This document shows, piece after piece, positions 1 through 42,493 of a stretch of 42,493 bases of DNA. Each line of letters opens with the position of its first letter. Within the stretch, counting starts at the first letter, position 1. The position numbers and the translations under genes were made by a program. The DNA is taken from sequence record SRR9188677_155. The stretch is one strand, 5' to 3'. Below the pieces are notes generated by a model that was not told where the DNA came from, made no database searches, and saw nothing but the letters and a program-made list of their open reading frames with translations.

Positions 1-139
1 GGCTCTCTTTATACTCGTTTAGCGTTGTCTCCCTGCCATTAAAAGTAAGTTTCTCGTGAACGAAATCTGAAAGCCGTTCTAAACGCCCGCTATTGAGGCA
101 ATCGATGTAATTCCGGTAAAGTTCTTCAGTTGCTTTCAT
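1..139 (-). CDS. SnoaL-like ester cyclase (NTF2 fold), partial, runs off the window edge
   Basis: Not in the ORF track. Hand translation from ATG at 139 gives MKATEELYRNYIDCLNSGRLERLSDFVHEKLTFNGRETTLNEYKES, open to position 1. It matches the ester-cyclase N-terminal pattern YRxYIxCLN...FVHxxxxxNG. Confidence 0.75.
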   Translation of the reverse strand, partial: MKATEELYRNYIDCLNSGRLERLSDFVHEKLTFNGRETTLNEYKES

Positions 140-260
140 GCGATCGCTAATGAGGTATGGGATTTTTCAGTTTAATTAATGTTGGAATATTATTTTTCAA
201 AACCGAGCAACGACATTATCTAAAGACCCGCGAAAAACTTCCTGTTAAACAGATAAGCAA

Positions 261-461
261 CTATCTGATAATCCAATCATGAACTTTTATAACCGCATCC
301 GCGAATACCTGCGGATCTTCCTGCGGCACATTGTGACCGGTGTCAATAACCAAGTGCTCCTGCAGTCCCGCAAATAAACTGGCTGTTATTTTTGTTAGTA
401 GGATTAGAATGATAATAGCAGTAGGAGTAAAATTCGGGTATCCGCTGTAATTGTAAGACAT
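261..461 (-). pseudogene. C-terminal remnant of an alpha/beta hydrolase
   Basis: The tail HLVIDTGHNVPQEDPQVFADAV matches the GH-x-x-x-x-E-x-P catalytic-His segment of alpha/beta hydrolases. There is no room for the rest of the gene before the upstream terminator. Confidence 0.65.
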
Positions 462-542
462 AACTTATTGATTTATACATGGTTTTGGACACAGAAGATG
501 GTTTTGAACACAGACATAGTCCCTTCCAGACCGCCCAAAAAC

Positions 543-578
543 AAAAAAAGCCTTCAAGTCGAAAGATTTGAAGGCTTT
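543..578 (-). terminator. Rho-independent terminator of the SMP-30-like gene
   Basis: Hairpin AAAGCCTTCAAGTC-GAAA-GATTTGAAGGCTTT with a T7 run on the minus strand, 40 nt after the stop at 618. Confidence 0.8.
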
Positions 579-617
579 GTTATTTAGAAAGTCGATACAA
601 GCTACCACTTTCACCAA

Positions 618-1568
618 TCACCTAAACCGCTGGATGCTGAAATCTTTTGCATCACCTATTGTGCCGATTCTGGCGTTGAGGGTGTAAATCTGGTTGTTTA
701 CCGCTACGCTGGTTGTTGCTCCGGTGTATACGCCTTCATCGAATTTGACAATTGTGGCCGTTTGCCAGTCGTCGTCACTGCGCAGTTGAGCTACGCGGGA
801 GCCTCCGGTTACTACATAAAGGTCGCCGTTTAGAAAAGTCAGTCCGTCGCCCGGAAGTGGGCCAATTTTCGTGATCTCTGACACAAGATTTCCGTTTAGC
901 AAGTCAACCTTAAAGAGCTTCCGCTCTCCAGTATTAGCCACGATAAGGTACCCGCCGGGATGATATGCAATACCGTTAAGCCCAAAGTTGGCACTTGAGA
1001 AGTTAACATCATCTCTAACCAGGACGCTGGCTGTACCATCCGGATTAACTTTATAAATAACAGGCGAAAAGGAATCGGTCACGTAAGCTGTTCCGTCGGG
1101 AGCTAGTGTTACGTCGTTTGCAAAATTTCGTTCAGCCGCTGGTATCAGCGCATCCAGGTCGGTCCGGCGCTCCAATTGTCGGGTGGTTAGGTTGAAGACC
1201 AGTAGTTCGGCCGTTTGAAAACTGCTTTCGGGAGTGCTTTTTATCGAAATTCCACGATCGCTGTTGCAGACGAACACCCTGTTGCCTGCGACTTTCATAC
1301 CGATGCCGCTGATCAATTCCGGCGGAGTCAAAAGGTCTTCATATTGGCCGTTGCTTCCTACAGTCCCAATTTTCCCTTGAGGAATGGAAGTAACCAGGAA
1401 TTTCGTCAACTGCGACGAGTATGCAATCCCCTCAGGATACTGGCGATCGGCGATAAAATTGATGCGCTCCGGGAAATTAGCATTTGGACTATCAGGATGG
1501 TCCTCGCAGGCACTCAGCCCAATGGCGCAGATCAAATTCAAGAAATAAAGTAGGCGAAATTGCTTCAT
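618..1568 (-). CDS. SMP-30/gluconolactonase/LRE-family beta-propeller lipoprotein
   Basis: Lipobox LSAC and motifs YPEGIAY, FANDVT...DGTAYVTDS, GLNGIAY, GDGL. ATG at 1568 is preferred over the track's TTG at 1610. Confidence 0.8.
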   Translation of the reverse strand: MKQFRLLYFLNLICAIGLSACEDHPDSPNANFPERINFIADRQYPEGIAYSSQLTKFLVTSIPQGKIGTVGSNGQYEDLLTPPELISGIGMKVAGNRVFVCNSDRGISIKSTPESSFQTAELLVFNLTTRQLERRTDLDALIPAAERNFANDVTLAPDGTAYVTDSFSPVIYKVNPDGTASVLVRDDVNFSSANFGLNGIAYHPGGYLIVANTGERKLFKVDLLNGNLVSEITKIGPLPGDGLTFLNGDLYVVTGGSRVAQLRSDDDWQTATIVKFDEGVYTGATTSVAVNNQIYTLNARIGTIGDAKDFSIQRFR

Positions 1569-1815
1569 AAATAGAGTGTTTAGAGTATGACTAAGTTGGG
1601 CAAAATCCAAGGCGTTTTAGGTGAAATCAGTTAGAATATGCCGTGGATAATTGTTTTCAATTTGTATGCCAGGTGAACTTTGAAATTATTGGCGGCGAAA
1701 CTTTATCTGCAACTTTTTTGAAGACCGTATTAGGATTCAAGACTTTGGTTATACATAATGCTAGTAACGTAGTCAAATTTGCTACTTTTGCATTTGTCTA
1801 CATGCGTTTGTATAT

Positions 1816-2547
1816 ATGAAATTTAGTATCGATCATAAAAGTCCGGTTCCACTTCACATTCAGGCCGAAGATCTATTGCGTAAGATTATTAGTGATCCGG
1901 AGCATTCTACTGGCAAGTTTTTACCCAATGAAGTGGAATTGGCAAAGCAGCTTGCCATATCAAGATCGACGCTTCGCCAGGCTCTCAACAAGCTGGTTTA
2001 TGAAGGATTGCTCATTAGAAAGAAAGGAGTTGGGACTAAGGTTGCAGAGACAGCGATTAGCTCCAAATCTAAAAACTGGTTGAGTTTTACACAAGAAATG
2101 AACGCCAGAGGAATTGTAATAAAAAATTTCGAATTGCATGTAACCTGGGTGACGCCAGACGAAAAGATTGCCAATTTTTTCGAAATAGGTACGTCTAAAA
2201 AGGTGCTAAAACTGGAACGCCTCAGAGGTAAAGTTGAAGGGCCGTTTGTGTATTTCATTTCTTATTTTCACCCCAGAATCGGCCTCACAGGAGATGAGGA
2301 CTTCAAACGGCCGTTGTACGATATTCTCGAAAAAGACTATTTGTCCGTCGCCACGTTGTCAAAAGAAGAAATCGCTGCCATTGCTGCCGATAAATTCATC
2401 GCGTCCAAGCTGGATGTAGAAACCGGAAGTCCAATACTTTTTAGAAAGCGTTTTGTGTATGATCAGGGAGAAAGGCCTATTGAATATAACCTGGGATATT
2501 ACCGAGCGGACAGCTTTTTATACACAGTGGAAAGCAGAAGAGAATAA
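1816..2547 (+). CDS. GntR-family (HutC/UTRA) transcriptional regulator
   Basis: Winged HTH LPNEVELAKQLAISRSTLRQAL...KGVGT, followed by a UTRA-type C-terminal domain; 243 aa. Confidence 0.92.
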   Translation: MKFSIDHKSPVPLHIQAEDLLRKIISDPEHSTGKFLPNEVELAKQLAISRSTLRQALNKLVYEGLLIRKKGVGTKVAETAISSKSKNWLSFTQEMNARGIVIKNFELHVTWVTPDEKIANFFEIGTSKKVLKLERLRGKVEGPFVYFISYFHPRIGLTGDEDFKRPLYDILEKDYLSVATLSKEEIAAIAADKFIASKLDVETGSPILFRKRFVYDQGERPIEYNLGYYRADSFLYTVESRRE

Positions 2548-2643
2548 TGCATTTGTTACTAATATCGTCTAAGTAATCTGAGCCTTATTTTTTAATCAGG
2601 CCAAGTCAGGAGCTCATTGGGATTTCTCATTTATAATCTCGAC

Positions 2644-2684
2644 AAATGCTTCGGTTTATTCATAACCGGTGCATTTTACTTTCT
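2644..2684 (+). terminator. Possible terminator after the GntR gene
   Basis: Imperfect stem AAATGCttCGGTT...AACCGgtGCATTT followed by T-rich sequence. Confidence 0.4.
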
Positions 2685-2832
2685 CAAAATAATTTGTTCT
2701 CTCGAACGAAACCGTAGCCTTTTCGTTGCCGAAATCTTCTTTTAATCAAGACGGATGGCTGTTAGTTGAACACGTTCTACTTTCAATAATTATATTTTAT
2801 CATCGATTGTTTTAAACTTTATACCATATCGC

Positions 2833-2863
2833 TTGCAAATGATACTACATGTTCATATGTTTG
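2833..2863 (+). promoter_or_regulatory. Bacteroidota sigma-A-type promoter, candidate for the susC operon
   Basis: TTG (2833-2835), a 20-nt spacer, then TATGTTTG (2856-2863), matching the -33 TTG / -7 TAnnTTTG consensus. Confidence 0.5.
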
Positions 2864-3440
2864 TACATATTACACTTCTCGGTTTTATATCGTTCGCTTC
2901 CTGGTTCAATTCTGCTTTTTTAAGGTTTCAAATTTTAGTTTTTTTTTTATTCGCAAAGTTTGCCATTTGATCGCTAAATCAATTTAAAGATGAAGTATTG
3001 TACTTTTTGCTTTACAGTTTAGAAAGCCATTCGAGTAAGTCTATCATTAGGAATAATGCAATTCCAATCGGTTTAGCCGTGTTGGAAAGCATAACGTTTG
3101 GTCATGTCCGTTACATTTATTTGGGATTAACTCCCGTTTCAATTTCCGCCTCGAAAGGCTACACTTTTTTGCGAATTAATCTACCAAGATTAAACTCATT
3201 GGTAATGTGCCCTTAAATGTTGGAATTCAGTCCATATACTATCAATCTCGTTCATTGGAGAAGGAATGGGATGTGCGTTTTACCGAAATCAGATCACAGA
3301 CACAAATACATTATAGCTGTCAATTATCTGTTGTTCAATTTCTTGTGAAAAAAGATCTGTTTTAAGGACAGATTTAAAGTACCTTAAATATCTGAATATA
3401 ACCTAGATCCAAATTCCAATAACAGTTAAACCTTTTTTTT

Positions 3441-6400
3441 ATGAAACCAAAACTACTTCCTGGTAAATGGTACAAATTGATGTGCGCTTTTTGGGTTACT
3501 ACGTTGGTGAGCCTTCTATCTTTTCCTTTATTGGCAGATAATAAATTTGACTTATCAGGCCACGGATCGGGTGTAGCTGTCTTATTAGAGGACGGGACTT
3601 ATATTGCTCTGGATAAAGTCATTACCGGAACATTGACAGACGAAAATAACATCGGCATACCGGGAGTTAATGTTCTGGAAAAAGGCACCAATAATGGTGT
3701 TGTTACGGATAAAGACGGTAAATACTCTTTAAAAGTGAAAGACCAGAATAGTGTTTTGGTCTTTTCCTACATTGGCTATATAACCAGAGAAACACCCGTT
3801 GGTTCTTTATCTTCAATTGATATTAAAATGGAAGCTGCATCGCAGGAACTTACGGATGTGGTTGTAGTGGGTTACGGAACGCAAAAACGATCTGAACTTA
3901 CCAATGCCGTAGTCCAGACAACTGGTACGGAAATAAAAAAGTCCAACGCCGTATCGCTTTCCAATTCATTGGCTGGTCGACTGGCGGGTGTTTATGTAAC
4001 TCAAAGAAGTGCTGCTCCGGGCTTTGACGATGCTCAGATTCTGGTACGCGGTGCTAAAACTTACCGTAATAGTTCTGCTTTAATCGTAATCGATGGCGTA
4101 GCAAATGCGGATCCGGACGGATTGAACAGGTTGGATCCGAATGATATAGAGTCTATTTCTGTATTGAAAGATGCTTCGGCTGCTATTTATGGTGCACAGT
4201 CGGCGGGTGGAGTTATATTGGTGACCACAAAAAGAGGCAAAACCGGAAAACCGACTTTTGATTTTAGCACAACACAATCGTGGCAATCACCGACAATGAA
4301 AGTAAAGTCTGCCAATGCGCTTCAATATATGAAAGTGCTTAACGACAGAAGGGCGCTCGAAGGTACTCCACCGGACTTCCCAGATGCATTGGTGGAATCT
4401 TTCCGAAACGGAGACAGAAGAGCGGAGGATTGGTGGAAAGCATTGATCGGTCCGCCGGTTAGGCAGTCAAGATATTCGCTTACCATGAGAGGTGGTTCGG
4501 ATAGAGTACGCTATTTCCTTTCGCTGGGTACTGCGTCACAGGGCGGGATTCTTCGCGGGGATAACAAGTCGGAATTGAGACAATACAATGTAAGGAGCAA
4601 TGTGGATGTCACCGTCACGAAAGATCTGGAAATCGGGCTCGACCTTTCAATTCGTGAAAAGGCAACGCAAACTCCCCAGGGCGGTCCGGGTGGAGAAGTT
4701 GGATCACTGGCAAGCACCAGTCCGTTACAGGAAGCCTATATCGGCGGAGATTATCGGTATCCGGGAGAAGGATGGTCGCATTTGAACCCGGCGGCGAGGG
4801 TTCTCAGTCCAGGTTATCGCAGATATAAAGCCGATGTCGCCAATGGTACGCTCAGATTTAAATACAATATTCCTTTCCTACAGGGACTTTCGGTGGATGG
4901 TTTTTTATCCATCATAAAAACGGTAAACTACAACAAGCAATTCAATTATACCTGGGTATATTATGAACGAGATCCCTCAGGAGAGATTGTTAAAAAACAG
5001 TCGCGGTCGGTGGAAGATATAGGGTTGAGGGAAGATTTTAGCCAAAGTTTAAGGAGCACTCAAAACATTAAATTGTCTTATAATAAGACGTTTAACAAGG
5101 ATCATAAAATAACCGCATTTGTTGCTTACGAACAGATGTCGTACGATGACAACAATTTTTGGGCACAACGTCTTGGCTACGATTCGCCATTGATCGACCA
5201 GCTTTTTGCAGGCAGTCCAAACCGCTTGAACTGGAATACCGATGGTACTGCAACGGAATCGGGCAGGCAAAACTTCTTTGGACGGGCTAGTTATGATTTT
5301 AAGGAAAAGTATTTCATCGGATTAAGCGCCAGATACGACGGCTCGCCTATTTTTCCAAAGGAAACGCGCTTCGGATTTTTCCCGCAGGCTTCTGCCGGCT
5401 GGGTTATAAGCAAAGAAGATTTTATGCCCAAAAATGTCTTCAGCAATCTGAAATTAAGAGCATCATGGGGAAGGTTGGGTAATGACCGTGTAAATCCATT
5501 CCAATACATTGCCGCCTACGGTTACGATGCGGGCTGGGTTGTAAATGGTGTCGACGCCCGTGGTATCGCTGTTAAGTCTACCCCAAATCCTAACATCACC
5601 TGGGAAGTGAGTGAGACAACGGATATTGGTTTGGAAGCGGGCCTTCTGGACAACCGTCTAAACTTTGAAGTGGATGTTTTCAAGACAAAAACTTCAAATA
5701 TTTTGGGAAGAAGACAAGCTTCTATTCCAAGCTATACAGGCCTCGTACTTCCTGACGAGAACATTGGTAAAATGGAAAGCCAGGGAATTGAATTTCAGGC
5801 GGGGTTCAGACAGAACATTAAAAATGTGAGTCTGAGGATCAACGGTAACATATCTTATAACGAAAACAAGATCATTTATTTTGACGAAACTCCGCAGGCC
5901 GAACCCTACCAGAAGTTGGAGGGAATGCCGTTTGGTGCCAGATTGGTATACAAATCCATTGGTATTTACAGAACTCAGCAGGATTTGGATAAAAATGTAA
6001 ACTACCCTGGCGCCATGTTGGGCGGGCTGATTTTCGCAGATTTGAATAAAGATGGGAAAATAGATAGTAATGATCAGTACATGTTTAACACCACCAATAA
6101 CACGGATGAGAGAGGTGTTACCAACATTTACCCAAGCACGCAGTTTGGACTGAGCATCGGCTTGGATTACAAAAACTTCGATTTGACGATGTTGTTACAA
6201 GGGCAAAGCGGAGCCAAAATGCGATTGAGCACTGGTTTCAATTCTGGCGCAGGTGGTAATGGATTGGCATATGTGGCCGAGAACAGTTACTCAAAGGAAA
6301 ATACCAACTCTGTCCTTCCTATGATTGCAGCAACGGGCGTTGGAAATTCGGATAGTGACTTTTACTATCACACAGCAACGTGGATGCGTTTGAAAAATGT

Positions 6401-6605
6401 TCAGCTCGGATACACGCTGCCAAAGGCATTGTTGTCAAAAATTAAAATCGCTGCATTGAGATTCTACGTATCAGCCGATAACTCGCTGATTGTGTTTAAC
6501 AGTCTAAAAAAATATGGTAATGGTGATCCTGAATTTTTAAGTGGAAATGGTGGGGTATATCCTAACATGAAAACGTCAAGCATTGGACTCAATCTTACTT
6601 TCTAA
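3441..6605 (+). CDS. susC: SusC/RagA-family TonB-dependent transporter
   Basis: CarboxypepD-like N-domain, VVVVGYGTQK, NPxDIESISVLKDASAAIYG-like plug (LDPNDIESISVLKDASAAIYG...GVILVTTKRG), NPNITWE, C-terminal GLNLTF. Confidence 0.97.
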   Translation: MKPKLLPGKWYKLMCAFWVTTLVSLLSFPLLADNKFDLSGHGSGVAVLLEDGTYIALDKVITGTLTDENNIGIPGVNVLEKGTNNGVVTDKDGKYSLKVKDQNSVLVFSYIGYITRETPVGSLSSIDIKMEAASQELTDVVVVGYGTQKRSELTNAVVQTTGTEIKKSNAVSLSNSLAGRLAGVYVTQRSAAPGFDDAQILVRGAKTYRNSSALIVIDGVANADPDGLNRLDPNDIESISVLKDASAAIYGAQSAGGVILVTTKRGKTGKPTFDFSTTQSWQSPTMKVKSANALQYMKVLNDRRALEGTPPDFPDALVESFRNGDRRAEDWWKALIGPPVRQSRYSLTMRGGSDRVRYFLSLGTASQGGILRGDNKSELRQYNVRSNVDVTVTKDLEIGLDLSIREKATQTPQGGPGGEVGSLASTSPLQEAYIGGDYRYPGEGWSHLNPAARVLSPGYRRYKADVANGTLRFKYNIPFLQGLSVDGFLSIIKTVNYNKQFNYTWVYYERDPSGEIVKKQSRSVEDIGLREDFSQSLRSTQNIKLSYNKTFNKDHKITAFVAYEQMSYDDNNFWAQRLGYDSPLIDQLFAGSPNRLNWNTDGTATESGRQNFFGRASYDFKEKYFIGLSARYDGSPIFPKETRFGFFPQASAGWVISKEDFMPKNVFSNLKLRASWGRLGNDRVNPFQYIAAYGYDAGWVVNGVDARGIAVKSTPNPNITWEVSETTDIGLEAGLLDNRLNFEVDVFKTKTSNILGRRQASIPSYTGLVLPDENIGKMESQGIEFQAGFRQNIKNVSLRINGNISYNENKIIYFDETPQAEPYQKLEGMPFGARLVYKSIGIYRTQQDLDKNVNYPGAMLGGLIFADLNKDGKIDSNDQYMFNTTNNTDERGVTNIYPSTQFGLSIGLDYKNFDLTMLLQGQSGAKMRLSTGFNSGAGGNGLAYVAENSYSKENTNSVLPMIAATGVGNSDSDFYYHTATWMRLKNVQLGYTLPKALLSKIKIAALRFYVSADNSLIVFNSLKKYGNGDPEFLSGNGGVYPNMKTSSIGLNLTF

Positions 6606-6617
6606 ACTCCATAACCT

Positions 6618-8459
6618 ATGAAATATTTATCATATAAAAACAGACTCTTTCAAAGGGCTTTTATACTAATATTTATCTGTGTAATCGCTACTGTTACTTC
6701 CTGTAATACATTGGATAAAAAACCGTTGGATGCTATATCCGATGATGCAGTTTTTAATGACCCTGTATTTCTCCAAAACTATGTTTACAATGTTTATAAT
6801 GGCATAAAACCACCATGGAGCCCGGGGACAGGCGGTTATGATGCTTTGACGGACATTGCAGTAAATCAGCCTGAGACACATGAGCGGTCGGCGGGTATTC
6901 GTAACTATTTGGAAGGTAATCTTTCGGCCGATAACATTGGGGACCTCACTTCACTTTGGAGTGATGAATACAGCTATATCAGAAAGGCAAATGTCTTTTT
7001 TGAAAACATTGAAAGTTCTCTTATAAGTGATGACGTACTTGGACCGATGAAGGGAGAAATGCACTTTTTGAGGGCATGGATGTACTTTGAACTGATGCGT
7101 ACTTTTGGCGGAGTCCCTATTATTGAAAGTAGTTTCAAGCTCGATGCAGAGAGTTTCGACGTGCCAAGAAACACTTTCGATGAATGTGCAAAATTCGTAT
7201 TGAGTGAAGCAGATCTATCGATTGGTTTTTTGGACGGCGTTCCGGTTAATGTTGGGAAAATCAGTAAAGCAGCTGCTTTGGCTTTTAAAGCGAGGGTGTT
7301 GTTATATCTGGCAAGTCCGCTCAATAATCCTTCGAATGATATTTCGAAATGGAAAGCTGCCGAAGAAGCAACCAAAGCGGTGGTGGACGGCGGAGGATTC
7401 ACTTTGCATCCGGCATTCGAAGCGCTGTTCAAAAAACCTTTAAAAACCGACGAAACCATTTTTGGTAAATCGTTTACACCGGCAACCCGCATACCTGGCT
7501 GGGGTTACAACTACGATTATTGGCCAAGTGGTTTTGATGCCCAGCAACGGCTGGTTCCCACCCAGACTTTTGTCAATATGTTCCAGATGGCAAATGGGCA
7601 ATATCCATATGAAGCAGATGGTGTTACTGTAAATGCCGCATCGGGATATGACCCTCAAAAACCTGAGAAAAACAGGGATCCAAGATTTTACAATTCAATC
7701 ATCTATCCGGGTGCAGGCCCGCTCAACATCATCGACGGCGCAAAAAGTACCGTGCGAACATACGAATATTGGGAAGATGCAAATCCCAACCCAAACAACG
7801 ATCCTCCGTTTATAAACCCTAACAAGGTGGATCCTAAAAACGGACAAAATCTGTTTGATTACGGACGGGATTCCAAGACATACTGGGTAAAAGGATTGAC
7901 TCCGTTCCATTGGCGGGTTCAAACGGGTTATACATTTAAAAGGGCGACGGATTTTGATGGTCCGAGAGCGAGTTTTGATAATGACTACAACCAGGTAATC
8001 GTTTTCATGCGACTTACTGAATTTTATTTAAACTATGCCGAAATCCAGATAGCCCTTGGAAACGAGGCGCTTGCACGGGAATATATCAATAAGGTAAGAA
8101 GAAGGCCGTCTGTAAATATGCCTGATATAAAAAGTACTGGCGCCAATCTGGTTAGGGAATATAGAAACGAAAGAGCTATTGAATTGCATCTGGAAGATTC
8201 GCGGTTCTTTGACCTGATGCGTTGGAAAGCCGCTCCCGGAAATGTTGATATTCCTATCAGAGGGCTTACGAAAGTTACGATGGACTGGACAGGTGCCAAA
8301 GCCGGAGACGCTACCGGCAAGCTAACCTACACATACGGTGTAATTCCGGAGGCGGAAGTCCGGAAGCCTTGGAAGGGAGATCATTACTACTTATTTCCAA
8401 TTCCAAACACTGAGGTCAGAAGAAGTAACGGTGCGATAAAACAGAATCCCGGATACTAA
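6618..8459 (+). CDS. susD: SusD/RagB-family surface lipoprotein
   Basis: Lipobox TSC, GEMHFLRAWMYFEL...FGGVP, RNERAIEL..E..RFFDLMRW, C-terminal QNPGY; lies directly after susC. Confidence 0.96.
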   Translation: MKYLSYKNRLFQRAFILIFICVIATVTSCNTLDKKPLDAISDDAVFNDPVFLQNYVYNVYNGIKPPWSPGTGGYDALTDIAVNQPETHERSAGIRNYLEGNLSADNIGDLTSLWSDEYSYIRKANVFFENIESSLISDDVLGPMKGEMHFLRAWMYFELMRTFGGVPIIESSFKLDAESFDVPRNTFDECAKFVLSEADLSIGFLDGVPVNVGKISKAAALAFKARVLLYLASPLNNPSNDISKWKAAEEATKAVVDGGGFTLHPAFEALFKKPLKTDETIFGKSFTPATRIPGWGYNYDYWPSGFDAQQRLVPTQTFVNMFQMANGQYPYEADGVTVNAASGYDPQKPEKNRDPRFYNSIIYPGAGPLNIIDGAKSTVRTYEYWEDANPNPNNDPPFINPNKVDPKNGQNLFDYGRDSKTYWVKGLTPFHWRVQTGYTFKRATDFDGPRASFDNDYNQVIVFMRLTEFYLNYAEIQIALGNEALAREYINKVRRRPSVNMPDIKSTGANLVREYRNERAIELHLEDSRFFDLMRWKAAPGNVDIPIRGLTKVTMDWTGAKAGDATGKLTYTYGVIPEAEVRKPWKGDHYYLFPIPNTEVRRSNGAIKQNPGY

Positions 8460-8493
8460 CATCAAAATTTTGACAAGTTAATTCGAACATTTC

Positions 8494-8550
8494 AGGGCCT
8501 GTTTAAAATCTATTGGCGGCAACTCGTTGATAATTTTTAACAGGCTCTTA
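8494..8550. repeat. Short inverted-repeat element resembling a miniature IS5-family end pair; may act as an intergenic hairpin
   Basis: AGGGCCTGTTTAAAAT (8494-8509) and ATTTTTAACAGGCTCT (8533-8548) are 16-bp inverted repeats with 2 mismatches, followed by TA. Confidence 0.5.
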
Positions 8551-8625
8551 GATAAAATGCTGCTGTATTATTGTTAGTTAGCGCCGTTAAGATAATAATT
8601 CAGCAACAAACGAAACGGTTAAAAA

Positions 8626-11298
8626 ATGATAACGTCAACTAAAAGCCTGGGATTAGACATTGGAGGCAGTCATGTCACTGCAAGTGTTATTGATCCAAAT
8701 GAAACAGGGAAACAGCCTTTGCGCCTGTTTAGGAAACACATCAATAGTCGTGATTCGGCTGCTGCCATTATTGAAGCGATTGGGAATTCGATTAAAGAAT
8801 TGCTTCTTGATGAGATTGTAATAGGAGGGGTTGGAATTGCCTTCCCTGGCCCGTTCGATTATAAAAAAGGAGTCAGTGCGATTGCCAATGTCGGAGGGAA
8901 ATTTGAAAATACTTTTGCCCTGCATGTGGAACAGGCGTTAAGAGATATTACAGGTTTAGCCGATACACCCATTCAATTTTCGAATGACGCACACTGCTTT
9001 GCAATAGGAGCCTATTCCCGGCATCGGCTAAGCAGTCAGAGAACGGTTTTCCTTACACTAGGAACAGGTTTTGGCTCCGCATTTATGGAGAATGGCCAGT
9101 TGGTAACCAGTCATCCTGCATTACCCGCCATAGGAGCTTTCTACAATGAATCTTTCCTTGCATCAAACGCAGATGAATACTTTTCAACGCGCTGGTTTCA
9201 AAAGGCATATAAGCAAAATGGCGGTCATGAGGAGGTATCTGTCGAGGAGTTGGCACGAACTGAGTCTGAACCAGCCGCAATTATTTTTAACGAGTTTGGT
9301 GCCAATCTGGGTACTTTTTTACTGCCTTGGCTAAGGAAGTTTGAGTGTGATGAATTAGTAATCGGCGGAAATATTTCCAGAGCAAACGAATTGTTTGTAT
9401 CCTCATTAAAAGAGGAGCTCGGGCTTTTTGGCGAAGGAATGAAACTTGTTTTTTGCGACGATACCGAAGAATGTATACTGACAGGAGCGGCATATCTGGC
9501 GAGTCAGGAAACTGGAACACAACTACTGGATATTGACATCCGAAGCCTTCGGAAAACGACACAAAATCTCCTTCCATTAACGAGTGTTTCGGATACCATT
9601 ATCGGTTACAATATTTTTCCGTCCGTTCAATCGCGATACGAAGTTTACAAGGGTTATAATTCTCTGGCGGAAAAGTTATGTAATGAAAAAATTGTCATTA
9701 TTGACGGATACAGTGGCGTGTTATGGGAAATTTTTCGAGAGTACTTGCATACTGCAATTCGAGTGCAAAGCAAAAGTGTTTTTTGGTACGATATCAATGC
9801 CTGCCTCAAATCGCCACAGGACATTACTGAAATGCTGGCGGACAATCTCAATGGTGACGACCCGGTTTTCGGAAATGCTTACACAGGAAATTTATCTGAT
9901 TTTTTTGATGCGCAAAAACTCAGCATGCTTCAACCGGATTCATCGGTTGATTTGTGTATAATTTACGGAACCGGAGCCGCTTTGAGCAACTGGAAGGGAA
10001 CACTGGTGTATTTGGATGTCCCGAAAAACGAAATCCAGTATCGAATGAGAGCGCGCTCAGTTATGAATATCGGATGTGTTGAGTGCTTTGAGGACGCCCA
10101 AATGTACAAAAGAAGCTATTTTGTAGACTGGCCGGTGCTTAACAAACACAAAGAAAAATTGCTGCCACACATGAATCTCATCGTTGATGAACAGCGCATT
10201 GGCGAAGTCACGTGGATGCATGGGGCCGATTTCAGAAATACCCTGGATGAAACACTGGAAAAGCCTCTGAGAGCAAGGCCATGGTTTGAAGCGGGCATTT
10301 GGGGTGGTAACTGGATGAAAGAAAACATCTCCGGTCTCAATCAGGAAGAAGTGAACTACGCGTGGTCATTTGAGCTTATTACACCCGAAAATGGAATTGT
10401 AATTGAAGGTAACAAGTCTTTAATGGAAGTGTCATTTGACTTTTTGTTATATCAAAACAGCAAAAAATTGCTTGGCAAAGCGGCTGACAGATTTGGTACC
10501 AAATTTCCTATTCGCTTCGATTTCCTGGATACTTTCGATGGAGGCAATTTATCCATTCAATGTCATCCGCGGGAAAAGTATATCAGGGAAAAATTCGGTG
10601 AGGATTTTACTCAGGATGAAACGTATTACATCCTCGACTGCAAGCCGGATGCCAGTGTCTATCTGGGTTTTCAGGAAGGTATCGACCCCGATGAGTTTAA
10701 ATCGGCTTTGCTTCTGGCACAAAATGAAGCTGTGGAGTTGCCGATAGAAAACTATGTGCAGAAACTGCATGCGCATAAGCATGACTTATTTCTCATTCCA
10801 AACGGAACTGTCCACGCATCGGGTAAAAACAATATGATCCTCGAGATCAGTAGTACGCCCTACATATTTACCTTTAAAATGTATGATTGGCTGCGTCTTG
10901 ATCTTAACCGGCAACCCCGTCCTATCAATATAGAGCATGCCTTTAACAATCTTTATTTTGATCGGGCGGGCGATTATGTTAAAAAACATCTTTTATCTGC
11001 CCCACAGACGCTAGCAGAATGGGATAATGGTCGAAGGGTAAAACTTCCTACGCACGACGAACATTTTTATGCAGTGGAACGGTACGAGTTTCAGGGAACC
11101 GTTACCATTCATACCAACGATCAATGTCACATTTGTATGTTGGTACAAGGCAAGAAGGTAAGTGTGGTTGTTAATAGAGAAGAACAAACATTTCATTATG
11201 CCGAAACCTTCATTATTCCCGCGGCCGTGCAAACCTACGCACTAAGTTATAAAGGAAATGACCTCGCCTTTGTCGTCGTCGCCTATGTAAAAAATTAA
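8626..11298 (+). CDS. ROK-family sugar kinase fused to a class I mannose-6-phosphate-isomerase-like cupin protein
   Basis: ROK motifs GLDIGGS, GIAFPGPFDY, NDAHCFA, TLGTGFGSAF, IGGNIS. PMI-type motifs LSIQCHP, QDETYYILD, GTVHASG, LEISS. Confidence 0.85.
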   Translation: MITSTKSLGLDIGGSHVTASVIDPNETGKQPLRLFRKHINSRDSAAAIIEAIGNSIKELLLDEIVIGGVGIAFPGPFDYKKGVSAIANVGGKFENTFALHVEQALRDITGLADTPIQFSNDAHCFAIGAYSRHRLSSQRTVFLTLGTGFGSAFMENGQLVTSHPALPAIGAFYNESFLASNADEYFSTRWFQKAYKQNGGHEEVSVEELARTESEPAAIIFNEFGANLGTFLLPWLRKFECDELVIGGNISRANELFVSSLKEELGLFGEGMKLVFCDDTEECILTGAAYLASQETGTQLLDIDIRSLRKTTQNLLPLTSVSDTIIGYNIFPSVQSRYEVYKGYNSLAEKLCNEKIVIIDGYSGVLWEIFREYLHTAIRVQSKSVFWYDINACLKSPQDITEMLADNLNGDDPVFGNAYTGNLSDFFDAQKLSMLQPDSSVDLCIIYGTGAALSNWKGTLVYLDVPKNEIQYRMRARSVMNIGCVECFEDAQMYKRSYFVDWPVLNKHKEKLLPHMNLIVDEQRIGEVTWMHGADFRNTLDETLEKPLRARPWFEAGIWGGNWMKENISGLNQEEVNYAWSFELITPENGIVIEGNKSLMEVSFDFLLYQNSKKLLGKAADRFGTKFPIRFDFLDTFDGGNLSIQCHPREKYIREKFGEDFTQDETYYILDCKPDASVYLGFQEGIDPDEFKSALLLAQNEAVELPIENYVQKLHAHKHDLFLIPNGTVHASGKNNMILEISSTPYIFTFKMYDWLRLDLNRQPRPINIEHAFNNLYFDRAGDYVKKHLLSAPQTLAEWDNGRRVKLPTHDEHFYAVERYEFQGTVTIHTNDQCHICMLVQGKKVSVVVNREEQTFHYAETFIIPAAVQTYALSYKGNDLAFVVVAYVKN

Positions 11299-11355
11299 TG
11301 TACTAATAAGCTGATGATAGGTTGACTTTTGAATTGAAGTGTAAAAATTAAATCC

Positions 11356-12774
11356 GTGCAAACAAAACAGGTTAAACATTTTGTCTCTCTCATTACGCTT
11401 ATTGCAGCACTAGGAGGCTTTTTATTTGGATTTGATATGGCCGTGGTGAGTGGAATCATCGGGCCGGTCAAATTACAATACGGATTGTCGGCTTCTGAAG
11501 AGGGATTGTTCGTTTCGTTTGCATTACTGGGCTGTATTGCGGGAGTTGCTTTTTCGGGCTTTTTAAGTGATAAAATTGGCAGGAAAAAGGTGCTATTCAT
11601 TGCCGCTGCACTTTTCTTAATCAGTGCAATAGGGTTCTCATTCGCAGGGACTTATGGGGCACTTATTTTTTTTCGGATACTTGCAGGCGTTGCTGTTGGG
11701 GTCGCTTCCAATATATCACCACTGTACATTTCCGAAATGGCGCCAGCTAAGAAACGAGGCGGATTGGTTACTTTTTACCAGTTGGCTATTACCGTCGGCA
11801 TACTGGCAGCTTACATCAGTAATTTGTTTTTACAACGCTATGCGGTGGCTCATACCGGAGAACCGGGCGGATTAATGAACTGGTTATTCATCGAACAGGT
11901 ATGGCGCGGAATGTTCCTTGTTGGCGTAATTCCGGCAGCTTTATTTTGCTTTTTATTGATGATCGTGCCAGAAAGTCCCCGTTGGCTGGCGAAGTATGGA
12001 AGGAATACGGAGGCGTTGGACATTCTGATTAAAATAAATGGCGAAGAGGAAGCACACAACGAGTTGGAAGCCATCAAGGAGATTGCAGCTCAAAAATCGG
12101 GTGGTCTTAAAGAATTGATGCAATTCCCTTTACGCAAATTGCTTTTCATGACGATGATCCTGACCGCACTGTCGCAGTTCAGCGGTATCAACGGGGTGAT
12201 ATTTTATGGTCCGACTATTTTAAAATCAGCTGGTATTGTAACCAGCGATGCATTGCTTTACCAGGTTATGCTTGGTTTGGCAAGCATGCTTTTCACCTTT
12301 ATTGCTATCTGGAAGGTCGATACCTGGGGCCGCCGGTCGTTGTACGTCATCGGGTCATTTTGGTCTGCCGTTTCATTATCCTTAACCGGCGTTTGTTTTT
12401 TGTTTAATATCAATGGATGGGGAATGCTGCTTTGCATTATGCTATTTCTGCTATTTTTCGCTTTTTCCCTCGGGCCTCTGAAATTTGTAATTGCCACAGA
12501 AATCTTCCCTATGCACATCAGAGGAACCGCATTATCCATTTGTATCATGACCATGTGGGTTTCTGACTGGATCGTGAATCTGTTGTTTCCAATCATGAGA
12601 GATGGTCTGGGAATAGCCAATACGTTTTTCATCTTTTCCTTCTTCTGCATTTGCTCATTTGTATATGCGAAAATGAATTTGTTTGAAACAAAAGGGAAAA
12701 GTCTGGAGGAAATTGAGCAGTTGTTGAGTTTGGATAATCAAGATCATACCAGTAAAATAAAACGGCCTTATTAG
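11356..12774 (+). CDS. Sugar porter (SP) family MFS transporter
   Basis: GGFLFGFD, DKIGRK, PLYISEMAP..RG, PESPRWL, ETKGKSLEEI. Confidence 0.95.
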   Translation: MQTKQVKHFVSLITLIAALGGFLFGFDMAVVSGIIGPVKLQYGLSASEEGLFVSFALLGCIAGVAFSGFLSDKIGRKKVLFIAAALFLISAIGFSFAGTYGALIFFRILAGVAVGVASNISPLYISEMAPAKKRGGLVTFYQLAITVGILAAYISNLFLQRYAVAHTGEPGGLMNWLFIEQVWRGMFLVGVIPAALFCFLLMIVPESPRWLAKYGRNTEALDILIKINGEEEAHNELEAIKEIAAQKSGGLKELMQFPLRKLLFMTMILTALSQFSGINGVIFYGPTILKSAGIVTSDALLYQVMLGLASMLFTFIAIWKVDTWGRRSLYVIGSFWSAVSLSLTGVCFLFNINGWGMLLCIMLFLLFFAFSLGPLKFVIATEIFPMHIRGTALSICIMTMWVSDWIVNLLFPIMRDGLGIANTFFIFSFFCICSFVYAKMNLFETKGKSLEEIEQLLSLDNQDHTSKIKRPY

Positions 12775-12845
12775 ATAGCGATGGCTTTGTTCTCAAATCT
12801 GGTTTGTAATAATTGCGCCTTAGAAACGCTATGCCATTTCCATCA

Positions 12846-12862
12846 CGATTGCAAATCGGGGC
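12846..12862. repeat. REP-like palindrome, family A
   Basis: CGATT-GCA-AATCGGGGC between convergent genes; identical to the core of the copy at 32889-32916. Confidence 0.7.
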
Positions 12863-12871
12863 AAACCCAAC

Positions 12872-13876
12872 TTAATTAGGTGGTGGTATAGTCAGCTTTT
12901 GATGTTTGACCGGATCAAATTTCTCATAGCGGTACTTTATCATGTCAGTCCGGTCATTATAGCCACGACTAAAAAACCACTCCTTGTGCCAGTTTATCGA
13001 TTGCCTGTCAGAAGGCGAAAGACTGGTCGAATCGATGGCTTGTTTGTTACTCATATTAGTAGTATACCGTTGTATCTCCTCCACTAATCGATTTTCGGAA
13101 TTGTAACGATACCATGTCGTGTCGGGACCAGCTTCCCTAAAAAATTGCCCAAGATACATGCTGTCGAACCAAACCATTTTTAGTTTACCGCTATCGTCAT
13201 AAACAAAGTTTTGAGAGAAGTGATACATGGTATCAGGTCTGGATTTAGCCGATCCGTTATAGACATAAAGTCGATAATAATGTTTAATGCGCTGTTTGCC
13301 ATCCCGTTCCCATCGACTTATATTTATTGACTGTGAAGAATCTGGCGGAAAACTGGATTCCTTTTTTTTTACAATCGTATCACCATTAGTGGCGTAATCC
13401 AGAAAGCGTTTGGTAGAATCTTGTGGACGATAAAGTTTGAAATCTGAAAGATTTGAATAGATATGTGATTCCATCACTAATCGGCCGTTTGCATCAAACT
13501 CCCGACATGAACTATCAGCAGTTACAAATCCGGATTCCGAACTATCACTGTGTCCATAGCGTACAGTTTTTGTCAGAAGGTTCCCTTTATAATAGTTCAA
13601 CACTTTTGAGCTCGATCTCCCAAAACTAAATACTTCCAGAACCCGATCCTGATGGTCATAAAAGACCGTTTCGATATGCTGCCCGTTTCTCCATTTTGTG
13701 CGCAGATAGGCAATTTGATCGACCGGAGATTGTAAGCGTGGAATACCATTATCCAAAGAGTAATCTGTTCTTTCTCCACATCCAGATAGCGCGACAAATA
13801 TACATAACGATAAAAGCGAGCATATAAAAGACCTTTTCCAGGTGAGAAGCTTTTCTGCTTTGTAATAGTGATGCAT
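12872..13876 (-). CDS. Hypothetical lipoprotein with YD/RHS-like beta-hairpin motifs
   Basis: Hydrophobic leader plus LSGC; recurring FYDHQDR, FDANGRL, YDDSGKL, YNSENRL. ATG at 13876 is preferred over TTG at 13981. Confidence 0.6.
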   Translation of the reverse strand: MHHYYKAEKLLTWKRSFICSLLSLCIFVALSGCGERTDYSLDNGIPRLQSPVDQIAYLRTKWRNGQHIETVFYDHQDRVLEVFSFGRSSSKVLNYYKGNLLTKTVRYGHSDSSESGFVTADSSCREFDANGRLVMESHIYSNLSDFKLYRPQDSTKRFLDYATNGDTIVKKKESSFPPDSSQSINISRWERDGKQRIKHYYRLYVYNGSAKSRPDTMYHFSQNFVYDDSGKLKMVWFDSMYLGQFFREAGPDTTWYRYNSENRLVEEIQRYTTNMSNKQAIDSTSLSPSDRQSINWHKEWFFSRGYNDRTDMIKYRYEKFDPVKHQKLTIPPPN

Positions 13877-14028
13877 TTTTTTTGGTTGTTGATGAATGGT
13901 GGGACCTTGCCTATTAATGAAATGTTGGATTTCGGAAATTGGCCTGGATTTCTGTCGACAAATGTAAATGAGCTGAATCAAATGACAATTATATTTTTGA
14001 ATCCTGGTGATTCAACTTATGCCGCCCT

Positions 14029-15219
14029 CTAAATATATTTAAGCCAGCGCTTTTCCGGATGAGCCGATTTGTACCCGGAATACCAACGACAAGCGAAATA
14101 AAGCAAAGTCACATCCACAAGAAAAACCAGGTATAGAAGTGTCAATCCCCAGCGGTTGTATTCCTCTGGCATGTAGGTGTAGGGCGCTGTAGCGTACCAC
14201 TCGTGGTGAATCTCGCCGTATCGGAGCACATTTACGACAAAGGCCGACAGGTGAATAATGAGAATGTGCAGTAGGTAAAAAAACATGGGAACCTTGCCAA
14301 ACGTACGAAACACATTCGCGGATAATCCCTGCACTTTTTCTGCAAACGGTACAAGTGCAATGATTGGCCCTAATGTCATCAGCAGATATAGTTGAGAGGC
14401 AGGATATTTTCTTTGATTCAGGAGTTGTAAAATAAACGGCAGTGGGTTTTCTGAAGCGGGCTGTTGTAAGATGAAAATACTTCCAGCGACTAGAAAAACA
14501 ACCGTTGCCGACAAACCCAGCCAAATGCATATTCGACGGCGCTTAGCTGGATAGATAAGTAATATTAATCCAAATCCATAGCCTGCCATCATCACGCCTA
14601 TCCAGGGAACGAGCACATAAAGAATCGTAATTCCAGGCCAGGTTTCGAATCCGGAAGTGTAGATAAATTCCCAAAACCTTCCAAACTGCGGTCGAGAAGA
14701 TTCAGGCAAGAGCGTAGGCACTAGCGAAAATACATTCTGAAAAGCCGCGATTAGTATTCCGATTATTCCTATTGTCACCGCACGGAGACCAACAAACGCA
14801 GCCAACACAACCATGCACCACCCAAGCATCCAGATAACCCCAGCCAAGAAAAACTCACTAAAATTCCGATTGAAAGTCCAGAAAAAACGGATAACGGTTA
14901 TCTCAAGCAAAACAAGTAAAAGGCCTCGGGTGACGAGATATATGGCCAGTTTTCTGTTGTCACGGATTTTGTTCCCGTACAAAAAAGCACTGGTACCTGC
15001 CAGGAATACGAATCCCGGCGCGCAAAAATGGGTAATCCATCTTGTAAAGAAAATACCAACATCAGGTCCACCGGGCGATATCCCTGAATATACCCTTACA
15101 TGATCAATAACCATCAAAATCATAATTAGTCCTCTAAGAAAATCAACGGATTCGATTCTGGCAGAACGCGAATCAAAGCCGATTTCTTTATTTGCGGGCG
15201 CATTGAGAGAGATTGCCAT
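14029..15219 (-). CDS. DUF1624 / heparan-alpha-glucosaminide N-acetyltransferase-like membrane protein
   Basis: RIESVDFLRGLIMILMVIDH, RWITHFCAPGFVFLAG, KYPAS, FFYLLH; many transmembrane segments. Confidence 0.85.
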   Translation of the reverse strand: MAISLNAPANKEIGFDSRSARIESVDFLRGLIMILMVIDHVRVYSGISPGGPDVGIFFTRWITHFCAPGFVFLAGTSAFLYGNKIRDNRKLAIYLVTRGLLLVLLEITVIRFFWTFNRNFSEFFLAGVIWMLGWCMVVLAAFVGLRAVTIGIIGILIAAFQNVFSLVPTLLPESSRPQFGRFWEFIYTSGFETWPGITILYVLVPWIGVMMAGYGFGLILLIYPAKRRRICIWLGLSATVVFLVAGSIFILQQPASENPLPFILQLLNQRKYPASQLYLLMTLGPIIALVPFAEKVQGLSANVFRTFGKVPMFFYLLHILIIHLSAFVVNVLRYGEIHHEWYATAPYTYMPEEYNRWGLTLLYLVFLVDVTLLYFACRWYSGYKSAHPEKRWLKYI

Positions 15220-15538
15220 AAGTGAATAAAGTTATGACGGAGGAATAGAAAAAGAGAATTGATATGCCGGGGTTAATTTATAATGCTAAGATAGCTAAGC
15301 GTAAATGAAATTCGATGGGCTTGATGGGATTTAAAGTTGATCTAATTAGCGAAATTGTCTGGATAACGTGTTTCTGCTATGGGCATCAAACGAGTGAGCA
15401 ATTTCATTTTATGACGTAAATTTGACGGGTAATGCATTATTCCTGGCAGCGTGCAGTTGAAATTTATTATACGGTAGAAAGTCAGGTTATGTAAAAGGTA
15501 ACTTTACTTTATTAAATGAACGTAAAAGATTCGAAATT

Positions 15539-16225
15539 GTGAGTGAATTTAGCTGTTCAATCGGTCCAATAATTGCATCAAAACCATTCATTCAATATCT
15601 TAAACCAAGACGTGGATCTTTTGAGACTTTTAGGAATGGTAACGACATTGAAGCCATTTGGGATGACATCAAATTGTTCCTGGAAACCTGCACGACAGCA
15701 ACAAGTCTTAATAATCCGAAATACCTGGAATTGAGTGTTTACGAAGACACATACAGAGCCAGTGAAAATTCAGAAGTATCGAAAAATATATTCAAAGATG
15801 CCAGGAATACTTTTGGTGACTATGAAACCGATCCAATAAACGAGGGTTATCCGGAGAATAAATATTGGGATATTGATCCAGGAGATTTGCAGAAGGCAAT
15901 TGACTTTATGGTAAAAGGACAACCATGGCCGGTGTATTATTTTGGTCCAATTCGACTTTTTATATCCCTCTATTTTAAATTTGTTGATCCGAAAACTAAA
16001 AAAGAATTAGAAGGACAACAATTTGATTCCTATTTGCTTGTATTCCTTTCGGGGAAGAGTAATTGTAGTGCGAATCTGTCATTTCCTTTTTCTGAACCCG
16101 ACAAAAATTTTGAAGAATACCTTTCTCAAATCGAAAAATACCTGCCATTTGATTTAAACCCGGATTACCTTCGATTACTTAAATCAAATAAAAAAGGAAC
16201 CGCTAATTATTCGAGAAAACTATAA
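15539..16225 (+). CDS. Hypothetical protein
   Basis: AT-rich 228-aa ORF with a GTG start, filling the gap between neighbours; no motif recognised. Confidence 0.7.
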   Translation: MSEFSCSIGPIIASKPFIQYLKPRRGSFETFRNGNDIEAIWDDIKLFLETCTTATSLNNPKYLELSVYEDTYRASENSEVSKNIFKDARNTFGDYETDPINEGYPENKYWDIDPGDLQKAIDFMVKGQPWPVYYFGPIRLFISLYFKFVDPKTKKELEGQQFDSYLLVFLSGKSNCSANLSFPFSEPDKNFEEYLSQIEKYLPFDLNPDYLRLLKSNKKGTANYSRKL

Positions 16226-16247
16226 TTTTAATGGTTGTTTATTAATT

Positions 16248-17060
16248 TCATCGCTTAATCTGCCGATACATCCCACAAGCCTGCATAAAGCCAAATTGCT
16301 TGTAGAACGGCGCCAAGTGATCGCCGGTGAAAAGTCCTACTGTTGCGTTATCCGGAGCATTTGCTTCCAGCCAGCCGGTTAGTTCCCGCATCATCGCCGT
16401 GCCAATTCCTTTTCCCTGGTAATCGGGATGAACGATGACATCTTTCACGTAATAAAAACCGACATTGTCTCCCAGCAGAAATGCACAGCCAACTAAGGCT
16501 CCCGTTGAGGAGTCTACGGCCGACAAAGTTAAAACGCAGGAAGTCAATTGCAATTCCAGCATTTTATCACTCAATGTTGTTTCCCAGTTCACAGAAGTCA
16601 CCAGACTTCGAAATTCCCGGAGGGCAGGAGATTTTGCGACGATTCTGATGTAGTCGGGCAAATGAGTATTACCTGGTATCCGGTCCGAAGTTTTAGCGCC
16701 AAAGCGAATGTAATAACCGTTTAAATCCTTCACAATATATTCGGTCATTCCCCAGGGCTGGCTTTCCAGCGGCGATACAATATTTGCTTTTTTCTCCTGA
16801 TGAAATGAATAAAGTGCGTCGACGTTTTTTACATTAATTGCGATGGAATGTCCAGTTGAAACGGCCGCTAATCCAGGATTTTCTGTGAATTGCACGGACA
16901 CATCGTGCCAGTGAACACCGCCGTGATTTGGAGGATTTCCCCAGGTCCATTTATGCGGGAAGCCAAGTACTTCATGCCAGTACAATACGGTTTCCGTTAC
17001 ATCGCGCACGGCAAGCGTCGGCTCTACGCTCGAAAGGTATGGTTGTAAATTTTCATCCAT
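16248..17060 (-). CDS. VOC/glyoxalase-bleomycin-resistance domain fused to a GNAT acetyltransferase
   Basis: N-half: LAVRDV...LGF...QPWGMTEYIVKDLNGYYIRFG. C-half: VIVHPDYQGKGIG acetyl-CoA motif and FYKQFGF. Confidence 0.85.
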   Translation of the reverse strand: MDENLQPYLSSVEPTLAVRDVTETVLYWHEVLGFPHKWTWGNPPNHGGVHWHDVSVQFTENPGLAAVSTGHSIAINVKNVDALYSFHQEKKANIVSPLESQPWGMTEYIVKDLNGYYIRFGAKTSDRIPGNTHLPDYIRIVAKSPALREFRSLVTSVNWETTLSDKMLELQLTSCVLTLSAVDSSTGALVGCAFLLGDNVGFYYVKDVIVHPDYQGKGIGTAMMRELTGWLEANAPDNATVGLFTGDHLAPFYKQFGFMQACGMYRQIKR

Positions 17061-17078
17061 TGGAGATGTGTTTCAGTA

Positions 17079-17948
17079 CTAAGTTTCTGACATAAGACTA
17101 TTCAAGAAGTCAGCAACCTCTTTTTTCTCAGCATAGATAGCCCAATCAAGCGGGGTACTATTCCATATTTTATCCTTTATATCAATCCGTGCGCCGCGTT
17201 CCGTCAATAATTTCACCAACTCCAGATGTCCTTCGATTGCCGCCTGATGTAGTGGTGTGGAATGCGAATGGTTTCCTTCCGGGTTGTAACGGTTTGGATC
17301 TTCACCAAGATCAAGCAGTAAGCGGACCACTTCCGTATGCCCCATTTGCGCAGCCAACACCAACGCCCTTTGTCGGCTTTCAGAATCTGCATTCGTATAC
17401 AAATTTCTTGTTTCGTCGGACAGTCCCAATCCGGCAGCGGACGCTACATTATCTACTTTTGCGCCTCTTTCAACCAGTGTTTTGGCAACCGGTAAATAAC
17501 CGAAAGCCAGCGAACTCATCAAGGGCGAAACCCAGTTACCCGAGCCATATCCTTCCAGCGCTGCCCCGTAATCCAGCAAGGTATTCACCAGTTCTACCTG
17601 AACACCGGCATTTGCAGGGTGACAACTCGAAACCAACATGCTCATCGTCGTATGTTGCCCACCGTACATATTCGCCAGCGCATCCACTTCCGACCCGGCA
17701 TCGAGAAGTGTCCTGGTTATTTCAACTGCATTTTTCGGCGTTTTTTGATTTTCGTCTTCCACTCCGTTAGCACCAATATAGTGGAGAAGTGTTGCATGAT
17801 GTTCCCTTTTCGATCGGGCTTTTATGAGCGTTGGATTTTTTGCAAGAAGCGTTTGAAGCAAAGGCAAATCTCCGTTTACGATCGTCTGAACGGCGGATTC
17901 GAAGTCTGAATCGATTGTGCTTTCGGTCGGTTTTCGGTCATCCTTCAT
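17079..17948 (-). CDS. Ankyrin-repeat protein
   Basis: TPLHQAAIEGHLELVKLLTERGA, ALVLAAQMGHTEVVRLLLDLG, TPLDWA. Confidence 0.9.
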   Translation of the reverse strand: MKDDRKPTESTIDSDFESAVQTIVNGDLPLLQTLLAKNPTLIKARSKREHHATLLHYIGANGVEDENQKTPKNAVEITRTLLDAGSEVDALANMYGGQHTTMSMLVSSCHPANAGVQVELVNTLLDYGAALEGYGSGNWVSPLMSSLAFGYLPVAKTLVERGAKVDNVASAAGLGLSDETRNLYTNADSESRQRALVLAAQMGHTEVVRLLLDLGEDPNRYNPEGNHSHSTPLHQAAIEGHLELVKLLTERGARIDIKDKIWNSTPLDWAIYAEKKEVADFLNSLMSET

Positions 17949-18192
17949 AGATATCCTTCAATTTCTTAGGGAAATTTGTTTTTTATTTTGAACATAAAAA
18001 ACAGACAAAATAATCCCTCTAATCGCTAATCCGATTTGTAAGCGGGGCGAGCCTGGCAACTTCTTGGCTGACGTCTACTTGTAACTTTTTACCGATTAAT
18101 AAGTTTCTCCTGAATTCAGGTGACAGACTTAAATAATTGAATAATAATGTGTTATATTTCTTCTATTAATATTCTTTCGTGCAAACATTATT

Positions 18193-18651
18193 ATGAAAAA
18201 GAAATTCCTACCTGCATTGGCTGTTATGGTCTCATTCGTCTTAATGGTTCATCTCACATTTGCTCAACAGAATAAAGAGGCAGAAATAAGGAATCTTGAA
18301 AACAGTGAACGGGAAGCAGTCGTGAAGAGTGATTCTGCTGTATTGTATAATAAGCTTTGGTCACCCGACATGGTCATCCATGGGCCAGCCAATAGGATAG
18401 GAACCGTAGAGGGTACAAAAATGCTATTACGAGCAGGCAAATTAAACTATTTATCATTTGAACGGGCGATTGAAAAGGTAACCTTCAATGACAATTTGGC
18501 AATAGTTATGGGTGAGGAGAAAATCAAACCTCAGGGGCAGCAGGAAAATGCCGGAAAATTAGTTACCAGACGATTTACCAATGTTTGGAAATATCAGAAT
18601 AACAGCTGGAGTATTATTGTCCGGCAGGCTACTATCATACGAGTGGAATAG
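18193..18651 (+). CDS. Secreted NTF2-like / DUF4440 protein
   Basis: Signal peptide ending TFA-Q; AIVMG...RRFTNVWKYQNNSWSII. Confidence 0.8.
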   Translation: MKKKFLPALAVMVSFVLMVHLTFAQQNKEAEIRNLENSEREAVVKSDSAVLYNKLWSPDMVIHGPANRIGTVEGTKMLLRAGKLNYLSFERAIEKVTFNDNLAIVMGEEKIKPQGQQENAGKLVTRRFTNVWKYQNNSWSIIVRQATIIRVE

Positions 18652-18676
18652 ATCGCGCAGGGCGAGCTCGGCGAAA

Positions 18677-20386
18677 TCACAAAATCCTTGATGAAGAAAT
18701 CTTTATATCTGCATGTTTCCATGCTTCTTCAAAACGAGCCTTAGTCCGTTCGTAACTGTTAGTGTCGCCGAGCTTTTCGTAGGCAGTCATCAGTCCCCTT
18801 AATGCCCATCCGTTTTTAGGATAGACTTTTAAGTCTTCTTGGTAAACACGTACTGCCTCCTTGTATTTCTTAGCCTCCAATAGCACTGCTCCTAAATTCT
18901 GTCGAACAGAAAAAGGCCATTCCGGCGGTTCGGCATAGTTTAGAGAATCTTCGTCAGCGACAGCTTCTGTCAACAGTAAGATTGCTTTCGGATAAATTTT
19001 TTCCTTTGCACTTATTTCTCCCTCGAGCGTTTTTGCGGCGATCACACACTGTTTCCAACTAGACATTGTTTTTAAGGCAGAATCTGCCAGCAACGGTTTC
19101 ATTGCACTCAAATGTTTTTTTGCAAGACTAACATCATTCTTCGAAAGGCTAGCCATTCCCTTTGCATAGTTCCAGATTACAGTCGGATATTTAAAATCTT
19201 TATCCGTAGTAGAGTGCAAAATTTGGTTCCAAAGGCCCAGTTTCACAGCCACAAACCATTTGATGGCATAAAAGCTCTGGAACGATGACCATGCCTGGTC
19301 AAGAAGCAATTTTTTATTGGTATGGTAAACGATATCCTGCGCTGCTTTAATTGCTGCTTTACTTTCGCCACCCAGTGTGGCGCATGCAGCAATGAAGTGA
19401 TAGTTGTGAGGATAATAAGCTGAGGGATACATGCCTTTGGCATAACAGTTTTCGGTGTACAAACTATCGGCAAGAATCGCTTTTAAGTTGCTTACCACAC
19501 CATCGTGGTAGCGCCCTGTTCGTATGTACGTGTGAGAAGGCATATGAACAAGATGTCCCGAACCCGGCACCAGATCACGAAGCAGGTTGGCACTTGCGAT
19601 TGCCTTTTCCGGACGTTGCGACGCCTCTGTTGCATGAATGTAAAAATGATTGGCTCCTACGTGCCCGGGCGTTTTTTGTATAGAAATTTCAAGCACGGCT
19701 ATAATCTCAGGCGTCCACGGCTGGGCAGTTCCGTCTTTTTTCCAAAGGTCCCACGGATGTAAATCCATTAATGATTCGGCAAAGAGTGCGGCTACATGGC
19801 CATCGTTTCCATGTTTGTTATAAAGGCGCCGCATGGCAACAGCGTATGAAGAGTCAAGAACGGGTCGTGCTAACGTTGTATCGCTGGAATAGCGGTGGCT
19901 GAGCGCTTCAATCAGATCTTTTTCTTTTTGTGTGCAAGAAACAGAGTACAATTTTGCCTTCTTCACAGCATCATAGGCCCGTTGAAAATTGCTCTTTGCC
20001 ATACCTGCATTGTAGTTGGGCCCGAGTACATAAGCAAATCCCCACCAGCACATCGCGGACGTTGAATCCTGCCTGGTTGCTTCGAAAAATGAGCGCGCTG
20101 CTTCCGCATGATTAAAGCCATAAGCCAGCATTAAGCCTTGGTTGAAATATTTCTGTGCCTCAGCATTTTTTGTTGTGATAGGAAAATATATGCCTTCCAA
20201 TCCTTTAAATAAGGGAGCTTTCTTGCCAGAAATGTACCATTCTTTATCGGTCGGGTCAGGAAGGCCACAAATCGGTGGACTCTGACTAACATCTGCATTG
20301 ACTCGCTTTTCTTTATTTTCAGATTGTCGATCACACGAATAAAAGAGAATGCTAACCGATAAGGTCCACAAAAAGTAGGCTTTCAT
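18677..20386 (-). CDS. TPR-containing lipoprotein
   Basis: Lipobox YSC; AQKYFNQGL..YGFNHAEA, HVGANHFYIH, GHLVHMPSHTY, YPKNGWAL. Confidence 0.8.
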   Translation of the reverse strand: MKAYFLWTLSVSILFYSCDRQSENKEKRVNADVSQSPPICGLPDPTDKEWYISGKKAPLFKGLEGIYFPITTKNAEAQKYFNQGLMLAYGFNHAEAARSFFEATRQDSTSAMCWWGFAYVLGPNYNAGMAKSNFQRAYDAVKKAKLYSVSCTQKEKDLIEALSHRYSSDTTLARPVLDSSYAVAMRRLYNKHGNDGHVAALFAESLMDLHPWDLWKKDGTAQPWTPEIIAVLEISIQKTPGHVGANHFYIHATEASQRPEKAIASANLLRDLVPGSGHLVHMPSHTYIRTGRYHDGVVSNLKAILADSLYTENCYAKGMYPSAYYPHNYHFIAACATLGGESKAAIKAAQDIVYHTNKKLLLDQAWSSFQSFYAIKWFVAVKLGLWNQILHSTTDKDFKYPTVIWNYAKGMASLSKNDVSLAKKHLSAMKPLLADSALKTMSSWKQCVIAAKTLEGEISAKEKIYPKAILLLTEAVADEDSLNYAEPPEWPFSVRQNLGAVLLEAKKYKEAVRVYQEDLKVYPKNGWALRGLMTAYEKLGDTNSYERTKARFEEAWKHADIKISSSRIL

Positions 20387-20406
20387 GTCTAGTGGTGTTG
20401 AATGAT

Positions 20407-21618
20407 TTACTTTTTACTTTTTATTCTCACAACTTTGCCATTTAATTCATTGAGGCTGCTTCGCTCGATTAAAGCAATGATGTCGCCGCCTGGTAACTGT
20501 TTTATCGTTCTTATCCGCCCTTCGATATTCAAACCAAATGTTTCATCCGTAGCACGATTATACTTCATCAATCGTCCGAACGACAGGGAACCAATTAAAA
20601 AGTGATTGTTCCAATCTGTAATATTGCTACTCTCAACCTTTAGCATACAAGCCGGCCCGATAGATCGGCCACCATCGTTGGTAGGAATGGTCCAGTAATG
20701 TTCCGGCAGCGTCGTTGATTTCACAGCGGAATCTTTCGAAATGATTGAAACGCCCACGCCATTGTAGTGAATGCCATAAGAAAAAAGTGGCCAGCCGTAG
20801 TTATTCCCTTTTTCAATTATATTGAATTCATCACCTCCTTTCGGACCGTGTTCAGCCCCAAAAAGGATATGTTCTGACTTATCGTAATATAGCCCCTGCA
20901 CATCTCTATGGCCATAACTCCATATGGTAGTGGGAGATTTGAAACCCTTAAAAATGGGATTATCGGAAGGAACACTTCCATCTTCCATGAGTCTGTGAAT
21001 TTTTCCACCTTCGGAATTTAGGTCTTGTGAAACCAGGATAGGGTAGTCTTTTGTAGAAAACGCCGAACCACCAACGTTCAGGAAAAAGTGGCTATCATCT
21101 TCCCAAACAATTCTCATACCATTTCCAAAGACATTTTGGTTTTTGGTTGCGTATATTATTTCCAGCTGCCTGATCGAATTATCCTGTATTTTGCATCTGG
21201 CCACATTTGCGAAACAATCGACAGACACGTATGCAAAATATATCCAGGAATTAGTCGTGTAATTGGGGTGGATACTAATGTCCATTAATCCTCCGTGGAC
21301 CAGTTCGGCTTTATCCGTGTGTACTAAAATGGCAACCAATGGCACTCCGCTTATTTCTGTCAACTTACCGTCTTGAAAATGGAACATTTTGCCAATCCTG
21401 TCGGTAATAAAGTATTCATTCTCATTAACTATGGCGACTCCATAAGGAATTGAAAAACCCGTTGCTATGGTTGACACGGAAAAAGCATCGTCACTTATTG
21501 GATAAGGTGACGGAGGCACAAGGATCTCATTTTTTAGATTCTGACCATATGCAGTTAGGCTAAGGCATAATACGATCGAAATTGTGAGGGTAAAACAGAT
21601 CCTGTTGGAATTCTTCAT
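20407..21618 (-). CDS. PQQ-dependent sugar dehydrogenase (glucose/sorbosone dehydrogenase, YliI-like)
   Basis: IWSYGHRDVQG, EHGPKGGDEFN..EKGNNYGWP, GRIR. A signal peptide follows ATG 21618 (the track starts at 21663). Confidence 0.85.
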   Translation of the reverse strand: MKNSNRICFTLTISIVLCLSLTAYGQNLKNEILVPPSPYPISDDAFSVSTIATGFSIPYGVAIVNENEYFITDRIGKMFHFQDGKLTEISGVPLVAILVHTDKAELVHGGLMDISIHPNYTTNSWIYFAYVSVDCFANVARCKIQDNSIRQLEIIYATKNQNVFGNGMRIVWEDDSHFFLNVGGSAFSTKDYPILVSQDLNSEGGKIHRLMEDGSVPSDNPIFKGFKSPTTIWSYGHRDVQGLYYDKSEHILFGAEHGPKGGDEFNIIEKGNNYGWPLFSYGIHYNGVGVSIISKDSAVKSTTLPEHYWTIPTNDGGRSIGPACMLKVESSNITDWNNHFLIGSLSFGRLMKYNRATDETFGLNIEGRIRTIKQLPGGDIIALIERSSLNELNGKVVRIKSKK

Positions 21619-21805
21619 TTTCCGTGATTGGTTGTTTATGGCCCGCCACCGCGGGCCTTTCATGCAGATTTGAATTTCACTATGTCAAATTATTGCCCGC
21701 CCGATTTTAGGGAAGTTTACACGATGATCGTGTTTGATATACGTATAACCATTAGACCAAATTCTAGGCGAGAAAATTATTGGTGCAAATCAGAAGGAGC
21801 AGCGG

Positions 21806-22903
21806 TTATTTTTTGCCTTGAAATACCCTGTTGAAGGGTGTTTCGGTTACCCGTACAAAGCTGCTAAATCCGGCTTTGGTGGCTACATCGGCTAAGGCAT
21901 CATCAGTGGCAACTGTTCCCAAGGCATAAGGACCAGAGGCGATCGCATTCGGCGTGCAACATAACACGGACGCTCCCGAGTACACGCGGCCAACGGGGTT
22001 AAAGTTTTCTTCTGTCGTTCTTCCAGCCATAGGTTCTATTACCATTACCACCCCATCCGAAGCGAGCGCTTCATAGGATTGGCGCAGAGAGCCAACAGGA
22101 TCACCCATGTCGTGAAGACAATCAAAATAGGTGATCAGGTCATAATTTTCACCCGGAAAATCCTGTGCGCTTGCCACGTTGAATTCTACCCTGTTTGCTA
22201 CTCCCTGTTCTTTGGCAATTTCGTTGGCACGGTCAATAGAAGGCTGGTGATTGTCAAAACCAAAGAAACGGGAATTGGGAAATCCCTGCGCCATGATCAG
22301 CGTGGAAATGCCATGACCGGTTCCGATATCAGCTACCTTGGCACCCGCCTGAAGTTTTTCTACGATTCCTTCAACAGCTGGCAACCAGGTTTGTAACAAG
22401 TTTCCGATATAGCTGGGTTTAAAAAATCGTTCCGTACCCTGAAACAAATTGTGGTGATGTTCGCCCCACAACATTCCCTTCCCGGTACGAAATCCTTCTA
22501 TGATCCGCTCATCGGCTTTGCCCATCGCGTTCACAATTTGAAAACCACCTACCACATAAAAAGGGCTGTCTTCTACTGTAAGGGCAACGGCCTGTTCATC
22601 AGGTAAAGTATACTTTTTACTTTGGGGATCGTAGTTCAGGTATCCTCCTGCTGCCTGGTTAATAAGCCACTCACGAACGTAGCGCGAGTCAGTTTGCGTT
22701 TTTTTAGCTAGTTCTTCATGGGTAAGCGGGCCTGCAAATGCCATTGCCTTGTACAAACCCAGTTTATCGCCAATGTAACACAGTGGGGCGCTGAAGGCGG
22801 CGCCGAAGTCAGTTACTACCTTGCCCAGAAAAGCTTCCATTTTCTGAGCATCAATGACCGGTGCTGCGGCGCTGGAAGAGGCATCATTGGATAAATTGTT
22901 CAT
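21806..22903 (-). CDS. Class I SAM-dependent methyltransferase with N-terminal winged helix (Rv2258c-like)
   Basis: GDKLGLYKAM, RYVREWL, VADIGTGHG, FDCLHDMGDP, TPFNRV. Confidence 0.9.
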   Translation of the reverse strand: MNNLSNDASSSAAAPVIDAQKMEAFLGKVVTDFGAAFSAPLCYIGDKLGLYKAMAFAGPLTHEELAKKTQTDSRYVREWLINQAAGGYLNYDPQSKKYTLPDEQAVALTVEDSPFYVVGGFQIVNAMGKADERIIEGFRTGKGMLWGEHHHNLFQGTERFFKPSYIGNLLQTWLPAVEGIVEKLQAGAKVADIGTGHGISTLIMAQGFPNSRFFGFDNHQPSIDRANEIAKEQGVANRVEFNVASAQDFPGENYDLITYFDCLHDMGDPVGSLRQSYEALASDGVVMVIEPMAGRTTEENFNPVGRVYSGASVLCCTPNAIASGPYALGTVATDDALADVATKAGFSSFVRVTETPFNRVFQGKK

Positions 22904-23153
22904 GGAGACGAATATTTAAAATGGTGGAATAATAAATTGCGTAACAACCAGAGCACTATAATCTTGAAACACATTATCTTTTTATTATCATAAATTTATT
23001 AATATTTATCCAATTTTGTTAAATGATGTATCTTAAACTTATTGTACGGTCACTTGACAACTTCATATTGTACTTGAACCCCTTTTTATACCTGAGAGGT
23101 ATATCTTTTCCGATGAAGAATTTGTCAATTTGATATCTTATAATTCTATTTAT

Positions 23154-25286
23154 TCAGGGCTTAGTCGAGTCAGTTTTGCGGGCTTTTTCAGCCTGCGATA
23201 AAATGTAACTTTGCAAATCTGAAACGTCCTGGTCGCTCAGCCGCCGCCCAAAATCGGGCATTCCATTTCCTGTTAACGGCCCTTTACGCACAATTGCTGT
23301 AAAGTTTTCGTGGATACTATTTGGTGATCGTCCTAAATCCGGCAAAGCACCCCCACCACCTGCAACACCGCCGTGGCATCGCTCACAATATTGGACATAC
23401 AGGATTTTTCCATGTTTCATTTCGGCCAAGCTTCCTTTGGCAGGAAGGGTACTCAACGTGCGTTCAGGAGCTGATGCGAACGATGGCGCGGACTGGTTGG
23501 CTCCCAAGGCAAACGTGTAAACGGTGCCTGGATGAAGTGTTGGCGTGAATTTGTAACCCAGTCCAATTACGCCTCCCCAGCCAACGGCAATGGAAACATA
23601 CTGCTTGCCGTCGAGTTGATAGGTAATGGGAGGCGCTATGATGCCCGTACCGACATTTATCTGCCAAAGTACTGTTCCCGTTTTTGCATCATAGGCCCGA
23701 AAGTCGCCGGTCGCTGTGCCCTGAAAAACCAAGCCTGATGTGGTCGTCAATAGTCCGCCGTTCCAGCCAACCGGATGGTCGACACTCCATGCTTCGCGCT
23801 GCGTAACAGGATTCCAGGCAATCAGTTTACCCATTTGTTTTGGCGCTGTGGATTTGGGTTCCTGGCGCAGCGGGTGTGTGGTGTCGTAGCCAACTCCAAC
23901 ATTCCAGCCACTACCGCTACCCATACCACCAACTTTATTCATTGCCCAGTCGGGGTCATGGCCGTATATCATTGAATTGGTCTGAATAGGAATATAAACC
24001 AGCCCCTCTTTTGGATTATAAGCCATAGGCTGCCAGTTATGTCCGCCAATTGGCGAGGGGAAAAGCTCGGCGTTGTGCTTTGTATAACGGCTGAAATCAC
24101 TTTCAATCGGCCGTCCGGTTGTCGAATCAATACCTGTCGCCCAATTGACGAAAGTGTACGGCTTTCCTGATATAAACTGGCCATTTGTGCGATCAATTAC
24201 GTAAAAAAATCCGTTTTTCGGGGCTTGCATAATCACCTTGCGTAATTGGCCTTTAATGGTCAGATCCGCAAGAATCAAATGTTGGGTGGCCGTATAATCC
24301 CAGGATTCGCCCGGTGTGGTTTGATAATGCCAGACAAGCTCGCCCGAATTTGGATTAAGCGCAAGAATCGACGAGATGTACAGATTATCCCCACCTCCGG
24401 GACTGCGATGCTGACGGTTCCACGGAGAGCCATTACCCGTTCCAACGTAAAGCAGGTTTAGAGCAGGATCATAAGCCATCGCATCCCAGGCGGTTCCGCC
24501 CCCGCCATACTTCCACCACTGGCCGGTCCAGGTTTTAGCTGCCTTGGAGAGTGCTTCCGATTCGAACGGTTTCGAAGGATCACCTGGAACGGTATACGTA
24601 CGCCAGATCTGCTTGCCCGTCATGGCATCATAAGCCGACACATAGCCTCTGACACCATACTCCGCTCCACCATTGCCAATAATAACTTTGCCGGCCACAA
24701 CTCTTGGCGCGCCGGTAATGGTATAAGCCTTCGTTGTATCGACCGTTTGTACGGACCAAACAGTTTTTCCAGAACCAGCATGAAGGGCAATCAGGCGTCC
24801 ATCTAAAGTGCCGACGTAAACATTGCCCTTGTAGAGTGCAACTCCCCGGTTTACAACATCACAGCAAGCTTTCTCGGCATAATATCCGGGTACCATTGGG
24901 TCATATTGCCAGCGCAGCTTTCCAGTACGGGCATCGACTGCATAAACCCGGCTCCATGGTCCTGTAAGGTACATTACGCCGTCGGCTACAAGGGGAGTGG
25001 CTTCGATACCACGAGTAATACCCAAGTTAAGACTCCACGCCAAACCAAGTTGTTTTACATTCTCTTTCGTGATTTGGGTCAAAGTGCTATAACGGTCTTC
25101 GGCATAATTGCCACCATACGTGAGCCATTCGTTGGGTGTGTTTTTAGCTTTGATAAGCCGGGCATCGTCGATGGAGTCACCAGGTGAGCTGTCGGTAATC
25201 AGAGCCAGGCTGAATAGACAGGCAAGTAAACAGAAGGAAATTTTGGTAATAAACGGGATACGAGCAGTTGATTCACGAAGTAGCAT
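23154..25286 (-). CDS. Quinohemoprotein PQQ-dependent alcohol dehydrogenase (type II) with C-terminal cytochrome c
   Basis: Vicinal cysteines CCDVVNRG, GAEYGVRG, GTGNGSPW, WDYTATQ, QAPKNGFFY, GGHNWQPM, heme motif CERCH and MP axial ligand. Confidence 0.93.
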   Translation of the reverse strand: MLLRESTARIPFITKISFCLLACLFSLALITDSSPGDSIDDARLIKAKNTPNEWLTYGGNYAEDRYSTLTQITKENVKQLGLAWSLNLGITRGIEATPLVADGVMYLTGPWSRVYAVDARTGKLRWQYDPMVPGYYAEKACCDVVNRGVALYKGNVYVGTLDGRLIALHAGSGKTVWSVQTVDTTKAYTITGAPRVVAGKVIIGNGGAEYGVRGYVSAYDAMTGKQIWRTYTVPGDPSKPFESEALSKAAKTWTGQWWKYGGGGTAWDAMAYDPALNLLYVGTGNGSPWNRQHRSPGGGDNLYISSILALNPNSGELVWHYQTTPGESWDYTATQHLILADLTIKGQLRKVIMQAPKNGFFYVIDRTNGQFISGKPYTFVNWATGIDSTTGRPIESDFSRYTKHNAELFPSPIGGHNWQPMAYNPKEGLVYIPIQTNSMIYGHDPDWAMNKVGGMGSGSGWNVGVGYDTTHPLRQEPKSTAPKQMGKLIAWNPVTQREAWSVDHPVGWNGGLLTTTSGLVFQGTATGDFRAYDAKTGTVLWQINVGTGIIAPPITYQLDGKQYVSIAVGWGGVIGLGYKFTPTLHPGTVYTFALGANQSAPSFASAPERTLSTLPAKGSLAEMKHGKILYVQYCERCHGGVAGGGGALPDLGRSPNSIHENFTAIVRKGPLTGNGMPDFGRRLSDQDVSDLQSYILSQAEKARKTDSTKP

Positions 25287-25718
25287 TTGGTGTGTAGGTT
25301 TACTGTTATTGGATAGCTTTACTCATTCAGGTATCAGTCAGAAACCGGTTGCTTTAAAAAAGAAGTCTTAGTACAGCCGATCCTGAGACAAAGTATTCCA
25401 AAAATTCCGTTAATGGACAGAAAGAAATCGCTGGTTTCGATGCTGCTCTTAGATGTTGATTTTGAGGTAATTAAGCTACAATCTTAACAAAATACATTTT
25501 TACAAACAAACAAAGTGCTACAAATCTGTATATAAGATTTTTGGAAGGCAAAGTTGTATTAAAGCATTGCAAGCGCTCGACATGGAGGTGCGGTCAAATG
25601 TCGTCACAATTGCGAATCAAGTCGCACTTGTATCACCGTTTAATCAATTGATTCTTGCACTTCTTCTGAATTGTTTTAAATTGTAAGACCTCTTAGTCAA
25701 TGTGTTAACCTATCAATT

Positions 25719-28700
25719 ATGGCAACGTATTCATTTTTTTTGGCCTCTTCATTTGAGTTGAAGTCCGAAAGGGAAAGAATTGAACTAATTCTCTCAAAAA
25801 AAAATAAAGAACTAAGCAAGTACAATGTATTCCTGGATTTGACGGTCTGGGAAGATGAAGATGAGTCGATTGCCCCGACGAGAAAACAGAATGACTATAA
25901 TGAGAAATTAAAAGTTGCGGATGTATTGATCATTCTGTACTGGACTAAGGTTGGAAAGTACACGCTGGAGGAATTCAACTTAGCGTACGAGCTCAGTAAA
26001 TCCAACAACCGTGTACCACGTGTTTATGTCTATGAAAAAGAACTTGGAAATGAGGTTGCCGGACCGGGATTAATCGATTTTAAAAATTTAATGAACGAAA
26101 TAGAGCATTTTCCCCGGGTTTTTACATCCCTTGATTCCCTGGAAAATCTTATAAGTCAACGTATAACAACCTTAGTTACCAATGGGTTTATTAAAACTGG
26201 TGTTCCTGCAAAGCTATTGAGTCCAAACGGTGCTGCCGATCCGAACTATTTTATTGGTCGTGAAGAAGAGTTACGAAAAATTCGCGAACGTCTTAATGCG
26301 ACTGGTAAACTCATGATTATAAACGCCGAAGGGGGAATTGGGAAAACGACCCTTGCGGCGCGTTACTGGAACGAAAGCCTTTTTAATTACAAACATAATG
26401 CATGGCTTTTCTGTGAAAATGGAATTATCAATTCATTGAAGGATTTGGCACCTGGCCTAAACCTGGATTTGGAAGGACTTGATGAAAAACAACAGGTTGC
26501 GAAATTGAAAAGGGCGCTAATGGAAGTTCATGACCAGTTGCTGCTAGTGCTTGACAATGCAAACGATCCGGTTGAAATACAGGAATTCAGGCAGGAATTT
26601 GAGGGTTTTCATTGGCATGTACTCATTACAAGCCGTTGTAATGGAGTACTGGATGAGAATCAGGAGTTACCGATAACCCATCTTCCTCCGCCACTGGCAA
26701 AAGACCTGTTCGTTAAATATTATCATGAAGATACGCCTGACTTTGACCAATTGCTTGACCATTTTCTGCTGGCCATTAACTATCACACTCTTTTGGTGGA
26801 AATCTTTGCCAAAAATCTTAACGAGGCGTCTGATGTGGGCGTTACTATGTCGTCTTTTTTAGAGCAGCTGGCATTTAACGGCCTTCTGGATTTAGGCGAT
26901 ATGAACTTCGGTATACGTTCACCATGGGTCGAACGTCAAAAGATAAAAGCGGCCAACGTTGAAGATATTCTGGAATTCTTATATGATTTTTCAGAATTAA
27001 CCGAGCAGCAGCGCCTTGCTCTCGTGAACATTGCCTTGTTGCCTGCCGAAAACTACCCTTTGATATTCCTGATTAGCCTGATAGCATCCGGAGAGATCGG
27101 TTTTCGTTCTATCGTAAAGGAGTTGTACCAAAAAGGATGGCTCGGTGGCGCAGACAAAACTTATCGTATAAGCCCTGTCATACAAAATCTGGTATTAGGC
27201 AAAAATTCGGAAACACTGGCCTTTGATGCGGAACAGATGCTGGACAATCTAGCCGGCAGACTTGAAAATGACGGAAGTCAATTTATTCGAAGCCTGAACG
27301 AAATCGCGCCTTTTGCCCGGCTTGTTCCAGCCTTATCGCAAAACTTGTCTCAATTTTCTTCACCACAATTGAAAGCACTCTTGCTGAATGCGGGGTTATA
27401 CTTCGAATTAACAGGTAATATTTTAGCAGCTAAACAACTGTACGAGGAATACGGCGAACGCAGTAGTGAGGACAATGATGACGAAGCGGTAGCTACCTCG
27501 TATCAAAAATTAGGGCAGCTTTATGGAATCGAGGGTGACAGTGATTCTGCTTTTTTTTATTATCAGGAAGCATATAAGATAAATAATGAACTGCATCAGG
27601 CTTACCCTGATGAAATTTTGTATAAATTCAATCTGGCCTCTTCATTCGATCAGTTTGGTCAATTTTATCAGGATTCGGGTGATCAGAAAAATGCTTTTAA
27701 AAATTTCAGTGAATATCACAGAATAGTTAAAGAAATTTTCGATACAGATCCTCACGATGTTTATTACAAAAATAGTCTGTCCGTCACTTATGCGCGGCTC
27801 GGAAGCTTTTATATAGGCTTAGGGGATCGACAAAATGCGCTTCGTTATTATAATGATTTTCATAGGATTACTAAGGAGATATATCAGATTAATCCTAAAG
27901 ACTTTGTTTTAAAAAATAACCTTTCTATCTCGTTTTCGAATCTGGGAAGTCTGTATGAAAGCACGGGCAATAGAAAACTTGCATTGGAGCACTATCTGGA
28001 ATATCAAAGGCTCATTCAGGAAATTTATGCTGCTAACCCTGAGAATCTCGATTATAAAGATTCTCTGGCTTCATCATACGATTCACTCGGGAACTTTTAC
28101 AACGGTGCTGGCGATAGAAGGAACGCTTTAAAATACTACAACGAATTTCAAAAGATAGCAAAAGAGGTTAACCTTGCCAGTCCGAATCAGCTTTCGTTTA
28201 AGGATAGCCTTGCAACATCATTCGATAGGCTTGGCAACTTTTACGAAAGCGCGGGTGACAGGGACATGGCATTAAGCCATTATACAGAATTTCTGCGTAT
28301 AACGGAGGAAATCTATCAAATAAATCCGGGGTATATTGATTACAAAAACAATATGGCCATTTCTTTCGAACGCCTTGGTGGATTTTATGAGGGGTCGGGT
28401 GATATTGAAAACACTTTGAAATATTACAAACTTTACCAGGGGATTATCAGGGATATATATCAGATAACCCCGGAAAATCTTTTTTACAAAAACAATCTTG
28501 CTGTTTCCTTTGACCGTTTAGGAAAGGTTTATGAAGCCTTGGGGAATTGGCAGGAAGCGTTGGATATGTATACACAATACGAGAAGTTTGCAACCGAAGT
28601 TTTTCTGGCTAGTCCCGAAAATCTTGATTATAAGAACGGTCTGGGTTTTTCTTACAAGAGACTGGGAGCTATTTCAGAAGCGAAAGGTAATTGGGAAGAA

Positions 28701-29420
28701 GCACTAAATTATTATAAGGAAAGAAACCGGATTGTTATCGAAATATCGGAAGCTAGTCCTGACAATGTTGATTACAAAAATAATCTGGGCTTTTCGTATC
28801 TGGCGGTAGGCGTGATTTACCTGGCGCAGACTGATATTGATAGGGCTCTTTCCAACTTGTTGGAATCAATCAAAATCGCCATTGAGAATCACAACAACAA
28901 TCTTGAAATTCTGGAATATCAAAATGATCTGGGACTTACTTTCAAAAGACTTGCGGAAGCCTATTCGGCACTTAACGACTTTGAAAATGAATCAAGATGT
29001 AGTTCAGAATTTTTTTCACATGCAAAGGATCTGTACGGAAAAAGCCCGAATATCATTGAATACAAGAATAATTATGCTGATTCCTGCACGCAAATGGCCA
29101 AAGTCTGTTCCCGTCAAAACAAAATAGGTGAGGCGGTGACTTTGTTGTTCGAAGGGAGAAATCTGCTAACGGAGGTATTAAAGGAAACCAACGGACAAAT
29201 AATCGAATATGCCTATCAGTACGGACTGAACAGTTACGAATTGAGTCGCTTAGGAGACTCTGTCATTCATAGGAGTCAGCCCGTATCTGATGAAGCGAAT
29301 AAAAAAACGGAGATAGCAGAATTGATACGAAAAGAAGGGTTGGATTCGGTTAAGGGACTGGCTGAACAAGGGAGGCTAAAAGCAAGTCAACTTTGGTTGA
29401 TTGACGCGTTGGCAAAATAA
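25719..29420 (+). CDS. NLR-like protein: TIR/DUF4062-like effector domain, STAND (NB-ARC-like) NTPase and TPR array
   Basis: N-terminal FFLASSFELKSER...VGKYTLEEF; FIGREEEL, Walker A AEGGIGKT, Walker B LLLVLDN, LITSR; long TPR region. Confidence 0.85.
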   Translation: MATYSFFLASSFELKSERERIELILSKKNKELSKYNVFLDLTVWEDEDESIAPTRKQNDYNEKLKVADVLIILYWTKVGKYTLEEFNLAYELSKSNNRVPRVYVYEKELGNEVAGPGLIDFKNLMNEIEHFPRVFTSLDSLENLISQRITTLVTNGFIKTGVPAKLLSPNGAADPNYFIGREEELRKIRERLNATGKLMIINAEGGIGKTTLAARYWNESLFNYKHNAWLFCENGIINSLKDLAPGLNLDLEGLDEKQQVAKLKRALMEVHDQLLLVLDNANDPVEIQEFRQEFEGFHWHVLITSRCNGVLDENQELPITHLPPPLAKDLFVKYYHEDTPDFDQLLDHFLLAINYHTLLVEIFAKNLNEASDVGVTMSSFLEQLAFNGLLDLGDMNFGIRSPWVERQKIKAANVEDILEFLYDFSELTEQQRLALVNIALLPAENYPLIFLISLIASGEIGFRSIVKELYQKGWLGGADKTYRISPVIQNLVLGKNSETLAFDAEQMLDNLAGRLENDGSQFIRSLNEIAPFARLVPALSQNLSQFSSPQLKALLLNAGLYFELTGNILAAKQLYEEYGERSSEDNDDEAVATSYQKLGQLYGIEGDSDSAFFYYQEAYKINNELHQAYPDEILYKFNLASSFDQFGQFYQDSGDQKNAFKNFSEYHRIVKEIFDTDPHDVYYKNSLSVTYARLGSFYIGLGDRQNALRYYNDFHRITKEIYQINPKDFVLKNNLSISFSNLGSLYESTGNRKLALEHYLEYQRLIQEIYAANPENLDYKDSLASSYDSLGNFYNGAGDRRNALKYYNEFQKIAKEVNLASPNQLSFKDSLATSFDRLGNFYESAGDRDMALSHYTEFLRITEEIYQINPGYIDYKNNMAISFERLGGFYEGSGDIENTLKYYKLYQGIIRDIYQITPENLFYKNNLAVSFDRLGKVYEALGNWQEALDMYTQYEKFATEVFLASPENLDYKNGLGFSYKRLGAISEAKGNWEEALNYYKERNRIVIEISEASPDNVDYKNNLGFSYLAVGVIYLAQTDIDRALSNLLESIKIAIENHNNNLEILEYQNDLGLTFKRLAEAYSALNDFENESRCSSEFFSHAKDLYGKSPNIIEYKNNYADSCTQMAKVCSRQNKIGEAVTLLFEGRNLLTEVLKETNGQIIEYAYQYGLNSYELSRLGDSVIHRSQPVSDEANKKTEIAELIRKEGLDSVKGLAEQGRLKASQLWLIDALAK
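27603..29180 (+). repeat. Intragenic array of 48-aa (144-bp) TPR-like repeats, about 11 units
   Basis: Units start YPDE, DPHD, NPKD, NPEN, SPNQ, NPGY, TPEN, SPEN, SPDN, NLEI, SPNI; consensus P-x4-YKNxLAxSxxxLGxxY. Confidence 0.85.
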
Positions 29421-29461
29421 TCCTAACTCAATGATTGCACACGCAGGGTTGAATTGCGCGA

Positions 29462-29513
29462 CGTTTGTAACGCGGTTGTCAAAATTATTGACATGTAACG
29501 CGCGTTACAAACG
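29462..29513. repeat. Inverted pair of REP-like palindromes (BIME-like) between convergent genes
   Basis: CGTTTGTAACGCG (29462-29474) and CGCGTTACAAACG (29501-29513) are a perfect 13-bp inverted repeat, with an inner TGTCAA/TTGACA hairpin. Confidence 0.75.
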
Positions 29514-29535
29514 CTTCACGAGAGCAATCAACCTA

Positions 29536-30426
29536 TCAAATCGCAGCAATCACCTCCGCCGCACTCGTCCATTTAATCCCTGGATAACGATCATTATCCA
29601 ACGGTGTATTCTGAACCGAAAACATACTATGCAAATACTGACTTTGCTGCCATTTGGCGTATAATTCATTTTCGCCCTCCGGGTGTGCGGCTCTCTGCTG
29701 TTTGTTGAAAGCCGAGAAATCTGCGAGACTCCCCATCGGTTTCAGTTTGAAATCTGCGTTTTTAAGATCCTTGGCATAAGCAAGAAGTTCCGTTGCACTC
29801 AACTGAAAACTGGCAATACGAAGAATTCTGGGTGTTTCCGGATCAAGTGCCGCTGCCGCGGTGAATTCAGCAGCATTGTCTTTTGTAGTGAAATCGACCT
29901 GCCAGTCAGGATCGTCACCCCAATAAGCAATGGTTTGCTCCTTCAAATTATAAAAAGGCGTATTGTACCTCAGAATATCTGCAAAAGCGCCAATCATAAC
30001 AGATGTCCCATTTATTGCAGCTTTATCCAAATGGGTATGAAACTCTTTTCGAAGGTCAAAATTGCGGTTTTCTCCTTCTGATAATTTAGTGAAATCGGAA
30101 GCGTAATCAGAAGGAATGAATCTTGGAACACCCGCTCTAACTGCTGCTTCCAGTAATAGCACCTGGGTATCAACGATAACGTCCCTGAGTCCCGCCAAGG
30201 TCGATACGACGCAGGATGCGCCCATGCAAGCCTGTGTAAGTTCATCGTCATCTGAAAAATCAACTTTGATTATAGTAGCACCTAAGTCAGCTATCCTGGA
30301 GATTTTTGCATTGTCGCTGTCGGCACGAACTAAGGCGTGAACGTCTGCGCCTTTGCGGATCAGGGATGCGATAATTCTTCCGCCAAGGTCACCTGTGGCA
30401 CCAGCTACTAAAATGAAATTACTCAT
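29536..30426 (-). CDS. NmrA-family / isoflavone-reductase-like NAD(P)-binding protein
   Basis: ILVAGATGDLG, AAVRAGVPRFIPSDY; ATG at 30426 preferred. Confidence 0.9.
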   Translation of the reverse strand: MSNFILVAGATGDLGGRIIASLIRKGADVHALVRADSDNAKISRIADLGATIIKVDFSDDDELTQACMGASCVVSTLAGLRDVIVDTQVLLLEAAVRAGVPRFIPSDYASDFTKLSEGENRNFDLRKEFHTHLDKAAINGTSVMIGAFADILRYNTPFYNLKEQTIAYWGDDPDWQVDFTTKDNAAEFTAAAALDPETPRILRIASFQLSATELLAYAKDLKNADFKLKPMGSLADFSAFNKQQRAAHPEGENELYAKWQQSQYLHSMFSVQNTPLDNDRYPGIKWTSAAEVIAAI

Positions 30427-30596
30427 GTGGTTTTTTGTTTGTTTAAATTCGGCAGCACTTTTGGTAAGCAGAGCAACGTAATAGGTGAGTGACGACAATG
30501 TTCGTATATGGTTGCCTCAATTTCGTGCCAAAGCTATTTTGAGACCGCTGACCGCACTTTGAAATCGGGGCAGGCAAGCTCTTTCATTAACACACT

Positions 30597-32531
30597 TCAA
30601 TACCTCCCACCAATAACCCTATCATTCAGATCCGCATATTTTCCTGCCAGCTTTGGCAACCGTTTTGGTGTATTGGCAGAAGAAGTAGTGTCAGTTAAAG
30701 CTTTCAAAAAGGAAACCAGGTCTTGCTTTTCCAAAACAGTCAGGTTCAGATGATCGGGTAAAATAGTCCATATGACTTTCTCTTTTAAAAATTCGTTGCC
30801 GCCGCCATGATTGTAGAAATCGACAACCTGTTCAAGCGTTTGATATATTCCGTTATGCATATACGGAGCTGTTAAGGCGACATTTCTGATCGTAGGTGTC
30901 TTGAAGGAAAATTTGAATAATGGATTTTGAGTAGAATGTTCTTCGCCAATATCCGGATCAACTTTGTAAGTGCTCATGGTGTCGCGTATCGGAACACCCA
31001 AACTTCGATGGTCATTAGTGCTATAATATGGAGGCAAAGTTCCGTTAAATAAGGGCGCATAGTGACAGCTTCCACATCTGCCTTTCCCCATAAAAATGTT
31101 AAATCCATTGATTTCATTTTTGGTCAACGCCGACTTGTTTCCCCGAACGTATTGATCAAATGGAGAATTGAGTCCTACCAAGGTTCTCTCATAAGTAGCG
31201 ATGGCAGATTTAATCTGTTTTCGTCCAATTCCATTTTTAACCGTTTCCGGAAAAGCCTTTTGAAATAACTTCACGTATTCGTCGCTCGCCCTTATTCGCA
31301 TGGTCACATTCTCGAAAGAGCTATGCAGTTCCTCGGAATTCATCACAACCGAATCGGCCTGGTCTTCAAGCGAGTTCACTCGTGAGTCCCAAAACTGAGC
31401 CTTTTGATAAACAGAATTAATCACAGTAGGGGAGTTACGGGGAAGCTGTTTCATTGTAAAACTCATGCTTTTTTGGAAACCGTCGGTAAAAGCTTTTTCT
31501 GGTTTATGGCACGATGCGCAAGCTCTTTGATTATTGTCGGACAGGATCGGATCAAAAAACAACAACTTTCCCAATTCGACCCGTTTGGCTGTTAAAGCAT
31601 TGGTCTTTTCGGGAGCAAAATAATCACCATTAAACGCATTCAAATCAAATAGATTATCTGATTCCGGGTTCATCGCTGCAAAATTATCGACAAGTGGGAT
31701 ATTTAAAGTCTTCCGCAATTGTGTTAAATCAACCGAAAGCGGATTCAGGAATTCGGTGATAAATGCCATTCTGTCGAAACTGTTGAAGTCTTGATTGTTA
31801 GCCATAAATTGTTCAGCTCCGGCCAGCTTTTGTAGTATCTCTGGTTTTAAAGCAGAATTATCCGGAAGCTGGTCGACATACAACCTAACTATTTGTGACC
31901 AACTTTCGATCTCCGCTTTTACACATAGCAGGTTAACCGGATTCAATTGAAAGTCACCATTGCCAATACCAACGCTTGTTATGCGAAACATTTGAAGTCG
32001 AAGTGCATCCATAACGCGTTCGTCTGTTAGTTTTTCGAGATCATTTGCGTAGTCTGTTGCATTAATGGACTCCCTAAACGCCTCGGAAGCCCGTTTAATA
32101 AACATGACTCCAAATTCAATTGCTTTTTTATTTTCTTTTGCCAAAACCGAATCCGCTTCAATACCAAAAGGCCCTGCGATCAGAAAATTGTCGGGAATTG
32201 GCGGTCCGGCTTTTTGTGGAGTTAATTGAATGGGTTGCCATATCAGCTTATACGCCGCCTCCTGATGGAAATAGATAAAGAAGAGCTCCACACGTTTGAG
32301 TTGTTGTGCTAGTTGGTTGTACTTTTCTAAACGCAAAACATAACTGCTATCCATAAAATAAGTTGGATATACAGCAAGCAAGGAATCAAGCTTTTGCATT
32401 TCGGAGAGGTAAATCTGTCCGGCCAAATTGGCGGTTTTCGTTCTTTCTAAAGGTTGTTCCTGTCTGAGAACTGCCGCGCAAAACAGGGCTACAATGGTTG
32501 TAACAAAAATCAAGACGTATATCTTTTTCAT
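30597..32531 (-). CDS. Di-heme cytochrome c peroxidase / MauG-family protein with long N-terminal extension
   Basis: LGKLLFFDPILS, CASCH, RNSPT, FWDSR, CGSCH, FKTPTIRNVALTAPYMHNG. Confidence 0.92.
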   Translation of the reverse strand: MKKIYVLIFVTTIVALFCAAVLRQEQPLERTKTANLAGQIYLSEMQKLDSLLAVYPTYFMDSSYVLRLEKYNQLAQQLKRVELFFIYFHQEAAYKLIWQPIQLTPQKAGPPIPDNFLIAGPFGIEADSVLAKENKKAIEFGVMFIKRASEAFRESINATDYANDLEKLTDERVMDALRLQMFRITSVGIGNGDFQLNPVNLLCVKAEIESWSQIVRLYVDQLPDNSALKPEILQKLAGAEQFMANNQDFNSFDRMAFITEFLNPLSVDLTQLRKTLNIPLVDNFAAMNPESDNLFDLNAFNGDYFAPEKTNALTAKRVELGKLLFFDPILSDNNQRACASCHKPEKAFTDGFQKSMSFTMKQLPRNSPTVINSVYQKAQFWDSRVNSLEDQADSVVMNSEELHSSFENVTMRIRASDEYVKLFQKAFPETVKNGIGRKQIKSAIATYERTLVGLNSPFDQYVRGNKSALTKNEINGFNIFMGKGRCGSCHYAPLFNGTLPPYYSTNDHRSLGVPIRDTMSTYKVDPDIGEEHSTQNPLFKFSFKTPTIRNVALTAPYMHNGIYQTLEQVVDFYNHGGGNEFLKEKVIWTILPDHLNLTVLEKQDLVSFLKALTDTTSSANTPKRLPKLAGKYADLNDRVIGGRY

Positions 32532-32709
32532 GTTGAGTCGAGGTGATAAGGCAGAATTTTATTCAGTCAGAAGCGACAGGTATTAAGAGCAAAAGTTAGG
32601 TAAAGATATGCCTGATTACAAGCCGGTTAATAAGTTGTGGTGATGGGGTTTGTGGCTGGGGCTGGCACCGGTTTGTGATTGGGGGCGGCCCACGCTGGGT
32701 TTTTGTGGT

Positions 32710-32808
32710 TTAGCGTTTTCAACGCGTTTTTGAAATCCCCGGACCGTGCGTTGAAAACGCTAAGCAAGGACCGCCCCGATTGCAAAACAGGGTGGGCTCG
32801 TTCCTTGC
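32710..32808. repeat. Cluster of REP-like palindromes
   Basis: Perfect 16-bp inverted repeat TTAGCGTTTTCAACGC (32710-32725) / GCGTTGAAAACGCTAA (32748-32763). It is followed by a degenerate CCGCCCCGATTGCAAAACAGGGTGG copy bracketed by GCAAGGA/TCCTTGC. Confidence 0.75.
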
Positions 32809-32853
32809 AATCGTAACACATTGTGTTCGATTTACAAGGATGAAAAATTAGTT

Positions 32854-33528
32854 TCAGCGTAATCGCACATCGTGACGCCCTGTCAAGAGCCGCCCCGATT
32901 GCAAATCGGGGCGAGCTGAACACTGGTAAAATTCAGGTCTGCTACTTTTTTTCATTTTTTTGTTGATTGGAAACTGAGCACCAATGCCATAGCTATTAAA
33001 AAATAGTTTACCACTATAACCGCTGAAATTAGCTGTGCCGATTAAACTAATTCCTTTCATAATGCCATAATTTAACCCGATCCCGGTACTATATCTCATC
33101 AAACCCTTGTTATATACGAACGATTTCGCGTTTCTTTGTTCAATAGGAACGGCAGGATTATTGGTAGCTATATGTTGAAAGTGAAATTGATCTTCAAACA
33201 ATCTTAACTTAATAAATGGGGTAAACTTTTTGTTGAGAATATTCCATTGGATCTCTGGAACAAGTTGGAGATAAGTTACCTTCCAGCCATTCAGATTGCT
33301 GTCCTTCGGATTATATATACCTATATCTTGTTTCAGCAGGACCCCTATAGATAATTGTTTGAAGACAAAAAAATGCATCGAAGTACTTACTCCAAAATCT
33401 AAACGGCGAAGCCTCGCATTTTTTAATATAAAGAGTTCCGGACTAACCATTATTTGACCTTTTCTCGTCTGCCCCAGACAAATATTAGAGCTCAGAAACA
33501 TCGTTAGCAATAGTATTTTTAATTTCAT
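32854..33528 (-). CDS. Hypothetical secreted protein, probable outer-membrane beta-barrel; C-terminus possibly extended by a frameshift
   Basis: Signal peptide ending CLG-Q; amphipathic strands GIGLNYG and YGIGAQF. Confidence 0.65.
   Translation of the reverse strand: MKLKILLLTMFLSSNICLGQTRKGQIMVSPELFILKNARLRRLDFGVSTSMHFFVFKQLSIGVLLKQDIGIYNPKDSNLNGWKVTYLQLVPEIQWNILNKKFTPFIKLRLFEDQFHFQHIATNNPAVPIEQRNAKSFVYNKGLMRYSTGIGLNYGIMKGISLIGTANFSGYSGKLFFNSYGIGAQFPINKKMKKSSRPEFYQCSARPDLQSGRLLTGRHDVRLR
32889..32916. repeat. REP-like palindrome, family A (best copy)
   Basis: CGCCCCGATT-GCA-AATCGGGGCG, a perfect 10-bp stem with a 3-nt loop. Confidence 0.8.
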
Positions 33529-33755
33529 AGAATCGGGATGTGTTATTTAACAGGCAGTTGAAATAACAATTTGACTACAATAACCTTATTAGGTCACGGT
33601 ACTGTTTGGGAACCCAAACAGCGCTCCAACGAGAACTGCAATCAGTGCTGAATATTGGGCATTTAATTGCCAATCCCGATTGGCGATTAAAACGATCCTC
33701 TTGGATTAGGCGTTCCCTTCTATGATGTCAACTCATTTGTTGAATCTTATTAGCA

Positions 33756-33819
33756 CGCGTTACAAACACTTTGCAGGGATGTATAGTCAAGGGCCACCTG
33801 ATTGCAAATCGCGCGGGGC
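33756..33819. repeat. Two degenerate REP-like palindromes
   Basis: CGCGTTACAAAC (33756-33767) and GATTGCAAATCGCGCGGGGC (33800-33819). Confidence 0.65.
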
Positions 33820-33887
33820 TTGTTTTCAAGAATCGGTAAAATTTATTCGTTGATTTAAGTTTTAATTCCAAATTTTAGTTTATTTCC

Positions 33888-34015
33888 TCACCCTTCCACA
33901 ATCCCAATCTCCTCCTCAGTCAGCCCATAAACCAATTGATCAATTTGCTTTTTCGAGAATTAAGTGTCGTAAAATGAATCGTTTGCTTTTACTTCAAGAG
34001 GTATTTTTTGACAAC
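33888..34015 (-). pseudogene. C-terminal remnant of a type IIG (Eco57I/TaqI-like) restriction-modification enzyme
   Basis: Hand translation: ...LEVKANDSFYDT*FSKKQIDQLVYGLTEEEIGIVEG*. This matches the type IIG C-terminal signature IDxLVYxLYGLTxEEIxxVE, with an internal stop and an apparent 3-codon deletion. Confidence 0.75.
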
Positions 34016-34074
34016 GGAAGGAATATTTCGCTAATACAGGTTGCCTGTTTGAGTAAAACGAAATCGTTGTAAGA

Positions 34075-34094
34075 TTGCCGCCACGCGGTGGCAA
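34075..34094. terminator. GC-rich stem-loop downstream of the WD40 gene
   Basis: TTGCCGCC-ACGC-GGTGGCAA, 22 nt past the stop. It lacks a U-tract on the 3' side in the minus orientation. Confidence 0.4.
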
Positions 34095-34116
34095 AAAAAT
34101 GAGACATTACTAATCC

Positions 34117-36984
34117 TCAATCCCTAACCCCATAACGCTCCTTCGTCTCATCTGAAAGCGGCATTAAAAACCTGTCCCCAAAAAGCCGGATCCATTCCTT
34201 TATTTCTTCATAAGTGTAATCCATTTTTTCACCAGCCACAAACTTGAAAAAACGCCCCTTTTTATACGGATCGGCCTTGAATACCTCGGTTCCGGCAGTA
34301 ATATAAAGCGTAGTGTCTCCAACCAGTTTTATGTCAATGGGATTGTGACTTAAGTGAAGTTGAAGCAACGGTTTTCCAGATGGCAATTCAAAACTTTCAA
34401 TGCGGTACTTTGTTTGTACCACCAAAATTCTTCCGTCCTGCGAAAAAGTAGCGGAGCGGATTTTCTTATCCTTCAGAAAGTCGACACTTTTTCCAGCAAT
34501 CAAGTCCCATATTTCTACCGTGCTATCGCGATTAGTAGTGACCAGCCATTTGCTGTCGTAAGAAAACTCGGCCCTTCGGATCATTTTTTCATTCTTCAAA
34601 AAGTCATGAAATTGTCCCAGAGGCGGTTCCCATACCTTCGTTGTGGAATTATAACTATTATCATCGATGGTAACCATCCATTTGCTGTCCAGTGAAAACG
34701 ACACATCACTAATATTCTTTTCATTACCTAAAAAACGCTGTAGCTTGCCTGATTCCAAGTCACAAAACTGCGTCGTGCCATCGCTATATTGTACCAAGAT
34801 CCATCTGCTGTCGCTAGAAAAGGTGGCGTTGTTGTACCTATTACTGGTTTTTAAGAAGGCCGGTTTCTCGCCGGTGGAGATTTTTACTAAAACGGCCTTA
34901 CTGAAACCATTTCTGGCAATGAACCATTGGCCATCATCCGAAAATTTTACATCGAACAACTGTGATTGATCCTTTAGGAAATCTGGTTCCTTACCACTGA
35001 CAAGCTCCAGTACTTTTGATTCGGTTCGTCCATCGGTAAGGACGACGTATCGATTATCTGGTGAAAAAGCGACCCGATATACAGGTGTTTCCAAGGAATC
35101 ATGCAACATCCCGGTGTCCAATTCCCATATTTTTGCCTTGTTATTCGCATTCAATGTGACAATCCATTTGCTGTCTGGAGAGAAGTCAACTTGCCTGATC
35201 CCAGGCTCATTCTTTAGAAAATCTTTGACTGTTCCTGATGTTGTACTCCATACTTTCGTAGTGATGCTATCATTGGTGATGATCCAGTTGCTGTTAGGGG
35301 AAATCGTTGCGAAACGGATGTATTTCTCTTTTTTTAAGAAATTTGGCGTGTTTCCTGACAACGTTTCAGACACTTTGGACTCTTTAAAGTCATTTGTGGT
35401 TGTTATGATCCATTTCCCATCTCTGGAGATTCTGGTAAATTTTAGGGGCTGTTTATGTCTTACCAAAGCCGGTACTTCTTCGGAAGTCAACTTCCACTTT
35501 TTTAAGCTATTGTTCTTATGCTCTGTAATAAGGTATTGACTATCTGTTGTAAAAGAAACTTCGGAAAGCTTGATTTCATCTCTCAAAAAATCTTGTTCTC
35601 TACCGGAAGAGACCTCCCAGACCTTGTTGGTTTTATCTGTAGCTTTAGTGAGAATCCATTTGCTGTCGGGTGAGAAAGTGGCTTTTGCAATCCCTCTTTC
35701 ATCACTCATGATATCCATGATTTTGCAAGAAACAACATCCCACAACTTGGCTGTGTGGTTGGCGTGCCGGGTAAGAACCCATTTGCTGTCGTGCGAGAAA
35801 ACTGCCTCAGTTGTTTGACTCGTGTCTTTCAGAACACAACGAATCTTATCGGACGTCAGGTCCCAAACTTTCGTATCCTCCGCCCATGACAACACCCATT
35901 TGCCATCGTCCGAAAAATAAGCCTGAACTAAGTCTTTTTCATCTTTGAGGAAATCGTGGGCGGTTCCGGAAGGAAGTTCCCAAATTTTAAGCTGATAATT
36001 TTGACTTAACGTCATCAGCCATCGGTCATCAGCAGAAAATTCACCCGCCATCACCTGTTTTTCGTCCCTGAGAATATCATGGATTTTGCCGGACTCTGTG
36101 TCCACAACACTCGCGCTACCGTTGGAAAATATGGTCATTACCCAACTTCCGCTTGGGGAAAAGCTGGCATTAAGAATCGGTTTTTCCTTACTAAAATAAT
36201 CAGGAATTTTGCCGAGCGCTAAGTTCCATAAAGATATCGACTCGATTTCGTGGTTAATAACAATCCACTTGCTGTCTGAAGAAAAGATTAGCCGCTCCAT
36301 CGAATTTTTTTTTGGCAAATCCTGAGAGTTTTTTGTGGCAAGGTTCCAAACCTTTGCCTTATCCCATTGGTCGATAATTAGCCATTTGCTATCATTTGAA
36401 AAAACTGCTTGAAAGACACCTTTCTCATTATCTAAAAAATTGAGCGCCAGGCCCGAATCTGCGTCCTGAATTCCGACGGTTTTGTCAGCATTAATTGTGA
36501 CTATCCATCGGCCGTTTGGTGAGATGGCGTCACCTGGATTAAATTGAAACCTCGTTTTTTCATGAAACTGATGAACACCGCTTCCGTTAAATATCTTCTT
36601 TGTTTGCTGTCTAACAAAGCTAAGCGCCCTTTCTTCTTTCGTTTTTTCGGCTGCTTTTTCCAGCAATCGAAGTCCCTCGCCGGGAGTTAGTTTATCCGCC
36701 TCAGATGCCCAATATAAAGCAGTTGCGGCACTTTGTTGTATTACTGCTTCCTTTTTCTCATTTTCAATTCTGTCGAACAGATTGTTAATGAGTTTATCAA
36801 CTTCCTGGCTTTTCTCAGGTGCGCAAAGTTTTGCTGCGTTGTATTTGTTCAGCGCCTTGCGATAGTCTTTTGCCTGCCTGAAATCATTACCCTGCTTGAT
36901 GAGACCCGGATATTGTGGACAATTTTGGGCAATGATATTGCTTTGAAAAACAAGGAAAACGATGATGGTTAGTATGTTTCTCAT
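34117..36984 (-). CDS. Secreted protein with an N-terminal TPR-like helix pair and about 18-19 WD40-like repeats
   Basis: Signal peptide MRNILTIIVFLVFQSNIIA-Q; AKDYRKALNKYNAA; ~41-aa repeats with FS-x-D-S/G-KW and K-V/I-W-D/E. Its start overlaps the upstream stop (ATGA). Confidence 0.88.
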   Translation of the reverse strand: MRNILTIIVFLVFQSNIIAQNCPQYPGLIKQGNDFRQAKDYRKALNKYNAAKLCAPEKSQEVDKLINNLFDRIENEKKEAVIQQSAATALYWASEADKLTPGEGLRLLEKAAEKTKEERALSFVRQQTKKIFNGSGVHQFHEKTRFQFNPGDAISPNGRWIVTINADKTVGIQDADSGLALNFLDNEKGVFQAVFSNDSKWLIIDQWDKAKVWNLATKNSQDLPKKNSMERLIFSSDSKWIVINHEIESISLWNLALGKIPDYFSKEKPILNASFSPSGSWVMTIFSNGSASVVDTESGKIHDILRDEKQVMAGEFSADDRWLMTLSQNYQLKIWELPSGTAHDFLKDEKDLVQAYFSDDGKWVLSWAEDTKVWDLTSDKIRCVLKDTSQTTEAVFSHDSKWVLTRHANHTAKLWDVVSCKIMDIMSDERGIAKATFSPDSKWILTKATDKTNKVWEVSSGREQDFLRDEIKLSEVSFTTDSQYLITEHKNNSLKKWKLTSEEVPALVRHKQPLKFTRISRDGKWIITTTNDFKESKVSETLSGNTPNFLKKEKYIRFATISPNSNWIITNDSITTKVWSTTSGTVKDFLKNEPGIRQVDFSPDSKWIVTLNANNKAKIWELDTGMLHDSLETPVYRVAFSPDNRYVVLTDGRTESKVLELVSGKEPDFLKDQSQLFDVKFSDDGQWFIARNGFSKAVLVKISTGEKPAFLKTSNRYNNATFSSDSRWILVQYSDGTTQFCDLESGKLQRFLGNEKNISDVSFSLDSKWMVTIDDNSYNSTTKVWEPPLGQFHDFLKNEKMIRRAEFSYDSKWLVTTNRDSTVEIWDLIAGKSVDFLKDKKIRSATFSQDGRILVVQTKYRIESFELPSGKPLLQLHLSHNPIDIKLVGDTTLYITAGTEVFKADPYKKGRFFKFVAGEKMDYTYEEIKEWIRLFGDRFLMPLSDETKERYGVRD

Positions 36985-38780
36985 TTGGCCTTCCTTTTAA
37001 GTTCATCCTCACACTGCTCTATCTTTTCATCTATTTCCTCAGCGGACAAATAGGCATCGTTTCCGACTTCTGATAATCCGCCTTTATAATCTTTGAAATT
37101 TAATTGCAAACGGTGTTTTGCTTTTACTAAATTGTCCAACGCCAATTGATATTCCTGGTATTCCATATAATTTCTGGCAATTCCATAGAAACGTTTTGCT
37201 TCCGCTGCATTGGTTTGTTCAAAAAACAGCTCGGCAGTCTTAAGACTTGTAAGAGAATTTTTATAAGATATATCTGCCTTTACGCGAGACTGGTCTGCCT
37301 CTTCGCGCTGTTGCCTGGCTGAGAGCATGAAGTGCAGGGATGCTGAGCCCATACCCAGGGATACCAGAGCTAATGCATAGGCTATTCGGCTTTTTCCTCG
37401 AACCTTTACATTAAGACTTTCCAATTCCGTGACACGTTCTCGTTCAGCCTCAACTTGTCTCTGAAGTTCTATTTGATGTCTTTCCTGTTTTGCGAGAGCG
37501 GCATGCGTTTCAATCTCTTTTTCTTTTGCTCTACGAACTCTTGCCACTTTCTGGATCGGTTCTACCAATGTATCGTGGCTTACTTCATAGAGCAATCTTC
37601 CGGCCGCATCGCGTTCCTTTCGCAATAATGAGCTTTCTTCCAAGACTTTAAGCAGGGACGGACTCACGTCGAATTCTTCTTCAATATAGGCATCAGAAAG
37701 AGAGTTGCGCCTTTCGTTGGTAATCAGTTTTTCCTCGATCATTTTCTGTGCCTTCTCCCGATTTTCGTCGGAAAGTTTGGCCAGAACGCCCTCATAATAA
37801 TTTTGAAAAATATTGGTGATATCGCTCAGATCTTCAACCGTTATTATTGTCTTCTTTCCTTCGCCAACGAGTGTATCCTCCACATAACGACACACGATCT
37901 GGAGCATCGATGTCTCTATGGTACCATCCTGTTTGTTGGCAATTCCATCTATGATTTTATCAACCGCTTTTTCGGAATAAGTAAATGGGGATGTATAGTA
38001 TAACCCTTCCAGTTGAGAAGGTTTGGAAATGGCTTGTATTGCCTGAAACTGTGTTAATGGAGCCAGTTCATAACAATTCTGTAATATTCCGGGATGCCGG
38101 TTAGTCAGGTTGTTTACCTGCGACAAGCGATCGGAGCGAATGGAAAACACGATTTTTACCTCTGGCATTTCGTACAAAAACGCATGGAAATCGTCGTCTA
38201 TCTTTCCTGCTCCATCCAATTCCCCCAGTTTTTTTCGGTATTTTACAGGAACTGCACTGTACAGTATTTCCGCCAATTGTTCTGAAAAAGCGTCGACAGC
38301 ATCCTTCGGATAAGTGAATAACTCCTCAAACTGGTCGAAGATTAATATGAATGGTTTGCGAGGATAATGCCTTTGTAAAGTTTTAACCCAATGCCAGAAC
38401 GAGTCTTCACCATTTGTCAGGATATTCAATGGTGACTGACTTACTTGCTCTTCACTCAGGATATTCCTTAATCTCTGATTCACCGTTTCGGCCGGATTTA
38501 CACCCTGATCTTCCGTTTTGGAGTAATTATTAAACCGTATAGAAAAATCCTGATAAGGTGTTTCGGCTTTGAGTTTTGGTAAAATCCCGGCATTCAAAAG
38601 CGAACTTTTTCCGTATCCACTCTTACCATAAAGCGTAACTACCTGCTTCACAAATATGAGGCTAAACAGATCAGCTATGTCCCTTTCACGACCGAAAAAC
38701 AGATCCTGTTCGTCAGCCGTAAATGGCTTTACTCCCGGGTAACGGTTTCGCAATACGTTATCTGAAACATCGCTTTCCAT
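36981..38780 (-). CDS. nSTAND1-type P-loop NTPase with coiled coil, one TM helix and a C-terminal TPR-like segment
   Basis: RYPGVKPF, FFGRERD, Walker A GKSGYGKS, Walker B ILIFDQFEELF, SIRSD, YEVSHDTL; TM IAYALALVSLGMGSASLHFML. Confidence 0.88.
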   Translation of the reverse strand: MESDVSDNVLRNRYPGVKPFTADEQDLFFGRERDIADLFSLIFVKQVVTLYGKSGYGKSSLLNAGILPKLKAETPYQDFSIRFNNYSKTEDQGVNPAETVNQRLRNILSEEQVSQSPLNILTNGEDSFWHWVKTLQRHYPRKPFILIFDQFEELFTYPKDAVDAFSEQLAEILYSAVPVKYRKKLGELDGAGKIDDDFHAFLYEMPEVKIVFSIRSDRLSQVNNLTNRHPGILQNCYELAPLTQFQAIQAISKPSQLEGLYYTSPFTYSEKAVDKIIDGIANKQDGTIETSMLQIVCRYVEDTLVGEGKKTIITVEDLSDITNIFQNYYEGVLAKLSDENREKAQKMIEEKLITNERRNSLSDAYIEEEFDVSPSLLKVLEESSLLRKERDAAGRLLYEVSHDTLVEPIQKVARVRRAKEKEIETHAALAKQERHQIELQRQVEAERERVTELESLNVKVRGKSRIAYALALVSLGMGSASLHFMLSARQQREEADQSRVKADISYKNSLTSLKTAELFFEQTNAAEAKRFYGIARNYMEYQEYQLALDNLVKAKHRLQLNFKDYKGGLSEVGNDAYLSAEEIDEKIEQCEDELKRKAK

Positions 38781-38791
38781 ATCGGCTTCGC

Positions 38792-40216
38792 TTAAATGTT
38801 CGCTATCAGTGTTTGAATCCCTTTATCAAAAGTTGAAACGCCGTTTCCAACCGGGTTTCCAACCGGGTTTCCAACCGGGTTCGAAACCGGTATACTCTTG
38901 ATGCTTCTTAACCACGCAATCAGATCGGGAATACCACGGCCGAAATCCAGCCAAAGGGTTTTTTCGTCAGTCAAATCCTGAAGATCGTCCAGCGGATACT
39001 TTTCTTCCCTTTCTGCGATGAGCTGACGGATATTACTGAGCTTGTTTGCTACAAAAGCTTTGATGTTATCTCCCAGGCTTTGATCCATGAAAGCATCATC
39101 CAAGTGGCACGGAATCAGTTTCACTCCGGCTTCCCTTGTAATCGAAATTTCTTTGCTTACCCAGGGAGATTCCAGGCTGTCCTTCGATATCACCACCACC
39201 ACCGCATCCATCTGCTTAATCCGACTCATGAAATTCCGGATTTTTTCACCGGCTGGCATCGATACATCATCAATGATTACGTCGAAATCTGCGGCTTCCA
39301 GTCCGTCCCGGATTTTAGCAACCATCGCCTCGTCCTTGTGCCGGTAGGAGATGAAAATCTTCTTTTTTTGCGATGCACGGAGTCTTCCTTCGCTTTTACA
39401 CTTTGAATACAGCTCATTCAGAAAATCGATGGGCTGAATGGTGTAGAAATCCATCTCCAGACGGCGGGCGATGAACGTGCTCATTTTGTCACTTTGCTCG
39501 GCTGGTAACAGGGAGTATTTCAGAAGCTTTTCGTTATTACCATTTCTGGGAACAAACAGGCGGAGCAGCATTTGCAAATACCACTTTTCGAAATGAACAC
39601 CCAGAAATAGAAAACTTTTGGCACGTTTCAGCGCTTCTTCTACTTCCCGGGGAATCGGCCGTAACGCCAGAATTCCCTGCAGGTAGGAAAAAAGATGATC
39701 AAAAGTAAGCACCGCATCCGGCGGGTCGATAGATCCTAAAATGTTATAAATGAGCGGGATATCTCTGGACGGCTTTTCAGTTGGAAGGGGTGCGTCGGTT
39801 CGGGGATAATAGCTGAAATTGTGCCGGATCTTTTGTTTGTCGAAACTCTTCGTCAGCCGCTGATCGGGCAACAAGGAGATAATGAGATGAAAAGGCAGCA
39901 ATGCGATTTTATCAAAAGGCTCGTCAAATTCGGTCCGGCTGGCATAAAACCTTTCCAAAAAGAGATACAATGCCGTTTCCCGTCCTCCGATTTTAAGCTG
40001 CAAAAGTTCTTCGTGATCGAAGAAAAACTGTGTATCTACCTCGACATGCTTTTGAATGTTGGTGTCGTTTCGCAATTCATCACAAAGAATCTGAAAAAGA
40101 GTCTGATTGTTTTTGTACTCGATCAGATCAGGACCTAAAACCAGAATGCACTGCTGCTGGCGTATCTCATACAGAATCTGATCCCATTCTATATTGTTCT
40201 TCCAGTCGTTATCCAT
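38792..40216 (-). CDS. SIR2-like (SIR2_2, degenerate) domain fused to a TIR domain
   Basis: CILVLGP, LIISLLPD, LIYNILGS, SFLFLGVHFEKWYL; TIR KIFISYRHKD...VVVISKDSLESPWVSKE. Confidence 0.85.
   Translation of the reverse strand: MDNDWKNNIEWDQILYEIRQQQCILVLGPDLIEYKNNQTLFQILCDELRNDTNIQKHVEVDTQFFFDHEELLQLKIGGRETALYLFLERFYASRTEFDEPFDKIALLPFHLIISLLPDQRLTKSFDKQKIRHNFSYYPRTDAPLPTEKPSRDIPLIYNILGSIDPPDAVLTFDHLFSYLQGILALRPIPREVEEALKRAKSFLFLGVHFEKWYLQMLLRLFVPRNGNNEKLLKYSLLPAEQSDKMSTFIARRLEMDFYTIQPIDFLNELYSKCKSEGRLRASQKKKIFISYRHKDEAMVAKIRDGLEAADFDVIIDDVSMPAGEKIRNFMSRIKQMDAVVVVISKDSLESPWVSKEISITREAGVKLIPCHLDDAFMDQSLGDNIKAFVANKLSNIRQLIAEREEKYPLDDLQDLTDEKTLWLDFGRGIPDLIAWLRSIKSIPVSNPVGNPVGNPVGNGVSTFDKGIQTLIANI
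38843..38890. repeat. In-frame 12-bp tandem repeat
   Basis: GTTTCCAACCGG x3 plus a degenerate GTTCGAAACCGG; encodes PVSN-PVGN-PVGN-PVGN. Confidence 0.95.
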
Positions 40217-40369
40217 TGCAAGGTTTCATAAGCGTTAAGTGGTTGAATTTAAGATTTTTCTGAAACATTTCAGAAATTTAATACCTGGTATTTATTAAAT
40301 GGTCGGGCGATTGCAAGGCGTCCTTCCTGAGGTTTCTGGTCACCTTGTAAGCACTTTAACCCAGCCAAC

Positions 40370-42112
40370 TCATGGCTGATCCTTAACCTTGTTAAGCGAA
40401 TCCATTGTTTTTTTCGTCTCTACCAATCTCAATGAATCGTTAATTACGTAATGTGGACGCGAATTCGATCTTGCTATCTTAATCATGGCTTTGAGAATGT
40501 CGTATTTCAACGACTGGAAAGCCAGGGCAACCTTTGGGTCGTTTGGATAGCCCTTACTAAGTTTATCCAAACTTTCCACCAGGTCTGAATTGTAATTCCT
40601 TACAAGGTCAATTCTTTCCAGATTTCGCTGACTTTCTAATTTATCCTTCTGTTTTTCTTTTTTGAATTTAATGTAGTCTCGCCCAACTAGAATGAACAGA
40701 ATCGACAGTACGCCAAAACATCCCCATATGATCCGACTCGTACGCTTCAGCCTGAAATTCAGGTTTTCAAACTTTGTCGCCGTCTGACGTTCCGTCTCTA
40801 TCTGCCTTTGAAGTTCTTCCTGATAGCGTTCCTGTTCAGCCATCGCAGCAAGCGCTTCCGTTTCTTTTTCTTTGGTAATACGTATAGCCGCAACTTTCTG
40901 AATCGGCTCAATCAGCGTATCATGGCTTACCTCGTAGAGCAATCGCCCGGCGGCATCACGTTCCTTCCGCAGTAGTGAGCTTTCTTCCAGGGTTTTTAGC
41001 AATGACTGGCTTACATTAAATTCTTCTTCAATAAAGGCGTCGGAGAGCGAATTGCGGCGATCGTTGGTAATGAGCTTTTCCTCAATCAATTTCTGCGCTT
41101 TTTGTCGATCTGCGTCAGGAAGTCTTGTCAAAACGGCTTCATAATATCTTTGAAAGATATTGGTGATATCGCTAAAATCCTCAGCAGTTATTTCGGTCTT
41201 CCCAAATTCGTTCACCAGCCTGTCTTCAACATACCGGCATACGATTTGAAGCATCGCCGTTTCTATGGTTCCATCCAGTTTGTTGGCAATACCATCGATG
41301 ATTTTAGAGACTGCCGTAGGCGAATAAATGAAAGGTTTTGTAACGTAATTGCCTTCCAATTGCGAAGGATTGGTAATAGCTTCCCTAGCCTGCGGCTGAT
41401 TCAAGGGCGCCAGTTCGTAGCAGTTTTGCAAGATTCCCGGGTGGTGGTAAGTCAGGTTATTCACCTGCGACAACCGGTCCGACCTTATGGAAAAGACAAT
41501 CTTAACCTCCGGCATTTCGTACAGAACTTCGTGAAAGTCGTCTTCTATTAGTCCTTCGGCATCCAGCTCTGCTAATTTTCTACGATACTTAACTGGAACC
41601 GGGCTGTAAAGTATTTCCGCCAGTTGTTCTGAAAAGGCTTCTATTTCTATCTTGGGATAGGTAAAGAGCTCTTCGAACTGGTCAAAAAACAGAATGAATG
41701 GCCTGTCTGGATAATGTTTTTGCAAAGTTTTGATCCAATGCCAAAACGAATCAGTACCATCTGTTAACAGATTTATGGGGGAATTCAATATTTGCTCCTC
41801 TGTCAGGCTGTTCCTAAGCCGCTGATTTACTGTGTCGGTGGGAATTACGCCCTGATCTTCTGCTTTAAGGTAGTTGTTGAACCGGATAGAGAAATCCAGG
41901 TAAGGCGTTTCTGCTTTAAGTTTGGGTAAAATGCCAGCGTTTAATAGTGAACTTTTGCCATAACCGCTTTTGCCATACAATGTTACAACTTGCTTAACAA
42001 AAATGAGGCTGAACAAATCAGCGATGTCTTTCTCGCGGCCAAAAAACAGGTTTTGCTCCTCAACCGTAAAGGGTTTTACGCCGGGATACCGGTTTCGCAA
42101 AGCTGCAATCAT
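40370..42112 (-). CDS. nSTAND1-type P-loop NTPase paralogue with coiled coil, one TM helix and a different C-terminus
   Basis: Same motifs as 36981..38780 (GKSGYGKS, FFDQFEELF, YEVSHDTL); TM IIWGCFGVLSILFILVG. Confidence 0.88.
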   Translation of the reverse strand: MIAALRNRYPGVKPFTVEEQNLFFGREKDIADLFSLIFVKQVVTLYGKSGYGKSSLLNAGILPKLKAETPYLDFSIRFNNYLKAEDQGVIPTDTVNQRLRNSLTEEQILNSPINLLTDGTDSFWHWIKTLQKHYPDRPFILFFDQFEELFTYPKIEIEAFSEQLAEILYSPVPVKYRRKLAELDAEGLIEDDFHEVLYEMPEVKIVFSIRSDRLSQVNNLTYHHPGILQNCYELAPLNQPQAREAITNPSQLEGNYVTKPFIYSPTAVSKIIDGIANKLDGTIETAMLQIVCRYVEDRLVNEFGKTEITAEDFSDITNIFQRYYEAVLTRLPDADRQKAQKLIEEKLITNDRRNSLSDAFIEEEFNVSQSLLKTLEESSLLRKERDAAGRLLYEVSHDTLIEPIQKVAAIRITKEKETEALAAMAEQERYQEELQRQIETERQTATKFENLNFRLKRTSRIIWGCFGVLSILFILVGRDYIKFKKEKQKDKLESQRNLERIDLVRNYNSDLVESLDKLSKGYPNDPKVALAFQSLKYDILKAMIKIARSNSRPHYVINDSLRLVETKKTMDSLNKVKDQP

Positions 42113-42245
42113 AACGAGGGTTTTTACAAAAGTTGAGTAACTTAATTTAATATTTATGAAAAGTATATGTGCTTGTTTTCATACTATTTATTCAGTGTTT
42201 TTTGCAAACTATAAACCCGAATTAGGAGACACAATTTATTCAATC

Positions 42246-42336
42246 CTATTCAACCCTTGTCAGAGTTGACCTGTACGGTGGTATTTCAAACCCGGGGCTT
42301 CACCCCGGGCTATTCATATTTAAGCCCTCCGGGCTT
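42246..42336. repeat. Second REP-like family (double hairpin)
   Basis: CCCGGGG-CTTCA-CCCCGGG (42291-42309), a linker, then AAGCCC-TCC-GGGCTT (42322-42336). A degenerate ATTCAACCCTTGTCAGAGTTG lies upstream. Confidence 0.65.
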
Positions 42337-42401
42337 TCTGACCTAATCCGATCGTCGGGTGCAGTTGAATGCCAGAGCCTTGTTACCGAGTGCGTTGGCT
42401 T

Positions 42402-42492
42402 GGCGAAAAAGCGGGGTGTGCGCGGGCTCAAGCGTGGAAGCTTTTTTTCGCCTTGAATTTTTTGTTACTTTTTGTTTCAAGACAAAAAGTAA
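42402..42492. repeat. Structured intergenic element with two stem-loops at the window edge
   Basis: GGCGAAAAAGC...GCTTTTTTTCGCC (42402-42452) and a perfect 11-bp stem TTACTTTTTGT-TTCAAG-ACAAAAAGTAA (42465-42492). Confidence 0.6.
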
Positions 42493-42493
42493 G

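Follow-up and report, generated by a model that had tools for sequence, protein, structure and literature searches.

A conserved three-gene cassette encoding a pseudo-SIR2-TIR protein, a predicted bitopic nSTAND1 NTPase and a predicted exported repeat protein: a candidate variant of STAND/NLR-like conflict systems that is split and spans the membrane

The window analysed here, a stretch of 42,493 nucleotides from sequence record SRR9188677_155, carries four neighbouring genes on its minus strand: P0001 (40370-42112; 580 aa; nSTAND1 and a transmembrane segment), P0002 (38792-40216; 474 aa; SIR2_2 and TIR_2), P0003 (36981-38780; 599 aa; nSTAND1 and a transmembrane segment) and P0004 (34117-36984; 955 aa; signal peptide and WD40). 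The junctions were read directly from the letters: a spacer of 153 nt (40217-40369, minus strand) lies between P0001 and the three-gene core, the TAA of P0002 is followed by 11 nt (gcgaagccgat) and the ATG of P0003, and genes 3 and 4, P0003 and P0004, share an ATGA overlap at AAATGAGA. The preliminary description of four co-oriented genes with an 11-nt gap and an ATGA overlap is thus borne out, as are its domain calls for all four, because Pfam searches of each gene gave the named matches above the curated cut-offs. Transmembrane and export calls were made from hydropathy, alignment and the Q-rule for signal-peptide cleavage in Bacteroidetes, which is given in the accessible text of PMC5837995 and PMC10653852. 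A simple scan, uninformative for this organism, showed no minus-strand terminator-like site in 40217-40369 (overall, 15 terminator sites compared with 10.0 in shuffles, s.d. 3.2), and a sigma-70 promoter scan gave 18 sites compared with 18.4 in shuffles; both were left out of the operon inference, because Bacteroidota promoters fall outside the consensus used. There was no Rfam match within 32000-42493, and tblastn gave no plasmid match for a 23-aa relic ORF downstream of P0004.

P0003 matches nSTAND1 (PF20703) with an E-value of 3.4e-37 (129.4 bits, cut-off 27.1), and its NTPase/helical/winged-helix module occupies about 37473-38741 on the minus strand. The Walker A (K53-S60) and Walker B (D149-E153) motifs are invariant in 35 homologues. 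In the AF2 model (pLDDT 84.4) an AAA+-like core is followed by a helical and a winged-helix domain, and Foldseek returned ORC/Cdc6, MalT (8bob), CED-4, the NB-ARC domain of NRC1, NLRP14 and wheat resistosomes with E-values of 1e-9 to 1e-6. A continuous helix then runs through residues 403-540, with further helices at 544-559 and 580-598. The predicted transmembrane segment (residues 466-488; 37317-37385, minus strand), 23 uncharged residues between arginines, has a Kyte-Doolittle score of 1.48, the weakest of the set; the 80%-identical orthologue on metagenome contig L027 scores 2.89, and 20 of 22 NTPases have one segment scoring at least 1.6. Beyond it lies a predicted extracytoplasmic tail (36984-37316, minus strand) with a TPR-like hairpin (residues 530-558; 37107-37193, minus strand) and, in its last helix, Cys590. 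Unlike a classical tripartite STAND, P0003 stops 111 residues past the membrane segment and has no C-terminal repeat sensor in the same chain. It matched none of the families of PADLOC-DB v2.0.0 (2023), searched as HMMs.

P0002 combines a SIR2-like domain (residues 1-280; about 39377-40216, minus strand; SIR2_2, E-value 1e-7, 32.6 bits, cut-off 24.5) with a TIR domain (residues 283-380; about 39077-39370, minus strand; TIR_2, E-value 3.3e-19, 70 bits, cut-off 28). The best Foldseek match in the PDB to its AF2 model (mean pLDDT 83.7) is the Thoeris protein ThsA (6lhx, E-value 9.7e-10), a SIR2-SLOG NADase, with DSR2 and KomC/HAM-SIR2 also among the matches, and the SIR2-like domain also aligns with ThsA at profile level (E-values of 6e-7 and 1e-5). 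This alignment places Leu116 at the Asn of the ThsA TTNYD motif and Leu160 at the His of the HG motif. Two deposited ThsA chains differ only at this Asn (TTNYD and TTAYD), and it is therefore the engineered active-site residue. The family has its own motifs at the catalytic sites, S-L-L-P-D and N-I-L-G; the GAG-type loop is absent from the SIR2-like domain of P0002, and among 144 further SIR2-like family representatives none of the 122 that bear the motif has the catalytic-site His. Because both the catalytic Asn and the His are replaced, the SIR2 half is no candidate NADase, and the 'SIR2-TIR' protein is, on its sequence, better read as a pseudo-SIR2 adaptor joined to a TIR domain. In the TIR domain, Glu356 (codon 39149-39151, minus strand) is invariant in 28 homologues and aligns with the TIR Glu of RPS4 and Cat1; we take its position to be that of the catalytic Glu of TIR domains. 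The TIR domain is the likely output of the cassette.

The likeness to ThsA raises the alternative of a Thoeris-like logic within one protein, in which a nucleotide made by the TIR domain would be bound by the adjacent SIR2-like domain, with that domain or a distant effector as executioner. The whole of P0002 superposes best on ThsA, in which SIR2 is followed by the Rossmann-like SLOG domain, and there are weak TIR-level matches to ThsB and ThcB4 models. However, neither the catalytic Asn and His nor the GAG-type loop is present in the SIR2-like domain, the protein reaches 44.9 on the NCBIfam ThcB4 model, whose cut-off is 220, and in most relatives the non-enzymatic EAD11 stands at the TIR position (see below), so that we consider this reading very improbable. 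Thoeris itself pairs a ThsA bearing a SLOG or Macro sensor with a separate TIR protein, ThsB; here the TIR domain takes the place of SLOG, there is no ThsB partner, P0002 is linked to a STAND NTPase instead, and the PADLOC ThsB matches are confined to the TIR region (residues 260-391).

P0004 matches many WD40 and beta-propeller families in Pfam (best E-value 9e-55). Its N-terminus is a predicted signal peptide (36928-36984, minus strand), a signal-peptide-like segment ending in IIA-Q, which is followed by a TPR-like hairpin with the conserved Cys22 and Cys54, together with a helix (36715-36927, minus strand). Behind these lie some 17-18 WD40-like blades, each about 41 aa long (34345-36525, minus strand); their number was read from a list of 16 anchors in which two segments contain a second anchor. 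The [A/G]-Q pair at the predicted cleavage site is kept in 17 of 18 aligned sensors, and the N-terminal hairpin in all 18, whatever the C-terminal domain. Recombination between highly similar WD40 repeats, which is seen in fungal NLRs, was considered and dropped because Tandem Repeats Finder saw no DNA-level array in the P0004 gene.

In order to see which parts of this arrangement are conserved, we compared 26 related loci, counting gene order in the 20 genome loci that a search with the SIR2-TIR profile retrieved. In all 20, a same-strand nSTAND1 gene lies directly downstream of the SIR2-TIR gene, so the arrangement is not due to chance. A separate exported third gene follows in 16 of the 20; its product of 584-1160 aa opens with a signal peptide, followed by the conserved hairpin. 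Of the other four loci, two encode sensor and NTPase as a single chain (L002, in which WD40 follows the transmembrane segment, and L007, with LRR and no such segment), one has no sensor and is followed by SecA (L008), and one stops at a contig edge. The metagenome contig L027 holds an orthologous trio at 87, 80 and 80% identity. The cassette was present in six of 401 sampled Bacteroidota genomes. The conserved unit, as far as sequence can tell, is three genes and not four: a SIR2-like/TIR protein, a single predicted bitopic nSTAND1 NTPase and a predicted exported protein with a swappable repeat domain. The fixed order, the exported third gene and the relatives with fused NTPase-transmembrane-WD40 or LRR chains together support the earlier proposal of three distinct polypeptides for effector, switch and sensor, the last of them located outside the cytoplasm.

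The third genes differ in their C-terminal domains: among the 16 loci, six are WD40-like (by tblastn to P0004), one has LRR, two have DUF2610 (one of them with TPR_19 as well) and seven match no Pfam family. An Atlas structure look-up hinted at a propeller in one of these seven, which we record as a lead only. Such variation bears on a second reading of the same anatomy, which fits equally a guard or tether that holds the NTPase off or anchors it to the envelope, the trigger being loss, cleavage or displacement of the exported protein by envelope damage, phage, toxin or protease. In favour of this reading, the sensor-less forms, L008 and P0001, show that the NTPase can exist without an exported protein. 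A domain swapped between WD40, LRR, TPR-type and unassigned folds behind a constant hairpin, however, is the pattern usual for a part that determines specificity rather than for a constant tether, and we regard the guard as rather unlikely.

The hairpins follow the split closely. HMMs built from the NTPase tail hairpin and from the sensor hairpin match only the split systems used to build them; neither found a match in P0001, in the NTPase of the sensor-less L008, in the fused L002 and L007 or in L028-L032. L002 lacks both hairpins, because its WD40 part begins about 25 residues past the transmembrane segment and aligns from residue 76 of P0004. The NTPase tail hairpin is therefore restricted to systems in which the sensor has a gene of its own. 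The similarity between the two hairpins is weak (hhalign probability 30%). Four of five distant nSTAND1 relatives are single chains in which the NTPase and transmembrane segment are followed by 600-1000 further residues, matching WD40 and TPR, LRR or no Pfam family, and fused NTPase-repeat relatives include L002, L007, L028 and L030.

P0001, the additional NTPase of the window, is also a clear nSTAND1 protein (PF20703, E-value 2.8e-34, 119.8 bits, cut-off 27.1). Its NTPase module (about 40862-42088, minus strand) is followed by a single clear hydrophobic segment (residues 459-477; 40682-40738, minus strand; 1.98 in a Kyte-Doolittle window of 19) and a divergent tail of 103 aa (40373-40681, minus strand) without TPR-like hairpin or Cys. 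It is 75% identical to P0003 over 480 aa, the similarity stopping at the transmembrane segment, and the Walker A and B motifs are intact in both (GKSGYGKSS and FIL(I/F)FDQFEE). Identity at third codon positions is 48%, and the differing codons among 454 comprise 185 synonymous and 101 non-synonymous changes. In the tree, P0001 is the closest paralogue of P0003, within a clade that also contains P0072 and L027 (support 100/100), on a branch of 0.22 compared with 0.10. Its sole match among the PADLOC families had an E-value of 0.007 over 28 residues of the P-loop. By sequence, then, P0001 is an old, lineage-specific and selectively maintained paralogue of P0003 outside the conserved cassette, and it may provide another input to the same TIR partner or modulate P0003.

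The two-NTPase layout that the preliminary description had singled out does not stand as a feature of the system, since a second NTPase is missing from all 16 loci whose upstream sequence extends for at least 1.9 kb, and P0001 lacks the sensor-linked tail module; L027 is too short to show whether close relatives keep the pair. These findings also weigh on the reading in which all four genes form one system, with P0001 and P0003 paired as a hetero-oligomer, as helper and sensor or with one as decoy, and sharing the TIR partner and the WD40 protein in the manner of paired plant NLRs. The position of P0001, co-oriented and 153 nt upstream with no terminator-like site in the (uninformative) scan, its purifying selection and intact Walker motifs, and its being the closest paralogue of P0003 would all suit such a pair. 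Against this, a second NTPase is missing from every informative relative, and the P0001 tail lacks the hairpin and Cys common to all separate-sensor NTPases; we therefore hold a four-gene system to be unlikely, though less so than the guard.

In every locus the cassette lies between unrelated housekeeping genes, at a site that differs from genome to genome (in L017 between eutB and eutC); in L010 it adjoins a transposase. Toxin-antitoxin or conflict-type genes adjoin it in five of 15 loci: NB-ARC STANDs and HipA in L001, RES in L003, patatin in L005 and L015, and YLATT-pYEATS in L014. The window itself shows no defence island, PADLOC giving only generic matches (ankyrin, methyltransferase and TPR) on 20 neighbouring ORFs; it is flanked by a SusC/SusD locus and redox enzymes. 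This context, and a sensor predicted to be extracytoplasmic when the characterised bacterial STANDs sense cytoplasmic phage proteins (accessible text of PMC12803255), would agree with a role outside immunity, in which gliding or filamentous Bacteroidota would use the cassette for signalling across the envelope or for programmed death, be it under envelope stress, in recognizing kin or in social behaviour; nSTAND-type systems have been tied to the multicellular habit (Kaur 2020/2021, from the portions available). However, a TIR domain with the catalytic Glu and a STAND switch are hallmarks of conflict systems, and the patchy distribution, the different insertion site in each genome and the conflict-type neighbours point the same way, making a non-immune role about as improbable as the guard.

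The reading that we prefer, and think somewhat more probable than not, is that the P0002-P0003-P0004 operon is the functional unit, a split membrane-spanning STAND switch with an exported sensor and a TIR output. The combination of a repeat protein that is exported, an ATPase that crosses the membrane and a TIR protein in the cytoplasm looks like an immune-type switch that reads outside signals. In the mechanism that we infer, P0004 would be exported by Sec, its swappable repeat domain (here the long WD40 array) serving as the ligand-binding part, and the TPR-like hairpin at its N-terminus would bind the matching one in the extracytoplasmic P0003 tail, which one long membrane-crossing helix would join to the cytoplasmic P-loop/winged-helix switch. 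An outside ligand would alter the packing of the helices and so license NTP-dependent oligomerization of the cytoplasmic NTPase modules. P0002, bound through its catalytically dead SIR2-like domain, would then have its TIR domains gathered, and the resulting NAD+ hydrolysis or nucleotide signal would lead to growth arrest or death. Several observations run against this preferred reading. In L007 the sensor that goes with the same effector-NTPase pair is cytoplasmic, which shows that the family can do without the membrane; the window has no recognized defence island, with nothing relevant from PADLOC on the 20 ORFs; and both the P0003 transmembrane segment and the hairpin similarity are weak. 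For bacterial STANDs, we found no experimentally studied precedent, in the literature as accessible, for an extracytoplasmic trigger with an output of the abortive-infection type.

The absence of a match to a named system, which the preliminary description had suspected, holds for the PADLOC HMMs, considered family by family: no family fits the cassette NTPases, the Avs and NLR models included. Avs and bNACHT proteins likewise couple a P-loop STAND switch to a repeat sensor and to a death effector, which may be a TIR domain, and oligomerization-driven activation is expected for them, as we propose for the cassette; however, as far as the accessible sources describe them, they are single cytoplasmic polypeptides sensing phage proteins inside the cell, whereas the cassette has three polypeptides and a predicted exported sensor. 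The accessible part of a preprint (bioRxiv 10.1101/2022.07.19.500537) mentions that TM-type bNACHT C-termini probably sense signals within the membrane or in the periplasm. The nSTAND1 conflict systems of Kaur, Iyer, Burroughs and Aravind (eLife 2021, PMC8195603) contain the same NTPase family (PF20703) and share the logic of effector, STAND switch and superstructure-forming repeats. The accessible text places nSTAND1 in bDLD3/EAD10 and EACC1 systems and contains no description of a SIR2-like partner, a bitopic NTPase with a separate exported sensor or paired hairpins, although its figures and supplements may show related neighbourhoods. Also comparable are the DGR-diversified STAND sensors of multicellular bacteria (PNAS 2024, PMC10907252), nSTAND1/NACHT proteins with predicted periplasmic sensors that are proposed to sense antigens; according to the text available, the sensor part there is a C-type-lectin/FGE domain in the same chain as the NTPase, and a retroelement mutates it, whereas the cassette has no DGR and its WD40 gene no DNA-level tandem repeats. 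Our literature search, which included the accessible text of the nSTAND1 papers (PMC10907252, PMC8195603 and a 2026 ParA preprint), found no paper describing the three-gene cassette or mentioning a SIR2-TIR fusion, and EAD11 in no relevant paper text. Among proteins of 831-2370 aa no longer homologue of P0002, such as a fused SIR2-TIR-NTPase, was found, which is weak evidence against the preferred reading. Our verdict is that the cassette belongs to the STAND/NLR-like conflict systems as a new variant, one that is split and spans the membrane.

By analogy only, the layout recalls animal Toll-like receptors, with a repeat sensor outside, a single membrane pass and TIR inside, and plant TIR-NLRs, in which a STAND switch drives TIR assembly; the cassette differs in having its parts as separate proteins and in its pseudo-SIR2, and we claim no homology beyond the TIR, STAND and repeat domains. 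More speculatively, and with less confidence than we place in the operon, the cassette could be a receptor of Toll-like topology with an NLR-like switch, in which an exported swappable repeat protein, joined through a disulfide-stapled hairpin to the tail that a single-pass STAND extends into the periplasm, reports danger (from the phage machinery for adsorption or ejection, from contact-dependent attack or from predators) to a TIR domain on a dead-sirtuin adaptor; in the lineage of the window the tail-swapped second NTPase would act as helper or as decoy, much as in the NLR pairs of plants. If true, bacteria would offer a natural case of innate-immune signalling from outside to inside, laid out like a Toll-like receptor and switched like an NLR. 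The bacterial NLR-like proteins studied by experiment are, in the accessible literature, single cytoplasmic chains that recognize phage proteins inside the cell; in the cassette the recognition part would be exported and exchangeable, the switch membrane-crossing and the output TIR.

Two parts may be reusable. One is the small hairpin pair, found exactly where a fused receptor became split. The other is the catalytically dead sirtuin domain, which on present sequences is the constant companion of this NTPase clade, bearing either TIR or the EAD11 adaptor: it lies upstream in all five distant nSTAND1 loci, with EAD11 in four and TIR in one. The presence of EAD11 there recalls the effector-associated adaptors of the nSTAND1 conflict systems. 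In EAD-coupled conflict systems (Kaur 2020) the same EAD occurs on core and effector; Pfam found no EAD on the window proteins, and in the distant loci none was seen on the NTPases that accompany an EAD11-bearing SIR2-like protein. Across 110 SIR2-like representatives, EAD11 was the partner in 76, TIR_2 in 24, a caspase in one and nSTAND1, as a fusion, in one; this sole fusion, P0193, is possibly a gene-calling artefact. A minor feature of P0002 itself is a PVGN tetrapeptide repeat (38831-38890, minus strand), which in the DNA is a 12-nt tandem repeat.

The four co-oriented genes of the preliminary description were confirmed in position, all on the minus strand, and its domain assignments were all borne out in Pfam, with scores above the curated cut-offs. 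They encode P0001 (40370-42112), an nSTAND1 NTPase (E 2.8e-34) with a clear TM segment at residues 459-477; P0002 (38792-40216), with SIR2_2 at residues 121-244 and TIR_2 at residues 287-379; P0003 (36981-38780), a second nSTAND1 NTPase (E 3.4e-37) with a weaker TM segment at residues 466-488; and P0004 (34117-36984), with WD40/beta-propeller families along the protein. Reading the junctions directly gave a 153-nt spacer between P0001 and P0002 and verified the 11 nt between P0002 and P0003 and the ATGA overlap of the P0003 and P0004 genes. Profile, motifs and fold all show both NTPases to be bona fide nSTAND1 STANDs; they share 75% identity across the first 480 residues and are unrelated beyond the hydrophobic segment, which in P0003 comprises 23 uncharged residues flanked by arginines, with a hydropathy of 1.48 compared with 2.0-3.1 in relatives. 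P0004 begins with a signal-peptide-like segment whose last residues are A-Q, and has about 17-18 WD40-like blades, each of ~41 residues; no DNA-level tandem repeat was found in its gene.

The SIR2-TIR protein P0002 has 67 homologous clusters (best match 51% identical), and all organism names given by the sources were Bacteroidota. A profile built from 28 homologues, searched against species genomes, yielded 20 loci, in every one of which a single nSTAND1 gene lies directly downstream on the same strand. It is followed at 16 of the 20 by a separate, tightly linked third gene (584-1160 aa); at two, the sensor is fused to the NTPase (L002, NTPase-TM-WD40, 1161 aa; L007, NTPase-LRR, 1024 aa, without a TM segment); at L008 the third gene is absent and SecA follows the NTPase; and at L006 the contig edge is reached. 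The closest relative is an orthologous trio (87, 80 and 80% identity) on L027, a metagenome contig of 2.6 kb, too short to reveal the presence or absence of P0001. The NTPase clade is rare, with an E<=1e-30 match in six of 401 sampled Bacteroidota genomes.

The two-NTPase layout, previously proposed as a feature of the system, did not survive this comparison: a second nSTAND1 match upstream was found at none of the 16 loci with at least 1.9 kb of sequence upstream of the SIR2-TIR gene, the other four having too little to judge. P0001, P0003, the L027 NTPase and the homologue P0072 form a clade with 100/100 support, in which the P0001 branch is the longer (0.22 vs 0.10). P0001 and P0003 are 72.5% identical at the nucleotide level and 48% at third codon positions, and among 454 aligned codons there are 185 synonymous and 101 non-synonymous differences; we therefore rejected a recent duplicate or a pseudogene in favour of an old paralogue under selection. 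The Walker motifs of P0001 are intact, and its tail has neither hairpin nor Cys. P0001 thus belongs to the lineage of the window and lies outside the system as conserved.

All 17 separate third proteins, that of the window included, start with a signal peptide, and with L027 added, the predicted cleavage site is [A/G]-Q in 17 of 18, in keeping with the Q-rule of Bacteroidetes signal peptidase I substrates (PMC5837995, PMC10653852). The signal peptide is followed by a conserved TPR-like hairpin (in P0004, CP.YPGL..QG....Q..DYRKALNKYNAAKLCAP) and then a helix. The body is WD40-like, by similarity to P0004, in the window, L001, L004, L010, L016, L017 and L019, LRR in L020, and DUF2610 in L011 and L014, with TPR_19 also in L011; no Pfam family was found in the bodies of L003, L005, L009, L012, L013, L015 and L018. 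The nearest structures to a low-confidence Atlas model of the L003 sensor were all WD40/PD40 propellers (TM-scores 0.31-0.37), a hint of a propeller that serves as a lead only. The third gene is, then, a constant plug joined to a variable body. In L005 (15955-17457), L013 (15929-17437) and L009 (16481-17923), a fourth co-oriented gene (480-502 aa, without a Pfam family) follows the sensor and could be an additional part specific to that subclade; nothing equivalent occupies this position in the window, the cassette being followed by a 588-nt gap and a 224-aa ORF without a Pfam family.

In split systems the NTPase tail comprises, after the TM segment, a coiled coil, a TPR-like hairpin (RFYGIARNYMEYQEYQLALDNLVKAKHRL in P0003) and a last helix, often with a single Cys. 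The AF2 model of P0003 (pLDDT 84.4) has a continuous helix, 403-540, passing through the TM segment, followed by helices 544-559 and 580-598. HMMs of the tail and sensor hairpins matched split systems only; these were their training set, and the informative part is the lack of matches in P0001, the sensor-less L008 NTPase, the fused L002 and L007 proteins and five distant nSTAND1 NTPases. In L002 the propeller part starts ~25 residues past the TM segment, and its alignment with P0004 begins at residue 76 of the latter, so that both hairpin modules are missing from the continuous chain. The two hairpins resemble one another weakly (hhalign probability 30%, pairwise E 5.6e-4), and we infer that they form a non-covalent substitute for the lost peptide bond.

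P0003 has Cys590 in its last tail helix and P0004 has Cys22 and Cys54 in its hairpin; in alignments of tails and sensors, such a single tail Cys and sensor Cys pair occur together in nine systems (the window, L027, L001, L003, L004, L005, L011, L013 and L014, the last with three hairpin Cys rather than a pair). Both are absent from L012, L016, L017 and L018, and L009, L015 and L010 are mixed. This tracking, which is confounded by phylogeny, agrees with placement in an oxidising (periplasmic) compartment and perhaps with disulfide stapling or linkage.

The AF2 model of P0002 (pLDDT 83.7) had ThsA as its best whole-length match (6lhx, E 9.7e-10), with further matches to DSR2, KomC/HAM-SIR2 and TIR domains. 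A profile of 16 SIR2-like domains matched ThsA with E values of 6e-7 and 1e-5, aligning TTNYD of ThsA with S-L-L-P-D and M-H-G with L-L-G; P0002 has Leu116 and Leu160 at the catalytic positions. Between the two deposited ThsA chains, it is the Asn that differs (TTNYD vs TTAYD), which marks it as the active-site residue. In another 144 representatives of the family, none of the 122 carrying the P-x-x-Y-x-x-x-G motif has His before its Gly, the remaining 22 not matching the pattern and lying outside this count. The replaced catalytic positions and the family-wide absence of the His identify the SIR2-like half, on sequence grounds, as a catalytically dead pseudo-sirtuin. The TIR half seems competent: all 28 homologues have Glu356, which lines up with the Glu of the TIRs of RPS4 and Cat1, taken to be the catalytic residue. 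The output of the cassette is probably the TIR. Within the P0002 gene, a 12-nt tandem repeat (38831-38890, minus strand; four copies) encodes (N)PVG repeats; they fall in a loop modelled at low confidence (residues 450-459) ahead of the last helix, where slippage-prone length variation is possible.

At all five distant nSTAND1 loci a SIR2-like gene lies directly upstream, with an EAD11 fusion at four of them and a TIR_2 fusion at the other; four of these NTPases are long single chains, in which the TM segment precedes WD40+TPR, LRR or regions without a Pfam family, and the fifth is short (547 aa). Library-wide, the SIR2-like profile matched 744 representatives at E<=1e-30, a number that rose to 2428 at 1e-10 and to 4813 at 1e-3. 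In 110 that were scanned, we found SIR2_2 in 105, EAD11 in 76 and TIR_2 in 24, with a caspase domain, an LRR and an nSTAND1 fusion once each. The fusion, P0193 (1158 aa), has nSTAND1 at 35-386, then the SIR2-like domain and a C-terminal EAD11, the last two each as two matched stretches; it is either a natural fusion linking the two families or the product of merged gene calls. This NTPase clade has the pseudo-sirtuin as its constant partner, and the TIR of P0002 occupies the position of EAD11 in most relatives. Under the EAD principle of Kaur et al. 2020, such adaptors connect effectors to a core NTPase. The SIR2-like domain would bind the NTPase, and the domain C-terminal to it would be the output itself if TIR, or recruit the output if EAD11. 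We consider the overall mechanism proposed for the cassette, drawn from its anatomy, moderately probable.

Thoeris, Avs and DSR were each rejected as an identity for the cassette, because tests for their defining features found them lacking. Comparative studies have mentioned TM-bearing STANDs possibly sensing periplasmic signals, namely the bNACHT preprint (bioRxiv 10.1101/2022.07.19.500537), the DGR paper (PMC10907252) and, for other systems, Kaur 2020; nSTAND1 was named in Kaur 2021 (PMC8195603). In the text passages searched, we found no description of the three-gene split form, the paired hairpins or the pseudo-sirtuin partner.

The cassette site differs in every genome. In L017 (Arcicella rosea, 7312-17616), eutB lies upstream and eutC directly downstream; as these encode the two subunits of ethanolamine ammonia-lyase, the arrangement suggests that a mobile cassette has entered an operon. 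One unassigned minus-strand ORF separates eutB from the cassette, and the third gene lies in two frames (13259-14194 and 14157-16589), hence is frameshifted or mis-sequenced. Elsewhere the cassette follows nuoI/nuoJ-like genes (L019) or adjoins lipid A acyltransferase genes (L004), and a transposase fragment neighbours it in L010. Toxin-antitoxin or conflict-type genes adjoin it in five of 15 loci: L001 has two NB-ARC STANDs together with HipA/HTH, L003 has RES, L005 and L015 each have patatin, and L014 has YLATT-pYEATS.

In the window the flanks comprise a SusC/SusD locus, sugar genes and redox enzymes, and a PADLOC scan of the neighbours found nothing relevant. The exception is a NB-ARC/TPR STAND (25719-29420, plus strand, 1233 aa), 4.7 kb from the cassette, with an N-terminal domain of ~170 aa without a Pfam family, followed by NB-ARC and numerous TPRs. 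It is 47% and 56% identical, over 573 and 405 aligned residues, to the two cassette-flanking homologues in L001 (Runella defluvii), one of which has a DUF4062 N-terminus, and its N-terminal domain is found again downstream of the L010 cassette.

A REP-like element, a GC-rich palindrome of 34 nt, occurs three times downstream of the WD40 gene (32765-32798, 32884-32917 and 33787-33820), its first two copies lying inside a 98-aa ORF (32627-32923) that, for this reason, may not be a gene. Just downstream of the same gene, a 23-codon stop-to-stop frame (33888-33959, minus strand) ending ...IDQLVYGLTEEEIGIVEG seems similar to the C-terminal tail often present on methyltransferases of restriction-modification systems or on type IIG enzymes, and could be the relic of a decayed defence gene; tblastn against plasmids gave no match. 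At 3441-8459 (plus strand), genes for a SusC-like TonB-dependent receptor and a SusD-like protein are followed by ROK and MFS sugar-transporter genes, a polysaccharide-utilisation-type locus that supports a Bacteroidota chromosome as the source.

Follow-up and report, generated by a model that had tools for sequence, protein, structure and literature searches.

We found that the 42,493-nucleotide stretch of DNA analysed here (sequence record SRR9188677_155, hereafter the window) carries two paralogous nSTAND1 NTPase genes, A and B, on either side of a single gene encoding a SIR2-like plus TIR protein (SIR2-TIR). Gene A occupies the position that the only nSTAND1 gene holds in nearly all related loci, while B is an additional copy whose NTPase part is shared with A and whose C-terminus is not. 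We consider it probable that B is a lineage-specific, NTPase-only extra beside one canonical module, and that it most likely signals through the same SIR2-TIR protein.

STAND/NLR-type immune receptors are usually pictured as cytoplasmic sensors with a fused sensor domain. In the family described here a hydrophobic helix, often together with a WD40 propeller or a secreted partner, comes after the NTPase, an arrangement suggestive of sensing across the membrane. Gene B provides a natural experiment in which an NTPase core has long been kept under full constraint and the membrane and tail part has been exchanged for a sequence with no relatives found.

Locus layout and related loci

The genes for B, SIR2-TIR, A and a WD40 protein all lie on the minus strand (Table 1). 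Gene A starts 11 nt past the SIR2-TIR stop and its own stop overlaps the start of the WD40 gene; the spacer between B and SIR2-TIR is 153 nt. B has no effector gene of its own inside the window, which ends 381 nt upstream of it, and by tblastn we found no SIR2-TIR or WD40 remnant beside B, those 381 nt included. No terminator-like site was found in the 153-nt spacer. A scan for sigma-70 promoters and terminators, using a promoter model that may not fit Bacteroidota, returned sites no commoner than in shuffled sequence, and Rfam and tRNA scans of the window gave no match.

Table 1. Features of the A/B locus, in positions of the window
Feature	Position	Strand	Basis
Gene B, nSTAND1 NTPase paralogue, 580 aa, extra non-canonical copy	40370..42112	-	ORF
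B residues 5-458, homologous to A (NTPase, winged helix, coiled coil)	40739..42100	-	BLASTP, blastn
B residues 459-479, hydrophobic helix, strong TM candidate	40676..40738	-	Kyte-Doolittle
B residues 480-580, orphan tail	40373..40675	-	profile and database searches
Spacer between B and SIR2-TIR, 153 nt	40217..40369	-	sequence
Perfect 9+9 palindrome (inverted repeat) inside the B/SIR2-TIR spacer	40257-40276		
SIR2-TIR, SIR2-like plus TIR protein of 474 aa, sole effector-type gene at this locus	38792..40216	-	Pfam
Gene A, nSTAND1 NTPase, 599 aa, canonical slot	36981..38780	-	ORF
A residues 466-488, hydrophobic, rich in small residues, marginal TM candidate	37317..37385	-	Kyte-Doolittle
A residues 489-599, helical tail of the type usual in the closer subfamily	36984..37316	-	tail profile
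WD40 beta-propeller protein, 955 aa, signal-peptide-like N-terminus and TPR-like N-terminal module	34117..36984	-	
381 nt upstream of B, no ORF of at least 80 aa	42113..42493	-	ORF list including open ends

Across 80 related loci the module consists of a SIR2-like gene followed by one nSTAND1-TM gene, often followed by a WD40 protein with a signal peptide. In 75 of the 80 the nSTAND1 gene is immediately preceded by the SIR2-like gene, as is A but not B. Judged by sequence, the module appears to be a widespread three-gene type of Bacteroidota that encodes a SIR2-like/TIR protein, a membrane-anchored nSTAND1 and a secreted WD40 protein. From its domain content and the literature, it is probably an immune system. 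Of 82 family ORFs, 77 have a hydrophobic segment after the NTPase and coiled coil, and the other 5 are truncated. All 5 WD40-fused family ORFs have a TM-like segment after the NTPase, so that the WD40 part of the fused forms would lie on the other side of the membrane. Where a downstream ORF is present it is hydrophobic at its N-terminus in 33 of 44 loci.

The C-termini are freely swapped among homologues, the modular exchange that the earlier note had proposed to look for. A tail profile built from A fits 104 of 124 family tails, A among them and B not, and also matches 13 of the 53 short ORFs from the genome loci. Thus A has both features of its subfamily, the tail and a signal-peptide partner directly downstream, and B has neither, as it lacks the subfamily tail and the gene downstream of it is SIR2-TIR rather than one for a secreted protein. 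The hydrophobic segment of A is marginal (Kyte-Doolittle about 1.48, versus about 2.0 for B). The tail of A was modelled as helices at residues 484-540, 544-559 and 580-598 with pLDDT up to 88. A complex prediction, run without controls, of A residues 489-599 with residues 21-140 of the WD40 partner gave a score of 0.12 against a mark of 0.34, which speaks neither for nor against a contact.

The WD40 protein matches Pfam WD40 and propeller families, its N-terminus is hydrophobic, and a profile of the N-terminal module matches it at 1.9e-27. In SIR2-TIR, Pfam assigns TIR_2 to residues 287-379 (70 bits) and SIR2_2 to residues 121-244 (32.6 bits). PADLOC matches the TIR part only, and comparison with PDB sequences gave only weak Rossmann and TIR matches. 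The SIR2-like domain has non-canonical motifs across all 72 aligned partner proteins, which makes SIR2 doubtful as the effector and the TIR domain the likelier enzyme.

The earlier note had likened A and B to paired sensor and helper receptors. We found a single nSTAND1 ORF in 78 of the 80 related loci, so that a single NTPase is essentially the rule, and none of the 59 loci having at least 2 kb of upstream sequence carries a B-like copy upstream of the SIR2-like gene. In one of the two exceptions (L074) one nSTAND1 gene is split in two, and in the other (L033) the second, distant nSTAND1 belongs to a separate adjoining module, the two modules lying side by side. This is essentially what the earlier note had itself named as evidence against its proposal, and it counts against the likeness. 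Adjacent paralogous STAND receptors such as RGA4/RGA5 and RRS1/RPS4 are proposed to divide sensing and signalling between them, and plant NLR pairs are conserved as pairs and carry an integrated decoy in one member. In contrast, neither conserved pairing nor an integrated decoy is seen at the A/B locus. We therefore regard it as quite improbable that A and B form an obligate sensor/helper pair of the plant type, a hetero-oligomer in which both would be needed to activate SIR2-TIR. The two genes do flank one effector gene, and both NTPase domains are intact and constrained, with only the tails differing, as such a pair would have it. However, quite apart from how seldom the pairing occurs, no effector or integrated domain that would single out a helper or a sensor can be recognised in either copy, and the profile of identity between the two is explained without any constraint specific to the pair, as described below.

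Age of the A/B duplication and constraint on the NTPase

Both proteins match PF20703 (nSTAND1) far above the Pfam gathering score of 27.1 bits, A at 129.4 and B at 119.8 bits, and the intact Walker A motif, the Walker B acidic motif and the AAA+/STAND fold with winged helix expected of nSTAND1 were found. In a 33-sequence family alignment that includes A and B the G-K-S P-loop and the D-Q-F-E-E columns are invariant, and all 48 invariant columns are kept in B. The AF2 model of B averages a pLDDT of 83.1 and exceeds 90 in the NTPase part. For A, the model was matched to chains of Cdc6/Orc1, CED-4, Apaf-1, MalT and plant resistosomes, with E values of 5e-8 to 1e-5 and TM-scores that are low (0.22-0.32). 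The PADLOC system models (Avs, bNACHT, TIR-NLR and others) gave no family for A and only mad3 for B, at E 0.007 and with no significant stretch; NCBIfam gave no match for either protein.

By BLASTP, A and B are identical at 361 of 480 residues (75%), and residues 5-458 of B are homologous to A, so that the similarity runs through the coiled coil as the earlier note had described. Its hand count of 78 identities in the first 85 aligned residues (92%) was exact. At the nucleotide level the genes are 73.6% identical over 1313 nt (blastn, B 40788-42100 versus A 37441-38753). Around Walker A (A 38580-38642, B 41927-41989) all 21 residues are the same and 16 of 21 third codon positions differ, again in agreement with that reading. 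Over A residues 10-465, third-position identity with B is 0.48, pN is 0.131 and dN is 0.144, and 86 of 129 four-fold sites differ. At identical residues other than methionine and tryptophan the two genes use the same codon at 164 of 351, versus 131 expected from codon usage (z 3.9). Synonymous sites are thus nearly, and not fully, saturated.

The high identity of the first 85 residues could also be taken to reflect a recent duplication or ongoing gene conversion instead of long-term selection. We give this hardly any credence, since within those residues the same codon is used at just 33 of 78 positions versus 28.5 expected (z 1.1), the genes share no identical stretch of nucleotides longer than 17 nt, and the overall nucleotide identity is as low as given above; these values refute it. 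Instead, A-B identity tracks family-wide conservation (Spearman 0.88 over 8 windows), with a mean family conservation of 0.77 at sites where A and B agree versus 0.54 where they differ (p 1e-14). This indicates that the high identity at the N-terminus is not specific to the pair.

A scan of metagenomes with B gave a single locus, L081. It holds an orthologue of A, 88% identical over residues 10-465, on a contig of 2592 bp that is too short to include a B-like neighbour. The protein collections searched yielded no orthologue of the B type. Differences at four-fold sites amount to 67% for A-B, 65% for B and the orthologue, and 49% for A and the orthologue. B thus branched first, before A split from the orthologue. 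In a tree of 63 sequences A, B and P0005 form one clade with 100% support.

The ratio dN/dS is about 0.09 both between A and B (dN 0.144 over a JC distance of 1.68) and between A and its orthologue (0.070 over 0.80). The branch of B is longer in the tree (0.25 versus 0.097), and of the three proteins B alone differs at 62 sites, A alone at 18 and the orthologue alone at 14. Faster evolution of B was nevertheless rejected, since the changes are balanced once polarised with 60 outgroups: 36 fall on B, versus 21 on the stem of A and the orthologue plus 18 on A. Among 217 columns conserved to 80% or more, A departs at 32, B at 38 and the orthologue at 32. Thus the proposal of an old duplication under strong purifying selection is supported by the sequence comparisons, and the NTPase of B is constrained as strongly as that of A, under the same purifying selection as true orthologues.

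The hydrophobic helix and tail of B

Beyond the hydrophobic segment A and B match at just 14 of 120 aligned residues, phmmer detects no similarity between the two tails, and B against the tail profile built from A gives E 6.9, which is no match. The claim that the parts after the TM helix are unrelated was thus borne out. The hydrophobic helix of B reaches a Kyte-Doolittle value of 1.98 over 19 residues and, in the model, is part of one continuous helix spanning residues 398-480. The net charge is +3 on both of its flanks. This equal positive charge leaves the orientation of the helix ambiguous and makes an exported tail doubtful. Two different extracytoplasmic inputs, as the earlier note envisaged, are accordingly unproven: A has the tail of its subfamily and a secreted partner, while B lacks a partner gene, its tail is an orphan and its topology is ambiguous.

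The tail of B found no match in 81 loci, nothing at E of 0.01 or below in a 5.8-billion word-indexed search, no match at E of 0.001 or below among 1.84 billion representative proteins, and no usable match in the ESM Atlas. Its sole phmmer match, P0050, is spurious, as the tail aligns out of register to the coiled coil and TM segment of that protein. From the hydrophobic helix onward B is therefore an orphan, with no relatives in the collections searched. A frameshift origin of the tail was rejected: the canonical tail profile is absent from all six frames of 40150-40850, while the same profile finds the A control at 2.4e-23. The tail is modelled as helical with pLDDT of 40-69. Its 101 codons are open, which has a probability of 0.0003 in shuffled sequences, and its codon score is -3.90 in frame versus -4.46 and -4.55 off frame. 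The open frame and the gene-like codon usage indicate that the tail is real coding sequence.

These properties bear on the idea that B is what remains of a second module, or came in by horizontal transfer, and is now independent of its neighbours or being lost. Some assemblies do contain two whole modules at separate loci, each with its own SIR2-like gene (L016/L052, L013/L050 and L038/L075), two modules lie side by side in L033, and the failure to find a B-type orthologue fits such an origin. We think it unlikely, however, since nothing of a SIR2-like or WD40 gene remains beside B, the canonical tail is absent from the other frames, the constraint on B equals that on A and the frame of the tail has stayed open. 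Moreover, an NTPase with neither an output domain nor a partner has no evident action on its own.

Signalling through SIR2-TIR and comparison with known systems

What stands of the earlier interpretation is the old, constrained duplication with unrelated, swappable tails, and what finds no support is the likeness to conserved receptor pairs. Its further suggestion that A and B share the SIR2-TIR output is plausible. In the reading that we prefer, B, which arose by the old duplication before the split from the L081 organism, would now act as a second receptor or a modulator through SIR2-TIR, alone or in mixed oligomers with A. A signal would be received across the membrane, by the tail or the WD40 partner, and would drive nucleotide-dependent oligomerisation of the NTPase. 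The oligomer would in turn activate the TIR NADase, presumably depleting NAD+ and arresting growth. If B does signal through the neighbouring TIR protein, an NLR-like system has gained a second input without duplicating its output, and the two genes would make a small and tractable pair for the study of hetero-oligomerisation of STAND NTPases. If B is inert, it is an ordinary lineage-specific duplicate.

A more specific version holds that A and B are alternative membrane-anchored receptors for one TIR effector, A reading the WD40 protein and B, by way of a tail that is new or was replaced in this lineage, reading another cue or setting the threshold in mixed oligomers. We treat this as possible but doubtful. 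If true, bacteria would have, in membrane-spanning form, an equivalent of NLR receptor networks, with a new receptor seen here at its birth by tail replacement. B might also be a negative regulator or decoy that joins A oligomers or SIR2-TIR unproductively and so raises the threshold of activation, which appears rather unlikely to us. B retains the NTPase and coiled coil and lacks the family tail and a partner gene, its own upstream non-coding region and the 153-nt spacer mean that it could be expressed separately, and pairs of paralogues with pro- and anti-death roles are known (PMC8195603). However, Walker A, Walker B and every invariant column are intact in B, and a pure decoy would have no need of them.

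The nSTAND1 counter-invader conflict systems of Kaur, Burroughs, Iyer and Aravind (eLife 2021), as the available text of PMC8195603 describes them, have N-terminal effector or EAD fusions and cytoplasmic repeat sensors. Shared with the present locus are the NTPase clade, PF20703 being well above its cut-off here, and the arrangement, in which a STAND NTPase with a variable sensor end stands at the centre and is linked through adaptor domains to NAD+-targeting effectors, separate or fused. Unlike those systems, the NTPase here has no N-terminal domain, has a hydrophobic helix after it and sits between a SIR2-like/TIR gene and the gene of a secreted WD40 protein; the module may itself be listed in that source.

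The DGR clade 5D loci (PNAS 2024), according to the accessible part of PMC10907252, carry two nSTAND1 or NACHT targets and one effector with the same adaptor domain, EAD8, and thus also place two paralogous STAND sensors near a single effector, which gives the preferred reading a precedent. The targets of one such locus are predicted to differ in the compartment that they face. Those pairs are common in their clade and have C-type-lectin/FGE ends diversified by a retroelement, whereas the A/B pairing is a single case with no retroelement and with an orphan tail on B. No description of the A/B pairing was found in the literature searched, supplements aside.

Like Thoeris, which consists of a TIR protein and a SIR2 protein, the locus combines TIR with a SIR2-like domain, and the TIR part matches ThsB-type models. 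Unlike Thoeris, it has both domains on one chain, is NTPase-driven and has no SLOG domain. Membership of Thoeris was rejected, as the similarity is confined to the TIR part and NCBIfam ThcB4 scores 44.9 bits versus a cut-off of 220. The two-gene nSTAND2 system likewise has adjacent genes that each encode a STAND NTPase of one clade, but the clade is a different one and, in what PMC8195603 (Figure 6C) sets out, the system is defined by its pair, whereas in the family studied here a locus normally has one NTPase.

Layout and divergence of the two NTPase paralogues

The nSTAND1 NTPase paralogues A and B lie head to tail with two other genes on the minus strand. The SIR2-TIR gene between them matches Pfam TIR_2 and SIR2_2. 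Its stop is 11 nt from the A start, the A stop overlaps the start of the WD40 partner gene, and a spacer of 153 nt separates B from SIR2-TIR. Both A and B match Pfam nSTAND1 far above the cut-off, and PADLOC and NCBIfam gave no model for either. No ORF of at least 80 aa was found in the 381 nt upstream of B, as far as the window end.

Genes of the paired nSTAND1 locus
Gene	Coordinates	Strand	Product
B	40370-42112	-	nSTAND1 NTPase paralogue, 580 aa
SIR2-TIR	38792-40216	-	SIR2-like + TIR protein, 474 aa
A	36981-38780	-	nSTAND1 NTPase, 599 aa
WD40	34117-36984	-	WD40 protein, 955 aa; hydrophobic, signal-peptide-like N-terminus

The spacer before SIR2-TIR carries a perfect 9+9 nt palindrome with a 2-nt gap (40257-40276), about 40 nt ahead of the SIR2-TIR start, which could be an operator or promoter element. 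Two inverted repeats occupy the non-coding window end, a perfect one of 11 nt (42465-42475 with 42482-42492) and one of 9 nt (42402-42410 with 42444-42452). Rfam and tRNA scans gave no match at these repeats.

BLASTP aligned A and B with 361/480 identical residues. The core is 78% identical over residues 10-465, rising to 92% over the first 85 aligned residues, and homology stops where the hydrophobic helix begins. The earlier note had reported a hand count of 78/85 identities at the N-terminus, differing third codon positions around Walker A and unrelated parts beyond the transmembrane helix. All three were reproduced: we again counted 78/85, third positions differ at 16/21 codons around Walker A where 21/21 residues are identical, and only 14/120 aligned residues match beyond the helix start, where phmmer found no similarity. 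The high N-terminal identity is not specific to the pair but tracks conservation across the nSTAND1 relatives of A and B, the N-terminus being the most conserved region throughout the family. Mean family conservation was 0.77 at sites identical in A and B and 0.54 at the sites that differ (p 1e-14), and A-B identity followed family-wide conservation over eight windows (Spearman 0.88).

Over A residues 10-465, dN against B was 0.144 and third-position identity 0.48. The Nei-Gojobori pS exceeded 0.75, a known artefact of two-fold sites, and we relied on codon and four-fold counts instead. We found that 86/129 four-fold sites differ and that 164/351 identical residues use the same codon, against 131 expected by chance (z 3.9); synonymous sites are thus almost, though not wholly, saturated. 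Gene conversion would offer another source of the likeness between A and B. However, no stretch of identical nucleotides exceeds 17 nt. This excludes recent conversion, the only rival explanation that the data rule out.

Age of the duplication and the tail of B

The nearest A-type orthologue, identical to protein P0005, lies on the 2.6-kb metagenome contig L081, between the end of a SIR2-TIR gene and the start of a WD40 gene. The window SIR2-TIR protein has near its C-terminus (38843-38881, minus strand) a tandem repeat of four residues, in three copies and a variant, which is missing in the otherwise near-identical L081 orthologue. A and the orthologue differ at 49% of four-fold sites, A and B at 67%, and B and the orthologue at 65%. 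Because the first is the lowest, B branched off before the organisms of the window and L081 split. A, B and P0005 fall into one clade of a 63-member family tree (100% support), and dN/dS, derived from the substitution figures, is about 0.09 for both A-B and A-orthologue. The old duplication under purifying selection proposed from the sequence is thus upheld.

B has the longer branch in this tree; faster evolution of B was rejected because polarised changes were balanced. When the 61 sites at which only B differs in the 63-sequence alignment were polarised with the 60 other sequences, 36 changes fell on B and 21 on the stem of A and the orthologue, with a further 18 on A itself. Departures at 217 columns at least 80% conserved numbered 32 in A, 38 in B and 32 in the orthologue, and B keeps 48/48 columns invariant in 33 sequences. 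By its substitution pattern, the NTPase core of B appears to be a working, constrained gene.

A profile of the A tail, the part beyond the hydrophobic helix, matched 104/124 tails among closer relatives and, in more distant genome loci, 13/53 short and 0/22 long ORFs. It did not match the B tail (E 6.9). Judged by this profile, which matches A and never B, A is the canonical copy and B is not. No relative of the B tail was found in six frames of its own region, which rejects a frame-shifted canonical tail, nor in 81 loci, a complete HMMER search of 1.84 billion representatives or the ESM Atlas; a word search of 5.8 billion proteins found none for B residues 470-580. Next to B, tblastn detected no remnant of a SIR2-TIR or WD40 gene. 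The B tail is nevertheless real coding sequence: its 101 codons are open, as in 3 of 10,000 mononucleotide shuffles, stops number 8 and 10 in the two remaining frames, and its in-frame codon usage is as gene-like as that of the A tail.

AF2 models of A and B show a confident NTPase and one long helix entering the hydrophobic segment. The A tail is modelled as helical, its pLDDT reaching 88, and the B tail forms three helices with pLDDT 40-69, low values being expected for a tail without homologues. Net charge on the helix flanks is +3 on both sides in B, and +2 and 0 in A. B might also be read as an independent or decaying copy, a rival to the shared use of SIR2-TIR proposed below.

Homologous loci and module architecture

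Of 578 relatives detected by a profile scan of genome contigs, the best 80 loci went on to ORF and HMM scans. We found a single nSTAND1 ORF in 78/80. At L074 one nSTAND1 gene is split in two, and L033 (2547-12515) has two different modules side by side, a distant nSTAND1 with its own WD40 gene and a complete module of TIR-SIR2 (reversed domain order), nSTAND1 and an Lcl_C-domain partner. In 75/80 loci the gene directly upstream of the NTPase gene is SIR2-like. The other five comprise L040, where an overextended ORF call masks such a gene, L050 and L072, which start at a contig edge, and L060 and L063, with no SIR2-like gene upstream. A B-like copy was found upstream in 0/59 of the 75 loci that have at least 2 kb there.

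The earlier note had likened A and B to sensor/helper NLR pairs and had named homologous loci with a single NTPase as its test; with such loci prevailing, the analogy loses its main support. Of that interpretation the old constrained duplication and unrelated tails are supported, and the likeness to conserved sensor/helper pairs is not. The same counts speak against the rival that A and B form an obligate pair. In several assemblies the module occurs in two copies, at separate loci and with a SIR2-like gene in each, so the family usually multiplies as whole modules and an NTPase-only copy such as B is unusual. We conclude that B is an old, lineage-specific NTPase-only paralogue, its membrane and tail part replaced, next to the one canonical module of the window.

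Family nSTAND1 ORFs span 534-1850 aa. Their C-terminal parts, which the earlier note proposed comparing, vary widely and include Pfam WD40, LRR, FGE-sulfatase and other domains. In 77/82 ORFs the NTPase and coiled coil lead into a hydrophobic segment; the other five are truncated. The segment is present in 5/5 forms fused to WD40 repeats, which would put the propeller across the membrane. Propellers encoded by a gene of their own start with a hydrophobic N-terminus, seen in 33/44 loci with a downstream ORF and followed by a conserved TPR-like module. The profile of this module matches 25 ORFs directly downstream of nSTAND1 genes and also the tails of 7 short nSTAND1 proteins. In many secreted partners, including that of the window (36925-36984 region, minus strand), the signal-peptide-like start is followed by a Cys-Pro pair and a TPR-like hairpin. 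Cysteine occurs in the last 30 residues of 63/118 A-type short tails and is absent from the B tail; a periplasmic disulfide link is conceivable.

The SIR2-like part is the constant element of the upstream partners. It is followed by TIR in 12/75 (best 80 of 578 relatives), and EAD11 was found at the C-terminus of 8/8 SIR2-only partners scanned (L010, L014, L016, L017, L024, L044, L052, L066). A profile of the EAD11 region made here matched 61 partner ORFs and 8 other ORFs of the loci (L066 14832-16034 and 16039-16965, L076, L010, L059, L031, L061, L073), hinting at effectors recruited in trans; it had no match in the window. Conserved SIR2-like motifs are the same in 12 TIR-bearing and 60 SIR2-only proteins (72 aligned). 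They seem to depart from the glycine-rich, asparagine and histidine motifs of canonical sirtuins, so the domain may act as an adaptor and not as an enzyme.

Working model, known systems and surroundings

B has no output domain and no effector or partner gene of its own, and its core is 78% identical to A. The simplest working model is that B would signal through the same SIR2-TIR as A, in the role of a second receptor or, within mixed oligomers, of a modulator. In a rival model B, which keeps the NTPase core but lacks the family tail and a partner gene, would be a decoy.

nSTAND1 was defined by Kaur et al. 2021 (PMC8195603). According to passages of PMC10907252, loci of one DGR clade commonly carry two nSTAND1 or NACHT targets, with one effector sharing the adaptor domain of both targets, and one target pair is predicted to face different compartments. 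A figure legend of PMC8195603 shows a two-gene nSTAND2 system. Two STAND paralogues around one effector are thus a known theme. In contrast to these cases, the setting (a SIR2-like/TIR partner beside a membrane-anchored nSTAND1), the pairing as a single case and the orphan tail on B are new. The passages returned by a full-text literature search do not describe paired nSTAND1 around SIR2-TIR.

The neighbours at 18677-32531 include a PQQ dehydrogenase with cytochrome c, a glucose/sorbosone dehydrogenase, a di-haem cytochrome c peroxidase, an NmrA-like protein and a methyltransferase. As these look like ordinary metabolism, the module is not in an obvious defence island. About 8 kb away lies a second, unrelated STAND-type gene (25719-29420, plus strand). 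Its 1233-aa product scores 123 bits with NCBIfam FxSxx_TPR, below the cut-off of 300; residues 1-180 are without domain assignment, followed by NB-ARC at residues 182-316 and many TPR repeats.
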